Positions 1 through 64,000 of a stretch of DNA of 64,000 bases are shown here, piece by piece. Under the pieces are notes generated by a model. That model was not told where the DNA came from. It saw only the letters and a list, made by a program, of their open reading frames with translations, and made no database searches. Made by a program: the position numbers and the translations under genes. This DNA is from Bdellovibrionota bacterium (lineage in GTDB: Bacteria; Bdellovibrionota; UBA2428): NCBI GenBank assembly GCA_964202055.1, contig CAXNGS010000001.1, positions 224,186 through 288,185 on the forward strand, given 5' to 3'. How positions within the stretch are numbered: position 1 is the stretch's first letter; every line of letters begins with the position of its first letter.

Positions 1-160
1 CTTCCAATTGAAGCGGGTTCATTCCGTTTTTTTCAAGAGAATTGATTAACTGAGCAATATCATCGTTCATCCGGGAGTTATAGGTTTTGGTTTCGAGGAA
101 ATATCCGCCTATGACTAACCCCAGTGCAAAAAATATTTGTAAAAAATTTTTCCGATTCAT
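1..160 (-). CDS. hypothetical membrane-anchored protein, N-terminal part only (gene runs off the window start)
   Basis: ATG at 160..158. Translation is MNRKNFLQIFFALGLVIGGYFLETKTYNSRMNDDIAQLINSLEKNGMNPLQLE, with no stop before position 1. The N-terminus is hydrophobic. Too short for the ORF track. Confidence 0.3.
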   Translation of the reverse strand, partial: MNRKNFLQIFFALGLVIGGYFLETKTYNSRMNDDIAQLINSLEKNGMNPLQLE

Positions 161-261
161 CCCCTAAGTATCGCTGTATTTGTTGAAAAGTCAAAAACCC
201 ATAAGCTTCCCCTACTGTTTGATTTTCGAATGCATTTTTTGGCTAAAGACGAGCTATTTTT

Positions 262-849
262 TCAATTAGACGAAGGAGAGTTTAAGTAGGCATCCCGGAA
301 AAATTTTCGATCCACAACAAGAGCTGGACAGATTTCAAATCCAGCTGTCTCAAAATTTTGTTTAGCTCTCTCTAAATGAAACAGATCTGTCATTAAAACA
401 AGCTTAAGATCCCATTTTTTCTCAACAAAAAGATCCTTAGTGTGTGTGGCATTTTCCATAGTCGATAAACTTTTTGCTTCCTCGATAATTTCGATGCTTT
501 CCGTGAATTTTTCACCAACAGCTAATTCGCGAAACATTTTTTTCATGAGATAAGCCTCGGTCAGACCGTCTTTGCCTTCCACCGGCCCCCCGCTCATGAC
601 CAACGTGTTGCTAAGTAAGCTTCGATATTTTTTTATAAATTCCAGCGCCCCACGAACCCGGGCTTTTGAAATCGTGTTCAGAGTGTTTTTCGATGCCATG
701 CCACCGCCTAGCAGCACCAGCGGAACATTTTCAAAAAAACATTTGCTTTGAATCGATTCCTCGTGAAGCTTCTGAACGTTTTTTTCCCGACCACCTACAA
801 TGAGGGCACAGCCACTTAAAAAAATAATAAGCACAAAAGTTATTCTCAT
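262..849 (-). CDS. DUF218 (YdcF/ElyC/SanA-like) lipoprotein
   Basis: Signal peptide with lipobox FLSGC. VLLGGGMASK and LVMSGGPVEGKDGLTEAYLMKKMF match the DUF218 pattern. Lies 24 nt downstream of the methyltransferase operon. Confidence 0.6.
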   Translation of the reverse strand: MRITFVLIIFLSGCALIVGGREKNVQKLHEESIQSKCFFENVPLVLLGGGMASKNTLNTISKARVRGALEFIKKYRSLLSNTLVMSGGPVEGKDGLTEAYLMKKMFRELAVGEKFTESIEIIEEAKSLSTMENATHTKDLFVEKKWDLKLVLMTDLFHLERAKQNFETAGFEICPALVVDRKFFRDAYLNSPSSN

Positions 850-873
850 AAAGTGATTTTCAATCCTATAGAT

Positions 874-1905
874 TTAAGGCTTCTTAAATAAGTGATGAGT
901 CACGCACCATTCTTGGCCGTTCCGGTAATTGAATAGTTCAGCAACCGATAAGTAAAAAATCCGCCAGCGGTTCCACCAGAGGGTGACTTGGCCCGGATAA
1001 GTGGTCGCGAAGATTTTTAAAATTTCGGCTCGATTGCGGTCCATGTTGACGAGCCAGGCTTCACTGGTTTTGGCGTAATGGGTGCCGTCGAGAGTCCAAT
1101 GACCGACCGGCTCTAGACCCGCGGCAAAATACAAAAGCAAGTCATTCGAGGGCATTTGGCCGCCGCTGAAAAAATAGCGACCCATCCAGTTGTGGTCTCC
1201 ATCGGTTTCAAAAAAATAGGGGACCGATTTGTGAGTAAAAATGTGGATGAAGAGCAAGGCCCCGGAATTCATCCAACTGCTGACTTTTTCAAACAAGGCT
1301 TGGTAGTTTCTCATGTGCTCGAACATTTCGATGGAAACCACACGGTCAAAGCTTTCGGCAAGTTTGAGCTGGTTGATATCTGCGGTGATTATATTCACAT
1401 TTGTAAGTCCGCGTTTTTGGCATTCGCTTTGGATATGCAGTCTTTGGGGGGCAGAGTTTGAGACCGCGGTGATCGGTGATTTAGGAAATTTTTCAGCCAT
1501 AAATAAAGTGAGCGAGCCCCAACCACAGCCTAGTTCTAAAATTTTATGGCCGTCTTGGACTTGCAAGCGCTCAACGATTTGTTCGAGTGAGTTGATTTCA
1601 GCTTGGTTTAAATCTTGGGTGGTGTCGGTCCAAACGCAGGCACTGTATTTGCGCCGATTCCCCAAGCAGAGTTTAAAAAATTCAGGCGGTAGTTCGTAAT
1701 GCTGCTCATTCGCTTTTTTTGTTTCAATGGCGATGGCTGAATTTTTAAGGGCTTGGACGTGTTCCCAAGTTTTTGCCTGAGCGCGGTCAACTGTTTGGGG
1801 GATGTCTTCTTGAATTCGCTGCTGGATAAGCTTGCGAATGCCAAGGCGGATGATCGGGTCTGGGATCCAGCCTTTTTCGATGGCGGTCAGCAGTGGCTTG
1901 ATCAT
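874..1905 (-). CDS. SAM-dependent methyltransferase, cyclopropane-fatty-acyl-phospholipid synthase (CFA/mycolic acid methyltransferase) family
   Basis: SAM motif I ILELGCGWGSLT. CFA-family length (343 aa) and C-terminal YLSVAELFNYRNGQEW. 4-nt overlap with the upstream CFA-like gene. Confidence 0.8.
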   Translation of the reverse strand: MIKPLLTAIEKGWIPDPIIRLGIRKLIQQRIQEDIPQTVDRAQAKTWEHVQALKNSAIAIETKKANEQHYELPPEFFKLCLGNRRKYSACVWTDTTQDLNQAEINSLEQIVERLQVQDGHKILELGCGWGSLTLFMAEKFPKSPITAVSNSAPQRLHIQSECQKRGLTNVNIITADINQLKLAESFDRVVSIEMFEHMRNYQALFEKVSSWMNSGALLFIHIFTHKSVPYFFETDGDHNWMGRYFFSGGQMPSNDLLLYFAAGLEPVGHWTLDGTHYAKTSEAWLVNMDRNRAEILKIFATTYPGQVTLWWNRWRIFYLSVAELFNYRNGQEWCVTHHLFKKP

Positions 1906-3179
1906 TTAGAAATATCTCCCAGAGGTGAGTTCCCGCGCCAGCCCGATTTCGCAAACATCATTTGCACGTCGCCTACATTGCGCTCGATGAATCCGCCTTC
2001 GCAGTAAGCCAGATAAAAATTCCACATTCGAATGATCGCGGGCGGGTATCCAGCTTTTAAAATGGTGGCTTCATTGAGTTTCATTTGATCGCGCCAGTAG
2101 CGAAGGGTGGGGGGATAGTTTTGGGTGATGTCCTCGAGGTGAATCATGTTCAAATCAGTGTGGTGGCTGGCGACGTGCGAGAGTTGCAAGATCGACGGGA
2201 TGCAGCTGCCCGGGAAAATAAAGCGCTGGATAAAATCTACCGAGCGTCGAGCCGCATCGTAAATTTGGTCGCGAATCGTGATCGCTTGAATCAAAACTTG
2301 ACCGTCGTCTTTCAGGAGTCGCGAGCAGACTTTAAAAAAGTCTTGATAAAATTCGTGGCCCACCGCTTCGATCATTTCAATCGAAACTAATTTGTCGTAT
2401 TGGCCCTCGAGCAAGCGATAGTCTTTGAGTTGGACTTTGATGCGTTCTGAAAGTCCGAGTTTTTCAACTCTTTCTCTGGCATAGCTGTATTGATTTTTAG
2501 AGATCGTGGTGGTGGTGACTCGACATCCGTAATTTTGAACGGCATGGATGGCAAAGGATCCCCAGCCAGTTCCAATTTCAATGATGTGGTCATCGGCATT
2601 GAGTTTTAATTTGCGGCAAATTCGGTCGTATTTTTCGATGGAAGCTTCTTTCATGGTGGATGTTTCATTGGCAAAAATCCCGCAAGAATAGGTCATCGTT
2701 TCATCGAGAAAGAGCGAGAAGAAATCATTGCCCAAGTCATAGTGGGCTTCAATGTTGTTAGAAGATCCGGTAACGGTGTTTTTACGAGTGGAGTGATAGA
2801 TTTTTAAAAACGGATAAGAAATCTTGGCCCAGCCACTTTCAATGGCGGTCATGGATTCACGATTTAAAATAAAAATCCGAATCAGGTTCGTTAAGTTGTC
2901 ACAATCCCAATAGCCATGAATGTAAGACTCGCCAGCACCGATGCTGCCTTCAAGAGCAACGAGCGTGTAAAATTTTGGATTGTGAATTTGAATGCGACAT
3001 TTAACCGATGACGAGGGATCTCCAAAACTAGTGACCACGTTGCCTTCATCGATTTCGATGAATCCATGGCTAAGTCCTTTAAGTTTTTTATGGACCACCC
3101 ACTTAAGGGCTTTTTCAAATCCCGGCGGAAATTTTTTGGCCAATTTTTCAAAAGAATCGTCTAATAGGGCAACTTTCAT
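1902..3179 (-). CDS. cyclopropane-fatty-acyl-phospholipid synthase family protein
   Basis: 425 aa. Motifs HYDLGNDFFSLFLD, IIEIGTGWGSFA (SAM motif I) and YLAYCEGGF are typical of Cfa-type enzymes. Confidence 0.85.
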   Translation of the reverse strand: MKVALLDDSFEKLAKKFPPGFEKALKWVVHKKLKGLSHGFIEIDEGNVVTSFGDPSSSVKCRIQIHNPKFYTLVALEGSIGAGESYIHGYWDCDNLTNLIRIFILNRESMTAIESGWAKISYPFLKIYHSTRKNTVTGSSNNIEAHYDLGNDFFSLFLDETMTYSCGIFANETSTMKEASIEKYDRICRKLKLNADDHIIEIGTGWGSFAIHAVQNYGCRVTTTTISKNQYSYARERVEKLGLSERIKVQLKDYRLLEGQYDKLVSIEMIEAVGHEFYQDFFKVCSRLLKDDGQVLIQAITIRDQIYDAARRSVDFIQRFIFPGSCIPSILQLSHVASHHTDLNMIHLEDITQNYPPTLRYWRDQMKLNEATILKAGYPPAIIRMWNFYLAYCEGGFIERNVGDVQMMFAKSGWRGNSPLGDISK

Positions 3180-3194
3180 AAAGCCTCTTTCATT

Positions 3195-3968
3195 TTAATC
3201 ACGCCCCACTTTGGGGGCTGACTTAGGGTGAGGAACGAACGGAACTTTTTTAAGCCAAAGAATCATGGCCTGCCAATAAATCCAAAAAACAATTTGAAAA
3301 GTCATCAGCGGAAACTTCCAAAGTGGCCAATGCATCGTTCCACTGGTGAATTCATTGCGGTTCAGGGTGAGTGTTGCATCAAAAAAACACTCATCATTTT
3401 TGAAGTTTTCCAAGTGGATGCTGATTTTTTCATGACTGGGATCGTTGAATTGCCAGCGATATTCAAAGTCCATCGCCATAAACGGTGAAACATGAAACTG
3501 CTTGGAAAAATTTTGAAGCGACCGGGTATGGGTATCAGTCGTTGAGAAACGCTGGGCATAGCGATGAGTTTCTTTCCAGGGCGTGTTGGTGATTTCCGAA
3601 AGCACAAAAGTTGCTTGGCCTTGAGAATTGAAAGCGTAATAAAAGGTCACAGGGTTGAAGACGTAACCCCAAAATCGCAAATTCGTCAGCATGTTGATTT
3701 GGGTGACTTCAGAAGCAAGGGCCCCAAAATCTTCGCAGAGAATACGCTGCACTTCTGTTTTTAGATTTTTATGTTTCTGCCCGATGTAATCAGCTCGTCG
3801 GAAACTCACGACATTGTATTTTTCTACAGACCAAAATTTGGATTGCGAAAAAACTTCGTCAATTTCGTCCAGGTCCAGGTAAGCCATTAAAACGGGATAG
3901 GTGAAATGATTTTTTTTGGGAAAATTCCGTCGATGTCGCAGGCTTCCTGAAAAAAAAGCAGATTTCAC
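3195..3968 (-). CDS. DUF1365 family protein
   Basis: N-terminus [29 protein letters not shown] matches the characteristic DUF1365 start. 4-nt overlap with the upstream oxidoreductase. Confidence 0.75.
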
Positions 3969-5221
3969 AGGCTGATTCCAAACTGTTCAGCCACTCGAAC
4001 CGCGCTCCAGACTCCATCTTCGTGAAAACCGTTTCGCCAATAGGCACCAGCAAAATGCAATCCATTGATGCCCGATATTTTTTCCCAATCGCGGCGAGCT
4101 TGGTCAGAGGCCAGGTCATAAACCGGGTGATGATAGGTGAGTTGGCGCAAGATTTTTTTCGGGTCAATTTTATGAGTGGAATTTAAGGTCACCAAATAAT
4201 TTTTATCAGACTTCAAGTTTTGCAAAATGTTCATGTGATAGGTCAGCATAGCGCTGTCGCTAGAAACTTTTGGCACAAAATAATTCCAGGCAGCCCAAGC
4301 TCGTTCATTTTTAGGCAAGATGGAAGTGTCGGTGTGCAAAACGGTGTCATTGGCTTGATAGGGAATGGCTTCCAAGACTTCACGTTCCGCTTGGCTAGGC
4401 TTTTGGAGAATTTTTAGAGCTTCGTCGCTGTGACAGGCCATGACCACTTCATCAAAAGATTCTTGAGAGCCGTTGGCGAAAGTTAATTCAAAGGAAGGTT
4501 TAATGCTTTGGCTTTTACGGGCCACTGAAGTAACCGGGTTTGCTAATTGAATGCGATCAGCAAAAGTCGAGGTCAGGGCCGGAATGTAGGCTTTCGACCC
4601 GTTTTTAATCACTTTCCAGGTCGGACGTTTATCCACGCTGAGCATTCCATGATTTTTGAAAAAAACTCCGAAAGTTTTTAAAGGAAAATCTTCGATGCCT
4701 TTTAGTCCCGCGGACCAAATGGCCGAGCCCATCGGTAAAATATAATAGTGACAAAAATATTCTGAATAGTTTCGTTGGCGTAAATATTGGCCGAGGGTTT
4801 CGTTTCCACTGAGCGAATCGACCTCTGCGCTGAGCTCGCGGTTAAAGCGAAGAATTTCTTGAATCATTTTCAAAAATTTTGGATTTAATAAATTTCGTCT
4901 TTGGGCAAAAAGGGAATTAAGAGTGGTGCCGTTGTACTCAAGGCCAGAGCTTTCACATTTCACGCTAAAGCTCATGGAGGAGTCTTGGGCTTCGACTCCA
5001 ATTTGCTCAAGAATTTTTATAAAATTCGGATAAGTCCAGTTGTTAAAGACGATGAAACCCGTGTCGATGTTCAGACTCTGGCCCGCAGATTCAACCTGGA
5101 CCGTGTGAGTGTGGCCCCCAATTCGATTTTGGCTTTCGAATAAAAAGACTTGGTGTTTGCGCGACAGCAAATAACTTGCCGCCATTCCTGAAATTCCCGA
5201 ACCAATCACCGCGATTTTCAC
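3965..5221 (-). CDS. FAD/NAD(P)-binding oxidoreductase (amine-oxidase/phytoene-desaturase-like)
   Basis: N-terminal Rossmann motif [18 protein letters not shown]...[11 protein letters not shown]-terminal [17 protein letters not shown]. 418 aa. Confidence 0.85.
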
Positions 5222-5278
5222 GCCGTGATAATACTAGAATTGGGGTGATGCTGAAGTCGGGAACGAGATATTTTTAAG

Positions 5279-6487
5279 TTATGTTTCCGAAGTGCCAAGA
5301 AGGGCTCGGACGAAAGGTTCTTTTTCGAAGCGCGAAAAGTCTTCGGGACTTTCGCCCAGTCCCAATCGTAGAATGGGCAGGCCTAATTCTTTAGCCACCG
5401 CGACCACTGCGCCACCGCGTGCGCTGCCATCGAGTTTGGTCAGGATCAGTCCTGTGAGCTTCACCGATTCGTTGAATTGCTTGGCTTGGCTGAGCATGTT
5501 TTGGCCGGTGTGAGCGTCTAACACCAGAAGGGTTTCGTGGGGAGCTTCACTCAGGGCCTTTTGCATGACGCGCTTGTTTTTGCCGAGCGCTTCCATCAAT
5601 TGGCTTTGATTGTGAAGTCGGCCGGCTGAATCACACAATACGAAATCGATTTTTTTAGCTTCAGCGGATTTGATGGCATCAAACAAAACGCTTGAGGAAT
5701 CGGCGCCCGGAGCGCCTCGGACGCATTCGATGCCAAGCCGTTGAGCCCAGATTTCTAATTGCTCGCCAGCGGCAGCGCGGAAGGTGTCGCCCGCGGCCAA
5801 AAGTACCGAGTGGCCGCGAGATTTTAACTCGGAAGCGAGTTTGGCGATGCTGGTGGTTTTTCCGACGCCGTTGACCCCTACAAACCAAATCACTTTAGGT
5901 CCGTTTTCCGGTTGATTGAGGGTGGGCCAGCTGGGCAAGGATTCGGCCGAGGCCAGCCAAGCACTCAAGGTGACGGCGGCTTGTTGTTTGGCTTTGGGAA
6001 TTCGTGAAATTGCGGGTTCGCTAGCGATGGCATCCCAGGTCACTCGCGAAATTAATTCTTCGGTATTTTTTAATCCTAGATCGGAAACTAAGCAGGCTTC
6101 TTCAAGTGCGCTTTTGATTTCGTTGATTTCAGAACGGGAACTGCCCCATTCAAATTTAAGACGAGTTTTGCTGAGTGCGCTCCACCAAGTGGGGCGTGTT
6201 GCTGGGCTTTTTGCAGGAGCCGCTTCATTGAGTTTGGGAGCGGCCTCGACTTTTAGGGTGGGTGGAATTTCTTCGGGCTCATCAATTTTTACGGGCTCAT
6301 TGTTGGGCGCGTTGAGCTCTTCAGTGTTGAGTCGGGTGCGGCCGGGCTTACGGCGAATGTAGAGAACGATGCCGAGCAAAAGGACAAAACTGCCGAGCAA
6401 GTAAAAGAGCGCGTTGATGGCTTCGAGGCCAGAAGAAGGATTGGATTCCACGGCCCACTTATAATGGGCAATCGCTTTGCCAGGCAA
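5279..6487 (-). CDS. ftsY: signal recognition particle receptor FtsY, with N-terminal transmembrane anchor and Pro/Glu-rich A-region
   Basis: SRP-GTPase motifs FVGVNGVGKTTSIAKLA, AAGDTFRAAA, CDSAGRLHN, ILTKLDGSARGG. Hydrophobic segment ALFYLLGSFVLLLGIVLYI near the N-terminus. Confidence 0.9.
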   Translation of the reverse strand: MPGKAIAHYKWAVESNPSSGLEAINALFYLLGSFVLLLGIVLYIRRKPGRTRLNTEELNAPNNEPVKIDEPEEIPPTLKVEAAPKLNEAAPAKSPATRPTWWSALSKTRLKFEWGSSRSEINEIKSALEEACLVSDLGLKNTEELISRVTWDAIASEPAISRIPKAKQQAAVTLSAWLASAESLPSWPTLNQPENGPKVIWFVGVNGVGKTTSIAKLASELKSRGHSVLLAAGDTFRAAAGEQLEIWAQRLGIECVRGAPGADSSSVLFDAIKSAEAKKIDFVLCDSAGRLHNQSQLMEALGKNKRVMQKALSEAPHETLLVLDAHTGQNMLSQAKQFNESVKLTGLILTKLDGSARGGAVVAVAKELGLPILRLGLGESPEDFSRFEKEPFVRALLGTSET

Positions 6488-6521
6488 GAGGTCCGGGGCT
6501 TCATCAGCCCCGGTTATATTA

Positions 6522-7157
6522 CTATCTCAGGAAATATTGGCAGCCCAGTGTGATTCCACCCATGACCATGGCGCCCGCGCCACCCAATCCAATGAGTCCG
6601 CCGATGATGTCCAGACCGGCTCCCAGGTCCGATCCTCCACCTATTTTGGCCAAGCTCCGGCCGATGATGAAGGCCACAAAGCCCACACCCAGCAACATGC
6701 CTGCTCCGACTTCGATTAGGGCTGCATCTGCGCTGGGGACCAGTGCGGCGATTGCGTCGTTTAATATTTGATCGCCCTTTGAGCGGCTCTCCGTAGGAAC
6801 GAGCTCGGAGCCTTTGATCGAATCCCAAAAGCTAAAAAATTCAATGAGTAGTTTTTGCTGATCCCGAGGGCTTGGGTTTTTAGCGATGACAAAAGTTTTT
6901 TGTCCGATGATTTTAGAATTCATTGTGTCGACTAATTGGAAATGGACTTCGTTGAGAGATCCTTGGTCGTTCCACTGATATTGTCCAATGTAACGATCGC
7001 CGAGCAGGGACGAAGGTGTCACGGTGGCTTCATTTTCTGAGCTGTGATCCATTTGCCAATGATCGTAGTCGGGGCGAAGGCTCCGACCTGCGGACACGTC
7101 GCTTAAGCTTGAAACCATGACCAAAAATAGGGTGAAAGTGGCGAATAACTTTTTCAT
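6522..7157 (-). CDS. secreted hypothetical protein with C-terminal glycine-zipper membrane segment
   Basis: Signal peptide MKKLFATFTLFLVMVSSLSDVSA. C-terminus GAGMLLGVGFVAFIIG...GGLIGLGGAGAMVMGG. No family recognised. Confidence 0.5.
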   Translation of the reverse strand: MKKLFATFTLFLVMVSSLSDVSAGRSLRPDYDHWQMDHSSENEATVTPSSLLGDRYIGQYQWNDQGSLNEVHFQLVDTMNSKIIGQKTFVIAKNPSPRDQQKLLIEFFSFWDSIKGSELVPTESRSKGDQILNDAIAALVPSADAALIEVGAGMLLGVGFVAFIIGRSLAKIGGGSDLGAGLDIIGGLIGLGGAGAMVMGGITLGCQYFLR

Positions 7158-7496
7158 ACAACCTCCGATTGCCGAGCTGGGCGCATTGTATAAAAATGAG
7201 AGTTCGGAGTCTTTGATTTAGGGTGACGTTTTTTGGTTAAATGTGTCACTCGTTGGGGCTGGACGGTCTGTGGAGCCTTTCAACAAGAACTCTGGTAGCA
7301 AGAGGGAGTTATGAGTAAAATCTTAAACTGGGAAAATTATTTAAAAGAAGCTCATCGGATAGCGAAGACAGGAATTGCGATTGGAAATTCAAAAATATTT
7401 GGAAAGCATTCAAGATTCAGACGGTCGAGTGCGTTTTCGATTTCCGATGCGGGCTTTTGTGGCTCGAAAAAATTCGTAAAAAAATTCGCAAAAAAA

Positions 7497-8036
7497 TTAA
7501 CGCTGCGGAACCAGTAAAATTTTGCCGGTGTCGTATTGATGAACGGTTTTTAATCTTTCCACAATCTCGCGGTAGCTAGATTCCGACATGGTTTTTTCTC
7601 GGGCCATGATCCACAAATAATCGCGGGAAGGATAGCCAATCACTGTGTAGGAATAGTCTTCAGCCAATTCGATTACAATGTAGGGAAGTTTGATCGGCCA
7701 AAAGGGTTGAACTTTCCAGAGCGCTCCGTTTCCCTCTTTTTCGACAAAACCTGTGAAGTGATTTTCCTTGTACTTCCCGTCAAAAGAACCCTTGTTGCAT
7801 GAAAAGGTGATTTTAATTTTGCTATCATTGATTTGATCGTATTGTTCGATGGCATTGAAACAGTTCTTTTCTAAATAGGATGGAATGTTCGCAATCACAT
7901 ACCAGGTCCCCATGAAACGACCGAGATCCACTTTGGGGACCGGAACTAATTCTGGAATTTTTGCTGAATTGCTTTGGCAGGCTGTCATCATGATTAAAAT
8001 AACATAACTCAAATTGCTTAATCTTAATGATTTCAT
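7497..8036 (-). CDS. blc: bacterial lipocalin (Blc-like outer-membrane lipoprotein)
   Basis: Lipobox IMMTAC. Lipocalin motifs GTWYVIANIP and DYSYTVIGYPSRDYLWIMAR. Confidence 0.8.
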   Translation of the reverse strand: MKSLRLSNLSYVILIMMTACQSNSAKIPELVPVPKVDLGRFMGTWYVIANIPSYLEKNCFNAIEQYDQINDSKIKITFSCNKGSFDGKYKENHFTGFVEKEGNGALWKVQPFWPIKLPYIVIELAEDYSYTVIGYPSRDYLWIMAREKTMSESSYREIVERLKTVHQYDTGKILLVPQR

Positions 8037-8064
8037 CTCGTTTACCTTAGCAAAGCATGATTAT

Positions 8065-9474
8065 TTAGGAATTGCTTGTGCTTTCTGAGCCGAGCACTCG
8101 ATAGAGGGTGCGTTCACTGATGCCCAGAAGTCCGGCGGCCAGACGACGATTGCCACCACTGAGTAAAAGTGCCTGGCGGATCGCGCGCCGCTCAAGGGTC
8201 GCTAGGTCTGACAGTGGCGGCATATTTTCAATCGATAGATCTTCGCCCTCCCCAAGGCTTCGGAGGTGATCAGGAAGTGAGCTGGTGCCCAAGAGCCCAG
8301 CTTGGATTTCGCTTTCGGGAGCCAGCACGAGCGCGCTTTCGATCGAGTTTTCCAACTCGCGAATGTTGCCGGGCCAATCGTAGGCCCAGATTTTACGAAG
8401 TGCTTCTTCGGTGATGCGCACCGGCGGCAAATGATTTTTTTCGCAAAGAGTGTCTAAAATTCCGGGCACCAACCACAACAAATCTTGTTTACGTGAACGC
8501 AGAGTTGGGATTTCGATTTGAATGACTTTTAAACGGTAATACAAATCTTCGCGAAACTGCCCGGCTTTGACCATTTCGGAGAGCACCCGGTTGGTAGCCG
8601 ATAAAATGCGGACGTTGACACGAACTTCTTTGCTTGAGCCCAGTCGATAAAATTTTCGTTCTTGAATGACTTGCAATAATTTTGCCTGAAGAGGCAGGCT
8701 CATGTCGGCAATTTCATCGAGCAAAATGGTCCCGCCATCGGCGGCTTGAATTTTTCCTTCGCGCGACTGAGTGGCACCGGTAAAGGCGCCTTTCTCATGG
8801 CCAAAAAGTTCGCTTTCTAAAAGATCCGCCGGAATGGTCGCGCAGTTTAAAGAAATGAAGGGACCCTTGGCTCGAGGCGACCAATGATGCAAAGTTTTGG
8901 CCAAATAAGATTTGCCGCTGCCGCTTTCGCCCAAAAATAATACAGTGGCTTCCGACGCCGCGGCCTTGCGCAAAGTTTCAGTGACTCGGGCATAGGATTC
9001 CGAGAGTTCTGATTGAGTTGATTCTGTGGAACTGGGCTCTACTAAATTCTGGGGTACTTTTTCGAGCAAGCGATCTACCGATTCGCGAAGGGCTTTGAGT
9101 TTGACGGGCTTGGTGAGCACATCGAAAGCTCCAGCCTTCATGGCTTTTACGGTGTCTTCGATGGTGCCAAAGGCGGTGATTAAAAGTCTTTGCACATCGG
9201 GGCGAATCATTCGCGCGGCTTTCAACAAATCAAGTCCGTCGATGCCTCCGGGCATTTTCAAATCGGTGAGCAATAATTTAATTTTGGGATTGGCGCGTAA
9301 AATTTCAAGGGCTTCGCGACCGCTGGCCGCCAGGTGAATGGTTCCATAAGATTTGCCCAATGCTTCGCAAAGGCTTTGGCGATTTTCTGCTTCGTCATCG
9401 ACAATTAAAATTTGAGCCGATGATTTTGTTTGGGCACTTTGGATTTCTGGCGGGTTCATGCTTTCTAAGCTCAT
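8065..9474 (-). CDS. sigma-54-dependent response regulator (NtrC family: REC + AAA+ + Fis-type HTH)
   Basis: REC domain ILIVDDE...LLLTDLKMPG. AAA+ motifs GESGSGKSYLAKTLH, ESELFGHEKGAFTGA, GTILLDEI. C-terminal HTH RRLAAGLLGISERTLYR. ATGA overlap with the kinase gene. Confidence 0.9.
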   Translation of the reverse strand: MSLESMNPPEIQSAQTKSSAQILIVDDEAENRQSLCEALGKSYGTIHLAASGREALEILRANPKIKLLLTDLKMPGGIDGLDLLKAARMIRPDVQRLLITAFGTIEDTVKAMKAGAFDVLTKPVKLKALRESVDRLLEKVPQNLVEPSSTESTQSELSESYARVTETLRKAAASEATVLFLGESGSGKSYLAKTLHHWSPRAKGPFISLNCATIPADLLESELFGHEKGAFTGATQSREGKIQAADGGTILLDEIADMSLPLQAKLLQVIQERKFYRLGSSKEVRVNVRILSATNRVLSEMVKAGQFREDLYYRLKVIQIEIPTLRSRKQDLLWLVPGILDTLCEKNHLPPVRITEEALRKIWAYDWPGNIRELENSIESALVLAPESEIQAGLLGTSSLPDHLRSLGEGEDLSIENMPPLSDLATLERRAIRQALLLSGGNRRLAAGLLGISERTLYRVLGSESTSNS

Positions 9475-11138
9475 ACGAAATCACTCCGAGAGTCAGCTGA
9501 ATTTTGTGATGCAATTTTAGGCTCAGCGTTTAAGTCACTACCAGGCCCTTCAAAGCCGATGGCGGTGACATAGGGCGAGGTTGCCGAAAAGATTTTTAAG
9601 TGGATTGAATAGGCGTCGAGCATTTTTTTTGCAGTGGCCAGCCCAAGTCCCGAGCCTTGCTTTTTAAAGGTCACGAAACTTTCGAACTTTCCGCTTTGAA
9701 CCGCACTGGGTAGTCCGGATCCTGAATCCTGGACTTGCAGGTTCCAATGGGACTGAGTTTTTTCAAGACTGATTTGAATCAAGCGAACCGGCGCATCTTC
9801 AAGAGCTTCGAGTGCATTTTTAAGCAAATTAATCAGCGCTGATTTCAGCACGTTTCTTGGCACGCGCAGTAAAATGTTTTCAGCGGTTATTTTTCGAGCA
9901 ATCACAACCGCGTTCAATTTAATTTCGTCGGAAAATAATTCGAGACATTCTTCGATCACACTTTGGAGGTGGCAAATCGATTCGCTGTCGTTGTCGAGGC
10001 TGGCCCGAGTGTCACTTAGGTGAGTTTCGGTCAGAGCATCCAGCCGGTCGACTTCGCGCAAGATTCGATCGACGATTGCTTTTTGTTCGGTGTCGAGTGA
10101 TTCGCGCAATATCTCGAGCTTTAAATTCATGCTGTTTAATGGGTTGCGAATTTCATGCGCCAGTTGCGCGCCCATTTCGCTCATAGTTGCTAGCTTTTCG
10201 TTCTTAATGACCTTTTGCAGCAACTCTTCGTTGTGACGGGTTAAGTGAAAAAGCGCGGATAGCAACGTCGACGTCGCCCGTTCGCTTTCTTGGATTTTAT
10301 CCTCGCGGCGCAAAAGTTCGCGGCGTTGTTCAAGTGAATTCAGTAAATGATGGCGCACGCTTTCAGAGAGTTCTTGAATTTCGCGCGGAGGCGAAGCAAT
10401 TCCGGAGCCGGTGAACGAAGTCGGAGCGAGCGGAATGTCTTCGGAATTTTTAGTCGACTGAAGAGCTTGGCGCAAAATTTCTAGCGGGCGAATCCATCGC
10501 CAAAACAAAACCGAGAAAATCGCGGCCAATAAAAAAGCGCCCAGTACCAGTAGCGTCCAAAATCCCAGGTAGCTGTGGTTTTCCTGATCAAGCTTCATGA
10601 GTTGAATGGAAAATTCGCGGTCCAAGTTTTTTTCAAGGATCGACGTCTGTTCGCGGATGTCTTCGAGTTGAGTGATGGCTTCTTGAAAAGATTTAAATGA
10701 ATTCAGTTGATCTTGGTATTTTTTGACCGATTCGGTCCAAGGTTTGAAGGGGCTGGCCAGGCCACGGGGAAACACCGGGCTGCCGTTGAATTGCAGCAGT
10801 GATTGAACTGAGGGGCTAACTCTCAACAAAGTTTGTTGATGGGGATTGAGGGCCGCGTTTTTGCCGCCAGAATCTTGGCTCTTTAATTCAAAAGCGCTAA
10901 TGAGGCTCAATTCTTGGATCTGCAAATCCAATTCAGCTTTGGCTGATTGAAGCATTTTTGCAGCCGGTAACAAAAGCGTGCGATATCTTTTGGAAGCGTT
11001 GTCGAGCGACTCTTGGGCTGACTTCATCAGAACTAAACCTGAAAAAGTGATGATCATTAATAAGATAAGGAAGACTGCGATTCGAGAGCGAAAGCCTGAC
11101 GGAGTTTTGGCACCCTCAAATGCGCTTTTCATAGTCAA
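9471..11138 (-). CDS. sensor histidine kinase (two TM segments, HisKA + HATPase_c)
   Basis: H-box LAHEIRNPLNSM, N-box LINLLKNALEAL, G1 VQDSGSGLP, G2 GSGLGLATAKK. Hydrophobic segments near aa 20-40 and 190-215. Confidence 0.85.
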   Translation of the reverse strand: MTMKSAFEGAKTPSGFRSRIAVFLILLMIITFSGLVLMKSAQESLDNASKRYRTLLLPAAKMLQSAKAELDLQIQELSLISAFELKSQDSGGKNAALNPHQQTLLRVSPSVQSLLQFNGSPVFPRGLASPFKPWTESVKKYQDQLNSFKSFQEAITQLEDIREQTSILEKNLDREFSIQLMKLDQENHSYLGFWTLLVLGAFLLAAIFSVLFWRWIRPLEILRQALQSTKNSEDIPLAPTSFTGSGIASPPREIQELSESVRHHLLNSLEQRRELLRREDKIQESERATSTLLSALFHLTRHNEELLQKVIKNEKLATMSEMGAQLAHEIRNPLNSMNLKLEILRESLDTEQKAIVDRILREVDRLDALTETHLSDTRASLDNDSESICHLQSVIEECLELFSDEIKLNAVVIARKITAENILLRVPRNVLKSALINLLKNALEALEDAPVRLIQISLEKTQSHWNLQVQDSGSGLPSAVQSGKFESFVTFKKQGSGLGLATAKKMLDAYSIHLKIFSATSPYVTAIGFEGPGSDLNAEPKIASQNSADSRSDFV

Positions 11139-11219
11139 AAGTCCCCTCTTTAAGATCTGATTAAAGTTTACATCAAAAACTTCCGATAGGTTACACTGAA
11201 GTAGGGAGAGTTCTATCTT

Positions 11220-13196
11220 ATGTCGATTTTTTTGGCTAATCGCCCAAAGATCTCCATGGCTGTAACAGCTAAATTAAGTTTATGGATAATCACATCTGCG
11301 CTGGTAGCTCCAAACGCGAGAGCGGAGTTGTCAGATAAGATCGAAGACATAAATTTAACCGCCATCGCTTTTGAGTGTGGAGTTTACGGCGGGGGATTTA
11401 ACGGCGAATTTTTCAATTCAAAAAACGAACCTACAAATTCTTTAAAATCCTTTGTCGCTACCCAAGTGAAACGTGATTTCAATGCCAAGAAAGATAAGAG
11501 TAAATTAGAAAACGCAGGTTACAAGAGCCCGGTTTGTGAAATGTTTGTGTTGAACGCATTGGGATCTCAAGACACTGATTTGGCTAAAGAGCGATGCGAA
11601 AGCATTCGTGATCCTTTGTTCATTGAAAAAAATGCAAATAAAATTACCGGCTCCAACGGCAAAGAAGCCGCCAAGCCTAATTTCTCAATGAGCAGTTTTG
11701 CTTTTAGCGGCAGTTCTTCTCAGGGCAATGGCGCTGATGTTGCAGGTGAGGGTCCCTGTGATCCCGAAACTTTGCCTACATTGGCCGGTGATAATGCTCC
11801 GGCGATCAAATTCGGTTGCATGAGCCAAAGTTTCCGCGAACGCGAAAAGAAAGATAAAAAAGCACTGCAAACCGTGTTGCTGACTTGCGCCCAACTCGGC
11901 GTGAACATGAACGAAGTCAAACCAGAGACTTACACTTCGCTTGCTAATTCCGGACTCGACGCGATGGGCGGCGGTTATTGCGGATACCGTGGCGGTGGCC
12001 CGATCATCATCCGTCGCGAGAAAAATAATTTAGAAACTGTTTTAAACGCTAGTTTGGGCGCTCTGAAAGTTTTGGCTCCGATGTACGTGATGCACAAAGC
12101 TTTCAATAAGCACGAGCAAACCGCGCAAATGGCCATCAACAACAATTACGCCTTGGGATTCCCGAGTGCGGTTTACGCTGGCTCAGGCGGCGGAGGTTGG
12201 GGCGGCGGTGGTTGTGGCGGCGGCGGTGGTTGGGGTGGCGGTGGTTGTGGTGGTGGTAACGGTGGCGTGATTGTCGGCGGCGGCGGCGGATTCTGTGGTG
12301 GTGGCATGGCCATGCCCGGAATGTGCGGCGGCGGCGGCGGACATATGGGTCCCGGTTGGGGCGGCGGCGGTGGTGGTGGTGGCTACTTACCTCCTGGTGG
12401 TGGTGGCTGCGCGTGCATCACGGCTCCTTGTATTTGCGGCGGTGGCGGCGGCGGCGGTGGTGGCCAAGTCATAGGCGGCGGTCCTTGTGGTCTTCCTCCG
12501 ATGGCTCCGTGGTACGGCGGTTGCGGCGGCGGTGGTGGTTCGATGAATGGCGGTCCCGGTTGGGGCGGCGGTGGTAATGGATTCCCCGGACCTGGCGGCA
12601 CTTTAGGTGGCGGCAATGGTTGGGGTGGCGGTGCTGGTGGTGGCGGCGTTCCCGGTTGGGGCGGCGGTACTAATATGCCGGGATGGGGAAATCAGGGCAA
12701 CGGATTCCCGGGCCCTGGTGGAACACTCGGTGGCGGCAATGGTTGGGGTTCGGGTGGCAACAATCCCTATGGCTACAACGGACAATTCGGACAAGCTCCT
12801 CATTGGGGCGCGCAAAACGGACAAAACGCAAACTACGCGGCTCAACAAGCGGCCGAGTGGGAAAGACAAGCAGCTTCGATGATGCGAGCAGCAGAAGATG
12901 CGCGGCGCAAGGCTCAGCTTTATAGCTCGGTTGAAGAAGAGCGAAGTCGTGCGATGAACGAATGGAATATGAAATCTTACAAAGCGTGGATGGCATACGA
13001 AATGTCGCGATATCAAGCCAGCTCGGGTTACTACGATACGGCTCAGAGTGGTCGCGGTGGGGTAACCGGTATTTACAATCCGCCTTATCGCAGCGGTGGA
13101 ACTCAGTTGAATGGTGCGGTGGTTGGCAATGGTGGCGGTTCAGCAGGCTACTTGAACTTCAACTACAACAGCCGAACTCCTTCTAATAATCGTTAG
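11220..13196 (+). CDS. secreted glycine/tryptophan/cysteine-rich low-complexity protein (unknown family)
   Basis: RBS-like GGGAGAG upstream. Signal-like MAVTAKLSLWIITSALVAPNARA. About 200-aa core of GGGGWGGGGCGGGG-type repeats. An 18-aa repeat GNGFPGPGGTLGGGNGWG occurs twice (12573-12626, 12696-12749); 8 codons differ and all differences are synonymous, which supports real translation. Confidence 0.7.
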   Translation: MSIFLANRPKISMAVTAKLSLWIITSALVAPNARAELSDKIEDINLTAIAFECGVYGGGFNGEFFNSKNEPTNSLKSFVATQVKRDFNAKKDKSKLENAGYKSPVCEMFVLNALGSQDTDLAKERCESIRDPLFIEKNANKITGSNGKEAAKPNFSMSSFAFSGSSSQGNGADVAGEGPCDPETLPTLAGDNAPAIKFGCMSQSFREREKKDKKALQTVLLTCAQLGVNMNEVKPETYTSLANSGLDAMGGGYCGYRGGGPIIIRREKNNLETVLNASLGALKVLAPMYVMHKAFNKHEQTAQMAINNNYALGFPSAVYAGSGGGGWGGGGCGGGGGWGGGGCGGGNGGVIVGGGGGFCGGGMAMPGMCGGGGGHMGPGWGGGGGGGGYLPPGGGGCACITAPCICGGGGGGGGGQVIGGGPCGLPPMAPWYGGCGGGGGSMNGGPGWGGGGNGFPGPGGTLGGGNGWGGGAGGGGVPGWGGGTNMPGWGNQGNGFPGPGGTLGGGNGWGSGGNNPYGYNGQFGQAPHWGAQNGQNANYAAQQAAEWERQAASMMRAAEDARRKAQLYSSVEEERSRAMNEWNMKSYKAWMAYEMSRYQASSGYYDTAQSGRGGVTGIYNPPYRSGGTQLNGAVVGNGGGSAGYLNFNYNSRTPSNNR

Positions 13197-13332
13197 TTAG
13201 AGTGGGACTCTCATTCTTGGGGGGTCCTTTTCGCTCTACATCTCACAGTTTGACTCCACGCGTTAATTTAACTAAGACTGCGCTGTGATTTCACGCTCGT
13301 GCCCAACTTCGATTTCAATTTTTCATCGATTG

Positions 13333-14754
13333 ATGGCGCTGGCGCTTTCGTTGTCCTTTTTCCTGTCGCCGATTCTTCAGTCGACTTCGCTGGCTGTAGA
13401 TAAAATTGATTTAAACGGCGGCGCTCCAATTGATCCGAATCGTGCTGGCGAATCACCAGACGCATCCCCGTCACTACCAAATGCGGCTGATCCTAAGTCT
13501 TGCGATCAGGCGCTCCGAGATAAAGCAGCCTTGGAATTAGCCGCGCTCAAGTCCGATGAATCGGTGGGGGCAGCGTGCGCTCAGGCCGGCGTTTGCGAAG
13601 TTGGCGAATCCAAAATCACGCGACGTTTTCAGCTCTTTAAATTTTTGCGATCGATGGTCGTGCAAAGTGGTGTGGAAATTTGGGAGTCGGTGAAGGCCGT
13701 TCGAGGGCGTGAGTTGCGCAAGAACCCAAATGCGATGCTCGATTTTGTGAAAAATATGGCGATCATTTGGCCGGGGCAAATTTTCGGTTGGATGCGCGAG
13801 CAAGCCAAAACCGGCGCTGTATCAAATATTTTCAATGCGCCTTATACAATATTTTTTCATACCTTTTTCATGGTGTGGACTCAGAGTGATCGCGGTGCCG
13901 GCAACACTCCAGATGTTGATAGTGCAGAATCGAAAGCTCCCAAAAAATTATGGAACTGGGTAGACCGCGCGCTTACGAAAACTCCCCGCCCGGTGGGCGA
14001 TTGGAGTCGCAATCTTTTGGAATCGACTTTACCAGCACTGAGCATGATTCAAGAAGCTTACCGAGGGAAAAACGGATTTTGGAAAGAAAACGGCCAACGC
14101 TTTGTTGGGTTTTTATCGATCATTCCTCTCGAAGTTTTGTCGCTGACTTTGATGGAATCATTGAAGGCCACGCCGGGTTTGATTCAGAGTGGGCATCTTC
14201 CAGAAGGCTTTGGTGGAATTTTAGCCAATCGGGCTTTGTTTGCGGTGATGTTTGGCGTTTACTTGTCACTTAAGTGGGCGCTTTTTTCCAAGGTTTTTGA
14301 CTTGCGAGTTTTGCCAGCTTTTCGCGGTTGGTTATCGTCCGGATGGCAACCTCAATGGCAAAGTTTAAAAGAAAAATATGGAATGCGCTTTCGCGAAGGC
14401 GAAGTTTTCGATGAATTGAAACTAGGACGATTGCTCACGGTAGATTTGTACAAGGCTTTGCGAGGCCAACGTTATGCCAGCCAAGTCGAAGGCTGTCGTT
14501 TGGTAGCCCAAAAAAGCATGGGCGAAGACGGCGATGGCAAGGGGTGGCGCGAATATTGCCAGCGCTGGAGTGCTTATTCGAGTTTCGCCAAGAGCGGCGA
14601 GTTTTGGACTTTACTGCGCGAGAAACCCGGCACTTGGTTGAAGCACATTGCGGGATTCCCGATTGAAATGACTTATCGTTATGGCAATAGCTTTTTAGAT
14701 GGCGCTCTGGTTTTTTGGCTGATCAATTCGGCAGTTCCGGCAATGCTAAATTAG
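13333..14754 (+). CDS. hypothetical multi-pass membrane protein
   Basis: Start moved to ATG 13333 (MALALSLSFFLSPILQSTSLA signal-like), in frame with the track ORF at 13285. Several hydrophobic helices (YTIFFHTFFMVW, FVGFLSIIPLEVLSLTLM, LFAVMFGVYLSLKWALF). No family recognised. Confidence 0.55.
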   Translation: MALALSLSFFLSPILQSTSLAVDKIDLNGGAPIDPNRAGESPDASPSLPNAADPKSCDQALRDKAALELAALKSDESVGAACAQAGVCEVGESKITRRFQLFKFLRSMVVQSGVEIWESVKAVRGRELRKNPNAMLDFVKNMAIIWPGQIFGWMREQAKTGAVSNIFNAPYTIFFHTFFMVWTQSDRGAGNTPDVDSAESKAPKKLWNWVDRALTKTPRPVGDWSRNLLESTLPALSMIQEAYRGKNGFWKENGQRFVGFLSIIPLEVLSLTLMESLKATPGLIQSGHLPEGFGGILANRALFAVMFGVYLSLKWALFSKVFDLRVLPAFRGWLSSGWQPQWQSLKEKYGMRFREGEVFDELKLGRLLTVDLYKALRGQRYASQVEGCRLVAQKSMGEDGDGKGWREYCQRWSAYSSFAKSGEFWTLLREKPGTWLKHIAGFPIEMTYRYGNSFLDGALVFWLINSAVPAMLN

Positions 14755-14810
14755 TTTTTATAAATTAATTTAGTTTTTATAAAATTTAGATAATTTAATA
14801 AGAGGCTTAA

Positions 14811-15773
14811 TTAAAAATTACGATTCACTTGTAGGCTCCAAAAATAACCGGGCCAAGTTTTGATCAAACCGATTTTTTGGACAAATCCCCAGTTCTCGCC
14901 GCGCCAATGGGTGGTGAACAAATAAAGGGGATAAAAAGAAATTTTATTATTGGATTTGATATCTTTAGTGGGGTCGTCGGGCCATTGCCCTTTACGAATG
15001 GCGATGGGGATTTCGAATCCAGCGGCCAAAGTTTCCGAGTGGCTGAATAATATCGAGGGCCCAGTTATGGCGCCGAAAACTTGAATGTTTTTCCCGATGT
15101 AACACTTGTCGGGGCCGGTGCCGGCATTGGCACAAAGCGAAGAGTCTTCTTTTTTATCGCCCAGATTAGCAATCCCCACAAACGCACAGGTGTCCCAAGT
15201 GAATTGACGACGGGCGCTTTTACTTAGGTAGAATCCAATGCCGGGACAAAGGCCCATCGCGGTAGAGAGCACTGGAATTTTGTGGCGATCGTTGGCGTCG
15301 CTTTGATTGATGGTGATCGTAATTTGTTCCTGCCAAGACATGAATCCCAACGTGAAATAGGAGCCTTTGATTTCAGCTAAGCCGGTTTCTCCGGGTCGCA
15401 AACGATGGGCAAAGGGGCGTTCCACATTCGATGCGATGGGAGCCGCGTCTTTGGGTTTTTCATAGGCTTCTTTAAGCCGAATGCATTTTGAACTAACCGC
15501 AAACATTTGGCCGCTGTTGTCGCCTTCGACCATGAACACTGTGATTTCGTCTTTTTGGGGCAAGCGCTTGCCGGCGATTTTGTATTTGCTGAAATAACCA
15601 AGTTTGCGTTTGGTTTTTACAAACTTGCTGTCGTTTTTAGAATACTGATTAACGTCACATTTCGGATTGCTGATTCCGACCACGTAGCCATCGGCGCGCG
15701 CCGAGCTTGCGATTAGTGCGGAGGTGACTAGGGTCGTCACAAATAAAAATTGTTTAGTGTTAAAAGTAAACAT
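14811..15773 (-). CDS. secreted hypothetical protein, probable outer-membrane beta-barrel
   Basis: Signal peptide FVTTLVTSALIASSARA. C-terminal WSLQVNRNF ends in Phe (OMP beta-signal). 14-nt overlap with the upstream barrel gene. Confidence 0.55.
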   Translation of the reverse strand: MFTFNTKQFLFVTTLVTSALIASSARADGYVVGISNPKCDVNQYSKNDSKFVKTKRKLGYFSKYKIAGKRLPQKDEITVFMVEGDNSGQMFAVSSKCIRLKEAYEKPKDAAPIASNVERPFAHRLRPGETGLAEIKGSYFTLGFMSWQEQITITINQSDANDRHKIPVLSTAMGLCPGIGFYLSKSARRQFTWDTCAFVGIANLGDKKEDSSLCANAGTGPDKCYIGKNIQVFGAITGPSILFSHSETLAAGFEIPIAIRKGQWPDDPTKDIKSNNKISFYPLYLFTTHWRGENWGFVQKIGLIKTWPGYFWSLQVNRNF

Positions 15774-16902
15774 GGGCCTGCCCTAATAGTCGGATGGTGT
15801 CGCCTTTGGTTCCGAGTTCTGAAAGGTTGTAGGATCGATAGCCCTGGATATCGAAGCGAAGTTCGAGTCTTTGGAAGGGTGAATAGATCAAGGTAGGACC
15901 CGCTTGAAATTGCTCGTTGCGGGCGCCACCTTGGGTGGAGCTTAGATACTCAAAGGTTAAAAGATAATGCAATCCACGGGCGACCGTGGTGTATGACTGG
16001 ATAAGAGCATACAAAGCACTGTTGTTACCACTATCGCCGATGTCCGTTCGAACGTATCCAACTTCGGTTAAGAGGCTGGCTCCGCCTTCATAGCCACTGC
16101 GGGAATGAATCGCCGCCATCATCCGCTTTCGGAGCGGGCTTTGGCTGTAAAGCGTAGAAAATCCCATTCGCCATTTGTTTTTGGGTTCCCATTCGTACAT
16201 GAGCGATGCGCCTTTTTGGCGAATTTCAGAATCGGCCATCATGTTTCCTAGGAAGGTATGAAGATTGATCTCCGATTTTGTGCTCGCGTAATTGACCAGC
16301 AATCCATGGGTTTGATCGTTTTGAGCTAAGCCAGTAGCCACCCGGCTAAAGGCGGTGTGGTCGGGAATTCGAGTGCCAAAAGCGGTGTCCATATATCCGG
16401 TGTAGAAGCCCCATTTTTTCGAGGGACGATAGGCCAAATAATGTTCGCGAGTGATGAGAATTTTTCCGGTACCCCCTGCATCGATGTATCCCATGGTGCC
16501 CGATGCAAATAAATTGGGTTTAAAGTTAATGACCATGTTGAAATCGGCGCTCATCGGAAAAAATCGAGCTTTAGGATCATTGCCAATGTCGTCGATCATG
16601 TGAAGCATTCGCAAGTCAAATGAGGGGCGAAATTTCGAGTCCACTCGTGGCCGCCCCCAAAATCCCGAACGACCGCCGATGGCTTCATCAGTTGCTTTTA
16701 AATTCCAAAAAGGCTTTGCCGAAAATTCAGTGGCACCCAAGGCTCGGCCGTAATCGGTGAGCGGGCCATTGCCCAAGGGATTGTAATGACAGACCGAGCA
16801 AGCAGTGTAGCCGTAGGCCACAAAGTGAGGATAGGCCAAAGACTCTTGCGAGGTGATGAGCGCGATCAGCCCGGCAATAATAAAGACCAGCGATCGTTTC
16901 AT
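15760..16902 (-). CDS. outer-membrane beta-barrel protein with N-terminal CxxCH motif
   Basis: Signal peptide LVFIIAGLIALITSQESLA. YTACSVCHYNPLGNGPLTDYGR follows directly after the cleavage site. Alternating beta-strand pattern and C-terminal LLGQAHVYF. Confidence 0.6.
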   Translation of the reverse strand: MKRSLVFIIAGLIALITSQESLAYPHFVAYGYTACSVCHYNPLGNGPLTDYGRALGATEFSAKPFWNLKATDEAIGGRSGFWGRPRVDSKFRPSFDLRMLHMIDDIGNDPKARFFPMSADFNMVINFKPNLFASGTMGYIDAGGTGKILITREHYLAYRPSKKWGFYTGYMDTAFGTRIPDHTAFSRVATGLAQNDQTHGLLVNYASTKSEINLHTFLGNMMADSEIRQKGASLMYEWEPKNKWRMGFSTLYSQSPLRKRMMAAIHSRSGYEGGASLLTEVGYVRTDIGDSGNNSALYALIQSYTTVARGLHYLLTFEYLSSTQGGARNEQFQAGPTLIYSPFQRLELRFDIQGYRSYNLSELGTKGDTIRLLGQAHVYF

Positions 16903-17019
16903 CTTGTTAAGAAGTTATCAAAGAAATCCAAGCTCCGCTATCCGCCGCAAAAATTATGCAAAAAATATGAAAAAAAACAGTGGCCAAGGCTACCCAGAAG
17001 ATTTTTGAGAGTTAGAATC

Positions 17020-17457
17020 ATGAGCATGGTTCAACGGGTGCAAGTTAAGATGAAGGGACGAGCGGGAAAAATCGCAAAAAAAATAATAGGCCCTTGTCTC
17101 GCGATTTTAATTTTTGCCGGAGCCGGAATTTTGCAGTCTTGTTTTTTAAACACCAGCAACACTTTCACAGCCGACAAGCCTTGCGGTGACAGCGCCGACG
17201 AAGATTTTTGCGGATTTCAAACTTTGCTAAAACCCGGCGGATGTTTCACTTCGGGCTGTCATAGCGAGTGGTTGGATTATGATTCTTTCGAAGACTACGT
17301 CGCTGATGGATTGATCACCAAAGGGGCTCCTGGATCATCATCGATTTATACTAAATTGGCCGGTGCGGGTTCCGGCGGCAATATGCCATTGGGTTCTTAT
17401 CCAGATTTGGAAAGCAGCTCGCTTAGTGATTTGAGTGATTACATCACGGGTCTTTAA
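17020..17457 (+). CDS. small lipoprotein with CxxCH heme motif (PSCyt1-like)
   Basis: Start moved to ATG 17020, because the track ORF from 16786 overlaps the neighbouring gene. Lipobox-like ILQSC. GGCFTSGCHSEW followed by KGAPGSSSIYTKLAGAGSGGNMPLG, resembling the Planctomycete cytochrome-c domain. Confidence 0.55.
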   Translation: MSMVQRVQVKMKGRAGKIAKKIIGPCLAILIFAGAGILQSCFLNTSNTFTADKPCGDSADEDFCGFQTLLKPGGCFTSGCHSEWLDYDSFEDYVADGLITKGAPGSSSIYTKLAGAGSGGNMPLGSYPDLESSSLSDLSDYITGL

Positions 17458-17495
17458 GCAAAGATTACATCACGGGTTTGTGATTTAAAATTCGA

Positions 17496-17999
17496 TCAGT
17501 CTGAATCGTCTAGCCCTTCAACGAAATTCCAAAGCGCATTGAACTCAGCAAGTGTAAGTCCGGTATTTTTCGGCATTGATTCGATCGACACCAAAAGTGC
17601 AGGCGCGCCTGCAGGTTTTTTAACGGTCTGCATCATTGGCGATTGGTATCCGTCGAAATCAAGGCCAATGAATGAATGGGGCACCCCGAGACACGGATCA
17701 TTCCAATATTTTGGATTGTAGAGTTGGCTTGCCATCAAATTTCCACGGGATTCGTGGCAACTAAGACACTTGCTTTGAATGACTGCTGCCGCGGCTTCAA
17801 GTCGCGCTTTCTTTGCAGTCATCAAACCGGGTTGGGGCATTGAATAGTCAGTGGTGTCGGCATTGCCACAAGCATCCACGAATTCTTCTTCTTCGTCTGC
17901 GCCTCCACCAGCTAAGTCAGGGTTCACGGCCAATTTGCACGCAGACAAGGTCCACACGCTTAGTAGTGCCATCAGTTTTAAATTTCCGTTGATCCGCAT
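17496..17999 (-). CDS. small lipoprotein with CxxCH heme motif
   Basis: Lipobox TLSAC. SKCLSCHESRGNLM. 167 aa. Confidence 0.6.
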   Translation of the reverse strand: MRINGNLKLMALLSVWTLSACKLAVNPDLAGGGADEEEEFVDACGNADTTDYSMPQPGLMTAKKARLEAAAAVIQSKCLSCHESRGNLMASQLYNPKYWNDPCLGVPHSFIGLDFDGYQSPMMQTVKKPAGAPALLVSIESMPKNTGLTLAEFNALWNFVEGLDDSD

Positions 18000-18038
18000 A
18001 CGTGTCCCCCTAGGTCGTGCTTACATTCAAAACTTTGC

Positions 18039-21000
18039 TTAACGCTCAGTTCGTTGGACGGTGATGTTTCGACCGCCAAAGTCCAAAGAGAAAGTGAAGG
18101 TGTGATCGTTGCCGTCACGACCGGTGTTCGGCCATCGATATATCAATTCACGATTCGCGTTTCCGAAAGCATCGGGAGTTCCGACCACTTGGGCGACTGG
18201 AATGATGTAGTTGGTGGCGTCGTTGATTCGGCGTTCAGCCAGTGAAGTCACACTGATTCCGCCAGTGAAAGCACTGGTGATGACGATCTTAATTTCCAAT
18301 GCGCCGCTAACTTCCGCACGAGTGTTCGTCACGGTAGTGCTGAAGTTGACGGATTTGGTACAGCTATACGGATCGGTCAAAATTGGATCTTGAGAATTAG
18401 ATCCGACAATGCGATTCATTGCGCTGACAGTGATCGTGCGGTTTTGAGTGCTCATCGGAGTGTATTTTGCGGTCCCTGGCGAAGAGGCTTTGAGAGCCAT
18501 GCTTGCGACGGCGCCGGCTCCAGTGATGGCCTGCCCATTTTCGCTGACCGTCATCACGGTCTCAACATTTTGGCCGTTCACTTGGGCGGCGAATTTATTT
18601 TGGGCATAGGCGGTTAAGTCAACCGCCACTCCAACAGTCAGGCTGTTGTTCGGGAATGCGTTGTTGCTGTCGGTGCCTTGCGGACTCAGAAGCACGTCAC
18701 AATTCCCGATCGTTTGTTGAATGTTGTCTCTAGGAGTGGGCAGGGCCGTCTCGTTGATCTCGAGAGTTTCCGACGGATTACCTGACTCGTCTTCGGCTTG
18801 AGCGACGAATTTGACGTTATCGGTTTTTAAATTTATTGGATTAAAATCTGCGGTGTTGAAATCGAAGGAACCATCGAATCGTCGCGGATTTGGGCCCATA
18901 GATCCATTGCTCATCGGCGCGCCATTGGGGTCACCGAATACATCAAGGCTCGAATTCGAAATGGTTGCTCCAAATTTTTGGACGTCTAAGTTGATTTTTT
19001 CCACTCGCGAGACGTCGTCAAAGGCATCGAAGTCGATCGAGAAACTTGCAGAGCCATTTCCGACGTTGTCGTCAATGCCGCCCATCATGGCCAAACGAGG
19101 CTTAACAGTGTCGGTTATTTCCTCGCGGAAAAGAGGCGCGTTCATATCCGTTCGCTGACCATCAATAAACCTTTTGAATTTATCGAAAAGTTGGTCCGCA
19201 ATCGGTGAGCCAGTGCTCAAGGCTTCAACATAAGGTTGCATTTCAGCCGGAACACGCTCTTGGTATCTCCAGACTCGATAAATGGCAGAGCCTTCAGATC
19301 CGCCACCAATAGCCAGGCCTCCGCCTTTAGCCACGGGCAATCGCACCGGAGGACGCATCATTCGCTCGTGAGATCGGCGAACATGGGCTTCGGGACGAGG
19401 AGTTGCTTCGTTGGGAAGTTGCACTCCTTCAAAGAGCCAATCGAAAGTTTTCACGGGGTCCAAGCGGAACTGCGCATTTTTCACGACGAATTGGGTGCGA
19501 TCGGCATCGGCCGCAAAACTCGAGTGACAGTTAATGCAATACGTAGAGATCATGGTTTTTACGGTTTCTTCATCAGTAAGGGTTGCCGGAATGTCATCAG
19601 CCCCGGCGGGATTTAGTTTGGTGTAATCCAATGTTTCAAAGGCAATCGCGATTTCATCCTTGAGCGCGCCTCCCTGTTTTTGCACAAGCATGGGCTTCAA
19701 CGAAAGCTGGCGATAAGTCACTGGGTTAGAGATTGTTTTTGGATCGGCATCATTGGCGTATTGAGTGTCGAGCGCCAATGTCGGCATGACTTTATTAACG
19801 GTCACCCAGTCCGAGTCATTGGGGTTAAAAGAACTGTTGATCATGAAGCGCACGCCGCGAACGAGCAAGTTGTTTCCACGTTCGGGGCTGTTGGGTTTTG
19901 GAACAATGGTGCCTTTTTCAACTTTGTAGCCTTCTTCGTCGAAAACCGTGATGTCGAGAACCAGATTCAAATTATCAGGAACAATGGGAGTGGATTGATT
20001 CAACGAATTGTAATCAGCAGCTGCTTTATCCAAGATCGGATCCAAGTCGAAAGTTAGTGTCACTTTTCGGCCGATCAATTCGTTAATTAAAACGCCTCCG
20101 TTGTTTGCTAAGGCATCTGAGCTCGAGCCTTTGTAAACAAAGGAATCCGGAATGAAAAGAATTTGGTCGAATTTCACGCCTTCATTGACGATGCCGACTT
20201 TGAAAGTGTTGGAGGCTCCAACACTGGTTGCAAATTGCCCAATGCGCTGCCAGTTCCAAGCTCCGTTGCCTACTATGTTAATTGCGCCGCCTAAGGCTTG
20301 CTTGTTCAATTGGACATCGAAACTACGGGTGCTGTTGATCGGCGCGGCCGCACGCATATAAATTTCGTAATTAGCTTCGGTGCTGGAGAATTGGTATTGG
20401 GCATAATTACCCATTCGGATATCCAGGGCGTCGCGTGGGCGTCCAGAGTCAGGAATGTAAAGATAAAGTCCTTTGCCGGCGACTTTATCTTCGGAAACTT
20501 TAAAGCGTTGGCCAATCGATGCCGCCTTACAAGTTCGAAGATTGTTTTGAGCGTCTCTGCAAGGAGCATCAGGCTTCAAAACGATGCTTCCCGAGTAAGC
20601 CGCTTCGGCTTCTACTAATTTAGCGCCACGGGGAAGGGGCAATTTGCTACCGGGCAAAAACGGTTGAACTGCAGTCACCACACCCATGTCCACTGAGTAA
20701 CCTTGAACGTATTCTCGCCAAGCGTAAATGGCTTCCAACATTCCTTCGCCGTTCTTTTTGCAGTTTTCATCAAGGCTGCCTTCGCCCCAACAATTGTGCT
20801 TGTCATCGACCAAGCGTTTGTAAAGCCGCGAAAGTTCCGGCCGTTGAAAGTTAACTTTACCCGAAGAAAGAAGTGCGTCGCGCGCTATTAAAGGATCTTT
20901 GTTTACGAAGAAGGGCGACTGGCCGGAAGCATGACAGCCCAAGCAAGTGCCGGTTTTAGCAAAGCGATAAACAGTTTTTTGGAATCCGACCAAGGATTGA

Positions 21001-21113
21001 TCTTCGGAATCAATGATGATTGCCGAGTTTTGAGTTTGGAGCTGAGCTTCGCCCATAATACAGCCCGACAAAATCATCGGAAGTATCAGATACACCAAGT
21101 TACGTGCTCTCAT
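18039..21113 (-). CDS. large (1024 aa) lipoprotein with two CxxCH motifs and C-terminal beta-rich repeats
   Basis: Lipobox MILSGC. TGTCLGCHASGQSPFF near the N-terminus and TYCINCHSSFAAD mid-protein. Long uninterrupted ORF. Confidence 0.75.
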   Translation of the reverse strand: MRARNLVYLILPMILSGCIMGEAQLQTQNSAIIIDSEDQSLVGFQKTVYRFAKTGTCLGCHASGQSPFFVNKDPLIARDALLSSGKVNFQRPELSRLYKRLVDDKHNCWGEGSLDENCKKNGEGMLEAIYAWREYVQGYSVDMGVVTAVQPFLPGSKLPLPRGAKLVEAEAAYSGSIVLKPDAPCRDAQNNLRTCKAASIGQRFKVSEDKVAGKGLYLYIPDSGRPRDALDIRMGNYAQYQFSSTEANYEIYMRAAAPINSTRSFDVQLNKQALGGAINIVGNGAWNWQRIGQFATSVGASNTFKVGIVNEGVKFDQILFIPDSFVYKGSSSDALANNGGVLINELIGRKVTLTFDLDPILDKAAADYNSLNQSTPIVPDNLNLVLDITVFDEEGYKVEKGTIVPKPNSPERGNNLLVRGVRFMINSSFNPNDSDWVTVNKVMPTLALDTQYANDADPKTISNPVTYRQLSLKPMLVQKQGGALKDEIAIAFETLDYTKLNPAGADDIPATLTDEETVKTMISTYCINCHSSFAADADRTQFVVKNAQFRLDPVKTFDWLFEGVQLPNEATPRPEAHVRRSHERMMRPPVRLPVAKGGGLAIGGGSEGSAIYRVWRYQERVPAEMQPYVEALSTGSPIADQLFDKFKRFIDGQRTDMNAPLFREEITDTVKPRLAMMGGIDDNVGNGSASFSIDFDAFDDVSRVEKINLDVQKFGATISNSSLDVFGDPNGAPMSNGSMGPNPRRFDGSFDFNTADFNPINLKTDNVKFVAQAEDESGNPSETLEINETALPTPRDNIQQTIGNCDVLLSPQGTDSNNAFPNNSLTVGVAVDLTAYAQNKFAAQVNGQNVETVMTVSENGQAITGAGAVASMALKASSPGTAKYTPMSTQNRTITVSAMNRIVGSNSQDPILTDPYSCTKSVNFSTTVTNTRAEVSGALEIKIVITSAFTGGISVTSLAERRINDATNYIIPVAQVVGTPDAFGNANRELIYRWPNTGRDGNDHTFTFSLDFGGRNITVQRTER

Positions 21114-21160
21114 GTTCTCTCCTATAACGGTCCAAAATTAACGGCTTCGGATAAAACTAA

Positions 21161-22804
21161 TTATCCGAAGTTTTGCATGGTCAATACATCGGACATTCCG
21201 CCACCAAAGGGGTTGTCGCCGACCACTTGAACGAGTGAGCCTTCTTTGCCGCCAATCGACAGATAGTTAGCCACAATCGCTTTGGTCAGGTTTTCGACGT
21301 TGTCGCTGATTAAAGTCGCGCCACGGTCGACGCTTGCCGATTCGTTGTACGCGCCCACTTGGTGTTTGGTTGCCATTTTCAATCCGGCGTGGCGATACCA
21401 CAGAAGTGCCGACATTGATTTGGTTCCGTTATCACCAGTGAACTGATGCTTTTGGACGTTGGCCGCGGTGAAAACACCCGGAGCGGTTTCAATTTGAATT
21501 GCGGAGGTTTGAACAGTAGCGCCCGATGACAATCCGCCATCAGTGTACAAGTAGATCACTAAGTCTTGGCCGAGCGCCGCAGCGGCGTTGATCAAAGCTC
21601 CGACCACGTGACCGGCATTGCGGTCTTGTTCGTCGGTCTCGCCTCGATCATCGTTGTGATAATCATAGCCACCAAAGGAAACGGTGCCGGCATTTGCAAA
21701 TCCACCGAGCACAAGTTTTGCGATACCAGCGGCTTGGCCCAATCGTTGAGTGGCACCTGCAGTGCGAGCTCGACCACTTCCACCCTGGGCAACTTGAGCG
21801 GTGTTGGTATTGTTAAGACCAAAGATCGGCGCAAGTTTGGGGTCTTGTGCTGCGTCGACCGCGGCACCGCCACCTAAATATTTTTTCACAGATTCTTGGC
21901 TCTTCAAATATCCACAATCAACCAGCGATCGAACTTGCGAGGGCAAATCTAGCTGGGTAAATTTATCAAGTTGCGAAGAGCTCATTCGATTCACAGTTGA
22001 CATCACGCGATCTGCGCGAGCTTTCAGTTGCGAAGTGCTGGCCATTCCGCCATCAAGCCACGAAGGTAGAAGTCCCACGTCTACTAAATTTACCGCGTCG
22101 GCCGCGCTTCGGATTTGAACGGGTCTTAGCATGGGGTCAACCGAACGAACCGGCGCCATCGCGTTACCACCAGCAATGTTTTGAGTGGAGCCAACAAGGC
22201 TTGTTAATTCGCCGCGAATGCCGGCTTGCAATTGAGCCTTAGCAACCCAGTAACTCGGATTGTGCGGATTGTTTTGAGTGTCGTCACCCGAGCGCGCGCA
22301 GAAAATCGCGCCGTCCACTTTAGTGCGCGCGACCGGATTTAATTCACGAGCCAAGCCTTCGTAGAAAGCGCTTTGCGAGTGAAACATTAAACCACCGGGG
22401 TTTAAGCTTCGAGTCAGGTTTCCTAATTTCGGATTGCTCGCAGCAGTTAATCCAATGCTGCCGTAGTCTGCTAAGTAAGCTTCTTGGCTGCCCAATCCAC
22501 CGGGGCCTTTACCGCCCACGATGAAGTTACTGGCTGCTAAGTTACCGCCACCGGCTAAGTCCACGGTGATGAAAGCGGGTAACAATCGTTTGCCGGCTCC
22601 AGCGCCACTGCCTGAACAGCCAGCGTAAGCTGCGTTGCTTAAGAGTCCCAAGATGCTTGGGCCAAAGGCCAAGCTTGCGCTAGCGCCTGCGGTTCGCGCT
22701 AGGAAATCGCGTCGAGTTAATGCCGGGCGCGAAGAGTGACATTGAGCGGTTTGAAATTCATCAGTTTGTGATCGAAATTTTTTTGTCATATATTTTGTCC
22801 TCAA
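21161..22804 (-). CDS. Tat-exported DUF1501-like (sulfatase-fold-like) protein
   Basis: Twin-arginine signal LTRRDFLARTAGASASLAF. ITVDLAGGGNLAASN and FGGYDYHNDDRG resemble the DUF1501 GG..D.H pattern. Start could instead be the Met 5 codons downstream. Confidence 0.65.
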   Translation of the reverse strand: MRTKYMTKKFRSQTDEFQTAQCHSSRPALTRRDFLARTAGASASLAFGPSILGLLSNAAYAGCSGSGAGAGKRLLPAFITVDLAGGGNLAASNFIVGGKGPGGLGSQEAYLADYGSIGLTAASNPKLGNLTRSLNPGGLMFHSQSAFYEGLARELNPVARTKVDGAIFCARSGDDTQNNPHNPSYWVAKAQLQAGIRGELTSLVGSTQNIAGGNAMAPVRSVDPMLRPVQIRSAADAVNLVDVGLLPSWLDGGMASTSQLKARADRVMSTVNRMSSSQLDKFTQLDLPSQVRSLVDCGYLKSQESVKKYLGGGAAVDAAQDPKLAPIFGLNNTNTAQVAQGGSGRARTAGATQRLGQAAGIAKLVLGGFANAGTVSFGGYDYHNDDRGETDEQDRNAGHVVGALINAAAALGQDLVIYLYTDGGLSSGATVQTSAIQIETAPGVFTAANVQKHQFTGDNGTKSMSALLWYRHAGLKMATKHQVGAYNESASVDRGATLISDNVENLTKAIVANYLSIGGKEGSLVQVVGDNPFGGGMSDVLTMQNFG

Positions 22805-22818
22805 CTCCTAGAGCCTTA

Positions 22819-23439
22819 CTAGAACATAGTGACGCAAGAGCTCGACAAGAAGACCGAGCAGGTTAGTTTTAGATATTCGTCGGCGACATCGGTCGCTTGG
22901 ACGCTTTGAAGGTCGCTGAGCAGTCTGCGGATTTCAGATTTCACACCGTCAATTTCCGGTTTGACTGCGCAAGTTCCCCAGAATTTTTCGTAGTAACCTT
23001 CGACCACGTTATCGATGCTCGCGTTTAAAGCGGCAACCGATGCCGGGCCATTGCCCAGAGCTCGCTCAGCATTGATGTGCTGATTGCAATAAATCGCTGC
23101 CATCCGAATGATCGCGCCTTGGTGAGAAGCGTTGAATTCCGCCAAGTTGTTGTTGGAGGGCAACTCTGATTTCAATCCACCGCCTTCGGGTCGAATGAAA
23201 TCGTTACCAACTGTGGTCACCATATCAACGGTGATCGATCGTGCTGGTAATTTAGAAATGTTGACGCCCGTCAGAGCTGACATGGTCTCGTTGATTTGGT
23301 CAAAACTTCGAACGCTGACGTTGGCTTTTGGTAATTCCACTTCATCACCGGCCGCCAATTGATCCACAAACTGTGGAGAGCAGCTAACGGTTGTGAACAA
23401 GAGCAAAGCGCTGATAGAACTAATTTTGTTTATTTTCAT
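22819..23439 (-). CDS. hypothetical lipoprotein
   Basis: Signal peptide plus FTTVSC lipobox-like site. Sits between the CxxCH protein and the Tat protein with 3-14 nt gaps. Confidence 0.55.
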   Translation of the reverse strand: MKINKISSISALLLFTTVSCSPQFVDQLAAGDEVELPKANVSVRSFDQINETMSALTGVNISKLPARSITVDMVTTVGNDFIRPEGGGLKSELPSNNNLAEFNASHQGAIIRMAAIYCNQHINAERALGNGPASVAALNASIDNVVEGYYEKFWGTCAVKPEIDGVKSEIRRLLSDLQSVQATDVADEYLKLTCSVFLSSSCVTMF

Positions 23440-23442
23440 AAA

Positions 23443-24849
23443 TCACTCTCCCATCTCGTTTTCGATACAGGCTACAGCTGAGTCGACAAAGAGAGCCTTT
23501 CCAGAACGGCCTTGGTTATCAAAGCTTTCTGCTAAGTTAGCGAACAACCCAATTTCTTTTTGAGAGTAGGGAGCTTTGCGATTGCAGACTGAAGAGTAAG
23601 CGCGCTGAGCCATGCAGCGTGAGAATTGAGTGGTCGCGCCGAAAACTCGACCCAAAGATTTAATGCCGTTACCCATGTTAATGTTGGGAACGTCGGAATC
23701 TGGTTCGCCAACTTGTTTGGCAGGAGTGCGAAATCCAAGGAAAGAGTTCTGACCAACAGTCCACTGGTTGACCCATCGTTCGATGTTGCCATCTTGTTGG
23801 CGGGGACGAAATCCTTCGGGGTAGTTTTGATAGTTACGTGTGACTTTGTTGGCTTGTTCAACCATCGTTTCAGCTTTGTTTTGTGGCAATCCCGGAATGT
23901 TTTGAACCTTGGCGCTATCATATTTCACCATGATTCCTAGCGGCTCTTGCATACCACCGACCACTGTGAAGGTGTCGTATAAGTTAAAGGCGTTGGCCAA
24001 GGGATCCATTCCCGCGTGGCAACCTGCGCAAGTGTTAATATAGGTACGGCTATCACCGCCGGCATTTCGTGGAACGTCTCGTCGAACCATGAAGTCCGAC
24101 AAAGTGGTGTCGTGAAGTTGTTCCATATCGACACACATGAAATCGATCAACATGAAGCGAACCATTCGGCGGTTGGTTCCCGCTTGCAAGAAGGCTTCTG
24201 CGCTGGCGTGCGAGGTCATAACGCCCATCGTTTGCTCGGGCAAAAGTGCGGCGCCTCGAGCGTCGCTTAAAGAAGATTGAAGGGCTCGTTCGAAAAGTGA
24301 AGGGTCATTTAAATCGACGCCTTTCAATTCCAATTGGCGCCAGTGATCGTTTCTGTAATAAGCCGGTTGCGGAACGCTGATCGGGTTACCGACAACGGCC
24401 AGCAAGTTTGCTCGATTTCCAACGTAAGTAACGTCGTCCCACATCATCTGATCAAGCGGAGCTTCGTCGCGTACTAATCCAACGATGGTAGCTGTGAAGT
24501 CATTGAATTCCACGCTGGCTTGAGCGCTGACGTTGCTCATCGGAGCGGCCCACGCTTTAACGGTGGTGTTGATGAAACCGCGAGTATTGGTTGCTAATTC
24601 TGCAATCCCTTTTAAATTGTTTGCCGCGGCAAGGTCTTCTATTTGCGAAAGTTCACCGCTGGTCGGCGGTACTCCTGATAACCTTTGAAACAGTCTGATT
24701 CCTGTCTCCAAAGTCGCGGCGGATGCCATAGAAGAATAACCGAGGCTGAAGAGAACCATAGAGAGTCCTAGGGCTTTAAGTCCTGAGCTCTTTTGAATTT
24801 CCGACTTCGCGTTTTTCAAGGCAATCCTCCAAAAGGAAATAGTGGTCAT
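23443..24849 (-). CDS. secreted CxxCH protein resembling the DUF1588/DUF1585 (PSCyt3/PSD2) family
   Basis: Signal-like LGLSMVLFSLGYSSMASA. GVMTSHASAEAFLQAGTNRRMVRFMLIDFMC followed by INTCAGCHAGMDPLANAFNLYD. Confidence 0.65.
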   Translation of the reverse strand: MTTISFWRIALKNAKSEIQKSSGLKALGLSMVLFSLGYSSMASAATLETGIRLFQRLSGVPPTSGELSQIEDLAAANNLKGIAELATNTRGFINTTVKAWAAPMSNVSAQASVEFNDFTATIVGLVRDEAPLDQMMWDDVTYVGNRANLLAVVGNPISVPQPAYYRNDHWRQLELKGVDLNDPSLFERALQSSLSDARGAALLPEQTMGVMTSHASAEAFLQAGTNRRMVRFMLIDFMCVDMEQLHDTTLSDFMVRRDVPRNAGGDSRTYINTCAGCHAGMDPLANAFNLYDTFTVVGGMQEPLGIMVKYDSAKVQNIPGLPQNKAETMVEQANKVTRNYQNYPEGFRPRQQDGNIERWVNQWTVGQNSFLGFRTPAKQVGEPDSDVPNINMGNGIKSLGRVFGATTQFSRCMAQRAYSSVCNRKAPYSQKEIGLFANLAESFDNQGRSGKALFVDSAVACIENEMGE

Positions 24850-25131
24850 ACCTATTGTCTGTTCCAGTAACGTACATACAGAACGCCTTCAGTTTATCGG
24901 TCGACCCCAGCAAATCATAATTAAGATTGGGTTATCATTTTGGAATTGTTGTTAAATAATCGCCAAGATTCTTTATCCGTTGGAATTTCAACCGCTAAAT
25001 ACCCTATGAACTTTGGCTTTTGATAGGCCTTCACCCAAACTTAACAATTGATTCACACAATCATAACAAAACAGAATTTATTTAATTCTAACTTCATGAG
25101 ATTGGCCGGACTTTTCCTCATAAAATAAGGC

Positions 25132-25881
25132 ATGGGAAAGAATTGGGTCTTCTTGTTGGTTGCAGCCTGCCTTTACTTTCAAACAGTAGGTGCCCAGAGT
25201 TCCAGTTTGCTCTCTAATGTAGAGCTCCCCGGCATCGTCTTTAAAAATCCCCCTGAATGGTTAAAAAAATCCGATCTCATTAGTATCATCGACGGAATAA
25301 AAACCCGCACTGGATGGAACCCAGAGAATGTGGTGGTGCAATTTTATAATGATCCCGGTTTGTATGGCTTAGCCTTACAAGATGCCCGATTAGGCGGAAC
25401 TCCTGCCTGGGGTTTTGCCGATTCCTCGAAAAACATGATTCATATTGGCCCGCAAACTAGGGCTCGCGATTTTAAGCTACTTTTTTCCCACGAGTTAGGA
25501 CATTTAATCAGCTGGAGTTTGTTTCATGGCAGCATGGCAGATTATTTGGAAGAAGGTTTTGCAGAATGGGTGGCCCAGAACCCAAATTTAAGTTTCTCGT
25601 GGATCAATCAACAAAATAAAACGATTGATCCAAGACTGATCATGGATGCCATGAGACAGGGGGGGGCTAGTTTTGACATTCAATATCGCTATGGATTGTC
25701 CTACGCCACCGTTTTATTTCTCGCTAATAAATGTCCGGATTTGATCGGAGTGTTGCGCGATAGTGGAGGCCAAAATCTTGATAAATTGCTGGCCGATCGC
25801 TGTCAGACCCCGTTTTTTTTAAATTCTTTTCAGCTATGGCTCAATGAAATGGCTTTTGGCAGCGGCCGGCCTCGATATTAA
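25132..25881 (+). CDS. secreted zinc metallopeptidase-like protein (gluzincin, Peptidase_MA-like)
   Basis: Signal peptide WVFLLVAACLYFQTVGA. HExxH in FSHELGHLISW. Downstream EEGFAEWV supplies the third ligand pattern. Confidence 0.6.
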   Translation: MGKNWVFLLVAACLYFQTVGAQSSSLLSNVELPGIVFKNPPEWLKKSDLISIIDGIKTRTGWNPENVVVQFYNDPGLYGLALQDARLGGTPAWGFADSSKNMIHIGPQTRARDFKLLFSHELGHLISWSLFHGSMADYLEEGFAEWVAQNPNLSFSWINQQNKTIDPRLIMDAMRQGGASFDIQYRYGLSYATVLFLANKCPDLIGVLRDSGGQNLDKLLADRCQTPFFLNSFQLWLNEMAFGSGRPRY

Positions 25882-25920
25882 TCGGTGACTTAGCGATTGG
25901 GGTTTGCTTAAACCAGCCCG

Positions 25921-28635
25921 GTGTTGGGAGTTGGAGAAAAAGAGCGGGTGCCGCCTCGGGATTCCGAAGCCTGGAAAACCCCTTTATTTGAACAGTATTG
26001 GACCGCTAAAGACGGCGTTCCCGGAGCCTTGCTGTTTTTTCGACTCGGTGATTTTTACGAACTCTTTGGCGAAGACGCGGTCCAGGCCGCGCCGATCATG
26101 GAAGTTCAGTTAACTTCCCGAAGCAAAGGCTCTAAGGACAGCATCCCGATGTGCGGGGTTCCCGCCCATGCTGTCGACGCTTACACCGAAAAACTTTTAG
26201 CCCGCGGATTGAAGATCGCGCTTTGCGAACAAGTCTCGGAGCCGGGAAAAACTAAGTTAGTCGATCGCAAAGTCATCCGAGTTTTAACTCCGGGTTTGCC
26301 GACTGATTTTCAGCGACTCGACGCCAAAGAACCCCATTGGTTTTATTCGATCGGCTTTCACGATCAAAAATTGCAAATTTCGCTTTTCGATTTTCTGGCG
26401 GCCAAACTTTTTGAAGGCGAAGTTTCCACTGACGAAGAACTTTTGGATTTATTCTCACGAGCCAAGCCCCAAGAAATTCTGCTTTCCGAAACTGTTTCTA
26501 CTCAGCGCAGTTTTGAAAAAATTTGGCCGTCACTTAATGAAGGATCACGTTTTCGAACGATCATCACTCCTTGGATTGGCGCCACTTCAAGGGGGAATCT
26601 CGAAGATTACCTTAAATACACTCAAAAATTTTCTGAGCAAGACTTAAGCCAATTCATTCCCGAAGCTCGCGGATTGCATGAAGTGATTTCGTCGGGCGGC
26701 GCCCATTATGCGCGATTGCCAACTTCAGTGTTGGAGCAGTGGAATGTTTTCCCCGAACTTTTTGAACTGCTCGATGGCTGTGGCAGTGCGGTGGGATCTC
26801 GCCGGTTGCGTGAATTATTAGCGCGGCCCTTGCTTAGCGTTCAACGTATTCAAATCCGTCAGGAAATCCTGAAAAACTTTTCGGAATTTGAAAGTTTTCT
26901 AGCCGAATCTAAAAGCGTTTATGATTTTGAAAGAATCCTGGGGCGATTTCGAATTGGAGTGGCCCAGCCCCTTGAACTTTTTCGTTTCTTGGCCGCACTC
27001 CAACATTCGATCAACGGGTTAGGGCTGATCGAAGGTCAAGAACGATGGCAGAATTTCTTCCGCTCGGAAGTTTTGATTGAATTAAAACCCGTTTTGAATT
27101 CGCTGGGAAAACTTGCGCAGGAGTTAAGCCGAGCCCTCGACACCAGTGTTGAAGTTGTCAAAACAACTGATTTAAATTTATTAGTGCGTCGGGGTTTTAA
27201 TAGCGAATTAGATCACCTGAAAGACACTCATGAAAACGCCGGCCAATGGTTGGTGGATTTTGAAAATAAACTCAAGAGTGAAACTGCTATCTCCACTCTC
27301 AAAGTTCGCTTTAATAAAATTTTTGGCTATTACATTGAAGTTAGTAATTCGCACTTGAATAAAGTGCCCAGCACTTTTCAACGTAAACAAACCACTGTTA
27401 ACGGCGAGCGATTCACCTGCCAAGAATTGACCCAAAAAGAAAAAGAAATTCTGACTGCCGAAAGCCAAGTCGAAGCCAAAGCTCGCGAGATTCTAGAAAA
27501 TTTGCAAGCTCAAGTTTTGGCTGCGACAAAAGAGCTACAAGTTCTCATCGATCATTTTGCCTGGGCTGATGCATGGGCGGGCCTTCGAAAAAATTTGCGC
27601 AAGCTTTCTGTATTGGTGCCCTGGAATTATCCGCTGATCGAAGAAGGTTCGCGATTTCAATTCTCGGCCGAAGATTTGCGTCATCCGATTTTGGCAGCAC
27701 GGGATCGAGAATTCGTGGCCAATTCAATCGCTATCAGCTCTCACGAAAAACCCGTCATGGTGCTCACCGGGCCCAACATGGCCGGTAAATCCACTTTCAT
27801 GCGCCAATGTGGCTTGGCGGTTTTGATGGCTCAGTGTGGGCTGCCGGTTCCGGCAACGTCGATGAAACTAGTTCCATCAAGCGGCTTTTATTCGCGAATG
27901 GGCGCGTCGGATCGAATTCTTTCCGGCGAAAGCACCTTCATGGTTGAGATGAAAGAATGCTCGCAAATTTTGCGTGACGCTGATCAAAATAGTTTCTTAT
28001 TGCTCGACGAAATTGGTCGTGGCACTTCCACTCAAGACGGTTTGGCAATTGCCCGCGCGATTTTAAAATACATTCACGACGAATTGGGCGCTCCCACCAT
28101 TTTTGCAACTCACTATCATGAACTTAGCCGCGATGCTGACGCGTTGTCTTTGGCCCGCAATGCTTCCTTGGGAATTCGAGAATACCGCGGACGACTTCTT
28201 TTTTTACGCAAGCTCGAGTTTCAAGCCGCCGAAAGCAGTTACGGAATCTACGTCGCTAAATTAGCCGGATTACCACTCGCGATTTTAAAAAGCGCCGAGA
28301 AATTTTTCCGACAGAATTTAGAATTGGAAAATTCGAATTCGATACCTCAGTTGAATCTGTTTCAAACATCGGCCACTCAAACTCAGCTTTTAGAAGTCGA
28401 AGAGCCAAAATTAGATCCAAAAGTCGAATCGATTTTGAGTGAGTTAGAGTCCACTGATGTTCTCGAGCTTAGTCCTAAAGAAGCCTGGCTTCGTTTGGAG
28501 TCATTGGTGACAAGGGCCCTTGATATGGAAGCAAGACTTTCACAAAAAACAAAGAAAAGCGGCCATTTCGGCAGCCAAGGCGGCCATCAAAGTGGCGGAA
28601 CTTCCCCTGAATCGCCTGATTTCTTAGAATCTTGA
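25921..28635 (+). CDS. mutS: DNA mismatch repair protein MutS
   Basis: FFRLGDFYELFGEDA at the N-terminus. Walker A GPNMAGKSTFMRQ, LLLDEIGRGTST, FATHYHEL. GTG start at 25921 is the first in-frame start. Confidence 0.93.
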   Translation: MLGVGEKERVPPRDSEAWKTPLFEQYWTAKDGVPGALLFFRLGDFYELFGEDAVQAAPIMEVQLTSRSKGSKDSIPMCGVPAHAVDAYTEKLLARGLKIALCEQVSEPGKTKLVDRKVIRVLTPGLPTDFQRLDAKEPHWFYSIGFHDQKLQISLFDFLAAKLFEGEVSTDEELLDLFSRAKPQEILLSETVSTQRSFEKIWPSLNEGSRFRTIITPWIGATSRGNLEDYLKYTQKFSEQDLSQFIPEARGLHEVISSGGAHYARLPTSVLEQWNVFPELFELLDGCGSAVGSRRLRELLARPLLSVQRIQIRQEILKNFSEFESFLAESKSVYDFERILGRFRIGVAQPLELFRFLAALQHSINGLGLIEGQERWQNFFRSEVLIELKPVLNSLGKLAQELSRALDTSVEVVKTTDLNLLVRRGFNSELDHLKDTHENAGQWLVDFENKLKSETAISTLKVRFNKIFGYYIEVSNSHLNKVPSTFQRKQTTVNGERFTCQELTQKEKEILTAESQVEAKAREILENLQAQVLAATKELQVLIDHFAWADAWAGLRKNLRKLSVLVPWNYPLIEEGSRFQFSAEDLRHPILAARDREFVANSIAISSHEKPVMVLTGPNMAGKSTFMRQCGLAVLMAQCGLPVPATSMKLVPSSGFYSRMGASDRILSGESTFMVEMKECSQILRDADQNSFLLLDEIGRGTSTQDGLAIARAILKYIHDELGAPTIFATHYHELSRDADALSLARNASLGIREYRGRLLFLRKLEFQAAESSYGIYVAKLAGLPLAILKSAEKFFRQNLELENSNSIPQLNLFQTSATQTQLLEVEEPKLDPKVESILSELESTDVLELSPKEAWLRLESLVTRALDMEARLSQKTKKSGHFGSQGGHQSGGTSPESPDFLES

Positions 28636-29543
28636 TTTTTCTTCTGGGGGTCCTCGACTCCCTTTCGGGTGCAAGATCCGGCCAAGCGCTCAATTCGATC
28701 TCGTGCATCTTTGTCGTCTGGATCAAAATAGAGGGCTCGGCAAGAGGCTTCGACCGATTCGCCCTTACGATCCAAAATCTCAGTGCTGCGTGCAATCCGG
28801 TTTTCAATGGAAGTTTTCATGCCCAAGCTAGCTTCTGGCACGTTTCGCGCGTAGTCGCCGGTGTAGTGGTCCCGCGATTTGATATACTCGGCATAAGCCT
28901 GAGGCATATTCGCCAATCTTAAAAAGTAAAAATCGCCGACTTCGGCATCGACTCGCCAGTGCGTGGGGTTTGAGAGCCGGGCCTTCATTAACTCTTCCAG
29001 GGCTTCTGCATTCTTTTTAGACTCAGTGATCCCGCCTTGACGGCGGCCTTCGCGCCACAATAACCAGGCGCTGACGAAATAGGATTCTAGGTCTTGAGGC
29101 TCTCGCCGAGAGATTTCACGAAGCGAGCTAACTGCTCGAAAATAATCACCTATTTTCTCATAACACTCGGCCAAATTCCACAAATCTTTGGTGGTTTTCT
29201 GGGGCAATTGTTCGCAATTGAGTTTGTCTAAGAAGGACTTGGAATGGCCACTTTTCGCAGCTGCATTTTCTTCATGGTTAGAAAGATTTTCTTCTTCGCT
29301 GGAAGTTTTGCTTTGATCGGTGATTTTTTTTTCAGGCGCCGCGGGGGCTGCCTCTGGGGCCGCTTTGATAATATTGACTTTGACTGCAGGGTGGGGATTT
29401 TCTTTTTTCTGCTTGGCTGATGGCTTCGAAGCTGACTTTGGGCTGCTCGCCTCTACCGCGCTCGAAGTCAAAAACAGCTGAGTCGTCATGACGAAAAAAA
29501 GTGCTGGAACCTGGGCCCACCGTTGAAACTGAAGACCGTTCAT
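28587..29543 (-). CDS. secreted TPR-like repeat protein
   Basis: Signal peptide ALFFVMTTQLFLTSSAVEA. Lys/Pro/Ala-rich linker. Helical repeats (AECYEKIGDYFRAVSSL, YFVSAWLLWREG). The 3' end overlaps the mutS 3' end by 49 nt. Confidence 0.55.
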   Translation of the reverse strand: MNGLQFQRWAQVPALFFVMTTQLFLTSSAVEASSPKSASKPSAKQKKENPHPAVKVNIIKAAPEAAPAAPEKKITDQSKTSSEEENLSNHEENAAAKSGHSKSFLDKLNCEQLPQKTTKDLWNLAECYEKIGDYFRAVSSLREISRREPQDLESYFVSAWLLWREGRRQGGITESKKNAEALEELMKARLSNPTHWRVDAEVGDFYFLRLANMPQAYAEYIKSRDHYTGDYARNVPEASLGMKTSIENRIARSTEILDRKGESVEASCRALYFDPDDKDARDRIERLAGSCTRKGVEDPQKKNQDSKKSGDSGEVPPL

Positions 29544-29559
29544 AGAAGCTCCAGTTTAG

Positions 29560-30684
<1,125 letters not shown>

Positions 30685-30796
30685 TCGCCGTGGTGTTACA
30701 ATCGATTAATCGGTCTGCTTCCAGAATCAGTTAATCTCACTAATTTTTTCTCTATAAAATAGCCAAAGTAGCTAAAATCTAAGTTATTTTTGAACC

Positions 30797-30818
30797 AGCC
30801 CCCCTTTTTTTGGGGGCT
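30797..30818 (+). terminator. possible hairpin downstream of mreB
   Basis: AGCCCCC / GGGGGCT stem around a T-rich loop. No T-tract after the stem, so weak as an intrinsic terminator. Confidence 0.3.
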
Positions 30819-30880
30819 CATAAATCCAGTACAGACCTATTAAGTTAGCACGGCGCATTATTGGATGTATCTCCCTACCT

Positions 30881-31972
30881 ATGCGATTGGCAATCAGGGG
30901 TGATGCTGATTCTTTTAGGGTTGGGACCCTTCGCTTCTCAAATTTTTATAAATACAGCTTATTTAATAGAATATTTATAGTTCTTGGGCTCTTCGCCCCA
31001 TTTTTAATCATTCAGAATGCTGATGCGGTCAAACTAAGTTGCAGCACCCGCTTGTCGCCTGCGAGCGTTGAAGCCCAAGTCGTCAAAGTTTCCGAGCTTA
31101 CGAATCCTGAAGTTGGATCGATCTTCGAAAATTACCCACAAATTAAAAAAGGAATGCTCGAACAGCTGGCGCTGGTTCGTCGAACCACCATTGAGATCAA
31201 TTCGATGCCAAGTGGCGTGATGTCACCCGAACAAATTTTTTCTCGGGGCATGAGCTTACGTAAACAAATTGTGTTGAGTCTTCGCGATTATCGTATCAAT
31301 TGCCAAGCTTGCGAGCCCTTTCAGAGAGAAGTCGACCAGATATTAGGTCGAATCGAGGCCCTCACTCTGGTGTTGGAGTTAAAACGCGAAGAAGAAATCG
31401 GCAAAATCAGCGAGAACTTGAGTGGCCATTATGGTGGCCAAGTCATTCGTAATTTAGTGGGCGATATCTTGGGTCAAGTCACAGAGCTTTATGGTTTCGG
31501 AATGCTCAACAATCCACGACGGGGAATTAAGATGGGCCCTTATTTGGCGACGCTTTTTCACGCCCCTCCCAGAAGCGTTCGAGACACCTTTAAAGACCGA
31601 GGCATTGAAGTTCGGATGTTGGACAAAGAAATCGATTTGATGACCAATAGCGATCGTGTTTGGGTCGAGGTCAAAGCCTTCGATGTTGAAAGCCCGGGAA
31701 CTTCTTGGCGTTTTAAATTGATCTCGCAAATGAACGATCACTTGATGCTGATGAAGCGCTTGTCGGTTGGAATTACTTACGCTTCGGGGACTTCTCAACA
31801 GCGATTGGTCGTCGGTAACGGCCAAAAGCTTCGTTATTTCTTTTTGGGCTCGCTGCCTGCTGATTTAAGGGATGAGCTGGTCGCCGCCGCTAAAAGCGAG
31901 CTTGAGGCCTTAAACAAGGCCTATGGTGGCCAGGCTCTGAGCGTTGAATTCGCGAGCATTCCTTTGCAGTAA
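30881..31972 (+). CDS. hypothetical exported protein with PD-(D/E)xK (YraN-like) nuclease motif
   Basis: Signal-like IFIVLGLFAPFLIIQNADA. C-terminal half contains KEIDLMTNSDRVWVEVKAF, the GEIDLI...FVEVK pattern of UPF0102/YraN-type endonuclease folds. Confidence 0.5.
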   Translation: MRLAIRGDADSFRVGTLRFSNFYKYSLFNRIFIVLGLFAPFLIIQNADAVKLSCSTRLSPASVEAQVVKVSELTNPEVGSIFENYPQIKKGMLEQLALVRRTTIEINSMPSGVMSPEQIFSRGMSLRKQIVLSLRDYRINCQACEPFQREVDQILGRIEALTLVLELKREEEIGKISENLSGHYGGQVIRNLVGDILGQVTELYGFGMLNNPRRGIKMGPYLATLFHAPPRSVRDTFKDRGIEVRMLDKEIDLMTNSDRVWVEVKAFDVESPGTSWRFKLISQMNDHLMLMKRLSVGITYASGTSQQRLVVGNGQKLRYFFLGSLPADLRDELVAAAKSELEALNKAYGGQALSVEFASIPLQ

Positions 31973-32000
31973 TTTTTGCTCAAAGATTTCTACTCGTATT

Positions 32001-32060
32001 CTTTTCTCTTAATCTTTTCTCTTAATCTTTTCTCTTAATCTTTTCTCTTATGCTTTTCTC
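32001..32060. repeat. 13-bp tandem repeat CTTTTCTCTTAAT, about 4.6 copies
   Basis: Read directly: units at 32001-13, 32014-26 and 32027-39 are identical; 32040-52 is CTTTTCTCTTATG; 32053-60 is a partial unit. Confidence 0.9.
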
Positions 32061-32166
32061 AAAAGCACTTTTGTTCTTTTAAATCATGCGACAGGCGAAT
32101 TAAGGGCATAAGCCTTCAAAGTCAGACATCTTTTCTTGACTCTTAATGGCAGCAATGTGAGACCCA

Positions 32167-35100
32167 GTGCGTAATACGAAACGGGGGTATTCCTTGGTAC
32201 AAAATTTGGAACAAAAATCGGCACAAAAATTAGGACGAAAACTTAGAATTATTATCCAACACTCCTTGGTCTTTATACTGATGCTAATGTTTGCGCCGCT
32301 TGGGCACTCGCAAAACGTGGGGAGCAGTGAAGCCACCGATGTTTTGGACGAAACCACCCTTCACTCGACGCCCATTGCAAAAATTTACATGGCGCGAGTT
32401 CTTTTAGAGAATCATGAAAATTGGGCTGAAGCCTACGAATTGCTTCGCGATGTTTTGAAAAATCACCGCGAGGAAATGAACTCGATTGTTTATAAAAAAA
32501 TCGATCGCGCCGCAAAACAAGTGGCTCGCTATCTGCCCGAAACTTACATCCGACAAAAGGTAAATGCCCGTCATTTAATTCGCCCGTTTTTAGAAGCCCA
32601 ATATTTGCTGAATGAAGCTTTGATGGATTGGCGGGTCGCTCTCAATAACTCGTCTGATTCTGAAACCGTTTTTGTTGAAAAGCTTTTGCAAAGTTATTTT
32701 TTTCCGGGATTCGAAGACCGCGGAATGATCATGTATCCCGATCAAACCAGTTATGCTTTCGACATTTTTGCTTTGACTCCGGAAAACGTACAGCGCGCCC
32801 GTCGCCATACGTCGACCGATAAAGATCCACGCCAAGGTGGCTATAACAATCGATATCCCACTTCTCCTTCGACCGGAATCCCCGGTGGCAGTGGTGGTGG
32901 CTCTCCTTATATTCCGCGACCGCCGGGAGTTCCGGGAACCAATCCGACTCCGGTACCACCCTTTGTTCCGCCCGGTGGTGGCAGCAGCGGTGGCACGGTC
33001 GGTGGGGGCACGCCGGTCAGTCCGTGGCCGCGTCCTCCGGGATCGGGCGTCGGCCGAGGTCCAGTTGATTGGGACAATCCCGCTTTCAATATGAAATTAT
33101 ACAAAGCCAATGGCTTTATCGATGACGCTCTTCAATCGGGCGTTGATTTGGGCGACATCACTGAAGAAGTCGTTCGAATCATCAAGCAATTTAAAATTGA
33201 TGATCGAGTGACCAACCGTTACCTCGAGCAAGCGCTGATGATGCAATCGATTGCCGATCCGGGATCGATTTTATTTGATCCACAATTGCAAGAATTTTTG
33301 AAAGGCGTTCGATTGACCGTTTACCTGGGAGATATGCCTGCGAATTCAGCCAATGAATGGGATCTTTTGAAAGACGTGCTCAGCGAAAAGCTGGTGACTC
33401 GCGATAAGGAAGGCAACGTTCGCATTAAAATGTCGGGACTGGTTGGCGAACAACGCCCCGGCACTCAAGAAGGTTTGGAAATTCGCTTGCAGCAAGTTCA
33501 AGGCGGCGAGCGCCAAGCGCTTTATGTGATTTCAGGAATTGCGGGTCCGGATTTGTTGCGACTGCGGCTCTTCATGTCGATGGCCACCATTTTTAGAGAC
33601 TGGGACAAAGGCACCGCGATGGCGCGTACCGCTGCCGGGGTGATTTCCCAAACTCAGACTTATATTTATTTGGCGAAGATGGGGAAACTCGTCATTGATT
33701 TCTCGAAAATCGGCGCCCGTGATGCGGGTCGAGTTTTGATGTGGATGATTCGAATCGTTTATTACACGATCGAAGCTTTCCCCGGAATTAAACCTCAATC
33801 GATCAATCAAATTCGCGAACTTTTGCGAACCGCTGCCCTCACCATTTCGCGAGGTGGGGTTGAGAAATTTACTAAGTTCTATCAGTGGATGAATCCCCGT
33901 GTTCAGCAGACTTTCAATTACGTTAAGAATCAGAAGTACATTAAAAACGGCGCGGCCGCTAATGGACTTTTGGTCTTGGCTTTGGCTGCAGAGACTTTCA
34001 TCATTGCGACTCAATACAAGCACGCAAAAAATGCCGATGAAAAATACGAAGTGTGGCAAGAAGGTGCTTCGCGCTTGGGTGCGACGCTGACTTACGCATT
34101 GCCCGTGGTTGGTATGGGCGCGGCCATTGTGGACTTGGCGCACAATTATTTGAAATTACCTTTTGAAACTGCGGATGCCTTCCGGGCTTACCGTCGTGGC
34201 GTCGAAAATTGGGCTTACAAACATTATTCTGGAATGAACAAAATGGAATTTGATTTGTTTGATTTGCAGATGAGTTTGAACTTGCCGCGAAATCCGTTCT
34301 ACATCGAGCGCTACGCCAAGCAGGTCACAACCCTAGAGCAAGCTCGCCAAAACATGGTTGAACTCGACCAGCAAATTCAAGACATCTCGTCGCGCTATTT
34401 GATTTTGCTTTACGTGGCTCACAATCGAATTGCTCCGACACGCCAAAACATTTTTGGCCGTAAACAAGAAGTTTACATGACCGAATTTGCCGGCAACTAC
34501 AATTCTTACACTCGAACCCGTGCACTGCTTTTGGAGTCAATGGTGAGATTAAAGGACGACAAGACTCCGCCGAAGGACGACCTTTTTCCGATCCCTGGAG
34601 ATCCGAATTCAAAAGAAGCAGCCAAGGCGCCACCGGTTCAAAATCAAACTCCGACGAATGGCGCTCCGACAATTGGGCCCTTCTTGCCTCCGGCTCCCCA
34701 GGTTCCGACTCCGAGTCCCGTGATTCCCCCAGCAACGGTAAAGGTCTCGCCGACTAATCCGAGCAATTCTGCTCCGGTTGTGGTGATTCCGTTTGTGCCG
34801 GTTCAACCCGGTTCAAAGGCCGCGGTGAAAGTTGCTGAACCAGCAGCGACCGTCAAGGCCACACCCGCAACTCGGGATTTACCGCGCAGCAAAATTCCAA
34901 CACCGCCTCCAGCGAAAGCTAAATCCAAAGTTAAAGCGGCGCCTGCAGTTGTTAAAAAAGTTCCGGTGACTAAACCTCCGGTCTCTACAACTTTGCCGCC
35001 TCTTAAGGCTGGAAACAGTCCGAACCCGAATTCAAACACCAATTCTGGATCGACTCCGATTCCGCCATTCAGTCCGCCTGCAAGCAATCCGGGGACAGGA

Positions 35101-35178
35101 AACGGCGAAGTGAATTTGCCAGGGAAGGGCCCGACCAGCCAAATGCGCCTGGCTTCTGAATTTTTGCTTAGTGCTTAG
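32167..35178 (+). CDS. large (about 1000 aa) hypothetical protein with Pro/Gly-rich linker, central hydrophobic helices and long Pro/Lys/Thr-rich tail
   Basis: Long ORF. Signal-like SLVFILMLMFAPLGHS. PGGSGGGSPYIPRPPGVPGTNPTPVPPFVPPGGGSSGG linker. Hydrophobic segments (GLLVLALAAETFIIAT, YALPVVGMGAAIVDLA). About 180-aa proline-rich C-terminus. Start codon uncertain. Confidence 0.6.
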   Translation: MRNTKRGYSLVQNLEQKSAQKLGRKLRIIIQHSLVFILMLMFAPLGHSQNVGSSEATDVLDETTLHSTPIAKIYMARVLLENHENWAEAYELLRDVLKNHREEMNSIVYKKIDRAAKQVARYLPETYIRQKVNARHLIRPFLEAQYLLNEALMDWRVALNNSSDSETVFVEKLLQSYFFPGFEDRGMIMYPDQTSYAFDIFALTPENVQRARRHTSTDKDPRQGGYNNRYPTSPSTGIPGGSGGGSPYIPRPPGVPGTNPTPVPPFVPPGGGSSGGTVGGGTPVSPWPRPPGSGVGRGPVDWDNPAFNMKLYKANGFIDDALQSGVDLGDITEEVVRIIKQFKIDDRVTNRYLEQALMMQSIADPGSILFDPQLQEFLKGVRLTVYLGDMPANSANEWDLLKDVLSEKLVTRDKEGNVRIKMSGLVGEQRPGTQEGLEIRLQQVQGGERQALYVISGIAGPDLLRLRLFMSMATIFRDWDKGTAMARTAAGVISQTQTYIYLAKMGKLVIDFSKIGARDAGRVLMWMIRIVYYTIEAFPGIKPQSINQIRELLRTAALTISRGGVEKFTKFYQWMNPRVQQTFNYVKNQKYIKNGAAANGLLVLALAAETFIIATQYKHAKNADEKYEVWQEGASRLGATLTYALPVVGMGAAIVDLAHNYLKLPFETADAFRAYRRGVENWAYKHYSGMNKMEFDLFDLQMSLNLPRNPFYIERYAKQVTTLEQARQNMVELDQQIQDISSRYLILLYVAHNRIAPTRQNIFGRKQEVYMTEFAGNYNSYTRTRALLLESMVRLKDDKTPPKDDLFPIPGDPNSKEAAKAPPVQNQTPTNGAPTIGPFLPPAPQVPTPSPVIPPATVKVSPTNPSNSAPVVVIPFVPVQPGSKAAVKVAEPAATVKATPATRDLPRSKIPTPPPAKAKSKVKAAPAVVKKVPVTKPPVSTTLPPLKAGNSPNPNSNTNSGSTPIPPFSPPASNPGTGNGEVNLPGKGPTSQMRLASEFLLSA

Positions 35179-35186
35179 CTAAAAAT

Positions 35187-36092
35187 TTAGGCTAGGTGCA
35201 AAAGTTTCTTGTCTGTTTGAAAAGCTTGGAGGCAAATATCAGCCTTCAAGCTTTTTTTCTTTTGGGAACGTTGTTGTTCCAAAATCAAATAATTTAAATC
35301 GTCTAATAGTTCAGAGTCCGGAGTGGGAATGGGCGAAGCCGATTCTTCTGCGGATTCATGACTCAGTTCTAAGTTGATCTCGCGGAAAAATTCAGCGATC
35401 GAGTCGGTGGGATTCCAACTTGCGCCCATCAAGAAAAATCGCTGTCCTGGTTTCATTTGCGAAGCGTATTTCAAGTTCTTGAGGTTCAACTGATCGATCG
35501 CCGAAAAGGGCAAGTGCTTTAAAGCTGCGGGATTTTTAACGTAATGGTCCAGTGAATCGCAGTGAAAATTTTCCCAACGATTTTTTTCTTGAGAGCGGAT
35601 TACGGGGGGCGGAAAGCCAAAACCAATCGACTCTAAGCTCAGTCGGCTCATATCGAGTCGACGAATCATCAGTCGTAAATTTCCGGTGTTGTCTTGGTTT
35701 AAATTTTTAACGGTGCTCAGCAGTTCCTGAAAAACCACTTCGATGTCCCCTTTGGCATGGGCGGATAATATTTTTTGGCTTTGCAGGGTCATAAAGGTTT
35801 GGGTGACGAGCGATGCCAATCCAAAGTTTGAAGTCCAGCTCTGCAGAATCCACAAAATCCGGTTATTTTCCGAAGGAATCAAATCGTAAAACTCGCTCGA
35901 AAGTTCGCGGGCTGAAATGTATTTGGCGAAAGTTTCCAATCCGTGAAATTTGGGCAATCGATTGGGCATCAAAAGGGCTTGGACCGAACGCGCCATTTTT
36001 AATTCTTCTTCGGTGCTTTTCAGCAATTCGCGCAAGCGGCCTTCCAAAAGATCGAGTTTGACTTTTAAATTTTTCAGATTTTCATCGCTCAT
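35187..36092 (-). CDS. coiled-coil + degenerate PP2C/SpoIIE-like domain protein
   Basis: ARSVQALLMPNRLPKFHGLETFAKYISARELSSEFYDLIP follows the SpoIIE pattern A..iQ..LLP...P...g.e.a..y.Pa.evgGDfYD, but GGD is replaced by SSE and the next metal site reads QSWTSNFG. Confidence 0.45.
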   Translation of the reverse strand: MSDENLKNLKVKLDLLEGRLRELLKSTEEELKMARSVQALLMPNRLPKFHGLETFAKYISARELSSEFYDLIPSENNRILWILQSWTSNFGLASLVTQTFMTLQSQKILSAHAKGDIEVVFQELLSTVKNLNQDNTGNLRLMIRRLDMSRLSLESIGFGFPPPVIRSQEKNRWENFHCDSLDHYVKNPAALKHLPFSAIDQLNLKNLKYASQMKPGQRFFLMGASWNPTDSIAEFFREINLELSHESAEESASPIPTPDSELLDDLNYLILEQQRSQKKKSLKADICLQAFQTDKKLLHLA

Positions 36093-36161
36093 AAATTAGA
36101 ACACATGCTTATGCTGATCCCCTAAACTTATTCTCAGAGCGAGTGCCTAAAAAGGCAAGAG

Positions 36162-37352
36162 TCAAAGAAACCAGGCCGTCAGCCCATCGTCCATTGGGTC
36201 ATTGGAACGTTGCCACGGCTGGTAGTCGGCCTCTTTTTTGAGTTGAGTGCTGATGCTTTGGCATTCTTCGGGATCAATCGAGCAAACCGAAATCAACGCT
36301 GATTTAAATTTTAGTTTGGGTAACTCGGCCAAAATTTTATTTTGAATCGATTTTAAGCCCTCAATTCGCGAGCCCAAATCTTCGCCTAAGAGATCTGGCC
36401 GCGAGGCCAAAGTGCCGCTCCCCGAACAGGGCAAGTCGATTAAAAGCAGATCCCATTCTTGGTCTACAATGGATGCGGGCAGTGTCTCTTCACCGACGCT
36501 TAGTAAAAGCGTTTCAATCGATTCTTGAATGCCAAAGCGCTTGATATTTTCTTTGAGACGTTGCATCCGCGAATGTTTCTGTTCAACTGCAACCGCGCTG
36601 ACGGAGCCGACACTTTTTTGGGCCTGAAAGATAGACCAAAGAAGTTTGGCGCCCGGGGCTGCGCAAAAATCCAAAATTTTAATTTGAGATTTATTTTGCA
36701 TCGGAAAATTTTCAAAATAATGCTGCATCAAATTTGCGGAGCCAGAGTTCATGGCTTGAAGTGGAGATTCTGATTTTAAAAAAACTTGGCTTTCGAGCTT
36801 TTGATAATTCAAGCTGGAATCAAAGGCCCAAATTCCGGGGCTGGGACGTTGGAGCAGCGTTTTGCCAAGATGATCGATGATCGACGGATTTTTAGCCCAT
36901 CGTTTGCGAAGCGCAGGGTTTAATAAGAGCGCGGGATTCTCGGCTAATTTTTTTAGCTGCTGGTTTTTTTCACGAACCAAACTACGGCAATATGCATTCA
37001 ACACTCTGACCAAAGGCTCAGCTAATTCTTTTTTACTGGCCTCTACAATTTCGTGAGCGATGACTTCACTAGGAATCTGATCGCGGCTTAAAAGCGAAGA
37101 GTAGGCAATTAAACAGTAATCTTTGAGAATTAATGACTTCGGTTCCTTTTTAAAAAAAACTCGCGCAAAATTTTCTTGAGCTTCCGAGTAACGATAGGCC
37201 ATGAAAAGAAAGTCGCGAGCGCCACCGGAAAATTGAGTGCTCGAAGCATCCAACAAATCATCGAGGTGCAAAGATTTAGAGCGGGTGTTCTTCTGGCGAT
37301 GGCCCGGAAGGACTTCGACCGCTTGTAAGATATCGTTGATTAATGCGCCCAT
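36162..37352 (-). CDS. rRNA cytosine-C5 methyltransferase, RsmB/RsmF (NOL1/NOP2/Sun) family
   Basis: DFCAAPGAKLL (SAM site) and LIDLPCSGSGTLASRPD (catalytic Cys motif). Confidence 0.8.
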   Translation of the reverse strand: MGALINDILQAVEVLPGHRQKNTRSKSLHLDDLLDASSTQFSGGARDFLFMAYRYSEAQENFARVFFKKEPKSLILKDYCLIAYSSLLSRDQIPSEVIAHEIVEASKKELAEPLVRVLNAYCRSLVREKNQQLKKLAENPALLLNPALRKRWAKNPSIIDHLGKTLLQRPSPGIWAFDSSLNYQKLESQVFLKSESPLQAMNSGSANLMQHYFENFPMQNKSQIKILDFCAAPGAKLLWSIFQAQKSVGSVSAVAVEQKHSRMQRLKENIKRFGIQESIETLLLSVGEETLPASIVDQEWDLLLIDLPCSGSGTLASRPDLLGEDLGSRIEGLKSIQNKILAELPKLKFKSALISVCSIDPEECQSISTQLKKEADYQPWQRSNDPMDDGLTAWFL

Positions 37353-37678
37353 TGCTCCAGCTGACCTTCGCAGATTTTAGGGGTGGCTCTCAAGATTATT
37401 TCGCTAGGAATCTTTACGGTGAATTGAGGGTTGGATTTTTCACTACGAGGTTGGTCCATCCACCAGCTAATGTGACAGTCCACCCAAACTGGCAGAGCAG
37501 CCATTTTAGCCAAACCATCGGGCCTAGGCACTTCGACGCCCTTTAATATTTGTTGAATCCAATTTTCCCAGGAACCTAAGGGCAAGGAATTCTCAGGAAT
37601 TGAGCTTTGTGAAAAAGCAGCAAGCTGAACAAAGAATAGAATGAATAGTAATCGACATAAACCAGCGCGATTAAACAT
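37340..37678 (-). CDS. small secreted hypothetical protein
   Basis: Start moved to Met22 of the track ORF (MFNRAGLCRLLFILFFVQLAAFSQ signal), giving an ATGTTTAA overlap with the upstream stop. 13-nt overlap with the methyltransferase start. Confidence 0.4.
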   Translation of the reverse strand: MFNRAGLCRLLFILFFVQLAAFSQSSIPENSLPLGSWENWIQQILKGVEVPRPDGLAKMAALPVWVDCHISWWMDQPRSEKSNPQFTVKIPSEIILRATPKICEGQLEQWAH

Positions 37679-38057
37679 CGCTGTCGTCGTCAGAAATTGA
37701 CGGAGCCATCCCACTCCCGGGAAGGGGTTCGCGATTTTCAAAAGAAGGACTGATGGGAGTTTGTCCCTTAATGCTAAGCCCGCCTTTTTCCAAAGCTCGC
37801 AATAATTTTTGATTGGCGCGCGAGAGCCGAATATTTTTGGTTTCTAATATCACCAAACTCACGATGAAGAAAATGCTGGCGATCAGCGCACCAATCAAAA
37901 CACAGCTTGCTAAAATCAACCATTTTGGTTGAGCTTCGGTGTCGACCCCAAAGAGCGCGACGGTCATTGGTTCTTGATTTTGGCCAATGATCACAACGAG
38001 CACAGCCAAAATTGTAAAAGTGAAGAGAACCCATAGTCCAAGCTTTATCCAACGCAT
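37671..38057 (-). CDS. LapA-domain (DUF1049) inner-membrane protein
   Basis: Two TM helices (LGLWVLFTFTILAVLVVIIG, WLILASCVLIGALIASIFFIVSLVIL) followed by a short basic helix, the typical LapA/YciS layout. Confidence 0.6.
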   Translation of the reverse strand: MRWIKLGLWVLFTFTILAVLVVIIGQNQEPMTVALFGVDTEAQPKWLILASCVLIGALIASIFFIVSLVILETKNIRLSRANQKLLRALEKGGLSIKGQTPISPSFENREPLPGSGMAPSISDDDSDV

Positions 38058-38058
38058 C

Positions 38059-38604
38059 TTAACTCATCATAACTTTGCGAAGCTCGGCTGCAAAGGTCGC
38101 AAAAAAAGGTTTCAGCTTCCGGTAAATTGTCACATTGTGAGACGGAGCCGCTTTGATTTCGGCCAAGAGCGGCATGAAGTTTGTGTCGCCATTCCATCTC
38201 GGGACCACGTGCCAGTGGATGTGCTCGGGGATTCCTGCGCCTGCGCTGCGGCCAATGTTCATGCCGATATTAAAGCCATGTGGCTTATAAGCTTTCTTCA
38301 AGTATCGAAGGCACAGGCTCAAGGCTGAGTGGACGGCGAGTAATTCCCGGCCAGTAAGTTTCTCAGGGCTGTCGACTTTTTGACGGGGAATCACCATTAA
38401 ATGACCGGGGTTGTATGGAAAACGATTGAGCACCACGAAGACATCGTCGTTTACAAAAAGTACCAATGTCTTTTCACTGGCGCCTTTTTTAGGCAACTCG
38501 GTGAAGGGCTCAAATTTTTTTTTGCGGGCTGAAGTTTTTCCTTCGCGCTTTTTTTGATCTTCGATCCATTCGCCACGCCAAGGCGCCCACAAAACTTTAG
38601 TCAT
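38059..38604 (-). CDS. HIT (histidine triad) family protein
   Basis: LWAPWRGEWI N-terminus and histidine triad PEHIHWHVVPRW. Start set at the ATG sharing one base with the sppA stop (TAATG). Confidence 0.8.
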   Translation of the reverse strand: MTKVLWAPWRGEWIEDQKKREGKTSARKKKFEPFTELPKKGASEKTLVLFVNDDVFVVLNRFPYNPGHLMVIPRQKVDSPEKLTGRELLAVHSALSLCLRYLKKAYKPHGFNIGMNIGRSAGAGIPEHIHWHVVPRWNGDTNFMPLLAEIKAAPSHNVTIYRKLKPFFATFAAELRKVMMS

Positions 38605-39608
38605 TAGCGAGCTTTTCCCGAAAACCAATGTTGGGGCAAAAGATAGGGAACTCCAGCTTCAACGCCGCTCGAGAGCATGGGGAGAAATGCTTTTACTGCA
38701 TCGAGCATTTCAGATTTTGCAGGATCGCCGTGATAGCGCAGGTCTTGCAAAAAATCTTTAAGTTGATTGGGTTCTGCTCCCCAGCGTTCGGGTTTGGGTT
38801 TTTTAATTTGAGCCATTTCTGCGGCCAATTCGATGGCGCGATCTTCGCCGCCTAATTCGTCGACAAAGCCCAGTGCTTTGGCTTGGGCACCCGAAAGAAT
38901 TCTTCCATCTGCATAATTTTCAACAATTTCGGTGCTCATTTGCGGCCGTCCTTTTTTGATGGCTTCTTTGAATTGGCTGTGAATTTCGGTGACCATGGTT
39001 TGTAGCAGATTTCGCTCATCTTCGGTCATGGCCCGAGATTCCGATCCGATGTCTTTAAACTTGCCTGATTTAATATTGAAGGGCGCAAGTTTGGCCCAAG
39101 CATAAAGGTCCTTTAAATTCATAAAGGGCATGATGACTCCTATCGAGCCGGTCATGGTTCCGGGATTGCTCACAATTTTTTCGCAGGCTGCGCCGATGTA
39201 ATAACCGCCACTAGCCGCAACTGAATCAAAGGAACAAACAATTTTCTTTTTCTCACGGAGCTTAAGCAGCCGATCGTAAATTTCTTGCGAGGGAGCCACT
39301 GCGCCGCCCGGCGAGTTCACGTGGACCACGATCGCTTTGATGTTTTTGTCTTCTTCTATTTCTTTCAGCTCATCGAGCGTTTTGCGGGCGCTCATGATCA
39401 CGCCTTCAATGTCGATGATCGCGATGTTAGCGTCTGAAGAACCGCCACTGAAAAGCGCCATCGCGCCTCCGCCTTTAGATTCGTTTTTTCCGGAACCGAA
39501 AGCAACTTGGTAAGCCAATTTCACGGACCGGTAGGTGGCAAAGCCAAATGCCAGAGCCAAGAGACAACCAATGCCAAAAACCCAAAGTAATTTACGACGA
39601 TCATTCAT
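38604..39608 (-). CDS. sppA: signal peptide peptidase SppA (36K type)
   Basis: N-terminal TM. VNSPGGAVAPSQEIYDRL and SVAASGGYYIGAACE (catalytic Ser region). GSIGVIMPF. Confidence 0.85.
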   Translation of the reverse strand: MNDRRKLLWVFGIGCLLALAFGFATYRSVKLAYQVAFGSGKNESKGGGAMALFSGGSSDANIAIIDIEGVIMSARKTLDELKEIEEDKNIKAIVVHVNSPGGAVAPSQEIYDRLLKLREKKKIVCSFDSVAASGGYYIGAACEKIVSNPGTMTGSIGVIMPFMNLKDLYAWAKLAPFNIKSGKFKDIGSESRAMTEDERNLLQTMVTEIHSQFKEAIKKGRPQMSTEIVENYADGRILSGAQAKALGFVDELGGEDRAIELAAEMAQIKKPKPERWGAEPNQLKDFLQDLRYHGDPAKSEMLDAVKAFLPMLSSGVEAGVPYLLPQHWFSGKAR

Positions 39609-39686
39609 GCTTTTCTTTTATCAGGTTTGGCGCTTACACGAAAAGTGTTCTGGAAATATTTGCGTTTTTCGAATCTGTTAAAGACG

Positions 39687-40907
39687 TTAAATTCCTGCTT
39701 TTATAACTTCTTTAGCTAAATAATCAGAGAAAAAGTTATTGAAGGCAGCCGATGGATGGCCCTCGTCCTCGATTTCGGGTCGTTGAGTCATGATTTGATT
39801 TAATTTCCACTGACTAAAGTCCAAAGTGGAAATCTGGGCTTGATTGAGTCGGTGACTGATCTCGCTAATTAAAGGACTTTCCCCTTTAAACGGTGGCGGG
39901 AGCACGACTAAAAATTTATTTAAACTTAGTTGTTTCCTCAAATTTTTTTCAATTCCTCTGAGGGCGGAAATTAGGAAATCAAAATCTGAATCGCGGTACC
40001 AAGGAAACCAATCGATACCAAGCCAATTAAAAAGACTTATTTGGCCCCACCAAATATGTAATTTAAATTGCTTCGATTCTTTTAAGCTAAGGTGATGATC
40101 TATTAAATCATCATTCGAAGAATTGGGTGAAAGCCAAGGCTTGTAAATTAAGAAAGGGTGGACTCTTAGCCAATTGCTTCGTGTTACGAGACGGGCAAGA
40201 TGAAAATCCCAAAGAAAATAAAGTGCTGAACCTGACTCTTCTTTTATTTCCGTCGGGAGTTTTCGATATTTACTGATTTTCCAGGCGATCGCCGGAGACC
40301 CCGCCGGAACTCCGTAATTATAGATCGCCCGAGTGGTGATTTTTTGAGCCATTTTCCATGGCAAAGTGTCTTCATCATCAAGCCCCTCTCCAAAAATATA
40401 AGAACAGCCTAGAAAAATTAAAAATTCTTTTCGCAATTTAGTGTGGGATTGTTGTACCAATCTCCGGCCAACCGAATCGATTCGAGTACGAGCTTGATAA
40501 ATAATTTTATCGCCTCGTTTGGCAATCGAGATAAAATCCTGGTTAGGCATAAGTAGAAAGTTTGAGCTAAAGATCTTTTTTCCTGGGGGATATTTTAAAC
40601 TGAAATCAAGGGGTGAGTGATCATTTGATTTTTTGCTATTGGTATATTGATGAAATCCGGCATTGGTCACTTCTGGCGCTGCGACTAGTGTGTTGAAAGA
40701 CGATTGGGAAGTCTGAGCATGAGAAATCCCATAGCCTGATCGAATAAGTAAGTCATCGATCCACGAATGATTGTTGAGCGGATTTGGTTGCCAAATGCGG
40801 ATGATAATTTCAATCAAAAGTAAAAATAAAATAGGTGTTGTTCCAAGAGTTAATATTTTAAAAAATATAATTCGTAAGCTGGTTACGGAATTTTTCTTGG
40901 AGACCAT
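39687..40907 (-). CDS. membrane-anchored hypothetical protein, possibly SGNH/GDSL-like
   Basis: N-terminal TM LGTTPILFLLLIEIIIRIW. FLIFLGCSYIFGEGLDDEDTLPW resembles SGNH block I. Same layout as the disrupted gene at 54448-55577. Visibly A+T-rich (not quantified). Confidence 0.4.
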   Translation of the reverse strand: MVSKKNSVTSLRIIFFKILTLGTTPILFLLLIEIIIRIWQPNPLNNHSWIDDLLIRSGYGISHAQTSQSSFNTLVAAPEVTNAGFHQYTNSKKSNDHSPLDFSLKYPPGKKIFSSNFLLMPNQDFISIAKRGDKIIYQARTRIDSVGRRLVQQSHTKLRKEFLIFLGCSYIFGEGLDDEDTLPWKMAQKITTRAIYNYGVPAGSPAIAWKISKYRKLPTEIKEESGSALYFLWDFHLARLVTRSNWLRVHPFLIYKPWLSPNSSNDDLIDHHLSLKESKQFKLHIWWGQISLFNWLGIDWFPWYRDSDFDFLISALRGIEKNLRKQLSLNKFLVVLPPPFKGESPLISEISHRLNQAQISTLDFSQWKLNQIMTQRPEIEDEGHPSAAFNNFFSDYLAKEVIKAGI

Positions 40908-40971
40908 GTGATGAGATTAATTTTATCGAGGTATCTTTCGAAAGCAACTTCGTTGTTCATAAGCAAGTGGC

Positions 40972-41015
40972 TAAAAAACAAAAAGCCCGGCGGCCAAATG
41001 GCTGCCGGGCTTTTT
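40972..41015 (-). terminator. rho-independent terminator after rpsA (bidirectional shape)
   Basis: GCCCGGCGGCC-AAAT-GGCTGCCGGGC stem of about 11 bp (40985-41010). Flanked by an A-run on the left and TTTTT on the right. Read on the minus strand it is followed by TTTTTGTTTTTTT. Confidence 0.7.
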
Positions 41016-41037
41016 AAATAATAACGATTGATCGAAC

Positions 41038-42876
41038 TTATTCTTCAGAAGCCGGCTGTTTTTCAGCAGACGAGCCGAACATTCCCAATTTCTTGGCCAG
41101 TTCAGGGCTGATCGAATCCGCGATCGACGAGCGTGACGATTCGGCTTGGCGGCTTCGGAAGCCTTCCAGGTTTTCTCGTTCTTCGCGCTTCGACAACGAC
41201 TTCACGCTCAAGCTGATCTTGCGATCTTTTTGATCGATGTTGACGATTTCGACTTTGATCTTGTCGCCAACTTTAACAACCGCTTCAGGGTGCATGATGC
41301 GCTCGTCGGACAGTTCAGAAATGTGAACCATGCCTTCAACGCCTTCAGACATCTCTACGAATGCTCCGAAGTTAGCAAGCTTGGTAACGGTGCCTTCCAC
41401 GACGGTTCCAGTTGGGTGAGTGTCAACGTAGTTAGCCCAAGGATCGCGGCTCAGGTTTTTGATCGACAAGGAAATACGTTCATTGCCTTTGTCGATGTTC
41501 ATAACCATGGCTTCAACTTCATTGCCCTTTTCGAACAATTGTTTTGGATGAGTGACCTTTTGATCCCAGCTCAAGTCAGAGACGTGAACCAAGCCGTCGA
41601 TGCCTTCTTCGATCTCAACAAAGATGCCGAAGTCAGTGACGTTTTTGATGGTGCCTTTAACTTTAGTGCCAGTGGGATATTTGAATTCCAGTGAATCCCA
41701 AGGATTCGCGCTGATTTGTTTTAATCCCAAGCTCATTCGACGATTGTCGTGATCGATGTCCAAGATAACTGCTTCAGTCGTTTGATCGACTTCCAAAAGT
41801 TTTCGGGGATCTTTCACTCGTTGAGTCCAGCTCATTTCGGAAACGTGAATCAGACCTTCGATGCCGGGTTCCACTTCAATGAAAGCGCCGTAATCAGTGA
41901 TGCTGACCACTTTACCGTTGGTGCGTTGGCCAACAAAGAATCGATCAGAAACATTTGCCCATGGATCAGGAAGCGTTTGCTTCATGCCCAAAGACACGCG
42001 TTCTTTTTCAGAATCAAATTTTAATACGCGAACGTTCACTTCAGCGCCGACTTTAAGAATGTCGCTTGGGTGCTTGATGCGACCCCAAGAAATGTCGGTG
42101 ATGTGCAACAATCCGTCGACGCCACCCAAATCAATGAAGGCGCCGTAGTCGGTGATGTTTTTAACAAGACCACGAACGATCGCGCCCACTTTGAGTTGTT
42201 TAAGAGTCGAGGTTTTTAATGAATCGCGTTCAGTTTCAACAACTGCACGACGAGATAAAACGACGTTGCCGCGTTTACGGTTGTACTTCAAAACTTTGAA
42301 GCGAAGAGTTTGGCCCATGAACTGGTCCAAATTCTTCAGAGGACGAACATCGACTTGGCTACCAGGCAAGAAAGCCTTGATGCCGATGTCGACCATGAGT
42401 CCGCCCTTCACAACTTCGGTGACGACGCCTTCAATGATTTCGTTCTTTTCGCAAACCGCTGCGATTTCGTCCCAAGCGCGATGCATGTCCGCCTTGTTTT
42501 TAGAAAGCGTAATGAGACCGTTTGCATTCTCCATACGCTCGATGATGACTTGAATTTCATCGCCGACATTAATTTCAAGAGTGCCGTCGGCTAATCGGAA
42601 TTGAGATGTGGGAACTTCGCCTTCGGCTTTGTGTCCTACATCGACGAGTACTTTGTCCGGGGTGATGGCAACGACTTTACCAGTGATCAGTTGACCTTCA
42701 TTGCTGGTGTCGGTTGCTTCGAGAGATTGCTCGAACATTTCTTCAAAAGAGCTTTTCGCTCCGGGTTCTTCATCTGGATCTCTAAAGGTTTTGATGGTGC
42801 CCCCGCCCGCAAATGGGTTCGATCCCTCAAGTAGCTTCAGAAAACTAGAATTATTTAAGTTATTGATTTGGGTCAT
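41038..42876 (-). CDS. rpsA: 30S ribosomal protein S1
   Basis: Six S1-domain repeats (for example GKVVAITPDKVLVDVG, VKNITDYGAFIDLGGVDGLLHITD, IKNVTDFGIFVEIEEGIDGLVHVSD). 612 aa. Confidence 0.93.
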   Translation of the reverse strand: MTQINNLNNSSFLKLLEGSNPFAGGGTIKTFRDPDEEPGAKSSFEEMFEQSLEATDTSNEGQLITGKVVAITPDKVLVDVGHKAEGEVPTSQFRLADGTLEINVGDEIQVIIERMENANGLITLSKNKADMHRAWDEIAAVCEKNEIIEGVVTEVVKGGLMVDIGIKAFLPGSQVDVRPLKNLDQFMGQTLRFKVLKYNRKRGNVVLSRRAVVETERDSLKTSTLKQLKVGAIVRGLVKNITDYGAFIDLGGVDGLLHITDISWGRIKHPSDILKVGAEVNVRVLKFDSEKERVSLGMKQTLPDPWANVSDRFFVGQRTNGKVVSITDYGAFIEVEPGIEGLIHVSEMSWTQRVKDPRKLLEVDQTTEAVILDIDHDNRRMSLGLKQISANPWDSLEFKYPTGTKVKGTIKNVTDFGIFVEIEEGIDGLVHVSDLSWDQKVTHPKQLFEKGNEVEAMVMNIDKGNERISLSIKNLSRDPWANYVDTHPTGTVVEGTVTKLANFGAFVEMSEGVEGMVHISELSDERIMHPEAVVKVGDKIKVEIVNIDQKDRKISLSVKSLSKREERENLEGFRSRQAESSRSSIADSISPELAKKLGMFGSSAEKQPASEE

Positions 42877-42946
42877 GAATTGATTTTTTTACTCCTCCTT
42901 CTTGCGGGTTAAAGATTCTGCCTGCAAAAATCGTGAAACTTCCGGA

Positions 42947-42975
42947 AAACTAAGGAAGTTTTCTCAGTGAGTCAA
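42947..42975 (-). promoter_or_regulatory. candidate sigma70-type promoter for rpsA
   Basis: On the minus strand: TTGACT (42975..42970), a 17-nt spacer, then TAGTTT (42952..42947), about 70 nt upstream of the rpsA ATG. Pattern match only. Confidence 0.3.
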
Positions 42976-43002
42976 GCATTCGCTTGCTGGGGAGTGGATC
43001 AA

Positions 43003-43055
43003 AAAAAATGGAAAAAAGGAACCGCGGTCGAGAGCTTCAAACTCTCGACCGCGGT
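43003..43055 (-). terminator. strong rho-independent terminator (minus strand)
   Basis: Perfect 14-bp inverted repeat ACCGCGGTCGAGAG / CTCTCGACCGCGGT (43021-34 / 43042-55) with a 7-nt loop. On the minus strand it is followed by TCCTTTTTTCCATTTTTTTT. Confidence 0.7.
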
Positions 43056-43311
43056 CTCAAATTTTAAATGCAATCGCCTGAGGGTCGGCCGTCGCCGAAG
43101 ATCAGGGTACTACACGGCGTGAACGCGCCTCCCGGCGCCTCAACCCGTGCTGTCGTTAAGGCGGCCCCGAGGAGTAATGCGAACCAAATTCAAGAAGAGG
43201 AAATCTCGTCTGAATCTTTTTTCGAATACGTACAGGTTTGAAGTACATGCATCCTCCTAAGGATCAATTTGCCTAGCCGGGACCATTCCCATAAGGCAAA
43301 AATCGGTTCAA

Positions 43312-43896
43312 TTAAGCGGCCTTAGCTCGGCCAGGTATCTTTCTTTTAAACTGCGCAGTTGGAATTGAAGTGGGGACGGCGCTGGTCCAAAGTGCATCTT
43401 CAATGGGTTTCTCGATGGGAGCGGGCGGGGGGCTAAGGCTCTTTGAATGAGCAAAATCATACGCCCGACCGAAGGCCTCTAAGAAGGCGTCTTTGCGAAG
43501 TGGCTTTTCGAGAATATCAAAACCTTGCGGCAGCGATTCTTTGATTTGCCGACGAAGTTTACTAGTGGCCATCCCAGTCACTGGCACAATTCCCATATTG
43601 GGATAGTGAGTTCGAAAGTGGCGGATCAAATCGGCACCGTTCACTTGAGGTAGCAGAATATCTACCACCGCGATGCGGACCGACGATAAGTCGCCGGTTA
43701 ACAGACTCCAGCCGCTCTCAAGTTTCAGTGTTTGAAACGAGACCGACTTTTCTTGGCTAAATTGTTGGATGTATCTTTGGATCAAGGCCGACATGAGTTC
43801 TTCGTCTTCGATCACTAGAACTTCGGCTTTCGCCAGTTCCAGTCCCCGATTAGGGCTAAAGATTGATTTAGGCTGCATCTCCATCACACTGCTCAA
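43312..43896 (-). CDS. single-domain response regulator (REC) with short C-terminal tail
   Basis: EVLVIEDEELM, phospho-acceptor region AVVDILLPQVNGADLIR, VPVTGMAT, LEKPL. Confidence 0.75.
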   Translation of the reverse strand: MSSVMEMQPKSIFSPNRGLELAKAEVLVIEDEELMSALIQRYIQQFSQEKSVSFQTLKLESGWSLLTGDLSSVRIAVVDILLPQVNGADLIRHFRTHYPNMGIVPVTGMATSKLRRQIKESLPQGFDILEKPLRKDAFLEAFGRAYDFAHSKSLSPPPAPIEKPIEDALWTSAVPTSIPTAQFKRKIPGRAKAA

Positions 43897-43987
43897 GACG
43901 CTTGGCCCCTTCTACTAACGCACTGCATAACACTAGAATATCGTTTTCTTCCGCTCATGTGTGTAAAGTTTAATTTAAGAGTTTTGG

Positions 43988-46006
43988 ATGATCGAAATAC
44001 AAGCCAACCGCGAAGAAAAGACCTTTAAAAGAAAATCGCGGCGATCTTCACCCATTCTTAACCAAGATTTTCAGGCTTTGGTTGCCGAAATTTGCAAACT
44101 AGCTCCAGAGTTTGAGCTCATAGATCCCTCTAAAATCGTGGTTTCGGTGTCTCGGTCTAAGAGCTTGGGGAAAACGGGGACCTGGGCCTATGTCACGCCC
44201 CTTAGATACATCGGCGGCGCGAAAAGTCGGCAGGGTGTTCGTCGCGGGGTGCGTGGTGTTTATCAATACTTAAGCGCTGGAATTGAAAAGCATCATCCGG
44301 AAGCGCTTTATCTGATGACTTTTTTAATTCCGCGATTTTTTTATCTCAGTTTTCAAGAGCGAATCGAAACCATTGTGCACGAGATTTATCACATTCATCC
44401 AGAATTTCGCGGAGATCTAAGGCGTTTTGCCAAGCCCCATATTCATCACGGACCGACTCCGGCAGCTTTCCGAGCCCGAGTTCGGGAGATCACTCAGGGT
44501 GTTTTGCAGAGAGCTCCGGAGTTGGCGAATCATCCGTTATTAAATAATAAACAAGATCAATTTATGGAATATCGAAGCCGTCGCTTCTCGATTCCCAGGC
44601 GAATTTTTGTGGGTGAGTCGTTGGTGGATAGGGCTTTCGGCCAGGCCCTTATAAAGCCTCGTGTTAAACCCCAAGCTAAGCGTCCGCAACATCCGCGATT
44701 TTTGGAGCGTTTTTTACGAAGTCTCTTCGTGGCTTCATGGTTATTGGCGGTGGCGCCGGTTCACGCCCAGGATTTTTTAATTGAAGACGACACTCCGCCA
44801 GAAGGCGCACCCTTGCCGCCCGAGCCTGACGTTCAAAGTTCTGAAAAATTAGAAGACGCGCGATTTATGGGTGCTGGCGATCAAAGTATCTCCAGCATTT
44901 TGCCTAAGCGATTTTTAGTGACCGTAAGAGGTATGGAAGAACCGGCCTTGCGCCCGGCGCCGGGTGAAGCATCTCCGGAAATTTTTCCGGTGAAGCCTGA
45001 CGATGTTTTTTTCTTGGCCGGCGACGATCCCTCAAAAGAGTGGGCCTTCTTGCAGACTCGTCGAAAAAGCGGCTGGGTTCGAAAGCGCTACGTTAAACCG
45101 CTGCGACCGCTCCCGGTTCCCGGTGAAAACATGGCGGCGAGAAATTCCGAAAGTCTGAGTGGCTCGACCAATTTTTCGGGAACCTTAATTGATGGTGATG
45201 CGGCCATTGATCCGAGCAAACGCTTTGTGGGGCGCGACGGAGATTTGCAAAACATCGACGGCAGTCATCTGGATGGTCTCAATGCCGGGTTTGATTTGGT
45301 CACGGCATTGGAGCCTGGACAATTTTACATGGAACCCAATCCATTGGCTCAAAAATACGGGTTGATCGAAGCCGGTGATCAAGTCACCTTTTTGAAAAAA
45401 GATTCGTCGGGTAACTGGGCTCGTATTCGTTTGGAAATCACTGGCGAAGAAGGTTGGTATCCGGCCGGTTGGTTACGCACGAATCGATTGTCGGTGTTCA
45501 AAGCGCCCTCGCGATTTGGTCGAGTCGGAATTGATTTTGATGTGGGCTATGGCAACCAAGGCAATAATTTAGGATTTTCGTCGATGCTTGGAATCGACAC
45601 TCGAATTTCAAATTCTGGTTCGACCCGATTTGAACTGGGCGCGGTGGCTTCCTATTGGAGTGGCGAAGCGTTGACCATTGGAACCTCGGCCTTTTCGGTC
45701 AAGTATTTTAACGTTGGCTTTATGCCTCGATATGTTTTGTTTAATGGCGCGGGAAATTTGGCTGGGGCGCTGGAGCTTGGCACGGTTTATCGTTTGCCGA
45801 TCGGCTCCTTGGCTGGGCTCGATGAAGATGTGGTTTCACAAAATGGTTTGGATAATTTGCTGAAAAGTGGTTTCGCCTTAGTTTTTGGTGCTCGCGTTTA
45901 TTACGTGTTTTCAAAGCACGTTCAGGTGCAAATTGGTTTTCGCGGTCACTTGAGTTCCACTCAGCCGACGTATTTTGCGATGTCGGGATTTTCGTTTAAA
46001 TTTTAA
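43988..46006 (+). CDS. chimeric hypothetical protein: HExxH N-domain, internal signal-like helix, SH3-like repeats, C-terminal 8-strand-type beta-barrel
   Basis: IVHEIYHIHPEF (HExxH). FLRSLFVASWLLAVAPVHAQD at about aa 240-262. GWVRKRYV and GWYPAGWLR (bacterial SH3-like). C-terminal alternating strands ending MSGFSFKF. Confidence 0.55.
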   Translation: MIEIQANREEKTFKRKSRRSSPILNQDFQALVAEICKLAPEFELIDPSKIVVSVSRSKSLGKTGTWAYVTPLRYIGGAKSRQGVRRGVRGVYQYLSAGIEKHHPEALYLMTFLIPRFFYLSFQERIETIVHEIYHIHPEFRGDLRRFAKPHIHHGPTPAAFRARVREITQGVLQRAPELANHPLLNNKQDQFMEYRSRRFSIPRRIFVGESLVDRAFGQALIKPRVKPQAKRPQHPRFLERFLRSLFVASWLLAVAPVHAQDFLIEDDTPPEGAPLPPEPDVQSSEKLEDARFMGAGDQSISSILPKRFLVTVRGMEEPALRPAPGEASPEIFPVKPDDVFFLAGDDPSKEWAFLQTRRKSGWVRKRYVKPLRPLPVPGENMAARNSESLSGSTNFSGTLIDGDAAIDPSKRFVGRDGDLQNIDGSHLDGLNAGFDLVTALEPGQFYMEPNPLAQKYGLIEAGDQVTFLKKDSSGNWARIRLEITGEEGWYPAGWLRTNRLSVFKAPSRFGRVGIDFDVGYGNQGNNLGFSSMLGIDTRISNSGSTRFELGAVASYWSGEALTIGTSAFSVKYFNVGFMPRYVLFNGAGNLAGALELGTVYRLPIGSLAGLDEDVVSQNGLDNLLKSGFALVFGARVYYVFSKHVQVQIGFRGHLSSTQPTYFAMSGFSFKF

Positions 46007-46847
46007 AGAGACTGGCGAGCAACGGCCCCAGCATCACCATCAAACACGCTGGTAAAAATAATAAATAAAGTGGGATGAGCATCAGCAGCGACAGTCGAGT
46101 AGCTGCGATTGAGTAGTGGGCTAATAATTTTTTCAGCAAGATTTCGCGCTGGCGCTCTAAAAATTGACCCAATCCCAAGCCTCGTGAATGAGCCAGCCAA
46201 ATTAAATTCCAAGATTTTTGTGCTGATTTTTCTAGGGGGCCGATATTTTTTTTAGCAGTTCTGTTGGGCTCGCTATTTTTTTCTGGATCCAATAAATATT
46301 CGGGGATTTTTTTATTCAAACGCTCACGATTTTCTTGAAGGGCTTGTTGAGGGGTTTTTCCGCTTCGTATTTGGCTTTCAAAATTTGAAATGAATTTAAG
46401 CCAATCGTGGAACCAGGATTCTCGCAGAAAATGTCGGTAAATTTTCCACTGGCTAAGCGCAGCTATAGCGATCATTAGAAATGCCAAACCATCAGTCACT
46501 TGAAAAGGTGCATCGGAAAGCCAGACTCTGAGAATCAAAGCACCTAAAAAAAGAAAGCCACAAATATAACTTTGAGCCACCGCCATCGCGCTGGTTTTTT
46601 GAAAGGCCTCGCTGACTTCGACATCGAGTTCGATGCGCGAAATCAAGCTTTGCAAGGCTTGAGCACCAGATAATTGGCCTTCAAGAATTTGGATTTTGAT
46701 TTCTTGCCACTCACGCGCAAATTCCGCGGGGACTAAAAGTGATCGATCGGGGTTTGCCAGATTCAAAGATTCTTGAAAGGTGAAGCCCGACTGGATCAAC
46801 GACTTGATGACTTCAAATTGATCGATCAAGTTTCGGCGGTAGGGCAT
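45996..46847 (-). CDS. T2SSF-domain platform protein (TadB/TadC/GspF-like, single domain)
   Basis: Sits directly downstream of the ATPase. LIDQFEVIKSLIQSGFTFQESLNLA-type soluble helices plus TM helices (AVAQSYICGFLFLGALIL, LLMLIPLYLLFLPACLMVMLGPLL). Confidence 0.55.
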   Translation of the reverse strand: MPYRRNLIDQFEVIKSLIQSGFTFQESLNLANPDRSLLVPAEFAREWQEIKIQILEGQLSGAQALQSLISRIELDVEVSEAFQKTSAMAVAQSYICGFLFLGALILRVWLSDAPFQVTDGLAFLMIAIAALSQWKIYRHFLRESWFHDWLKFISNFESQIRSGKTPQQALQENRERLNKKIPEYLLDPEKNSEPNRTAKKNIGPLEKSAQKSWNLIWLAHSRGLGLGQFLERQREILLKKLLAHYSIAATRLSLLMLIPLYLLFLPACLMVMLGPLLASLFKI

Positions 46848-46859
46848 TAAAATTCCTTT

Positions 46860-47831
46860 TCAATTAGCTAAAATAGGATCGCAAAAAAATGAGTTCTCTT
46901 TTGTTGGCTGATGCAGTATTTGGCTGACTCGTCGTTGGCCATTTTTTAGCTGAAGCATGATGACCATGTCCCATGAGTTTTCTATCGACTCGATTTCCAT
47001 AGATTTTAGTAGCCGGCGGCGATGACTAAGAGATGGGTTGCTTTCATCGTTAGCCAACGCATTAAATCGAAGAATCGCTTCAGGCGCACTCCCTGCGTGA
47101 ATGGTCGTGGCAAGCCCACGATGGCCAGTGGCCAAGGCTTGATGGATGATCTTGGCTTCACTGCCCCGACATTCACCCAAGATCAATCGTTCGGGTCTCA
47201 TTCGCAAAGACTCGCGCAGCAAATCGGAAAGCCCCCATTTGGCGCCCTCGCGATAAGCGAAACGATCCACTCGAGTTAGTAAACGAGTTGAGAGTTGATT
47301 GGGTACCGGCAACTCTTTGGTGTCTTCTAGCAATATCACCCGACAATTTTCGGGCAACTGTCGCAAAAGCCCAGCTAAAAAACTGCTTTTTCCGGATCCA
47401 GTGGCACCAGCGATCATCAGGGATTGGCCCTCGTTAAAGGCTCTCACCACTTGATCCATCTCGACTTTGGATTCAAAAAAAGATGCCAAATTAAAATTGG
47501 GCACTTGTTGAATTCGGCGCAGACAAATTTCCGGACCCTCTTCAACAAAAGGTTCAATGCAAACATGAGCGCGAAAAAAAACTCCGGGAAAAAACTCACA
47601 AACTGCATCCAAAACCGGAAGGGTCAGCGACAAAGTTTGTGAACTGCTTTCGGCCAGTGCTCGGGCTAGGCTCCAAATTTTTTCGGGCGCACATTCCTGG
47701 CTGGGGTGGGGCCCATGCCACTGCGAATGTTTGTAGAAACAATAAAAATTGGGGCGCAGCAAAAGATCTTCGACCGAGGGATCCAGATAACAATCAAGTA
47801 ATTTTGAATCAGAGATTTTGAATGGATTCAT
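46860..47831 (-). CDS. secretion ATPase, CpaF/TadA/VirB11 (T2SSE) family, short form
   Basis: Walker A IAGATGSGKSSFL. Asp box ILLEDTKEL. Walker B/His box RMRPERLILGECRGSEA...TGHRGLATTIHA. Confidence 0.85.
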   Translation of the reverse strand: MNPFKISDSKLLDCYLDPSVEDLLLRPNFYCFYKHSQWHGPHPSQECAPEKIWSLARALAESSSQTLSLTLPVLDAVCEFFPGVFFRAHVCIEPFVEEGPEICLRRIQQVPNFNLASFFESKVEMDQVVRAFNEGQSLMIAGATGSGKSSFLAGLLRQLPENCRVILLEDTKELPVPNQLSTRLLTRVDRFAYREGAKWGLSDLLRESLRMRPERLILGECRGSEAKIIHQALATGHRGLATTIHAGSAPEAILRFNALANDESNPSLSHRRRLLKSMEIESIENSWDMVIMLQLKNGQRRVSQILHQPTKENSFFCDPILAN

Positions 47832-49095
47832 TTTGCACGTCCAAATCGGGAAGTTGCGCTAAGTCGATCCAGCTTGGACGGATTCCAAACCACAAATCGC
47901 TGTCATTGGTGTTGCGATCTTTGCTGGAAAAAATCCAGCTTATGACTGGCCACTCTAATAATCCGGGAAGACCACTTCTCGATGCCGAGCTTCGACTTTG
48001 AAACATCGAACCCAAAACGGTGGTTTCTTCCATTCGCAAATCAAAACGGCTGCTCAGGAATCTTTTTGTAAGCCCCGGACTTTTCCCGGCACTCAGTCCG
48101 AAGTCGGGTTCGCTCAATTCGGCTTTGAATTCGATCGAGATTTCGGATTCGCCTGGAATCAAATCTTTTTGGGGTGTGATTTCAAGAATGAGCCCGTAAT
48201 TTTTAAAAACCGTCGACAACTCTTTTTCAGTTTTAATTTCTATGGGAAATTCTCCACCACTTTGAAAGCTGACCTTTTCGCCGGGCAAAGTGCGCAAGGT
48301 CGGTTGAGCTAAAACTTTGCCGATTCCCAAATTTTCCGCAAAATCAGCGACCAATCCATTGGCCACTCGATTGCTTTCCAATAATTCTTTATAGGAAATT
48401 TGCTTAGGCCAATTCATACCAAGCTTAAGCGCTCGAGAGCGTGAAACTTCAAATAGTGTCAGTTGAAATTGGACGGTTCGACCCGGGGTCGCTTGGTTTT
48501 CGCGAAATTGTAGCGAGTAAAAGGCCGATAGTGGCCCCAATATTTTTTTGATTCGCGATTGTTGCGAAGAAATACCTTTAATCAAAATTTCTTTTTTGCG
48601 ATCCACCCAACGACTGCGCAAGATTTGAAAACCTTGCTGCAAGAGTAAGGCTTCTTGTTCTTGCCAAAGCGATGATTGCCGCCACCTTGCATTTTCGCCT
48701 ACTAATAAATCATCAAAGCCACATTGGGCGCCTTGACTGTCCCACTCACCTTGTTCGGCAATCCATTCCAATCGACCATCGGTTAAAATTTGTAAATTTA
48801 CATGGGGACATTTGCGCAAAGCTTTAAAGTTTTCGTCAGTGGTGACCACAAATTTTTGGGGATCAACAAGGGTCCACCCTGGGTGGCTGATGCCGCTAGC
48901 AAAAAAACTAGTGTTGGGACTGAGACTTCGAATTTGCACGCTTGATCCATTAGTTGATTGAGAAATCCGGGCTTCAACGTGATCAGGATCGGAAATCCAT
49001 ATTTCCGAGGACTTCAATCCAAAGCTTGCCGGATGCTGCGCGTTTAATATCACCATCGACTTAAATAAAAGCGCTTGAAAGGTGCTGGTGATCAT
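47809..49095 (-). CDS. secretin-domain outer-membrane channel protein (CpaC/RcpA/GspD-like)
   Basis: GKVLAQPTLRTLPGEKVSFQSGGEFPI, NYGLILEITPQ, SGLPGLLEWPVISWIFSS are secretin-domain signatures. The N-terminus lacks a clear signal peptide. Confidence 0.75.
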   Translation of the reverse strand: MITSTFQALLFKSMVILNAQHPASFGLKSSEIWISDPDHVEARISQSTNGSSVQIRSLSPNTSFFASGISHPGWTLVDPQKFVVTTDENFKALRKCPHVNLQILTDGRLEWIAEQGEWDSQGAQCGFDDLLVGENARWRQSSLWQEQEALLLQQGFQILRSRWVDRKKEILIKGISSQQSRIKKILGPLSAFYSLQFRENQATPGRTVQFQLTLFEVSRSRALKLGMNWPKQISYKELLESNRVANGLVADFAENLGIGKVLAQPTLRTLPGEKVSFQSGGEFPIEIKTEKELSTVFKNYGLILEITPQKDLIPGESEISIEFKAELSEPDFGLSAGKSPGLTKRFLSSRFDLRMEETTVLGSMFQSRSSASRSGLPGLLEWPVISWIFSSKDRNTNDSDLWFGIRPSWIDLAQLPDLDVQNESIQNL

Positions 49096-49140
49096 GGGCC
49101 GACCGTCGCAAGAATCGGGCCAATGAGATGATCAATGCTT

Positions 49141-50274
49141 TTAACTAATCGCTTTGCGGAAGGAGAAAACTAATTCGACCTTATTTCCATCGTGGCTGAC
49201 CGAGAAATCCGGTCGCGAGGCTAAGTTTGATAATATGCGCACGTGGCGCGCTGTTTCCACTCGCAAGCCCGTCGAATGATGCATTAAATCTTCGTGGCCC
49301 ACAAAGGGTTCAAGCAAAGCGGCCCATCCTAGCGCCGGATCTAAATTGCTAAGTGCTTTGGGTCGAATGGGTTCCGCCGCTTTGAGTGAGAAAGTTAAAT
49401 AAGCTTCGTTTTCTCTGCCGGCTTCAAGGCGAACGCTTAAAGGCGCGGATGCGCTATTTTTTGAAATGATGTCCATGAAATGGAGAAGGGAAGTGCGGAG
49501 TTGATTTTTCGGCGCATGAATGGCAAACGTTGCGGCTCCCAAATCATCTTCAAAATGGACTTTCTTTTCCAAGCACAATTCTAATATGATTTGATTCAGC
49601 GAAAAAGTTTCCGCGGGCAAAGTCGCAATGGTCTTTTCATCAGCTAGCAAAGATTTTATGTCGTCTTCGAGTGTTTCCATACGCGTTCCAATTTGTCCGA
49701 GAAATTTTTCACGCACCAAAACCAGCGATTCATCGCTGCCGTTGAATTGCTTTAGCGCTTCTAAAATTTGGGGCAGCGTTCGAAATTCGTGAAGCAGAAT
49801 TTGCATCAACCTTTCGCGCGACCAATCCTTGGCGCGTAAGTGATTTAAAGCACGCTCAAGGCTAAATCGTGACTCTTCTAAATTTTTAGAAAGTGCCCAG
49901 CGTTCGCAGCCCTGCTTTAAAGTTTGCAGCAAATCATTGGGCTCCCAAGGTTTAGAAATGTAGCGCCAGATTTGTCCGGCATTAATGGCCTCGATCACCG
50001 CTTCCAAATCAGCAAATCCGGTAAGCAAAATGCGGGTGGGTTTGGGGTCGATCTTGATCACTTCTTCTAAAAATTTTGAGCCCGACATTTCTGGCATTCG
50101 TTGGTCGGACAAAATGCATTCATAGCGCGCGCCTTTTTGGATGCTCTCGAGCGCCGCTACTGGCGTTTCAAAGGCCGTGACCTCAAAGTCTTTGCGCAGA
50201 AGGCGACGCAAGGCGTTTAAGTTGTCGACCTCATCGTCGACGATCAATACTTTTGGAAGGGCTTTGCTTGGCAT
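49141..50274 (-). CDS. response-regulator receiver fused to HisKA-like and degenerate HATPase region
   Basis: REC: VLIVDDE...ILSDQRMPEMSG...YISKPW. H-box-like ILLHEFRTLPQ. I could not find G1/G2 ATP-binding boxes in the C-terminal 150 aa. Confidence 0.75.
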   Translation of the reverse strand: MPSKALPKVLIVDDEVDNLNALRRLLRKDFEVTAFETPVAALESIQKGARYECILSDQRMPEMSGSKFLEEVIKIDPKPTRILLTGFADLEAVIEAINAGQIWRYISKPWEPNDLLQTLKQGCERWALSKNLEESRFSLERALNHLRAKDWSRERLMQILLHEFRTLPQILEALKQFNGSDESLVLVREKFLGQIGTRMETLEDDIKSLLADEKTIATLPAETFSLNQIILELCLEKKVHFEDDLGAATFAIHAPKNQLRTSLLHFMDIISKNSASAPLSVRLEAGRENEAYLTFSLKAAEPIRPKALSNLDPALGWAALLEPFVGHEDLMHHSTGLRVETARHVRILSNLASRPDFSVSHDGNKVELVFSFRKAIS

Positions 50275-50294
50275 CAGTTTAAGACTCTAAACGA

Positions 50295-50741
50295 TTAATA
50301 TCTTTCAAGAAAAAAGTCGTTTAGGATTTCTTTGTGCTTCCAGGCAATGGGATCCGGCAGATTCATTTGGTGAAACAATCCGGTTTCTAACGCTACCCCG
50401 TTGGCTTTGGGGTTACCTCGACCGCGAGCTAAAAAGACCACACGGACCTTGGCGCCGCCTTCTGAGGGTCTTTCATACGAATAAGCGTGGAATTGGCGGA
50501 CTAATTCCACGTCGAGTCCAGTGCTTTCATAAACCCGAGCCAAAGCGGCTTCTTCCAAAACTTCGCCAGGAGCCAAGCTTCCGCCCGGCAGTCTCCAGCA
50601 ATTTTCCGGATCCTTGGTTTTTTGCAGCAAAATCAGTCCCGAGCCCATATCGAGCAAAACATCGACTTGGGTTTCAGTGGTGCCCATTGTTTTAGACGCA
50701 ACATTAGATTCTACAACAGAGTCATTTTGACCTGAATTCAT
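50295..50741 (-). CDS. NUDIX hydrolase
   Basis: Nudix box GGSLAPGEVLEEAALARVYESTGL. Start set at ATG 50741 (GAGGAG upstream). The track's GTG at 50762 would sit 2 nt from the divergent ald start. Confidence 0.75.
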   Translation of the reverse strand: MNSGQNDSVVESNVASKTMGTTETQVDVLLDMGSGLILLQKTKDPENCWRLPGGSLAPGEVLEEAALARVYESTGLDVELVRQFHAYSYERPSEGGAKVRVVFLARGRGNPKANGVALETGLFHQMNLPDPIAWKHKEILNDFFLERY

Positions 50742-50764
50742 ACCGTGATAATCTCCTCGCACTT

Positions 50765-51877
50765 ATGAGAATTGGTGTACCAAAAGAAATAAAAAATTCA
50801 GAGAACAGAGTCGCTATTGTTTTGGCTGGCGTCAAGTCCCTCGTTTTGGCCGGACACGAAGTTCGGGTCCAAGAAAGCGCGGGTTTGGGGTCTGGAATCA
50901 CCGATGACCAGTACCGGAGTGCCGGTGCTAAGATGGTTCCAACCGCAAAAGACGCTTGGGACGCCGACATGGTCATGAAGGTTAAAGAGCCTCAGGCCGA
51001 AGAATTTGGGTTTTTGCGACCCGGCTTAATTCTCTACACTTATTTGCATCTAGCGAACGAACCCGAGCTTGGAAAAGTGCTCGTTAAAAACAAGGTCCGC
51101 TCGATTGCCTATGAAACCATTCAATTACCAAACGGCTCTTTGCCGCTCTTAAAGCCAATGAGTGAAGTGGCTGGTCGATTGGCTCCCCAAGTGGGCGCTA
51201 ATTTGTTGGAAAAACGCAATGGCGGCAGCGGCGTATTGCTGGGGGGCGTGCCCGGTGTGGATCGTGGTCGAGTCACCATCATCGGCGGCGGAGTTTCCGG
51301 TATCAATGCGGCAAAAGTCGCCATTGGATTGGGCGCTCAAGTGACCGTAGTCGAGCGCAGTCCCGAGCGCTTGGCTTATTTAGATGACATTTTTAACACC
51401 GCGGTTAACACGCGGATGAGTGATCCGGTCAGCATCGAAGAAACCGTCGCCGAAGCCGATTTGGTCGTGGGCGCGGTTTTGGTTCCCGGAGCTAAAGCTC
51501 CGCGGCTTGTGACTCGCGAAATGATTAAAAAAATGCGACCAGGTTCGGTCGTAGTCGACATTGCAATCGACCAAGGCGGATGTTTTGAAACCAGCAGGCC
51601 AACAACGCATACAAATTCTTCGTACGTCGAAGAAGGCGTGATTCATTATTGCGTGACGAACATGCCGGGCGTTGTTTCTCGAACTTCGACATTCGCGCTG
51701 ACTAATTCGACTTTGATTTACGGACTGATGATCGCCAATGATTTGGTGGGTTCACTCAAATCAAATCCAGCATTGGCATTGGGTGTGAACACTTGGGATG
51801 GACATTGCGTTTATCAACCAGTGGCTCAGGATTTGAAGTTTGATTACGTGCCTCTCGATAAAGTGCTCACAAAATAA
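50765..51877 (+). CDS. ald: alanine dehydrogenase
   Basis: MRIGVPKEIKNSENRVA N-terminus. NAD site IIGGGVSGINAAKVAIGLGA. 370 aa. Confidence 0.92.
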   Translation: MRIGVPKEIKNSENRVAIVLAGVKSLVLAGHEVRVQESAGLGSGITDDQYRSAGAKMVPTAKDAWDADMVMKVKEPQAEEFGFLRPGLILYTYLHLANEPELGKVLVKNKVRSIAYETIQLPNGSLPLLKPMSEVAGRLAPQVGANLLEKRNGGSGVLLGGVPGVDRGRVTIIGGGVSGINAAKVAIGLGAQVTVVERSPERLAYLDDIFNTAVNTRMSDPVSIEETVAEADLVVGAVLVPGAKAPRLVTREMIKKMRPGSVVVDIAIDQGGCFETSRPTTHTNSSYVEEGVIHYCVTNMPGVVSRTSTFALTNSTLIYGLMIANDLVGSLKSNPALALGVNTWDGHCVYQPVAQDLKFDYVPLDKVLTK

Positions 51878-51912
51878 CGGCGATTAAAATTAGACCGTTG
51901 CGGAGGTGAGCT

Positions 51913-52644
51913 TTGGCTCGACTGTTGATTTGCATCCCGACCTACAACGAAGCTGACAATGTCAGACCTTTGGCTGAAGCCGTTTTTGCTAACACCAGTG
52001 AAAATGTAGAAATTCTTTTCATCGATGACGGCAGCCCCGACGGAACTGGAAAATTACTCGACGTGATGACCATGGAAAACCATCGAATCCATGTGATTCA
52101 TCGCAAGGGAAAATTGGGCTTGGCCACTGCTTATATCCAGGGTTTTCAGTGGGGCATGGCTCGTGGCTATGACTGGATAGCGGAAATGGATTGTGATTTT
52201 TCTCACGACCCCAAGCATCTGATAGAAGTCGAAAAATTAATCAAGGCTGATCAATATGATGTGCTTTGTGGAAGCCGGTACGTACCCGGTGGCGGAGTTT
52301 CGAATTGGTCCCGGCGACGCTTGCTTTTGTCTAAGTCAGGCTCGGTTTATTCACGCATGATTTTGGGTTTCCCGCTTCATGATTGGACTGGCGGCTTTAA
52401 TTTTTGGCGAGTCAAAACCTTGGAGCCACTGAAAATCGCTACTGTGAAAAGCAAAGGTTATGCCTTTCAGATTGAATTGAAGTATCGGGCTTTGATACAG
52501 ACCTTGCGGGTTTTTGAATTTCCCATTGTTTTCCAAGAACGCAGAGCCGGAGTCTCCAAGATGAGCGGCTCGATCGTTAAGGAGGCCGTGATCGGGGTTC
52601 TGAACTTGCGGTTAGCTCAACGTGCTGGCAAACTATTTGAGTGA
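51913..52644 (+). CDS. GT2 polyprenol-monophosphate mannose/glycosyl synthase (Dpm1-like)
   Basis: ICIPTYNEADNV, FIDDGSPDGT, EMDCDFSHDP. TTG start. Confidence 0.85.
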   Translation: MARLLICIPTYNEADNVRPLAEAVFANTSENVEILFIDDGSPDGTGKLLDVMTMENHRIHVIHRKGKLGLATAYIQGFQWGMARGYDWIAEMDCDFSHDPKHLIEVEKLIKADQYDVLCGSRYVPGGGVSNWSRRRLLLSKSGSVYSRMILGFPLHDWTGGFNFWRVKTLEPLKIATVKSKGYAFQIELKYRALIQTLRVFEFPIVFQERRAGVSKMSGSIVKEAVIGVLNLRLAQRAGKLFE

Positions 52645-53138
52645 AGATTTATCTTTGGATCTTGGCCGCACTTTTTGTTTTCGAAAGACTTTTCCTCGGA
52701 CGAATACTTGATTCCCTAAGTGGCGCCAATCCTTCAGTCATTTTTCAAAGTATCCCCTATATTTTTGAAGCGTTGTTGGTGGCAGCTTTCATTGGTCTGC
52801 ATCGAAAAAAATTACATTTTCGATGGAGGCTTGATTGGCAGTGGGCTTTTTTTGCCTCTCTTAATTTAATTTGCGGAGCCGCCATTTTTCTCTTGGGTGA
52901 AAAAATGGGGATGATGATTCCCTTTGATTTTGAGTCCGGTTTATTTGCGCTGCTGCTGATTGTGATCGCGCCGATTCTAGAAGAGTTCTTGTTTCGCGGA
53001 ATTTTGTGGGAGGTTTCACGCTCACTTTTTCATTCGGTGTTTTTGACACTCTTCACAACTTCTATTCTTTTTTCGCTGGATCATTTTTCAGCCTACTTCG
53101 GTGTTAAGGCGATTTTTCAAACTTTTGTTTTGTATTAA
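52641..53138 (+). CDS. CPBP (CAAX/Abi) intramembrane glutamic protease, truncated by an in-frame TAA
   Basis: Motif 1 APILEEFLFRGILW and motif 2 LFSLDHF are present. Motif 3 (HMFFN) lies after the TAA at 53136-53138, in the same reading frame. Confidence 0.7.
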   Translation: MKIYLWILAALFVFERLFLGRILDSLSGANPSVIFQSIPYIFEALLVAAFIGLHRKKLHFRWRLDWQWAFFASLNLICGAAIFLLGEKMGMMIPFDFESGLFALLLIVIAPILEEFLFRGILWEVSRSLFHSVFLTLFTTSILFSLDHFSAYFGVKAIFQTFVLY

Positions 53139-53213
53139 ACTTTTTACACATTAGTATTTGGACTGATTTGGGGATACGCCCGCTTAAAGCAAAACAGTAT
53201 TTTTTCGGCGGTT

Positions 53214-54425
53214 TTGCTGCACATGTTTTTTAATTTTGGCTTTTACGCCGCCGCGAAAACTTATCCGCACACCACAAATCAACAAATGGATCAACAAGTT
53301 GAAAGCGCTGATATGGGCGCCGACGAAGACATGCCCGAGCTTCTTTCGGAAACGGGCGAATGGAACGAGTTTAATCAGGCGCTCGAAAAAATTCGAGAGA
53401 TCAATCCGCCGCCTACTGAACCCAAAGTTGCCAAAACCGTCCCGCGAATTTTAATCGCCGATATGGCGGTGAGTGATGTGGGAATTTTTAAGCGCGACAA
53501 AAGCGTTCAAATCTTGATACCTGATTCTAGTAATGGCGCCGCTGATCTGGGCAAAAACTGTGGTGCTAATTTGAAAAAAATTGAAGATTTTTTCTCGGCC
53601 TTGCTCGCCAGCCGAGCGCCTCCTTTTGAATTGGACGAGCCCACCGTTCGCAATTTGGAGCAATCGCTTTGGAAAACTCATGGCTATCATGTTTTAGGTT
53701 TGGTTCAGGCCGGTTTGCGCAAGAGCCAGGTGATCATGCTTCCTATGCATCCGCCTCCAAGTGTTTTGGATGGAATTAGTGACCATAAAAAATACATCGC
53801 TTCCGTGGTGTTGCCGGAAATGGTTTCACTTTATCGAATGGTCCGCGAGCAGCTGCCGGATTTAGTACTCGTTGCAACAAGTGATACCTTTGAAGAAAAC
53901 GAACGTGATTTGCGTACCGGCGGTTATCAGCCCAATGACGCAAAAATAGCCGCCGAAGAAATCATGGGGGCTTTAATTGGCGCTTGGACCACACTGATTT
54001 CTGACTTCCCGCAAGTGCGCTTTGTGGTGCCGGTTGGTAATGGTGGCGCCGATAGCATTGGCGATCGGCTGGAATCACGAATGCTTCGTCATGGGCCGAT
54101 TCCGGCAGTCTTGCCCTTTGCGAATTTATTGCGAGTGGCGTCGTTTGAAAAACGCAAAGATTCTTGTCTGTCCGCATTTTCCAATTTTGGCGTGGAAGGC
54201 AGTGATGTCGCTGCCAAAGGCCGCGAAGTCGAATCTTGGGCACCCTGTGGCGAGCATCCATCAGTTCGCTTGAGCGGAACTTCACAAGCATCGGCTAAAG
54301 TTACAAATTATTTAGCGTCGAGTTTAGAAAATGGAATTTCAATTGAAGACGCGCTCAAGAGTTTTCAAAAGGAATCTTGTTTAGAAGATCGAGTGAGCCT
54401 GGCAGCGCGGATGCCTGAGCCTTAA
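53214..54425 (+). CDS. S8 subtilisin-like serine peptidase domain protein (its N-terminus is the last CPBP helix)
   Basis: Asp region RILIADMAVSD, His THGYHVLGLV, Asn VPVGNGGADS, Ser RLSGTSQASAKV. The frame is open back to 53139, directly after the CPBP stop codon. Confidence 0.7.
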   Translation: MLHMFFNFGFYAAAKTYPHTTNQQMDQQVESADMGADEDMPELLSETGEWNEFNQALEKIREINPPPTEPKVAKTVPRILIADMAVSDVGIFKRDKSVQILIPDSSNGAADLGKNCGANLKKIEDFFSALLASRAPPFELDEPTVRNLEQSLWKTHGYHVLGLVQAGLRKSQVIMLPMHPPPSVLDGISDHKKYIASVVLPEMVSLYRMVREQLPDLVLVATSDTFEENERDLRTGGYQPNDAKIAAEEIMGALIGAWTTLISDFPQVRFVVPVGNGGADSIGDRLESRMLRHGPIPAVLPFANLLRVASFEKRKDSCLSAFSNFGVEGSDVAAKGREVESWAPCGEHPSVRLSGTSQASAKVTNYLASSLENGISIEDALKSFQKESCLEDRVSLAARMPEP

Positions 54426-54447
54426 AATTTCTGCTAGGAACAAATTT

Positions 54448-55577
54448 ATGAAAAAATATTTTCAAACTTTACGACAATGCTGTTTAAGTTTCCTTGGGCT
54501 AATTGTTGGTCTTTTGATGGCGGCTTTGATTTTGGAGGTGGTGGTACGTTTTAGCCGTCTAGATTTGCGTCTACTTCGGTATAATTTATTTTATTCTCCC
54601 TATGATAACGAAGTTTATCAGAAATCAGACGATCCCCATCTGATGTATTCGCCGAAACCAAATCGACAGTTTCGTTTCAGTTCAGGAATGCACCCTTTAG
54701 ACAAGACTCCTTACCCTAGAATTGTGACTATTAATCAATTTGGTTTTAGATCACCCGAATGGCCTGAAAAAAAAGCCCCTGGAATTTTTCGGATTTCTTT
54801 TTTGGTGGATCAACAACTTATGGAATTCATGTTACCGATTCGAATACTTATCCTGCAAAGATTCAGACTTTATTAAATAAAAAGCACCCAAAACGTTTTG
54901 AGGTTTGGAATGGGGGGATTACAGCTTCTGTGCTTTCCCAGAGCGCGTCGTATGCTGAATATGCTATTAAAAGATTTGATCCTGATTTGATTGTCATTCA
55001 AGATTTTGTGAATCAGGGGCGACGACCTTTTTTAAGTAGAGATTTTTCAGTTCCTGACTTTGACCGGGAATCTCTTGAAAATTATTTTAATCGGGACCCA
55101 AATTTATATATTGAAAATATTCCATTGTTTCATTTTGAAAACCCAAGATTGGTAGCGATCCATAATAAGTTAGTTGTTGCACTGGCGTCTTACCGGATGA
55201 TCCAGATTCTTATAAATCATCTGGCGATTCATTTTCAATTTCAATTTCCAAATCATCTGACTAGCTGCTCAGGGGATATAGAAAAATGTCGTAGAATCTT
55301 TAAAAAATTTTATGAGCCTGGCCAAAAAATTAATCACAAATCTTTGGCAAATTTAGTAGCTAAGTATCCAAAAATGAATTTTTTGTTATTAGATCCGATA
55401 CATTCTCATTATTGTGGTCAAGATAATCCAAGTTTTTTAGGGGTTCCGGTGCTCTCGATTTGTTTAAAGGATAAAGGACCAGAGTATTACGTCGCGCATC
55501 CACCAGCTTATGTGTTTGGTGGCTATGCAGAGCAATTCGTAGAATATCTTCAGAAACATAGAAATTTTGATAAATAA
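54448..55577 (+). pseudogene. membrane-anchored SGNH/GDSL-type hydrolase, disrupted by a -1 frameshift at a T-run
   Basis: Frame 1 reads ...KKAPGIFRISFL, then nonsense to a stop at 54876. Frame 3 from about 54801 reads FGGSTTYGIHVTDSNTYPAKIQTLL...VWNGGITASVLSQ (SGNH blocks I-II) and continues into the 54930 ORF. The junction is the T6 run at 54798-54803. Confidence 0.65.
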
Positions 55578-55608
55578 AAAAAATATCGTTTAAGAGATTT
55601 GATTAAAA

Positions 55609-58600
55609 TCACTCGAAAAACAGCACTTCGACTTTTGGCGTTTTACTCAGCTCAATGCCCACGGCTAATCGCTTCGGTTGATAGCGACCCGATTTAGCTA
55701 ACGATTCTTGATAGAGTTTTAATTGGGCGCGAATTTTCTCTAAACGTTCCGGTTTTTTTAAGGTGCTAATAGAGCTAGTTGTTTTCCAATCAATCACAAC
55801 CGGCTGACCGCCTTTGGGGAACCAAACTGCGTCGGAAAATCCGCTGAGTCGTTTGCTTTCATCGATGATGAAGAGTCCCAATTCTCGCAACACCCGTCCT
55901 TGTTTTAAATCGGGCCAGTATTCTTTTAGTGAGTCTAGTTTGCGCAATTCATTTAGAGCTTGGCGGAAAACGCTTTGATTTTCTGTAATTTTAAGCAGCG
56001 CTTCTACGTTCTCACTTTGCCCATCCCATAATTCTAGAACGGCATGGAATTCGTCGCCGATTTCGCTGGATCGTTTTAGCCAATTATTCGCTTGCGGTTT
56101 AGCGACGGCTTCTTCTTTGCTTGATTGAGAATCTTCGCTTTCAAGATTTAAAAAACGGCTCACACCCATTCGAAGACTTGCTTTGATCGGAGAGTTTGTG
56201 AAATCCGACGAGGCTTGAATCTGGGTCCAATTATCTGGGGCCCGAGTCGCTTCAAGGATGGGAGCTTCCTTTGGATCCAGGCTTCCTTCATCGTCTTCAG
56301 CTTCATCAATATTCTCGTGGAGCGAAAACTGCAAAGCGCCACTGCTTCTCTGACTGTTGAAGGATCCTTTAGCATTAAGTTCGATTAAGAAATCATTCCA
56401 ATAAACGGGTTCAAGAGCAGGCCAGCCAAGCGATCTGAGCGTGGAATTAATGGGAGCTTCATCGCGGTTTTCTGGAGCCGAACGCAAATAAAGCGATAAA
56501 AATTCTTTGGACCTTGTGGTCGCCACGTAAAACAAGCGCTTTTGCTCGGCAATTTTGAGTCTTTCGCTTTCCGCAATTCGCGCCAGAAATAACAGGGATC
56601 CTCGGCGCTCGCCGCTCGTGGAGTTTTGAAGCGTGAAATTAAAGCCCAGAGAATCTTCGTGCTCGGCAATCTTTGATTGTTGGCTGCCGCGCTTTTCAAA
56701 TAGTTCGGGCAAGTAAACTGCATCAAATTGCAAACCCTTGGAACCATGAAGAGTCATTAGTTGGATCGGTCGAGCTTGAACCGTGCTTTGTTGCTCGATC
56801 GATGTGGCGATGGAAACTTCGGCAGTCTTAGCTTGCTTGCGCAAAATCCAAATGAGATCGGCTAAATCAAGCGTGTATCGATTTTCTCGTTGCAGCAGAT
56901 TTTTTAAAAACCCGTTCATCGCACTTAGCCAGTGGGCACCCCTTGGAAATCGGCGGCATTCCAAAGTGTTTGAAAAAAGAGCCAAGGCTTCTATCGGATC
57001 GCGCAAAGAGTTTTCGATTCGTAAGGGATTTTCGATGCTCTTCATTCCTAAATTCCAGCGACTGAATCCAATGCCTGCGCGCGGATTTTTGGGGTCGTCG
57101 AGTGAAGTTAAAAAATCCGCAAACAAATCGGTCAGCAAATGATTGAGATAGGTTTCGCTGCCCAAAATTTCATAAGTCATTCCTAGGCTTGATAAATGCT
57201 CGGCAAATTCTCGGAGCCCGGACCATCGACGAAACAAAACGGCGTGAGTGGCGTCGGCTTTTAAGTGCTGCTTTTTTTGGCTGATGTCTTTGATCAGTTG
57301 CTGCCACAATTCGCAGTGTTCGGCCCGGCTGGCAAAAACATGAAGGGCCACACGGGCTTCGGTAAGCGAGTCTTGAATCAATTCTTCGCGAGTGGGGGGA
57401 ACTAATAATTTTTGAGCCGGAGGGTCTAGTTTATCTTGTGGATCAAAGAGTTGTTCTTGCATCACGTTGACGAAGTCCAAGATCTTTGGATGCGATCGAT
57501 AATTATTGGCGAGCGTTAGCAGTTTTAATTCTTGGCGGGCTTGAATAAAAAGACCCACGTCGCTGCCCCGAAAAGCGTAAATGCTTTGCTTGGGATCTCC
57601 GACGAAATACCACTGGGTTTCATCGCTCGACAAATGATCTAAAATTTCCATTTGCAAAGGACTGGTGTCTTGAAACTCATCGACCAGTAAAAGTTTCGGC
57701 GGCGGACAAAGCCGTTCGGTTGTTTTTGCTTTCAGTCGCAGCAGATTCAACAACTCAAACTCGAGTGCCGAAAAATCTAGAATTCGTGGGCCCTGAATTC
57801 GACAGCTTAAAATGAACTGCTTGAGCGAAGATTCTAGCTGGGATTCCTCTTCAAGCGCTTCAATGGATGTCGAGGTCCAGAAAAGACCTTTTGCGAAATC
57901 TTTGATGTCTTCCACTCGAGCAAAAAATTCAGGTTCGGCATCTTTGATTTCTTTAAGCGCACGAAAGCTAAGCGATGCTAAAAGCTTTCGATCATTTTTT
58001 TGCAAACCGTCAATCAAGTCGAGTAGCCAAATATTTTTGGCTTTCGATTTAGCCATCAATTCGTTATAGCGGCCGGCCATCACTTGGCTCTCTTTTAAGA
58101 GAGAAAGACATAGCTCCTTAAATCGCTCGGTAGTTTTCTTGATTTTAGCGGTGATGGCTTTGGAATCCGAATCGAGTGTGGAGCTGTTCCAAAGTTTACA
58201 AGTGATTTGAAGCAATTCTTCGAGCGGCAAAACCCGTAACAGAGATTCTGCCTGCTCGAAATTTCCCAGCATTTGAATCGCAAATGACTTTCGCTGATAT
58301 TGCGCGGCTAATTCATCGCTCAGCTCTTCGCTATAACCAAGACTGCCTAAATAGGGTCGCAGCAGCCGATAGCAGAGGCTGTGGATTGTTGAAATTTGGC
58401 TTCGATGAAACACATCATCAAAAAGAGTGTCCAGCCCCGCTGATTTACAGCGCTCGAGAATCCGCTCTTTCATTTGCTCTGAGGCTTCAATCGTGAAGGT
58501 CAGGCAAAAAATGTCTGAAACTCGAAAGCCAAGACCCGTGGCTTTTAAATTTTTTTCGCTTGGGTTGATCGCTAAATACCCCAAGCCCTCTAAATATCGA

Positions 58601-58677
58601 TCAACCAATCCGGTGGTTTTTCCGCAACCGGCACCGGCTTCTACGATTTCACGGCGCATTCCAGCTATCGATTTCAT
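55609..58677 (-). CDS. addA: ATP-dependent helicase/nuclease subunit A (AddA, UvrD/Rep-type helicase + RecB-family nuclease)
   Basis: Walker A AGAGCGKTTGL, LLVDEFQDTSPLQ, VGDPKQSIYAFRG, LMTLHGSKGLQFD. C-terminal nuclease GFSDAVWF...VVIDWKT. Start set at ATG 58677 (ATGA overlap with addB). Confidence 0.85.
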   Translation of the reverse strand: MKSIAGMRREIVEAGAGCGKTTGLVDRYLEGLGYLAINPSEKNLKATGLGFRVSDIFCLTFTIEASEQMKERILERCKSAGLDTLFDDVFHRSQISTIHSLCYRLLRPYLGSLGYSEELSDELAAQYQRKSFAIQMLGNFEQAESLLRVLPLEELLQITCKLWNSSTLDSDSKAITAKIKKTTERFKELCLSLLKESQVMAGRYNELMAKSKAKNIWLLDLIDGLQKNDRKLLASLSFRALKEIKDAEPEFFARVEDIKDFAKGLFWTSTSIEALEEESQLESSLKQFILSCRIQGPRILDFSALEFELLNLLRLKAKTTERLCPPPKLLLVDEFQDTSPLQMEILDHLSSDETQWYFVGDPKQSIYAFRGSDVGLFIQARQELKLLTLANNYRSHPKILDFVNVMQEQLFDPQDKLDPPAQKLLVPPTREELIQDSLTEARVALHVFASRAEHCELWQQLIKDISQKKQHLKADATHAVLFRRWSGLREFAEHLSSLGMTYEILGSETYLNHLLTDLFADFLTSLDDPKNPRAGIGFSRWNLGMKSIENPLRIENSLRDPIEALALFSNTLECRRFPRGAHWLSAMNGFLKNLLQRENRYTLDLADLIWILRKQAKTAEVSIATSIEQQSTVQARPIQLMTLHGSKGLQFDAVYLPELFEKRGSQQSKIAEHEDSLGFNFTLQNSTSGERRGSLLFLARIAESERLKIAEQKRLFYVATTRSKEFLSLYLRSAPENRDEAPINSTLRSLGWPALEPVYWNDFLIELNAKGSFNSQRSSGALQFSLHENIDEAEDDEGSLDPKEAPILEATRAPDNWTQIQASSDFTNSPIKASLRMGVSRFLNLESEDSQSSKEEAVAKPQANNWLKRSSEIGDEFHAVLELWDGQSENVEALLKITENQSVFRQALNELRKLDSLKEYWPDLKQGRVLRELGLFIIDESKRLSGFSDAVWFPKGGQPVVIDWKTTSSISTLKKPERLEKIRAQLKLYQESLAKSGRYQPKRLAVGIELSKTPKVEVLFFE

Positions 58678-61097
58678 GGAGATTGGTCCTCCAATAAATA
58701 GGGACGGCCGCAAATTCCCGTGAAGCGACATCGAGTGCACTCGGCTTCTTTGATGGGCATGGGCGAGAAGTTTCCAGATTTAAGACCACTTAGGGCCGCC
58801 GCAATTTTTTCGGACAAGAGCCCATCGCAAAGCTCGGTTTCTTTAGAGCTAAAAATTTCATTGGGATATTTTAAGCTCGATAAGATTTCTTCGAAGGCTT
58901 CGAAAGTTGTCGATTGCCAAAGCACAATCCGAGATTTCTCTGGGTTCATCGGATTGAGGTAACCGCCTCCGATGACTTTAGAGCCAGCAAATTCCAATGA
59001 TCCTTCAATGATTTTTTTATAGAGGTACCATTGGAAAGCATTGTTTTTTATCAAGGTCGGCATCTTTTGACTTTGGTCGTTGCTCTTGTAATCCCAGACC
59101 AAAAGTTGGCCATTTCCCAGCTGATCGATTCGATCGACCAGGCCTCGAAAAAGTTGCCCTTGAAAAATTCCCTCAACGGGATGTTCCAGCAAGCAAGTTT
59201 TTTGCGGATAAAACTTCGAGAGTTTAGCCTCAAAATTTTCGAGATGGCGACTTAATGATTCCGCATAAGCGCGCGATTGTTTGATCAAAAGTGATTTGTA
59301 GGCCTCACTGACTCGGTCTTGGAAAATTTCATCCAAGGTTTCTTCGAAAAGCTGAGGAACATTGGCCGCGTTTGGTCCTTGGGGATTTTTAAAGGCGAGT
59401 TCTAAAACTTTATGAATCCATTTGCCCTTCAGATTGTCTTGAACTCGTTCGGGATCGGGAGCTTGAGAATCTTCCAAACGCAGCACCCGCTCAAAATAAA
59501 ATTTTAAGCCACACTTTAAATAGCTCTCCATTGCAGTGGGCGATGGTTTTTCTTTTTCGTAGGGTTTTAAAATTAAAGGAGCAACAGCTTCGATGGACAT
59601 TTTAGCTTGAGGAACTTGCAGAAAACTTAATTCCGATTTCAAAAGCCTAAGGATGCTCCGAAGTTTTTCCATTTCCCGAGAGACCTTGGGGATCACAATC
59701 CCAGCAGCCTCGAAACAGTCTTCTAGTTGTGAGGGCAATAACGAATGAGTGTGCGAACCTGCAGCATAGGGATTGCACAGGTTTTCCAAATCAACACTTG
59801 AACCCCAAAGAATTTTTTTTGGATCCGGTGAATAAAGTAAATCGTGAATGCTTAAAAGAGGCACCCCGTTGTTTTGAATTCTCGGGTGCAGATTCTCAGT
59901 TTTTACTTCCTGTTCAGGAGCAACTCCGAGTTCCAAGAAAATAAAAAACCAATCCTCTAAGTCTTCAAAAGTTTTAGGCGGCTGCAAATTTTTGGCAATA
60001 TGGTTTTGCTCAGCTTCGAAAAGCCGTAAAAATTGTTCCCAAGTTTGGCTTGGGCTTTGTTCTTTAGTGAGTCTTAATTTTTTAGAGTGATTCATGAGCA
60101 ACCAACTATGTTTGTTGGGCGTGTTGAGTTTTCGATAGTTGGCAAAATTAAATAGTTCTTTAAGTTCCGGATGTGGAATCGCACTTTCATCGGTCGCTAA
60201 ATCCAGCGGAAATGTTCCCGGGATCCACTCAATGGCTTCAATAGTGCTTGGAATGGTTTCAGGTGTGGCCCAAAATATGGCTGAATCAGCATCGAGGGTT
60301 GTTGAATACGTGAAGGCGGAAAACTCAGAATGCTTAGTTTCTTCAATAGCCAGAGCCGAGCTCGATTCGATTTTTAATTTAAGAAGTTTGGGCGCTCCGG
60401 GATTTTTTAATTCACCCAGCGCTTTTAAAAAAGTCGCTTCAAGCGCATAAGCTTCACGAGATTCGATCACTAAAATTTTTAGTGGCTCACTGAGGTTGGG
60501 ATCTCGCTCGAGGATTTCGTGCCAATCAAAGGTGCTTAGTGCTTCTACTTCAGACCAATTGTCTAAGAGCACCGAAACCGATTGCCAAGACGAAAGCCAA
60601 CTTTTGCTTTCCGCTGACTTCATACGGAGTCGCAAAAAATCAATTAAAATTTCACTCCACTCTTTGAGATCAAGGCTTGGAGCGCTTTCATATTCTCGGA
60701 TCACTTCTGCCCATCGATCCAAATGAGCGGCGCTTGGGTGAAGTTGCTTGAATTGCAAAATGCGCGCATAGAGATGACGAAGTCGTCGAGATGGTTCCAT
60801 GCGACGAAAAAGTTCGATGCACTCAACCATCGAAAGCGTGGGTTGTTGAATGGCTTGGCGAGTTTTGCGCTCGATGTGAAAAACAATCCGTTCGGTCAAT
60901 TGAGTCATTCGATAGACCGCAGGATTAGGCCATTGGCTCATTAAAACTCGCGCGTCTTTTAGCCGACGATCTCCGGCCGGTGACAGTGCGCGATCAAGAC
61001 TAAGAATGGCTACGTTTTCTTGAGCCAGCAAATCTGTGCCTTCAAACGGAAATTGTTTAGCAATTTCCGCTCGCAGCGCAGAGAAGGCTAGCTTCAT
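58674..61097 (-). CDS. addB: helicase/nuclease subunit B (AddB-like, RecB-family nuclease with Fe-S cysteine cluster)
   Basis: RGLVDRIDQLGNGQLLVWDYKS nuclease motif. Cysteines at YLKCGLKF and CTRCRFTGIC (C...CxxCx5C pattern). No obvious N-terminal Walker A. Confidence 0.75.
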   Translation of the reverse strand: MKLAFSALRAEIAKQFPFEGTDLLAQENVAILSLDRALSPAGDRRLKDARVLMSQWPNPAVYRMTQLTERIVFHIERKTRQAIQQPTLSMVECIELFRRMEPSRRLRHLYARILQFKQLHPSAAHLDRWAEVIREYESAPSLDLKEWSEILIDFLRLRMKSAESKSWLSSWQSVSVLLDNWSEVEALSTFDWHEILERDPNLSEPLKILVIESREAYALEATFLKALGELKNPGAPKLLKLKIESSSALAIEETKHSEFSAFTYSTTLDADSAIFWATPETIPSTIEAIEWIPGTFPLDLATDESAIPHPELKELFNFANYRKLNTPNKHSWLLMNHSKKLRLTKEQSPSQTWEQFLRLFEAEQNHIAKNLQPPKTFEDLEDWFFIFLELGVAPEQEVKTENLHPRIQNNGVPLLSIHDLLYSPDPKKILWGSSVDLENLCNPYAAGSHTHSLLPSQLEDCFEAAGIVIPKVSREMEKLRSILRLLKSELSFLQVPQAKMSIEAVAPLILKPYEKEKPSPTAMESYLKCGLKFYFERVLRLEDSQAPDPERVQDNLKGKWIHKVLELAFKNPQGPNAANVPQLFEETLDEIFQDRVSEAYKSLLIKQSRAYAESLSRHLENFEAKLSKFYPQKTCLLEHPVEGIFQGQLFRGLVDRIDQLGNGQLLVWDYKSNDQSQKMPTLIKNNAFQWYLYKKIIEGSLEFAGSKVIGGGYLNPMNPEKSRIVLWQSTTFEAFEEILSSLKYPNEIFSSKETELCDGLLSEKIAAALSGLKSGNFSPMPIKEAECTRCRFTGICGRPYLLEDQSP

Positions 61098-61537
61098 GTT
61101 TCAGTAGTGGGCTTTGCAGATGCTTCAGTAATAGGATCCGCTTCCGGAGTCGGTTCCGGGCGGGGCCAAATTTGATTGTCGGCGGCGGAGGGATCAATGA
61201 CCGAGCGAAGAGTCCAGGCATTGCCCGTGTCATAAGCATCGCCGGAAGGCACCATTTGGATGGTGTCCCATGGGCAATATTTCGCGCAAGCTTTGCAACC
61301 AATGCAGCGGTCTTGGTCGACCTCGACCATTTTTTCCATGTCTGGATATTTCGGGCCGGGCACTAATTCAATGCAATCGACCGGACAAAATTGAATGCAA
61401 GCTTCGCATCCAGTGCAACCGGATTGATCGATTACAGCAATCACTTTTGGAAGCTTGATTTTGCGAACGGGCTTTTCAAGCATCTCGGCACGAATGAGTT
61501 CTGCCCTTTTTTGGGAAATGTCGCTGTAGTCGAACAT
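61094..61537 (-). CDS. 2x[4Fe-4S] ferredoxin-domain protein with Pro/Glu/Thr-rich tail
   Basis: CTGCEACIQFCPVDCI and CIGCKACAKYCPWDTI. ATGA overlap with addB. Confidence 0.85.
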   Translation of the reverse strand: MFDYSDISQKRAELIRAEMLEKPVRKIKLPKVIAVIDQSGCTGCEACIQFCPVDCIELVPGPKYPDMEKMVEVDQDRCIGCKACAKYCPWDTIQMVPSGDAYDTGNAWTLRSVIDPSAADNQIWPRPEPTPEADPITEASAKPTTET

Positions 61538-61618
61538 AAGCCTATTATAAGCAAAATTATCGCTAATTTGCCAGATAACTGGGTGAAGGTTTTATAAAAG
61601 CTTGGATAAGCTAGGCTT

Positions 61619-62629
61619 TTAGCCCTGACTGACTAAGAGTTTGATTCTTCGGGCGATTTCATGGGTTCGAGGGCCATTGAGCGGGACCACGATTTGAATT
61701 TCAACTGCTTGAGATGAATCACTAGTTTCAAGCTGGACGAGTAACTTTTGATCCCGAATTTTTTTGTGAGCTTCGATTTCCGTTAAATTTTTCAAGCGCA
61801 GTAATATCGAACTACCAGCCTTGGGCCAATGCAAACACTCTACAGTTTTGGCCTGGATTAAATCTCGGAGTTCTTCCAAAAGTGTTCGGGTGTTTCGAGA
61901 CAGCGCTGTTCGGAGTCTTAGGTGTTGAACTCCGCTATGAAAATCGCGAATCCAAATTTGCTGCAAATTCGACCACTCAATCATTTCAGGGCTTGAAGGG
62001 TCTAGCGCCTCTACGTCATCAGCCGGGCTGTGATAAGTCATCGTCAGTTTGGACTCATGGCCGCTCCAGGGACCAAGCGACAATAATACTCCCATTCGAG
62101 AGTGGGCTTGATGTCTAAGGGTGCCAACATCGGTTCCGGGTTCCCAAAAAAGACTGGCCAAACTTTCATCGAGCATCAAGTAAGATTCTGCGTTTTCCAG
62201 CAAACGATGAGCCACTCGCAGCAGCAGCTCATGTGACCAAAAAGATGAATCTTTCGGATTCGGTGAATAGAGCAAATAGAAAGAGCGGAGCGGAGTTTTC
62301 AACTCAAGCATTTCTTCAGGGTCAGATCCCAATCGAGAAATTTTGAGTGCAGGAAATTTTTGTTGAAGCCGTTTTTCCAAACCAGAATTTTTCGGCCCAG
62401 CGTAAAAAAAATTTTGGGTATCGAAGCTTGATGATTTGGCGAAGTGACCTTGGATGGCATTTTCAAGAGCAGTGTCGGGGTCTGACCAAAACTGAAGAGA
62501 TTTGGCACTTTCAACTTTGAACAGATCGCGGAAATTAGCAGGTGGCAATTGATTGCCTGGCGGGAATTTCAAGTATTGGAGATAAGACTCAGTTGAGAGC
62601 CTTAAATCCAGCGGTGAATCTTCATCCAT
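61619..62629 (-). CDS. hypothetical protein, possibly a degenerate fold-type-I aminotransferase-like protein
   Basis: SFYLLYSPNPKDSSFWSHELLLRVAHRLLENAESYLMLDESLASLFW resembles the NPxNPTG...DE.Y segment. VLLSLGPWSGHESKLTMTY sits where the SxSK PLP-lysine motif would be, without the lysine. Resemblance judged by eye only. Confidence 0.4.
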   Translation of the reverse strand: MDEDSPLDLRLSTESYLQYLKFPPGNQLPPANFRDLFKVESAKSLQFWSDPDTALENAIQGHFAKSSSFDTQNFFYAGPKNSGLEKRLQQKFPALKISRLGSDPEEMLELKTPLRSFYLLYSPNPKDSSFWSHELLLRVAHRLLENAESYLMLDESLASLFWEPGTDVGTLRHQAHSRMGVLLSLGPWSGHESKLTMTYHSPADDVEALDPSSPEMIEWSNLQQIWIRDFHSGVQHLRLRTALSRNTRTLLEELRDLIQAKTVECLHWPKAGSSILLRLKNLTEIEAHKKIRDQKLLVQLETSDSSQAVEIQIVVPLNGPRTHEIARRIKLLVSQG

Positions 62630-62690
62630 TCTTCACATTATAAGCCTCATTTCTTATGACGCGGTGCCGATAACGTTAGAAGGAATGATT

Positions 62691-63176
62691 ATGCATAGCG
62701 TCAAAAAGAGATCTCAGAACCTTTTGGGAAAGCTAAGTTTGCTCGTGCTTTGGGCTGGCTCAACTTTAGCAGTGGCTCAAGAAATTCCCTGTGCAAGCGA
62801 TATGACGGTGTCTGAATTGCCTTCGCTTTATTTTGTAGTGGATCCGCAATGGGAGCATTCGCAACGGAGTTTATTTGCGGCCAGCAATATCAACGGGTGG
62901 GTTGAGGGCGAATTGAGTCAATGGCGTTTACGATTCAATCATTTGGCTCCGGGCTTGGGGCTGGCCTTTGACATATTATATGTAAAAACCGAGGTCCTTG
63001 ATCCCGATGGGAACGTGGTTAATTCTTTAAGCGCAAATTTTCCGTCCGATCAGGAATGTTTTTTGCTGAGCATTTTTCCAGGTGGCAGCACCAAGAGTTT
63101 TGATCTTTCAAAATCATTGCTTGGATTAAAGTCGCGGGCTCGAATGCGAGTTCGGGTTTTTGTTCCGCGCTACTGA
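62691..63176 (+). CDS. secreted hypothetical protein
   Basis: GAAGGA RBS 7 nt before ATG 62691. Signal peptide LGKLSLLVLWAGSTLAVAQE. No family recognised. Confidence 0.5.
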   Translation: MHSVKKRSQNLLGKLSLLVLWAGSTLAVAQEIPCASDMTVSELPSLYFVVDPQWEHSQRSLFAASNINGWVEGELSQWRLRFNHLAPGLGLAFDILYVKTEVLDPDGNVVNSLSANFPSDQECFLLSIFPGGSTKSFDLSKSLLGLKSRARMRVRVFVPRY

Positions 63177-64000
63177 TAATCCGCATTTCCACGACGGACG
63201 CTTAATCGAACTCCGGCATCTTCAGCAGTCATCACCACAAAGCTCCATTCAATCGCTAATTCTTGATTTCCGGCCAACAATCCTGAAGGTGGGTTGGGAA
63301 AGGGCGCAGCAGCGCGGAAGGCTTCGAGCGCGGCGCGATCGAGTTCGTGGTATCCCGACGTGCCCAATAAATCAGCGCGCAGCAGTGATCCATCGGGTTT
63401 TAAAAACACTCGAAGTCGTGTGATGCGATCGCCGCTGATTTGTCTGACTCCTTGAGATATTAAAGATTCGAAACCAGTTTTTAGCCGGCTTTCCCATTGG
63501 AAAGACAACTTTTGACGAATGCGTTCGTAAAAACTGTAGTACTTGAATTCTTGAGTGTTCAGCAGGGTATTGGCCCCGATCGCGACGTCTGGCAAATAAT
63601 CGTTGGTCGCCGAGAAACCCTGACCACTTTTTTCGGGCGAGGGGATTGAGGCGGTTTTTCGGCCGCCTGCTGTGCCTTCTTTGGTCGGGGCAGCTTCCAT
63701 TGGCAAATTAAACAAATTTTGTACTAGTTGTTCGCTTTTTTCTTCGGCACTCGCGGGGCGACGATCACTTTTTTGTTGGGGCGAAGTGATTCCTTCTTCT
63801 CGAACGTTTTTAAAAATTCCAACCCGACCGGCTCGAGTGTTTTGATCGACTACATTTTTAGCTTGGGATTTGAATACTTTTTGGCTCAGTGGGGCCACTA
63901 AATTAGGATCGGACTTCAAGTCATCGCTTTGCACAATTTGTTCGGTCTTTTGGGTCTTTTGCATTTTTTGCAAAAGCTTGAAATCGTTTTCGCTGAGTGT
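63170..64000 (-). CDS. TonB C-terminal-domain protein (5' end probably beyond the window)
   Basis: C-terminus RITRLRVFLKPDGSLLRADLLGTSGYHELDRAALEAFRAAAPFPNPP is TonB_C-like. The frame stays open to the window end, and no N-terminal TM is present in the visible part. Confidence 0.65.
   Translation of the reverse strand, partial: TLSENDFKLLQKMQKTQKTEQIVQSDDLKSDPNLVAPLSQKVFKSQAKNVVDQNTRAGRVGIFKNVREEGITSPQQKSDRRPASAEEKSEQLVQNLFNLPMEAAPTKEGTAGGRKTASIPSPEKSGQGFSATNDYLPDVAIGANTLLNTQEFKYYSFYERIRQKLSFQWESRLKTGFESLISQGVRQISGDRITRLRVFLKPDGSLLRADLLGTSGYHELDRAALEAFRAAAPFPNPPSGLLAGNQELAIEWSFVVMTAEDAGVRLSVRRGNADYQ

Follow-up and report, generated by a model that had tools for sequence, protein, structure and literature searches.

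The PSCyt/PSD and DUF1501/DUF1552 proteins of Planctomycetota and Verrucomicrobiota (PF07627, PF07624, PF07635, PF07394, PF07586) have no known function, and the PSCyt genes of Verrucomicrobia at times bear carbohydrate-binding modules (PMC5615132). Cyc2, a fused cytochrome-porin, serves Acidithiobacillus and Zetaproteobacteria as Fe(II) oxidase (PMC8406198). ApbE and DUF3570 are, for their part, components of an extracytosolic electron-transfer system (PMC8238504).

The locus described here lies in a window of 64,000 nucleotides (the whole stretch of DNA analysed) from a Bdellovibrionota genome, as a 10-kb cluster of eight ORFs totalling 3,257 aa, seven on the minus strand and one on the plus strand. 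Two conserved envelope modules, each separable from the other, make it up: module 1 (A468, B206, C547, and D1024) and module 2 (G380, H320, F145, and perhaps E167).

A468: 23443 to 24849, minus strand; exported monohaem protein, putatively of the PSCyt3/PSD2 (DUF1588/DUF1585) type
B206: 22819 to 23439, minus strand; lipoprotein (lipobox TVSC)
C547: 21161 to 22804, minus strand; candidate Tat-exported metalloprotein, predicted alkaline-phosphatase-type fold
D1024: 18039 to 21113, minus strand; lipoprotein (lipobox LSGC)
E167: 17496 to 17999, minus strand; lipoprotein (lipobox LSAC), putative monohaem cytochrome c
F145: 17020 to 17457, plus strand; lipoprotein (lipobox LQSC), putative small PSCyt1-like cytochrome c
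G380: 15760 to 16902, minus strand; predicted outer-membrane monohaem cytochrome fused to a 16-strand porin
H320: 14811 to 15773, minus strand; exported protein whose C-terminal ~185 aa resemble a small outer-membrane barrel ending in F

The seven minus-strand ORFs lie where a first-pass annotation of this DNA had placed them, and the peptide strings that it cited were all found in the translations. The 145-aa plus-strand ORF is likewise in place, and a separate gene call for this contig concurs. Spacing is tight, with 3 nt between A468 and B206, 14 nt between B206 and C547, 47 nt between C547 and D1024, 39 nt between D1024 and E167, and a 14-nt overlap of G380 and H320; F145 is transcribed divergently from G380-H320, the three genes forming a separate divergent transcription unit. 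All eight proteins had been said to be exported and, by direct reading of the sequences, each does carry a signal peptide, a lipobox, or a Tat motif, the signal peptides of A468, G380, and H320 being of the AxA-type Sec kind.

Protein families and haem motifs

In A468, which is 438 aa long in the gene call on the same contig, CAGCH (24016-24030) is followed by the family signature GMDPLA. Its proposed likeness to DUF1588/DUF1585 is borne out: the PSCyt3 match of the window protein stays below threshold (17.6 bits for a threshold of 27), PSD2/DUF1585 is matched by 28 of 49 orthologues (best E 1.4e-6), and the UniRef title of one orthologue reads 'DUF1585 domain-containing'. On these matches, we regard A468 as a distant PSCyt3/PSD2 haem protein.

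D1024 and B206 are the split form of a lipid-anchored protein with class-I cytochrome c, LamG-like, and helical 'B' domains. B206 and the N-terminal half of D1024 correspond to a single gammaproteobacterial protein in which cytochrome c domains are followed by LamG and then by the B domain. B206 is the C-terminal domain of this ~810-aa LamG/cytochrome protein (residues 34-206 align to residues 640-808 of the protein of locus L081; hhalign probability 100, E 6e-42), and tblastn also gives B206 matches in related loci. Residues ~38-498 of D1024 hold a class-I cytochrome c domain (CLGCH, 20931-20945) and a LamG-like domain, and align to L081 residues 162-623 (hhalign probability 99.9). Laminin_G_3 matches 37 of 48 proteins in a set that combines the fused gammaproteobacterial form with D and B proteins from Bdellovibrionota. 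D1024 has a second haem domain (CINCH, 19524-19538), residues 515-652 aligning to a cytochrome domain (hhalign probability 71), and its final ~370 aa are lineage-specific.

C547, whose start is more probably the ATG at 22789 (542 aa), shows the motifs TRRDFLA (22697-22717), DLAGGGN (22541-22561), SGDDTQNNPHNP (22256-22291), and GGYDYH (21656-21673). The TRRDFL Tat signal had been recognised correctly, as TIGR01409 is passed (17.3 bits, cutoff 16.7). On the other hand, C547 had been described as DUF1501-like, yet no sequence test makes it a DUF1501 member: the DUF1501 and DUF1552 models match none of 65 family members, even at E ≤ 1; hhalign aligns only 11 columns with two true DUF1501 proteins; and a family-profile search delineates a family of about 1,480 clusters among 1.84 billion representatives, which no Pfam or NCBIfam model covers. 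What is left of the likeness is the Tat signal, a motif order in common, a weak fold match to the alkaline-phosphatase superfamily, and the existence of a paralogous module with a genuine DUF1501 protein in the same genomic position. RefSeq labels the protein "GspF", a misnomer; the cluster was announced as having no described function, and sources indeed give 'hypothetical' or wrong names, while our literature search found no mention of the accessions. With the AF2 model of C547 (pLDDT 78.4), the best 50 Foldseek matches are all alkaline-phosphatase-superfamily enzymes, at weak scores (E 0.01-0.3, TM about 0.2). In this model, the invariant residues D82, D175, N179, D381, H383, D422, and D458 are situated at strand ends, like the metal ligands of that superfamily, and this Asp/His/Asn cluster resembles a metal site. 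C547 also has a long helical insertion (residues ~240-330) and no recognisable redox cofactor site.

Two beta-barrels had been announced in the cluster. For G380, the AF2 model (pLDDT 89.7, pTM 0.83) has 16 strands, and the best 50 of its 253 PDB matches by Foldseek (E ≤ 1e-3) are mainly 16-strand general or specific porins (OprP, TM 0.63; OprO, 0.62), so that we confidently predict a 16-strand porin; for H320, we infer a barrel from the match of residues 145-317 to a 189-aa barrel-only homologue (E 1e-5), its relatives having a TPR region in place of the N-terminal region of the window protein. G380 ends in YF and carries CSVCH (16786-16800) immediately after the signal peptide. Its family (232 clusters) keeps the N-terminal motif invariant, as YPxF..GY..C..CHYNP.G.GPL.DYGR; Met117 is also invariant, and a His/Asp-rich inner loop is conserved. 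This outer-membrane pore probably passes electrons across the envelope.

As for the small lipoproteins, F145 has an atypical CFTSGCH (17242-17262) and a distal-Met motif, GGNMP; it had been called PSCyt1-like, in agreement with its match (BLASTP 4e-10) to a dihaem lipoprotein that itself meets the PSCyt1 threshold, and Cytochrome_CBB3 matches were found in its orthologues. E167 (CLSCH, 17754-17768; distal SMP) scores 17.5 bits against Cytochrom_C, for a cutoff of 21.3, and aligns as a distant paralogue of the F145 family; it gave no tblastn match in 80 loci and is confined to this lineage.

The cluster contains five CxxCH motifs, versus 0.005 expected from composition, an enrichment of ~1,000-fold over chance, and there is none in the remaining 16,485 aa of window ORFs. 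They lie in A468, D1024 (two), E167, and G380; the fifth protein credited with one, F145, has instead a Cx4CH, arising by a two-residue insertion relative to its orthologues. The motif is kept in 68 of 72 listed ORFs of the A family (two being truncated), in every D-family ORF recovered for the first D1024 motif, in 12 of 13 G-family ORFs (the exception is a start-codon artefact, a longer ORF there having the motif), and in all 11 F145 orthologues. The first-pass annotation took loss of these residues or of gene order in relatives as arguments against its reading; the residues are in fact conserved across phyla and the genes are syntenic. All these motifs presumably carry covalent haem.

Conservation and neighbours of module 1

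Module 1 was found in at least 584 species genomes from Bdellovibrionota, many marine Gammaproteobacteria, Spirochaetales, and Myxococcota; being widespread in Gammaproteobacteria, it is not specific to Planctomycetes, as the first label of "Planctomycete-type" families implied. Among the 63 related loci with enough flank, which span Bdellovibrionota, Gammaproteobacteria, 'Deltaproteobacteria', Spirochaetales, and Myxococcota, A is present in all and A plus B or D in 62, despite gene fission/fusion and reordering: module 1 is a genuine unit. Its neighbours include a TlpA-like redoxin in 29 loci, ApbE in 19, and DUF3570 in 12, and such DUF3570, ApbE, and thioredoxin-fold neighbours occur in some gammaproteobacterial, 'deltaproteobacterial', and spirochaete loci. 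The window itself has no redoxin, ApbE, DUF3570, YceI, copper genes, or inner-membrane electron entry point.

Possible functions of the cluster

An envelope electron relay feeding a metalloenzyme is, in our opinion, the most likely function of the composite cluster, a tentative preference. The trans-envelope redox idea put forward initially is compatible with the data and is our preferred reading, with the reservation that a single machine was too simple a picture for two separable modules. Module 1 would be the local form of a widespread three-component periplasmic system (a PSCyt3/PSD2-type monohaem A, a lipid-anchored cytochrome c/LamG-like/'B' protein, and a Tat-exported C), and module 2 an outer-membrane cassette made of a haem-fused porin, a small outer-membrane protein, and monohaem cytochromes c in the form of small lipoproteins. 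The G380 porin would admit a small redox-active solute (a metal ion most likely, for instance Cu(I) or Fe(II)), which would swap an electron with the haem of G380. F145 and E167, as lipoprotein cytochromes, would ferry electrons over the periplasm, either towards the haems of D1024 and A468 or away from them, and D1024 and A468 would sit with C547, the catalytic or terminal partner. Contacts between the proteins, direction of electron flow, substrate, and chemistry of C547 are all conjectural. One has to keep in mind that alkaline-phosphatase-fold enzymes are hydrolases or transferases, so that a haem relay feeding one of them is, to our knowledge, without precedent.

The LamG domain and the ExbB/ExbD/TonB clusters lying within a few kb of module 1 in two gammaproteobacterial lineages would suit binding or uptake just as well. 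The cluster could then perform capture and hydrolysis rather than redox chemistry, LamG binding a glycan or other polymer, C547 trimming it as a sulfatase- or phosphatase-like hydrolase, the CxxCH domains being structural or sensory, and G380 and H320 serving as substrate and product porins; Planctomycetes and Verrucomicrobia have PSCyt/PSD and DUF1501/DUF1552 gene pairs for which this role is at times proposed. Laminin_G_3 in the D/B family, the alkaline-phosphatase/sulfatase-type fold of C547, and the carbohydrate-binding modules on some Verrucomicrobia PSCyt genes (PMC5615132) speak for this explanation. We nevertheless consider it unlikely, in view of six haem motifs strictly conserved across phyla, of the linkage of the module to a haem-bearing porin and to dedicated small c-type cytochromes, of redoxin, ApbE, and DUF3570 as neighbours, and of the absence of glycoside hydrolases, SusC/D, a TonB-dependent receptor, and sugar transporters from the recurrent gene clusters of the 80 neighbourhoods.

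Slightly less probable still is that the two modules are neighbours without any functional tie, A-B-C-D (perhaps with E167) doing one job and G-H-F being an unrelated metal-homeostasis device of the outer membrane, with its own divergent transcription unit in the window. The G cassette does occur without module 1 (L082, L088) and within copper/mercury islands (L083, L086, L089), and none of the 39 non-Bdellovibrionota module-1 loci with enough flank has a G homologue; these include gammaproteobacterial ones, in which module 1 thus works without the cytochrome-porin. Yet, of the 10 Bdellovibrionota loci flanked by at least 6 kb on each side, 8 have G-H next to module 1, in two orientations, which argues for selection on the linkage, and G-H also adjoins a paralogous A'/D'B'/C' module in two further contigs (L087, L090), where C' is a true DUF1501 protein and A' a homologue of A (hhalign probability 89.7). 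Such a linkage, recurring through rearrangement and module replacement, is unexpected for unrelated neighbours.

The islands, where G-H is found with a multicopper oxidase, CsoR, CopA-type ATPases, MerR, DUF411, and MerC, point, in keeping with the electron relay, to metal redox chemistry and to a Tat-exported redox enzyme as the usual partner. Of the nine G contexts sampled (the window and eight contigs reached through G homologues), three are of this kind, and they could suggest that the whole locus detoxifies copper (or copper/iron), G380 oxidising or gating Cu(I), the cytochromes removing electrons, and C547 and A468 handling periplasmic metal; Tat export, as in C547, is typical of metal-loaded periplasmic enzymes. 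We hold this to be improbable, as neither the window nor most module-1 loci contain copper genes, no metal-responsive regulator adjoins the window cluster, and the A, B, C, and D alignments have no obvious Cys/Met/His-rich copper-binding motifs. Finally, G380 has the architecture of a true Cyc2 (signal peptide, one N-terminal CxxCH, 16-strand OprP/OprO-like porin, at least 365 aa), but an energy-conserving Fe(II)-oxidation pathway is highly implausible given that the Cyc2-defining AXPXFAR[Q/K][T/Y] and PXL motifs are missing, that the locus has no linked genes for cytochrome oxidase, rusticyanin, or bc1, and that Bdellovibrionota are heterotrophic predators.

Comparison with described systems

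With the PSCyt/PSD systems, the locus shares an exported CxxCH protein with a C..CH..DP signature and a PSD2-like C-terminus (A468), PSCyt1-like small cytochrome domains (F145, D1024), an inserted LamG-type domain, and an adjoining Tat-exported ~500-aa protein, whose module is replaced beside G-H by the genuine-DUF1501 paralogue in L087 and L090. It departs from them in that C547 belongs to a family of its own outside the DUF1501/DUF1552 models, A468 is short (~400 aa) and without PSD3, PSD4, and PSD5, and the module comprises three or four genes in place of two, extends beyond PVC bacteria to Bdellovibrionota, Gammaproteobacteria, and others, and has a cytochrome-porin linked to it.

In its predicted core fold, and in conserved acidic and His residues at the strand ends where these enzymes bind metal, C547 recalls the alkaline-phosphatase superfamily (sulfatases, alkaline phosphatase, EptC/MCR-1, and cofactor-independent phosphoglycerate mutase); weak structural matches, the lack of a sulfatase CxPxR motif and of an identified nucleophile, the helical insertion, and the encoding with haem proteins set it apart. 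The genes of the DsbD/thioredoxin-like/DUF4266/DUF3570/ApbE system (PMC8238504), some of which lie near certain module-1 loci, are accessory neighbours there rather than core components, and none is in the window.

Like Cyc2, the 380-aa G380 has one CxxCH placed after a signal peptide, a predicted 16-strand porin with OprP and OprO among its structural neighbours, and small periplasmic monohaem cytochromes encoded beside it. Unlike Cyc2, it has AYPHFVAYGY in place of FAR[Q/K][T/Y], no PXL motif, and an invariant motif of its own; it occurs in predatory Bdellovibrionota and is linked to YceI, a TPR/barrel protein, copper islands, or module 1 instead of respiratory oxidases. G380 would thus have the architecture of Cyc2 without its signature, and the locus couples a widespread three-part envelope module to a predicted outer-membrane pore carrying its own haem motif.

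Genes, export signals and haem motifs of the cluster

The cluster at 14811-24849 is made up of eight genes, seven of them on the minus strand, all with predicted exported products:

23443-24849, minus strand: A468, AxA-type signal peptide
22819-23439, minus strand: B206, lipobox
21161-22804, minus strand: C547, twin-arginine motif TRRDFL
18039-21113, minus strand: D1024, lipobox
17496-17999, minus strand: E167, lipobox
17242-17262, plus strand: CFTSGCH motif of F145, lipobox protein
15760-16902, minus strand: G380, AxA-type signal peptide
14811-15773, minus strand: H320, AxA-type signal peptide

The seven minus-strand ORFs and all the peptide strings quoted in the first-pass annotation were recovered in our ORF listing and window translations; the 145-aa plus-strand ORF (F145) is contained in a longer one. 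Gene calling done independently on this public contig (ENA ERZ27280294) yields the same eight genes and differs in starts only (A of 438 aa; C of 542 aa, with an ATG at 22789). Export of all eight products, as proposed in the first-pass annotation, is likewise supported: the signals of A, B and D to H were assigned by reading the sequences directly, and TRRDFL of C passes the TIGR01409 Tat model (17.3 bits, cutoff 16.7), which is the only match above threshold of the eight proteins in Pfam and NCBIfam. The cluster holds five CxxCH motifs in 3,257 residues, against 0.005 predicted from composition, and the remaining 16,485 residues of window ORFs hold none. The first-pass annotation had attributed CxxCH to F145 as well, which in fact carries Cx4CH (CFTSGCH).

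Sub-threshold Pfam matches were obtained with PSCyt3 for A and with Cytochrom_C for E (17.5 bits, cutoff 21.3). The database homologues of A, C and G are called "hypothetical" by their sources and carry no precomputed Pfam domain, save two homologues of A with a PSD2 (PF07624) match; neither Pfam nor NCBIfam has a model for the C or the G family. No functional study came up in a literature search by family name and accession number, and PDB sequence and profile searches with A, C, D, H and the gammaproteobacterial fusion of D and B returned no relatives except TPR matches.

Names within the 90% cluster of its MreB mark the source as a Bdellovibrionota MAG. The flanks of the cluster are of a housekeeping kind (MutS, MreB, FtsY, ribosomal protein S1, an AddAB-like helicase-nuclease and a sigma-54 two-component pair), together with four ORFs that have no Pfam match:

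11220-13196, plus strand: 658-aa exported protein with long Gly runs interrupted by W and C (GGGGW, CGGGG); local GC 0.555 versus about 0.47 elsewhere
13285-14754, plus strand: 489 aa
25132-25881, plus strand: 249 aa
32167-35178, plus strand: 1,003 aa

The ORFs at 13285-14754 and 25132-25881 directly border the cluster and are without homologue in the 80 related loci described below. As for regulatory signals, the best Fur-box match (13/19) is level with background in the rest of the window, scans for sigma-70 promoters and for terminators gave counts at shuffle level, and an Rfam scan of 14000-26000 gave no match. A hairpin with a 10-bp stem and a T-rich tail (21145-21170, minus strand) lies within the 47-nt gap between the C547 stop and the D1024 start and possibly acts as an internal attenuator; the number of terminators overall is at chance level.

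Module 1 and the Tat-exported protein C

A pattern scan for the C family over one genome per GTDB species returned 599 stretches, 584 of them encoding a relative, and the best 80 of these 584 loci were fetched for comparison (L numbers hereafter). Module 1 (A, B, C and D) is hosted, on the Bdellovibrionota side of these 80 loci, by Bacteriovoracaceae, Halobacteriovorax and Oligoflexia; in gammaproteobacteria, by Thiodiazotropha, Woeseiaceae, Rheinheimera, Arsukibacterium, Marinobacter, Alteromonas, Paraglaciecola, Shewanella algicola and Methylococcales; and elsewhere by "Deltaproteobacteria", Spirochaetales and Myxococcota. A tblastn search of 72,556 plasmids with C gave no match. According to tblastn with the window proteins, A, B, C and the N-terminal part of D co-occur in nearly all loci: among the 63 with enough flank, A is present in all 63, and A together with B or D is kept beside C in 62. 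Both synteny in relatives and conservation of the haem motifs, the lack of which would have refuted the first-pass annotation by its own account, are found: of 72 listed A-family ORFs, 68 keep the motif of A, and all D-family ORFs recovered keep the first motif of D.

Bdellovibrionota have the genes in the order A-B-C-D; gammaproteobacteria have a single gene between A and C, which codes for a protein of about 810 aa. In Marinobacter adhaerens HP15 the C orthologue is ADP97915, and the orthologues of the other two genes are its two neighbours upstream. In the protein of about 810 aa, a Laminin_G_3 domain (72.9 bits) is accompanied by two CxxCH domains and a domain at the C-terminus. In profile-profile comparisons, residues 38-498 of D1024 correspond to its residues 162-623 (probability 99.9), a region that contains Laminin_G_3, and residues 34-206 of B206 to its residues 640-808 (probability 100); D1024 itself has no Pfam match, Laminin_G_3 (PF13385) included. 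Since D and B align to separate parts of a single protein, the window carries a split version of a three-component system. Residues 515-652 of D resemble a further cytochrome domain (probability 71), and its C-terminal 370 aa or so are unique.

A468 matches PSCyt3 (PF07627, DUF1588) at 17.6 bits (E 0.0049), below the gathering threshold of 27 bits and over the CxxCH..DP stretch only (residues 270-294), and does not itself match PSD2 (PF07624, DUF1585). Among 49 A orthologues, 28 match PSD2 at E<=0.01 (best 1.4e-6), a few match PSCyt3 or PSCyt2, and one is named "DUF1585 domain-containing" in UniRef. In the alignment of these 49 sequences, C274, C277, H278, G280 and D282 are invariant or nearly so, giving the stretch C..CH.GMDPLA, in which both CxxCH and the (M)DP(L) signature are present. 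Given the matches of the orthologues and this invariant stretch, A would be a short, divergent PSCyt3/PSD2-type protein, in keeping with its initial description as DUF1588/DUF1585-like. A search with the A-family profile for PVC relatives recovered 44 family members only, none with the full PSD architecture.

C had been called DUF1501-like. None of 65 C-family members matches DUF1501 (PF07394) or DUF1552/HXXSHH (PF07586), even at E<=1, and hhalign of C against two true DUF1501 proteins aligned 11 columns (probability 17); membership of the family is thus rejected. What does hold is the Tat signal, the adjoining PSCyt/PSD-type genes, present in those 62 of 63 loci, and a weak resemblance in fold. 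Indeed, the AF2 model of C (pLDDT 78.4, pTM 0.79) finds as its best 50 PDB matches in Foldseek only members of the alkaline-phosphatase superfamily, all weak (E 0.01-0.3), including steroid sulfatase, E. coli alkaline phosphatase, EptC, MCR-1 and iPGM. The invariant residues of the family alignment, placed by the model at the ends of core strands, are RR, D82 (DLAGG), D175/N179 (S..DDT.NNPHNP) and D381-Y-H383 (GGYDYH), with D394, D422-G423, D458, Q482 and N513 in addition. Against 1.84 billion representatives, the C-family profile reaches only 1,480 proteins at E<=0.001 (1,153 at E<=1e-10), so that C forms, at the level of sequence, a discrete family and not a fringe of DUF1501.

RefSeq names C-family proteins "general secretion pathway protein GspF" or hypothetical. 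The former name is found in RefSeq and UniRef for Rheinheimera, Marinobacter and Alteromonas, with the following examples:

L081, 10010-11587: C-family protein named GspF
L047, 9923-11482: C-family protein named GspF
L059, 9917-11536: C-family protein named GspF

GspF is a polytopic inner-membrane protein of the T2SSF type; no such match was obtained for C in Pfam or NCBIfam. As C proteins are predicted to be Tat-exported, soluble alpha/beta proteins resembling alkaline phosphatase, the name is a propagated RefSeq misannotation, which the present cluster exposes. C547 (21161-22804, minus strand) also holds SGAT, the ApbE flavinylation consensus, at residues ~427-430; since the rest of the family does not conserve it and ApbE is absent from the window, the occurrence is probably due to chance and flavinylation of C was rejected.

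In gammaproteobacteria, module 1 has recurrent neighbours of its own.

Gammaproteobacterial neighbours of module 1, counted among the best 80 loci fetched
HzsA-like protein (~900 aa; propeller, HZS_alpha and two CxxCH), divergent from A: 38 loci
SH3_3 plus OMP barrel: 35 loci
222-aa OMP barrel: 31 loci
TlpA-like redoxin: 29 loci, including three Bacteriovoracaceae/Oligoflexia
ApbE: 19 loci
DUF3570: 12 loci
CARME-like methyltransferase: 12 loci
ExbB/ExbD/ExbD/TonB with large TPR proteins: 10-14 loci

The HzsA-like gene, exemplified by a lipoprotein in L079 (3023-5752, minus strand; HZS_alpha 54 bits), is adjoined by the SH3+OMP barrel, the small OMP barrel and the redoxin. Outside anammox bacteria, no function is known for HzsA homologues (PMC12758564). 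A known flavin/thiol system of extracytosolic electron transfer includes DUF3570, ApbE and a thioredoxin-like protein (PMC8238504). The 64-kb window contains no redoxin, ApbE, DUF3570, HzsA-like, SH3-OMP, OMP or CARME-like methyltransferase gene. Profile-profile comparisons of H and G with the two gammaproteobacterial barrels, and of D with the HzsA-like protein, gave probabilities <=5, so we claim no homology between them.

The G-H cassette and the second-type module

Module 2 comprises G, H, F and perhaps E. Homologues of G380 fall into 232 clusters, which carry no Pfam domain and, where organism names are given, are of Bdellovibrionota type; those named by a source are called hypothetical. 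The family shares a near-invariant N-terminus (A|YPxF..GY..C..CHYNP.G.GPL.DYGR). Its description as a beta-barrel is borne out by an AF2 model built from 70 sequences (pLDDT 89.7, pTM 0.83), in which a small helical haem-motif domain precedes 16 strands; Foldseek gave 253 PDB matches at E<=0.001, mainly 16-strand general and specific porins among the 50 listed, with OprP (2o4v, 0.63) and OprO (4rjw, 0.62) showing the highest query-normalised TM-scores among the matches listed. Met117 is invariant, and residues 172-200, between strands 5 and 6, are conserved and rich in His, Asp and Arg; they are, respectively, a candidate sixth haem ligand and a candidate ion site.

H320 aligns to a family whose C-terminal ~185 aa end in Y.F, the terminal F being kept in 15 of 16 sequences, and a 189-aa homologue of barrel size, which consists of this C-terminal part alone, matches its residues 145-317; the C-terminal part of H320 is likely a small outer-membrane barrel. 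H relatives carry an N-terminal TPR region, where the sole PDB sequence matches fall. F145 has no Pfam match and belongs to a family of lipoprotein cytochromes of about 120 aa with an invariant distal MP (M122-P123). It matches a PSCyt1-positive dihaem lipoprotein at 4e-10, in agreement with its earlier reading as PSCyt1-like, and its orthologues carry Cytochrome_CBB3 matches. At the position of its CFTSGCH, 11 of 11 orthologues have CxxCH; either the site is decaying or Cx4CH serves here as a rare haem-attachment motif. E167 is a paralogue of the F family confined to this lineage.

Of ten Bdellovibrionota loci flanked by 6 kb or more on each side, eight have G-H within 10 kb of module 1. The cassette takes one of two positions: upstream in divergent orientation in 7 loci, and downstream on the strand of module 1 in 5. 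The fullest version, L084, has an ECF sigma factor, a small adjacent gene (probably an anti-sigma factor), A-B-C-D, an LspA-like Peptidase_A8 and G-H, with a cytochrome c and YceI on the opposite strand. The Peptidase_A8 between D and G (L084, 9130-9957, plus strand; equivalents in L003-L016), similar to signal peptidase II, is unusually long (275 aa), which suits a lipoprotein-rich cluster. Homologues of the LspA-like protein, YceI and the ECF sigma factor are absent from the window.

Further contigs, found through G homologues, show the cassette of G, H, cytochrome c and YceI alone (L082, L088), adjoining module 1 (L084, L085) or in other company:

L083, 6748-12802: cassette in a copper/mercury island
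L086, 5048-12925: cassette in a copper/mercury island
L089, 3128-13707: cassette in a copper/mercury island
L087, 11709-16274, minus strand: G-H adjoining a second-type module
L090, 2791-9694, minus strand: G-H adjoining a second-type module

The islands encode a multicopper oxidase of 720-800 aa, CsoR, MerR, CopA-type ATPases, DUF411, MerC and Haem_bd. The Tat protein of the second-type module is a genuine DUF1501 (35.9 bits versus 27), hhalign shows its A' to be a homologue of A (probability 89.7, E 1.8e-6), and its cytochrome lipoprotein reaches the PSCyt1 threshold; a B'-like domain stands alone in L087, is part of a fusion in L090, and gave no profile-profile signal with B. Beside G-H, the DUF1501 module takes the place that module 1 has in the window, and this replacement is the best argument that C, despite the failed membership test, works like a DUF1501 partner.

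A proposed haem relay in the envelope, its rivals and known relatives

The evidence best supports a haem relay in the envelope, in which a porin with its own haem, lipoprotein cytochromes and two haem proteins linked to a Tat-exported metalloprotein would act together; a metal ion would be the most economical guess for its substrate. The redox-related neighbours in other phyla fit this reading, as does the recurrent association of the porin cassette with multicopper-oxidase islands. The relay has its weak points, and there are two main rivals. Proteins of the alkaline-phosphatase fold are not known to be redox enzymes; a non-redox system of binding and hydrolysis would make use of that fold. 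Gammaproteobacterial module 1 occurs without G, as would be the case for two independent neighbouring systems; the two modules are indeed separable, but repeatedly linked.

Taken at its most specific, the haem relay would be a previously unrecognised trans-envelope electron conduit, in which a Cyc2-like cytochrome-porin, unrelated to Cyc2 by signature, exchanges electrons with a metal ion or small extracellular solute and passes them through lipoprotein cytochromes to a haem-scaffolded, Tat-exported enzyme of the alkaline-phosphatase fold. We consider this version unlikely. If true, it would provide the first redox-coupled member of the alkaline-phosphatase superfamily and a first way into the function of PSCyt/PSD and DUF1501-type gene pairs.

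The building blocks are of known kinds, namely PSCyt/PSD with a DUF1501-type partner and a fused cytochrome-porin, but neither qualifies as a member of the described families when judged by the features that define them. In Planctomycetota and Verrucomicrobiota, few families of unknown function are as expanded as the PSCyt/PSD proteins and their DUF1501/DUF1552 partners (PMC5615132). Module 1 is a distant, compact relative of these pairs in at least 584 species, including cultured marine carriers (Marinobacter adhaerens, M. manganoxydans, Alteromonas, Rheinheimera and Shewanella algicola); some of these may be amenable to genetics, and an old "function unknown" problem may thus become testable in cultured gammaproteobacteria.

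As for the porin, OprP and OprO are the templates reported for Cyc2, a fused cytochrome-porin Fe(II) oxidase defined by AXPXFAR[Q/K][T/Y] upstream of CXXCH and PXL four residues downstream (PMC8406198). G380 shares with it a signal peptide, a single CXXCH near the N-terminus (CSVCH, residues 35-39, after ...SLA|YP), a length of at least 365 aa (380 aa) and, in the predicted model, a 16-strand porin resembling OprO/OprP. It differs in that the upstream motif is reduced to AxPxF (AYPHFVAYGYTAC) and the haem motif is followed by HYNPLGNGPL, with no PXL at that spacing. The architecture fits, but we did not file G380 as Cyc2, as the defining motifs are missing. The G family (232 clusters) is instead a second lineage with the Cyc2 architecture, in predatory bacteria, and its repeated occurrence within copper-resistance islands suggests that redox chemistry on metals at the outer membrane goes beyond the oxidation of iron.

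Follow-up and report, generated by a model that had tools for sequence, protein, structure and literature searches.

Organization of the locus

Within the 64,000-nucleotide stretch of DNA analyzed for the current report (the window), a GTG codon at position 52641 opens a reading frame that is interrupted by TAA at 53136-53138 and then continues without a further stop for 428 codons, until a second TAA at 54423-54425. By our own arithmetic, and with the stop frequency of a uniform random sequence, the chance of finding 428 open codons in succession is ~(61/64)^428, or roughly 1e-9. Gene-finding programs divide the locus into two ORFs, one of 165 amino acids (aa) and one of 400 aa that starts from ATG 53223, and we propose that these should be annotated as one disrupted gene and not as two proteins. 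The features of the locus are as follows.

51913..52644, + strand: GT2 glycosyltransferase gene, upstream (Pfam Glycos_transf_2, 104.7 bits)
52641..54425, + strand: whole CPBP-linker-S8 gene, 594 sense codons, with codon 166 a stop
52641..53135, + strand: N-terminal fragment as encoded, 165 aa, with CPBP TM1-TM5 and the start of TM6 (Pfam Rce1-like, 34 bits)
52980..52997, + strand: CPBP motif 1, EEFLFR (E114, E115, R119), in TM4, read from the sequence
53070..53084, + strand: CPBP motif 2, FSLDH (F144 to H148), in TM5, read from the sequence
53136..53138, + strand: premature TAA, codon 166, Gln in relatives (alignment and contig comparison)
53139..53258, + strand: remainder of CPBP TM6 and TM7, with motif 3, HMFFN (H194 to N198, 53220-53234; Pfam Rce1-like, 24 bits)
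53259..53417, + strand: acidic low-confidence linker (gaps in other genera; pLDDT <50 in the full-length model)
53418..54422, + strand: divergent S8 subtilase-like domain (alignments, PDB profile search, AlphaFold2 and Foldseek)
53460-53462 (D274), 53679-53681 (H347), 54039-54041 (oxyanion N467) and 54282-54284 (S548), + strand: predicted S8 residues
C307, C509, C536 and C580: the four cysteines of the S8 domain
54173..54371, + strand: 199-bp patch divergent from the conspecific allele (alignment columns 1533-1731)
54423..54425, + strand: natural stop codon of the gene, also TAA and shared with the intact conspecific allele
54429..55606, + strand: cassette of low GC content (about 37%), specific to this strain and adjoining the gene on its downstream side, its gene split into ORFs of 142 aa and 215 aa

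A first-pass annotation of this DNA had placed the CPBP motifs EEFLFR and SLDH ahead of the TAA at 53136-53138 and an open frame beyond it, with the third CPBP motif (HxxxN) after the stop and a subtilase catalytic set (IAD, THGYHV, GNGG and SGTSQA) farther downstream, and in each of these respects the coordinates and motifs proved to be as described. The splitting of the next gene downstream might be a sign either of local decay or of lower sequence quality.

The CPBP domain

The N-terminal part of the frame encodes a seven-helix domain that is assigned to the glutamic intramembrane proteases of the CPBP/Rce1 type. The Pfam Rce1-like profile (PF02517, gathering threshold 22.4 bits) straddles the stop, with its positions 6-65 matched before the TAA (34 bits) and positions 61-92 after it (24.2 bits), and matches the intact allele of a conspecific strain continuously over positions 6-92 (59.5 bits); the fragment, the post-stop piece and the intact allele all score above the threshold. 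In an alignment of eight sequences the E, E and R columns of EExxxR, the F, S and H columns of FSLDH and the H and N columns of HMFFN are invariant. The last of these motifs is found in the intact conspecific protein (P0005) and in all the relatives; it is missing from the 165-aa translated product, being encoded only after the TAA. In MmRce1 and MrtX the HxxxN motif is located in TM7, and catalysis in the CPBP family requires it (PMC11980579). The fusion resembles these enzymes in its seven predicted TM helices, in the location of EExxxR (TM4) and HxxxN (TM7) and in catalytic residues that are invariant across the fusion family, but it differs from them by the addition of a 335-aa subtilase-like domain at the C-terminus.

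For none of the named CPBP subfamilies in NCBIfam does the domain come near the cut-off score. Membership of the fusion in the myxosortases was considered and rejected on the basis of its scores for MrtJ (NF033192, 29-34 bits against a cut-off of 75), Mrt_core (NF040914, 17.5-28.8 bits against 100) and MrtS (20.5-23 bits against 130), although MrtJ is, below its threshold, among the best NCBIfam matches of the fusion. There are partial parallels to other known arrangements. The ABC transporter permease/CPBP fusions (NF041647) also join a CPBP module to a second module in one membrane protein, but their partner is a permease and not a protease, and for NF041647 the window protein reaches 34 bits where the cut-off is 435. 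In the JDVT-CTERM/MrtJ pairs a CPBP protease is likewise tied genetically to a single partner, the genes being adjacent in 16 of 17 cases (Haft, bioRxiv 10.1101/2023.06.07.544157), whereas here the tie is a gene fusion and the partner lies downstream of the CPBP domain in the same chain instead of being a separate client. The C-terminus of the fusion (…SCLEDRVSLAARMPEP) includes a conserved Cys, and we consider a tripartite sorting signal to be absent from it because it has neither a TM helix nor an Arg cluster.

The S8 subtilase-like domain

The C-terminal ~335 aa are a divergent and propeptide-less S8 subtilase domain with a predicted subtilisin fold. The putative catalytic residues occur in the order Asp-His-Ser, together with an oxyanion Asn, namely D274 (in IADM), H347 (HGYHV), N467 (GNGG) and S548 (GTSQA), and in alignments the counterparts of the Asp, His and Ser motifs in thermitase and AK.1 protease are ivDtG, HGTHV and GTSMA; both enzymes were detected at E 1e-8 in a profile search of the PDB with GTS placed on GTSMA. 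No I9-type propeptide was found in the domain. Its divergence is evident from the Pfam S8 profile (PF00082, gathering threshold 21.8 bits), for which the window and conspecific alleles score 21.1-21.3 bits, just short of the threshold that is exceeded by the orthologues P0003 (30.8), P0007 (32.4) and P0006 (28.8) and by stand-alone S8 relatives (up to 56.3 bits); P0010 gave no Pfam S8 match.

The domain was modeled with AlphaFold2 (pLDDT 78, pTM 0.84), and Foldseek comparison of this model with solved structures yielded 196 matches at E <= 0.001. All of the 50 that were listed are S8 structures, with a probability of 1.0 for the subtilisin fold. The best match is the PatG macrocyclase (4akt; E 1.7e-11, TM 0.53), followed by PCSK9 and proteinase K, with PagA and EpiP also among the nearest solved folds. 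The domain shares with S8 subtilases in general the placement of HGYH on HGTH and of GTSQA on GTSMA and the oxyanion Asn in GNGG, and it shares with PatG additional helical sequence between the Asp and the His, D274 and H347 being 73 residues apart, as compared with a spacing of 32 in subtilisin BPN'. It is unlike them in its distance from any solved fold (TM-score about 0.5, 15-18% identity) and in being tethered to a polytopic membrane protease. Four cysteines are conserved in the alignments, where the second and the fourth are lost together, and the domain is probably stabilized by two disulfides. The catalytic Ser is replaced in two clusters of fusions (GTAQS in G005/P0006 and GTPQA in P0010), so the role of the S8 domain may not be catalytic in some members of the family. 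The linker at 53259..53417 has its full length in this genus only and is gapped in the alignment for other genera.

Positively charged residues are, in our own reading of the sequence, grouped in alternate loops of the CPBP half (HRKKLHFRWR and ARLK), an arrangement that would have the N-terminus of the protein in the cytoplasm and TM7 ending on the outer side. This topology, the export signals of stand-alone S8 relatives and the conserved cysteines together suggest that the S8 domain of the intact protein is held at the inner membrane on its periplasmic side.

Ancestry and distribution of the fusion

The first-pass annotation had proposed that the ancestral gene was a CPBP-S8 fusion of ~595 aa. 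Sequence comparison confirms a single CPBP-S8 gene as the ancestral state, with support from the 594-aa conspecific allele, from a same-genus species (G001) whose orthologous protein is 587 aa (602-aa open frame, no stop, 60% identity over residues 4-593) and from further uninterrupted orthologues, namely those of G007, G005, G011, G002, G014 and G009, in each of which a single frame, open over 535-592 aa, includes both halves. At least five of the fusion-bearing genomes are from outside the genus and represent four other genera. The relatives that carry the fusion were checked for two separate genes; there were none, and the frames are single and open throughout. The segment directly after the stop (53139-53213) is also conserved, as seen in the comparison of TFYTLVFGLIWGYARLKQNSIFSAV with TFYTLLFGLLWGYSRLKTNSVLAAV from the same-genus species, and has Y, T, G and R columns that do not vary among eight sequences.

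The best explanation of the locus is that it represents one gene of a small family in the Bacteriovoracaceae (Bdellovibrionota). The fusion was found in 8 of 20 genomes of that family, and a sample of 181 other genomes from across the phylum yielded none, such that among the genomes searched it is restricted to one family of predatory bacteria. In word-indexed protein searches the matches listed were the ORF of the window itself, P0012 and the orthologue from G001, and a metagenome scan with CPBP-derived patterns, which are uninformative on fusions, detected CPBP-only relatives and nothing else. The architecture, which had been described as unrecognized when the DNA was first read, is indeed rare, and a full-text search of the literature found no description of a CPBP-S8 fusion; it has nevertheless been recorded already, in that an NCBI orthologue is annotated with PF02517 and PF00082. 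We also considered whether stand-alone CPBP proteins and this S8 clade always occur together, in the manner of a Rosetta-stone relationship, and rejected this idea on finding three genomes that have the closest stand-alone CPBP and no S8 protein of the clade at E <= 1e-5.

Origin of the stop codon

A conspecific contig (L058, ENA ERZ27280191) carries an intact gene of 594 aa with CAA (Gln) at codon 166, and its product is identical to the read-through protein of the window at 589 of 594 positions (99%). From the start of the gene to nt 1532 the two alleles differ at only two bases, the one that distinguishes TAA from CAA and one synonymous base, and the three flanking proteins that were compared (a response regulator, alanine dehydrogenase and the GT2 enzyme) are 100% identical between the strains. 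The same-genus species G001 also has CAA at this position, Gln is encoded there in all seven of the family relatives examined, and among the eight family genomes that carry the gene only the window genome (G000) has an internal stop. In this assembly a single C-to-T transition has thus turned the conserved Gln166 codon CAA into TAA, inside TM6. The nonsense change is strain-specific and very recent, given the identity of the flanking proteins and the presence of two base differences in the first 1532 nt. The otherwise near-identical alleles diverge in the 199-bp patch at 54173..54371, where about 33 substitutions result in four amino-acid changes (G537S, R543H, Y557F and S560A); the patch is a probable recombination tract.

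The overall reading that we favor, with a probability of roughly 0.77, is that a single CPBP-S8 gene was disrupted by this recent, strain-specific nonsense change and is probably inactive. An unlikely, but not negligible, alternative is that most or all cells carry the intact CAA, and that the TAA arose through an error in sequencing or in the consensus or represents a variant of the sampled population. The difference is a single base, a near-identical intact allele is known, and the sequence after the stop is as intact as that of a functional gene would be; moreover, the window genome is a 73.5%-complete metagenome-assembled genome in which the adjoining gene is also disrupted. Against this, the Logan assembly of run ERR5863105, which was built independently, matches the window across all 1785 nt of the gene, including the TAA, on a 59-kb contig that shows no break at the site and in which the exact 165-aa product is called as well. 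The Logan contig may share reads with the metagenome-assembled genome, so that it excludes an assembler artefact and not a read-level artefact or a polymorphism within the sample. There is no homopolymer at the position of the stop (TAT TAA ACT), and substitution errors seldom persist in a short-read consensus. In addition, the intact allele belongs to a distinguishable strain, which differs by the 199-bp patch and by an unrelated 224-aa gene in place of the low-GC cassette, and its existence is therefore not evidence of a mixture in this sample. We infer that the TAA is present in cells and not only in reads, and of the origins suggested in the first-pass annotation a fresh nonsense mutation is favored over a sequencing error.

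It is far less probable that the split is tolerated, with the S8 part translated separately from TTG 53214 or ATG 53223 and still working. Gene finders do call the 400-aa ORF from ATG 53223, stand-alone S8-like relatives of 300-346 aa are known, and the N-terminus that would result (MFFNFGFYAAAK) is a hydrophobic stretch with an AxA-like motif at its end. However, the stand-alone relatives (P0016, P0018, P0023, P0025 and P0027) all begin with a signal peptide, a lipobox or a signal anchor, whereas in the 400-aa ORF a basic n-region is lacking, the hydrophobic residues number only about 10 and no promoter-like site lies ahead. The change, one SNP away from an intact allele, would also be too recent for adaptation, and maturation in the cytoplasm would not be expected of a domain that probably has two disulfides. 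Promoter-like and terminator-like sites around the stop are no more common than in shuffled sequences, and a regulatory or recoding element at this site was rejected as a candidate.

A further suggestion is that the full-length fusion is still made despite the TAA, through programmed read-through or recoding, with a suppressor tRNA or an altered genetic code as possible means. It has in its favor solely the perfectly kept downstream frame and is very unlikely, bordering on negligible, since neither the seven relatives nor the conspecific allele have a stop at codon 166 (all have Gln, as CAA where checked), TAA also terminates both this gene and the intact allele and must therefore be a stop in this organism, and we know of no programmed TAA read-through of this kind in bacteria.

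Consequences of the disruption and possible role of the intact protein

We return to the favored reading, that of a gene inactivated by a recent nonsense change. The intact protein would consist of a seven-helix CPBP protease followed by the linker and a periplasmic S8 domain. The C-to-T change in codon 166 would halt translation inside TM6 of the CPBP domain, leaving a 165-aa product that lacks TM7 with its catalytic His and Asn, and the S8 part would be unable to reach the periplasm because the sequence after the stop offers no start that bears a signal peptide or anchor. An internal restart at ATG 53223 is a minor possibility. All the catalytic residues and the 428 downstream codons have remained intact, and what we see in the window strain is most likely a knockout of an ordinary kind that occurred very recently.

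The stop itself represents ordinary strain-level gene loss, and the gene that it broke is the more interesting part, as a rare and unpublished architecture that combines an intramembrane glutamic protease and a predicted periplasmic subtilase-like domain in one chain. With low confidence, the intact fusion might be viewed as a machine of two proteases for membrane-associated envelope proteins, with a first cut outside the membrane and a second one within it. In such a scheme a substrate tethered to the membrane would be bound or clipped by the periplasmic subtilase-like domain before the fused glutamic protease cleaves it in the membrane. Such a sequence of events would be analogous to two-step proteolysis in eukaryotes, where the site-1 protease, a membrane-bound S8 subtilase, acts before the site-2 protease; in the fusion an extracytoplasmic subtilase and an intramembrane protease could likewise act in succession on a membrane protein. 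The parallel is purely an analogy, and here both proteases would be on one polypeptide and the intramembrane enzyme is of the glutamic (CPBP) type and not a zinc S2P. The replacement of the catalytic Ser in two clusters weakens the two-protease model. We offer only as a speculation, and one that is more probably wrong than right, the broader proposal that the fusion is a self-contained two-step processor of envelope proteins, or a sorting enzyme fused to its single client, and that the TAA allele is a natural knockout beside an intact allele in near-isogenic strains. If this is true, the pair of strains would be a ready-made comparison for finding the function of the fusion. Most bacterial CPBP proteins lack an assigned function, and a fused partner domain together with a natural null allele next to an intact one might provide handles on what these proteases do.

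Genomic neighborhood

No bacteriocin or RiPP genes were found in the flanks examined, and a link of the fusion to such systems was rejected. The start of the gene had been described as translationally coupled, through a GTGA overlap, to the upstream GT2 glycosyltransferase gene. The overlap is real but is not conserved, being replaced by a 45-nt gap in G001 and by unrelated neighbors in the other genera (G007 and G005), and a conserved operon with the GT2 gene was therefore rejected. The GT2 product is identical in the conspecific contig, and among the loci compared the adjacency of the GT2 and fusion genes is confined to this genus.

The interrupted reading frame

A reading frame that opens with GTG at 52641 encodes the beginning of a CPBP (Rce1-like glutamic intramembrane protease, PF02517), is closed by a TAA, and then continues open in the same frame for 428 codons to a second TAA at 54423-54425; with stops taken to be as frequent as in uniform random sequence, we calculate a chance of ~1e-9 for such a run. 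The first stop splits the Pfam Rce1-like profile (positions 6-65 before it and 61-92 after), and after the HxxxN motif, which the post-stop stretch encodes, come an acidic linker and a domain with IADM, HGYHV, GNGG and GTSQA. Re-reading of the sequence bore out the frame, the motifs and the TAA position of the first-pass annotation, as well as its GTGA junction, in which the GTG start shares bases with the TGA of the upstream glycosyltransferase gene (GT2). The features of the region are:

52980-52997, CPBP motif 1, EEFLFR, read from the sequence
53070-53084, CPBP motif 2, FSLDH, read from the sequence
53136-53138, premature stop, TAA
53220-53234, HxxxN motif, HMFFN
54173-54371, divergent patch of 199 bp within the final 250 bp of the S8 (subtilase, PF00082) gene
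54429-55606, strain-specific low-GC (about 37%) cassette of 1.18 kb, directly downstream

Ancestry and distribution of the fusion gene

When 40 related genomes were searched in all six frames, an uninterrupted frame of 602 aa appeared in a species of the same genus (60% identity over residues 4-593), and both halves lay in one open frame of 535-592 aa in six further members of the family, from four other genera (G007, G005, G011, G002, G014 and G009). The suggestion that a single CPBP-S8 gene is ancestral is thus supported by seven relatives, all of which (7/7) carry Gln in the alignment column of the TAA, the codon in the same-genus species being CAA. Eight of the 20 Bacteriovoracaceae species genomes, from 5 of 10 genera, carry the fusion gene, and only the window's own genome among these 8 has an internal stop. 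In a sample of 181 further genomes of the phylum it was not found; the matches there were all to stand-alone CPBP proteins of ~205-240 aa. Across 1.84 billion representatives, searched exhaustively with an HMM, there were about ten clusters of full-length fusions (504-569 aa), a dozen S8-like relatives that stand alone (300-346 aa) and more than 100 stand-alone CPBP proteins. Three genomes carry the stand-alone CPBP nearest to the fusion without this clade of S8 proteins, so the two are not an obligatory pair. No description of a CPBP-S8 fusion turned up in the literature searched; the architecture already exists in public annotation (the NCBI orthologue P0003, with PF02517 and PF00082), and the new element here is the broken allele only.

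Recency and reality of the stop

The 90%-identity cluster that holds the window's two ORFs also includes an intact 594-aa conspecific protein (P0005), which matches the read-through translation at 589 of 594 residues and has Q at position 166. Contigs were located by looking up the identical GT2 protein, and P0005 proved to be encoded on k141_64486 of ENA ERZ27280191 (924,683 bp), which reads CAA at the stop codon in the DNA alignment. The same look-up gave a Logan assembly of run ERR5863105, whose contig matches the window exactly and also reads TAA. The window's strain and the ENA strain differ in the first 1532 nt of the gene only at the TAA/CAA base and one synonymous base, and the three proteins encoded upstream (a response regulator, an alanine dehydrogenase and GT2) are 100% identical. 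The nonsense change thus belongs to a very small set of differences that separate two near-isogenic strains. The stop is most likely an ordinary recent nonsense allele of a rare, unstudied gene. An error in the reads, or a variant within the sample, is a less likely source of the TAA, and in our estimate an improbable one; that a second assembly, built independently, also has the codon speaks against an artefact of the assembler. Read-through or recoding of the TAA is very unlikely, since the stop is conserved nowhere among the relatives and the gene, like its intact allele, has TAA as its natural end.

Outside the 199-bp patch the alleles differ at 2 bases in 1532; within it there are ~33 substitutions (roughly 17%), mostly synonymous, with 4 amino-acid changes. 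The patch is probably the edge of a recombination tract from exchange of the downstream cassette. The cassette gene is split in the window into ORFs of 142 and 215 aa, neither with a Pfam match; the same slot in the conspecific contig (L058:6514-7246) holds an unrelated 224-aa gene, and the strains become identical again at the 3' end of an addA-like helicase gene. Upstream, the GTGA overlap (52641-52644) is common to both strains. In comparisons with G001 (the same-genus species), G007 and G005, adjacency to GT2 was confined to the genus: G001 has a 45-nt spacer and no overlap (L023:3953-4003), and the neighbors in G007 and G005 are unrelated.

The truncated product of 165 aa ends in TM6; without HxxxN it should have no catalytic activity. 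Gene finders call a 400-aa ORF from ATG 53223, inside TM7, with ~10 hydrophobic residues and no basic n-region; no promoter-like site precedes it, and across the region promoter-like sites, like terminator-like ones, are no commoner than in shuffles. An exported, folded S8 domain is thus unlikely, and this strain most likely carries the gene as a fresh pseudogene.

The two protease modules

The CPBP half of the intact allele scores 59.5 bits against the Pfam Rce1-like profile, and the AlphaFold2 model shows helical segments there with pLDDT around 80. All 8 aligned sequences share the E, E and R of motif 1, the H of motif 2 and the H and N of motif 3, with EExxxR in TM4 and HxxxN in TM7 as in MrtX and MmRce1 (PMC11980579). 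NCBIfam gave sub-threshold matches only (MrtJ, Mrt_core, ABC_perm_CPBP), which places this half in no named subfamily.

The other half is a genuine, though very divergent, S8 domain. Its Pfam score in the window (21.1-21.3) falls just under the cut-off of 21.8, above which lie the orthologues and stand-alone relatives (28.8-56.3). A ten-member profile matches thermitase and AK.1 protease (E 1e-8), aligning GTSQA on GTSMA and HGyH on HGTH. For the AlphaFold2 model of the domain alone (pLDDT 78, pTM 0.84), the structural matches listed (50 of 196 at E <= 0.001) are all subtilases, the PatG macrocyclase best (E 1.7e-11, TM 0.53), followed by PCSK9, proteinase K, PagA and EpiP. The Asp-His spacing is 73 residues, and no propeptide is recognizable in the domain.

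Stand-alone S8 relatives (P0016, P0018, P0023, P0025 and P0027) have at the N-terminus a signal peptide, a lipobox-like signal (LLASC in P0018, for example) or, in P0016, a signal anchor. Four cysteines are conserved in the S8 domain, the first and third invariantly and the second and fourth kept or lost together, which suggests two disulfides. Together with the clustering of basic residues in alternate loops of the CPBP part, these features lead us to infer that the S8 domain lies at the periplasmic face, tethered by a seven-helix CPBP module. The clade appears to be always membrane-tethered, the anchor being a lipid, a single helix or the CPBP module.

The constant tethering, the catalytic residues of both proteases (conserved in most fusion members) and the short linker (roughly 20-35 residues from TM7 to the S8-like domain in the shortest-linker members) suggest that the fusion might process membrane-associated envelope proteins sequentially, in analogy with site-1/site-2 proteolysis. 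Alternatively, it could be an enzyme fused to its one client, an extreme form of the JDVT-CTERM/MrtJ one-enzyme/one-client CPBP pairs; the S8 tail has a conserved Cys, but not the helix or the Arg cluster found in sorting signals of that type. This family of readings, drawn by analogy, is tentative and on balance doubtful.

The nucleophile Ser is replaced in two fusion clusters, with GTAQS in P0006 (from G005, L025:3977-5671) and GTPQA in P0010, so catalysis by the S8 domain may not be universal; these are possible pseudo-proteases, in which the domain might only bind. Both retain Asp, His, Asn and all the CPBP catalytic residues. Another relative of the S8-like domain from the HMM search, P0019 (600 aa), has a different, unannotated N-terminal region of ~280 aa with an HExxH-type motif, HERIH, and Pfam detects only S8 in it; it could be another two-protease combination, or the motif could be there by chance.
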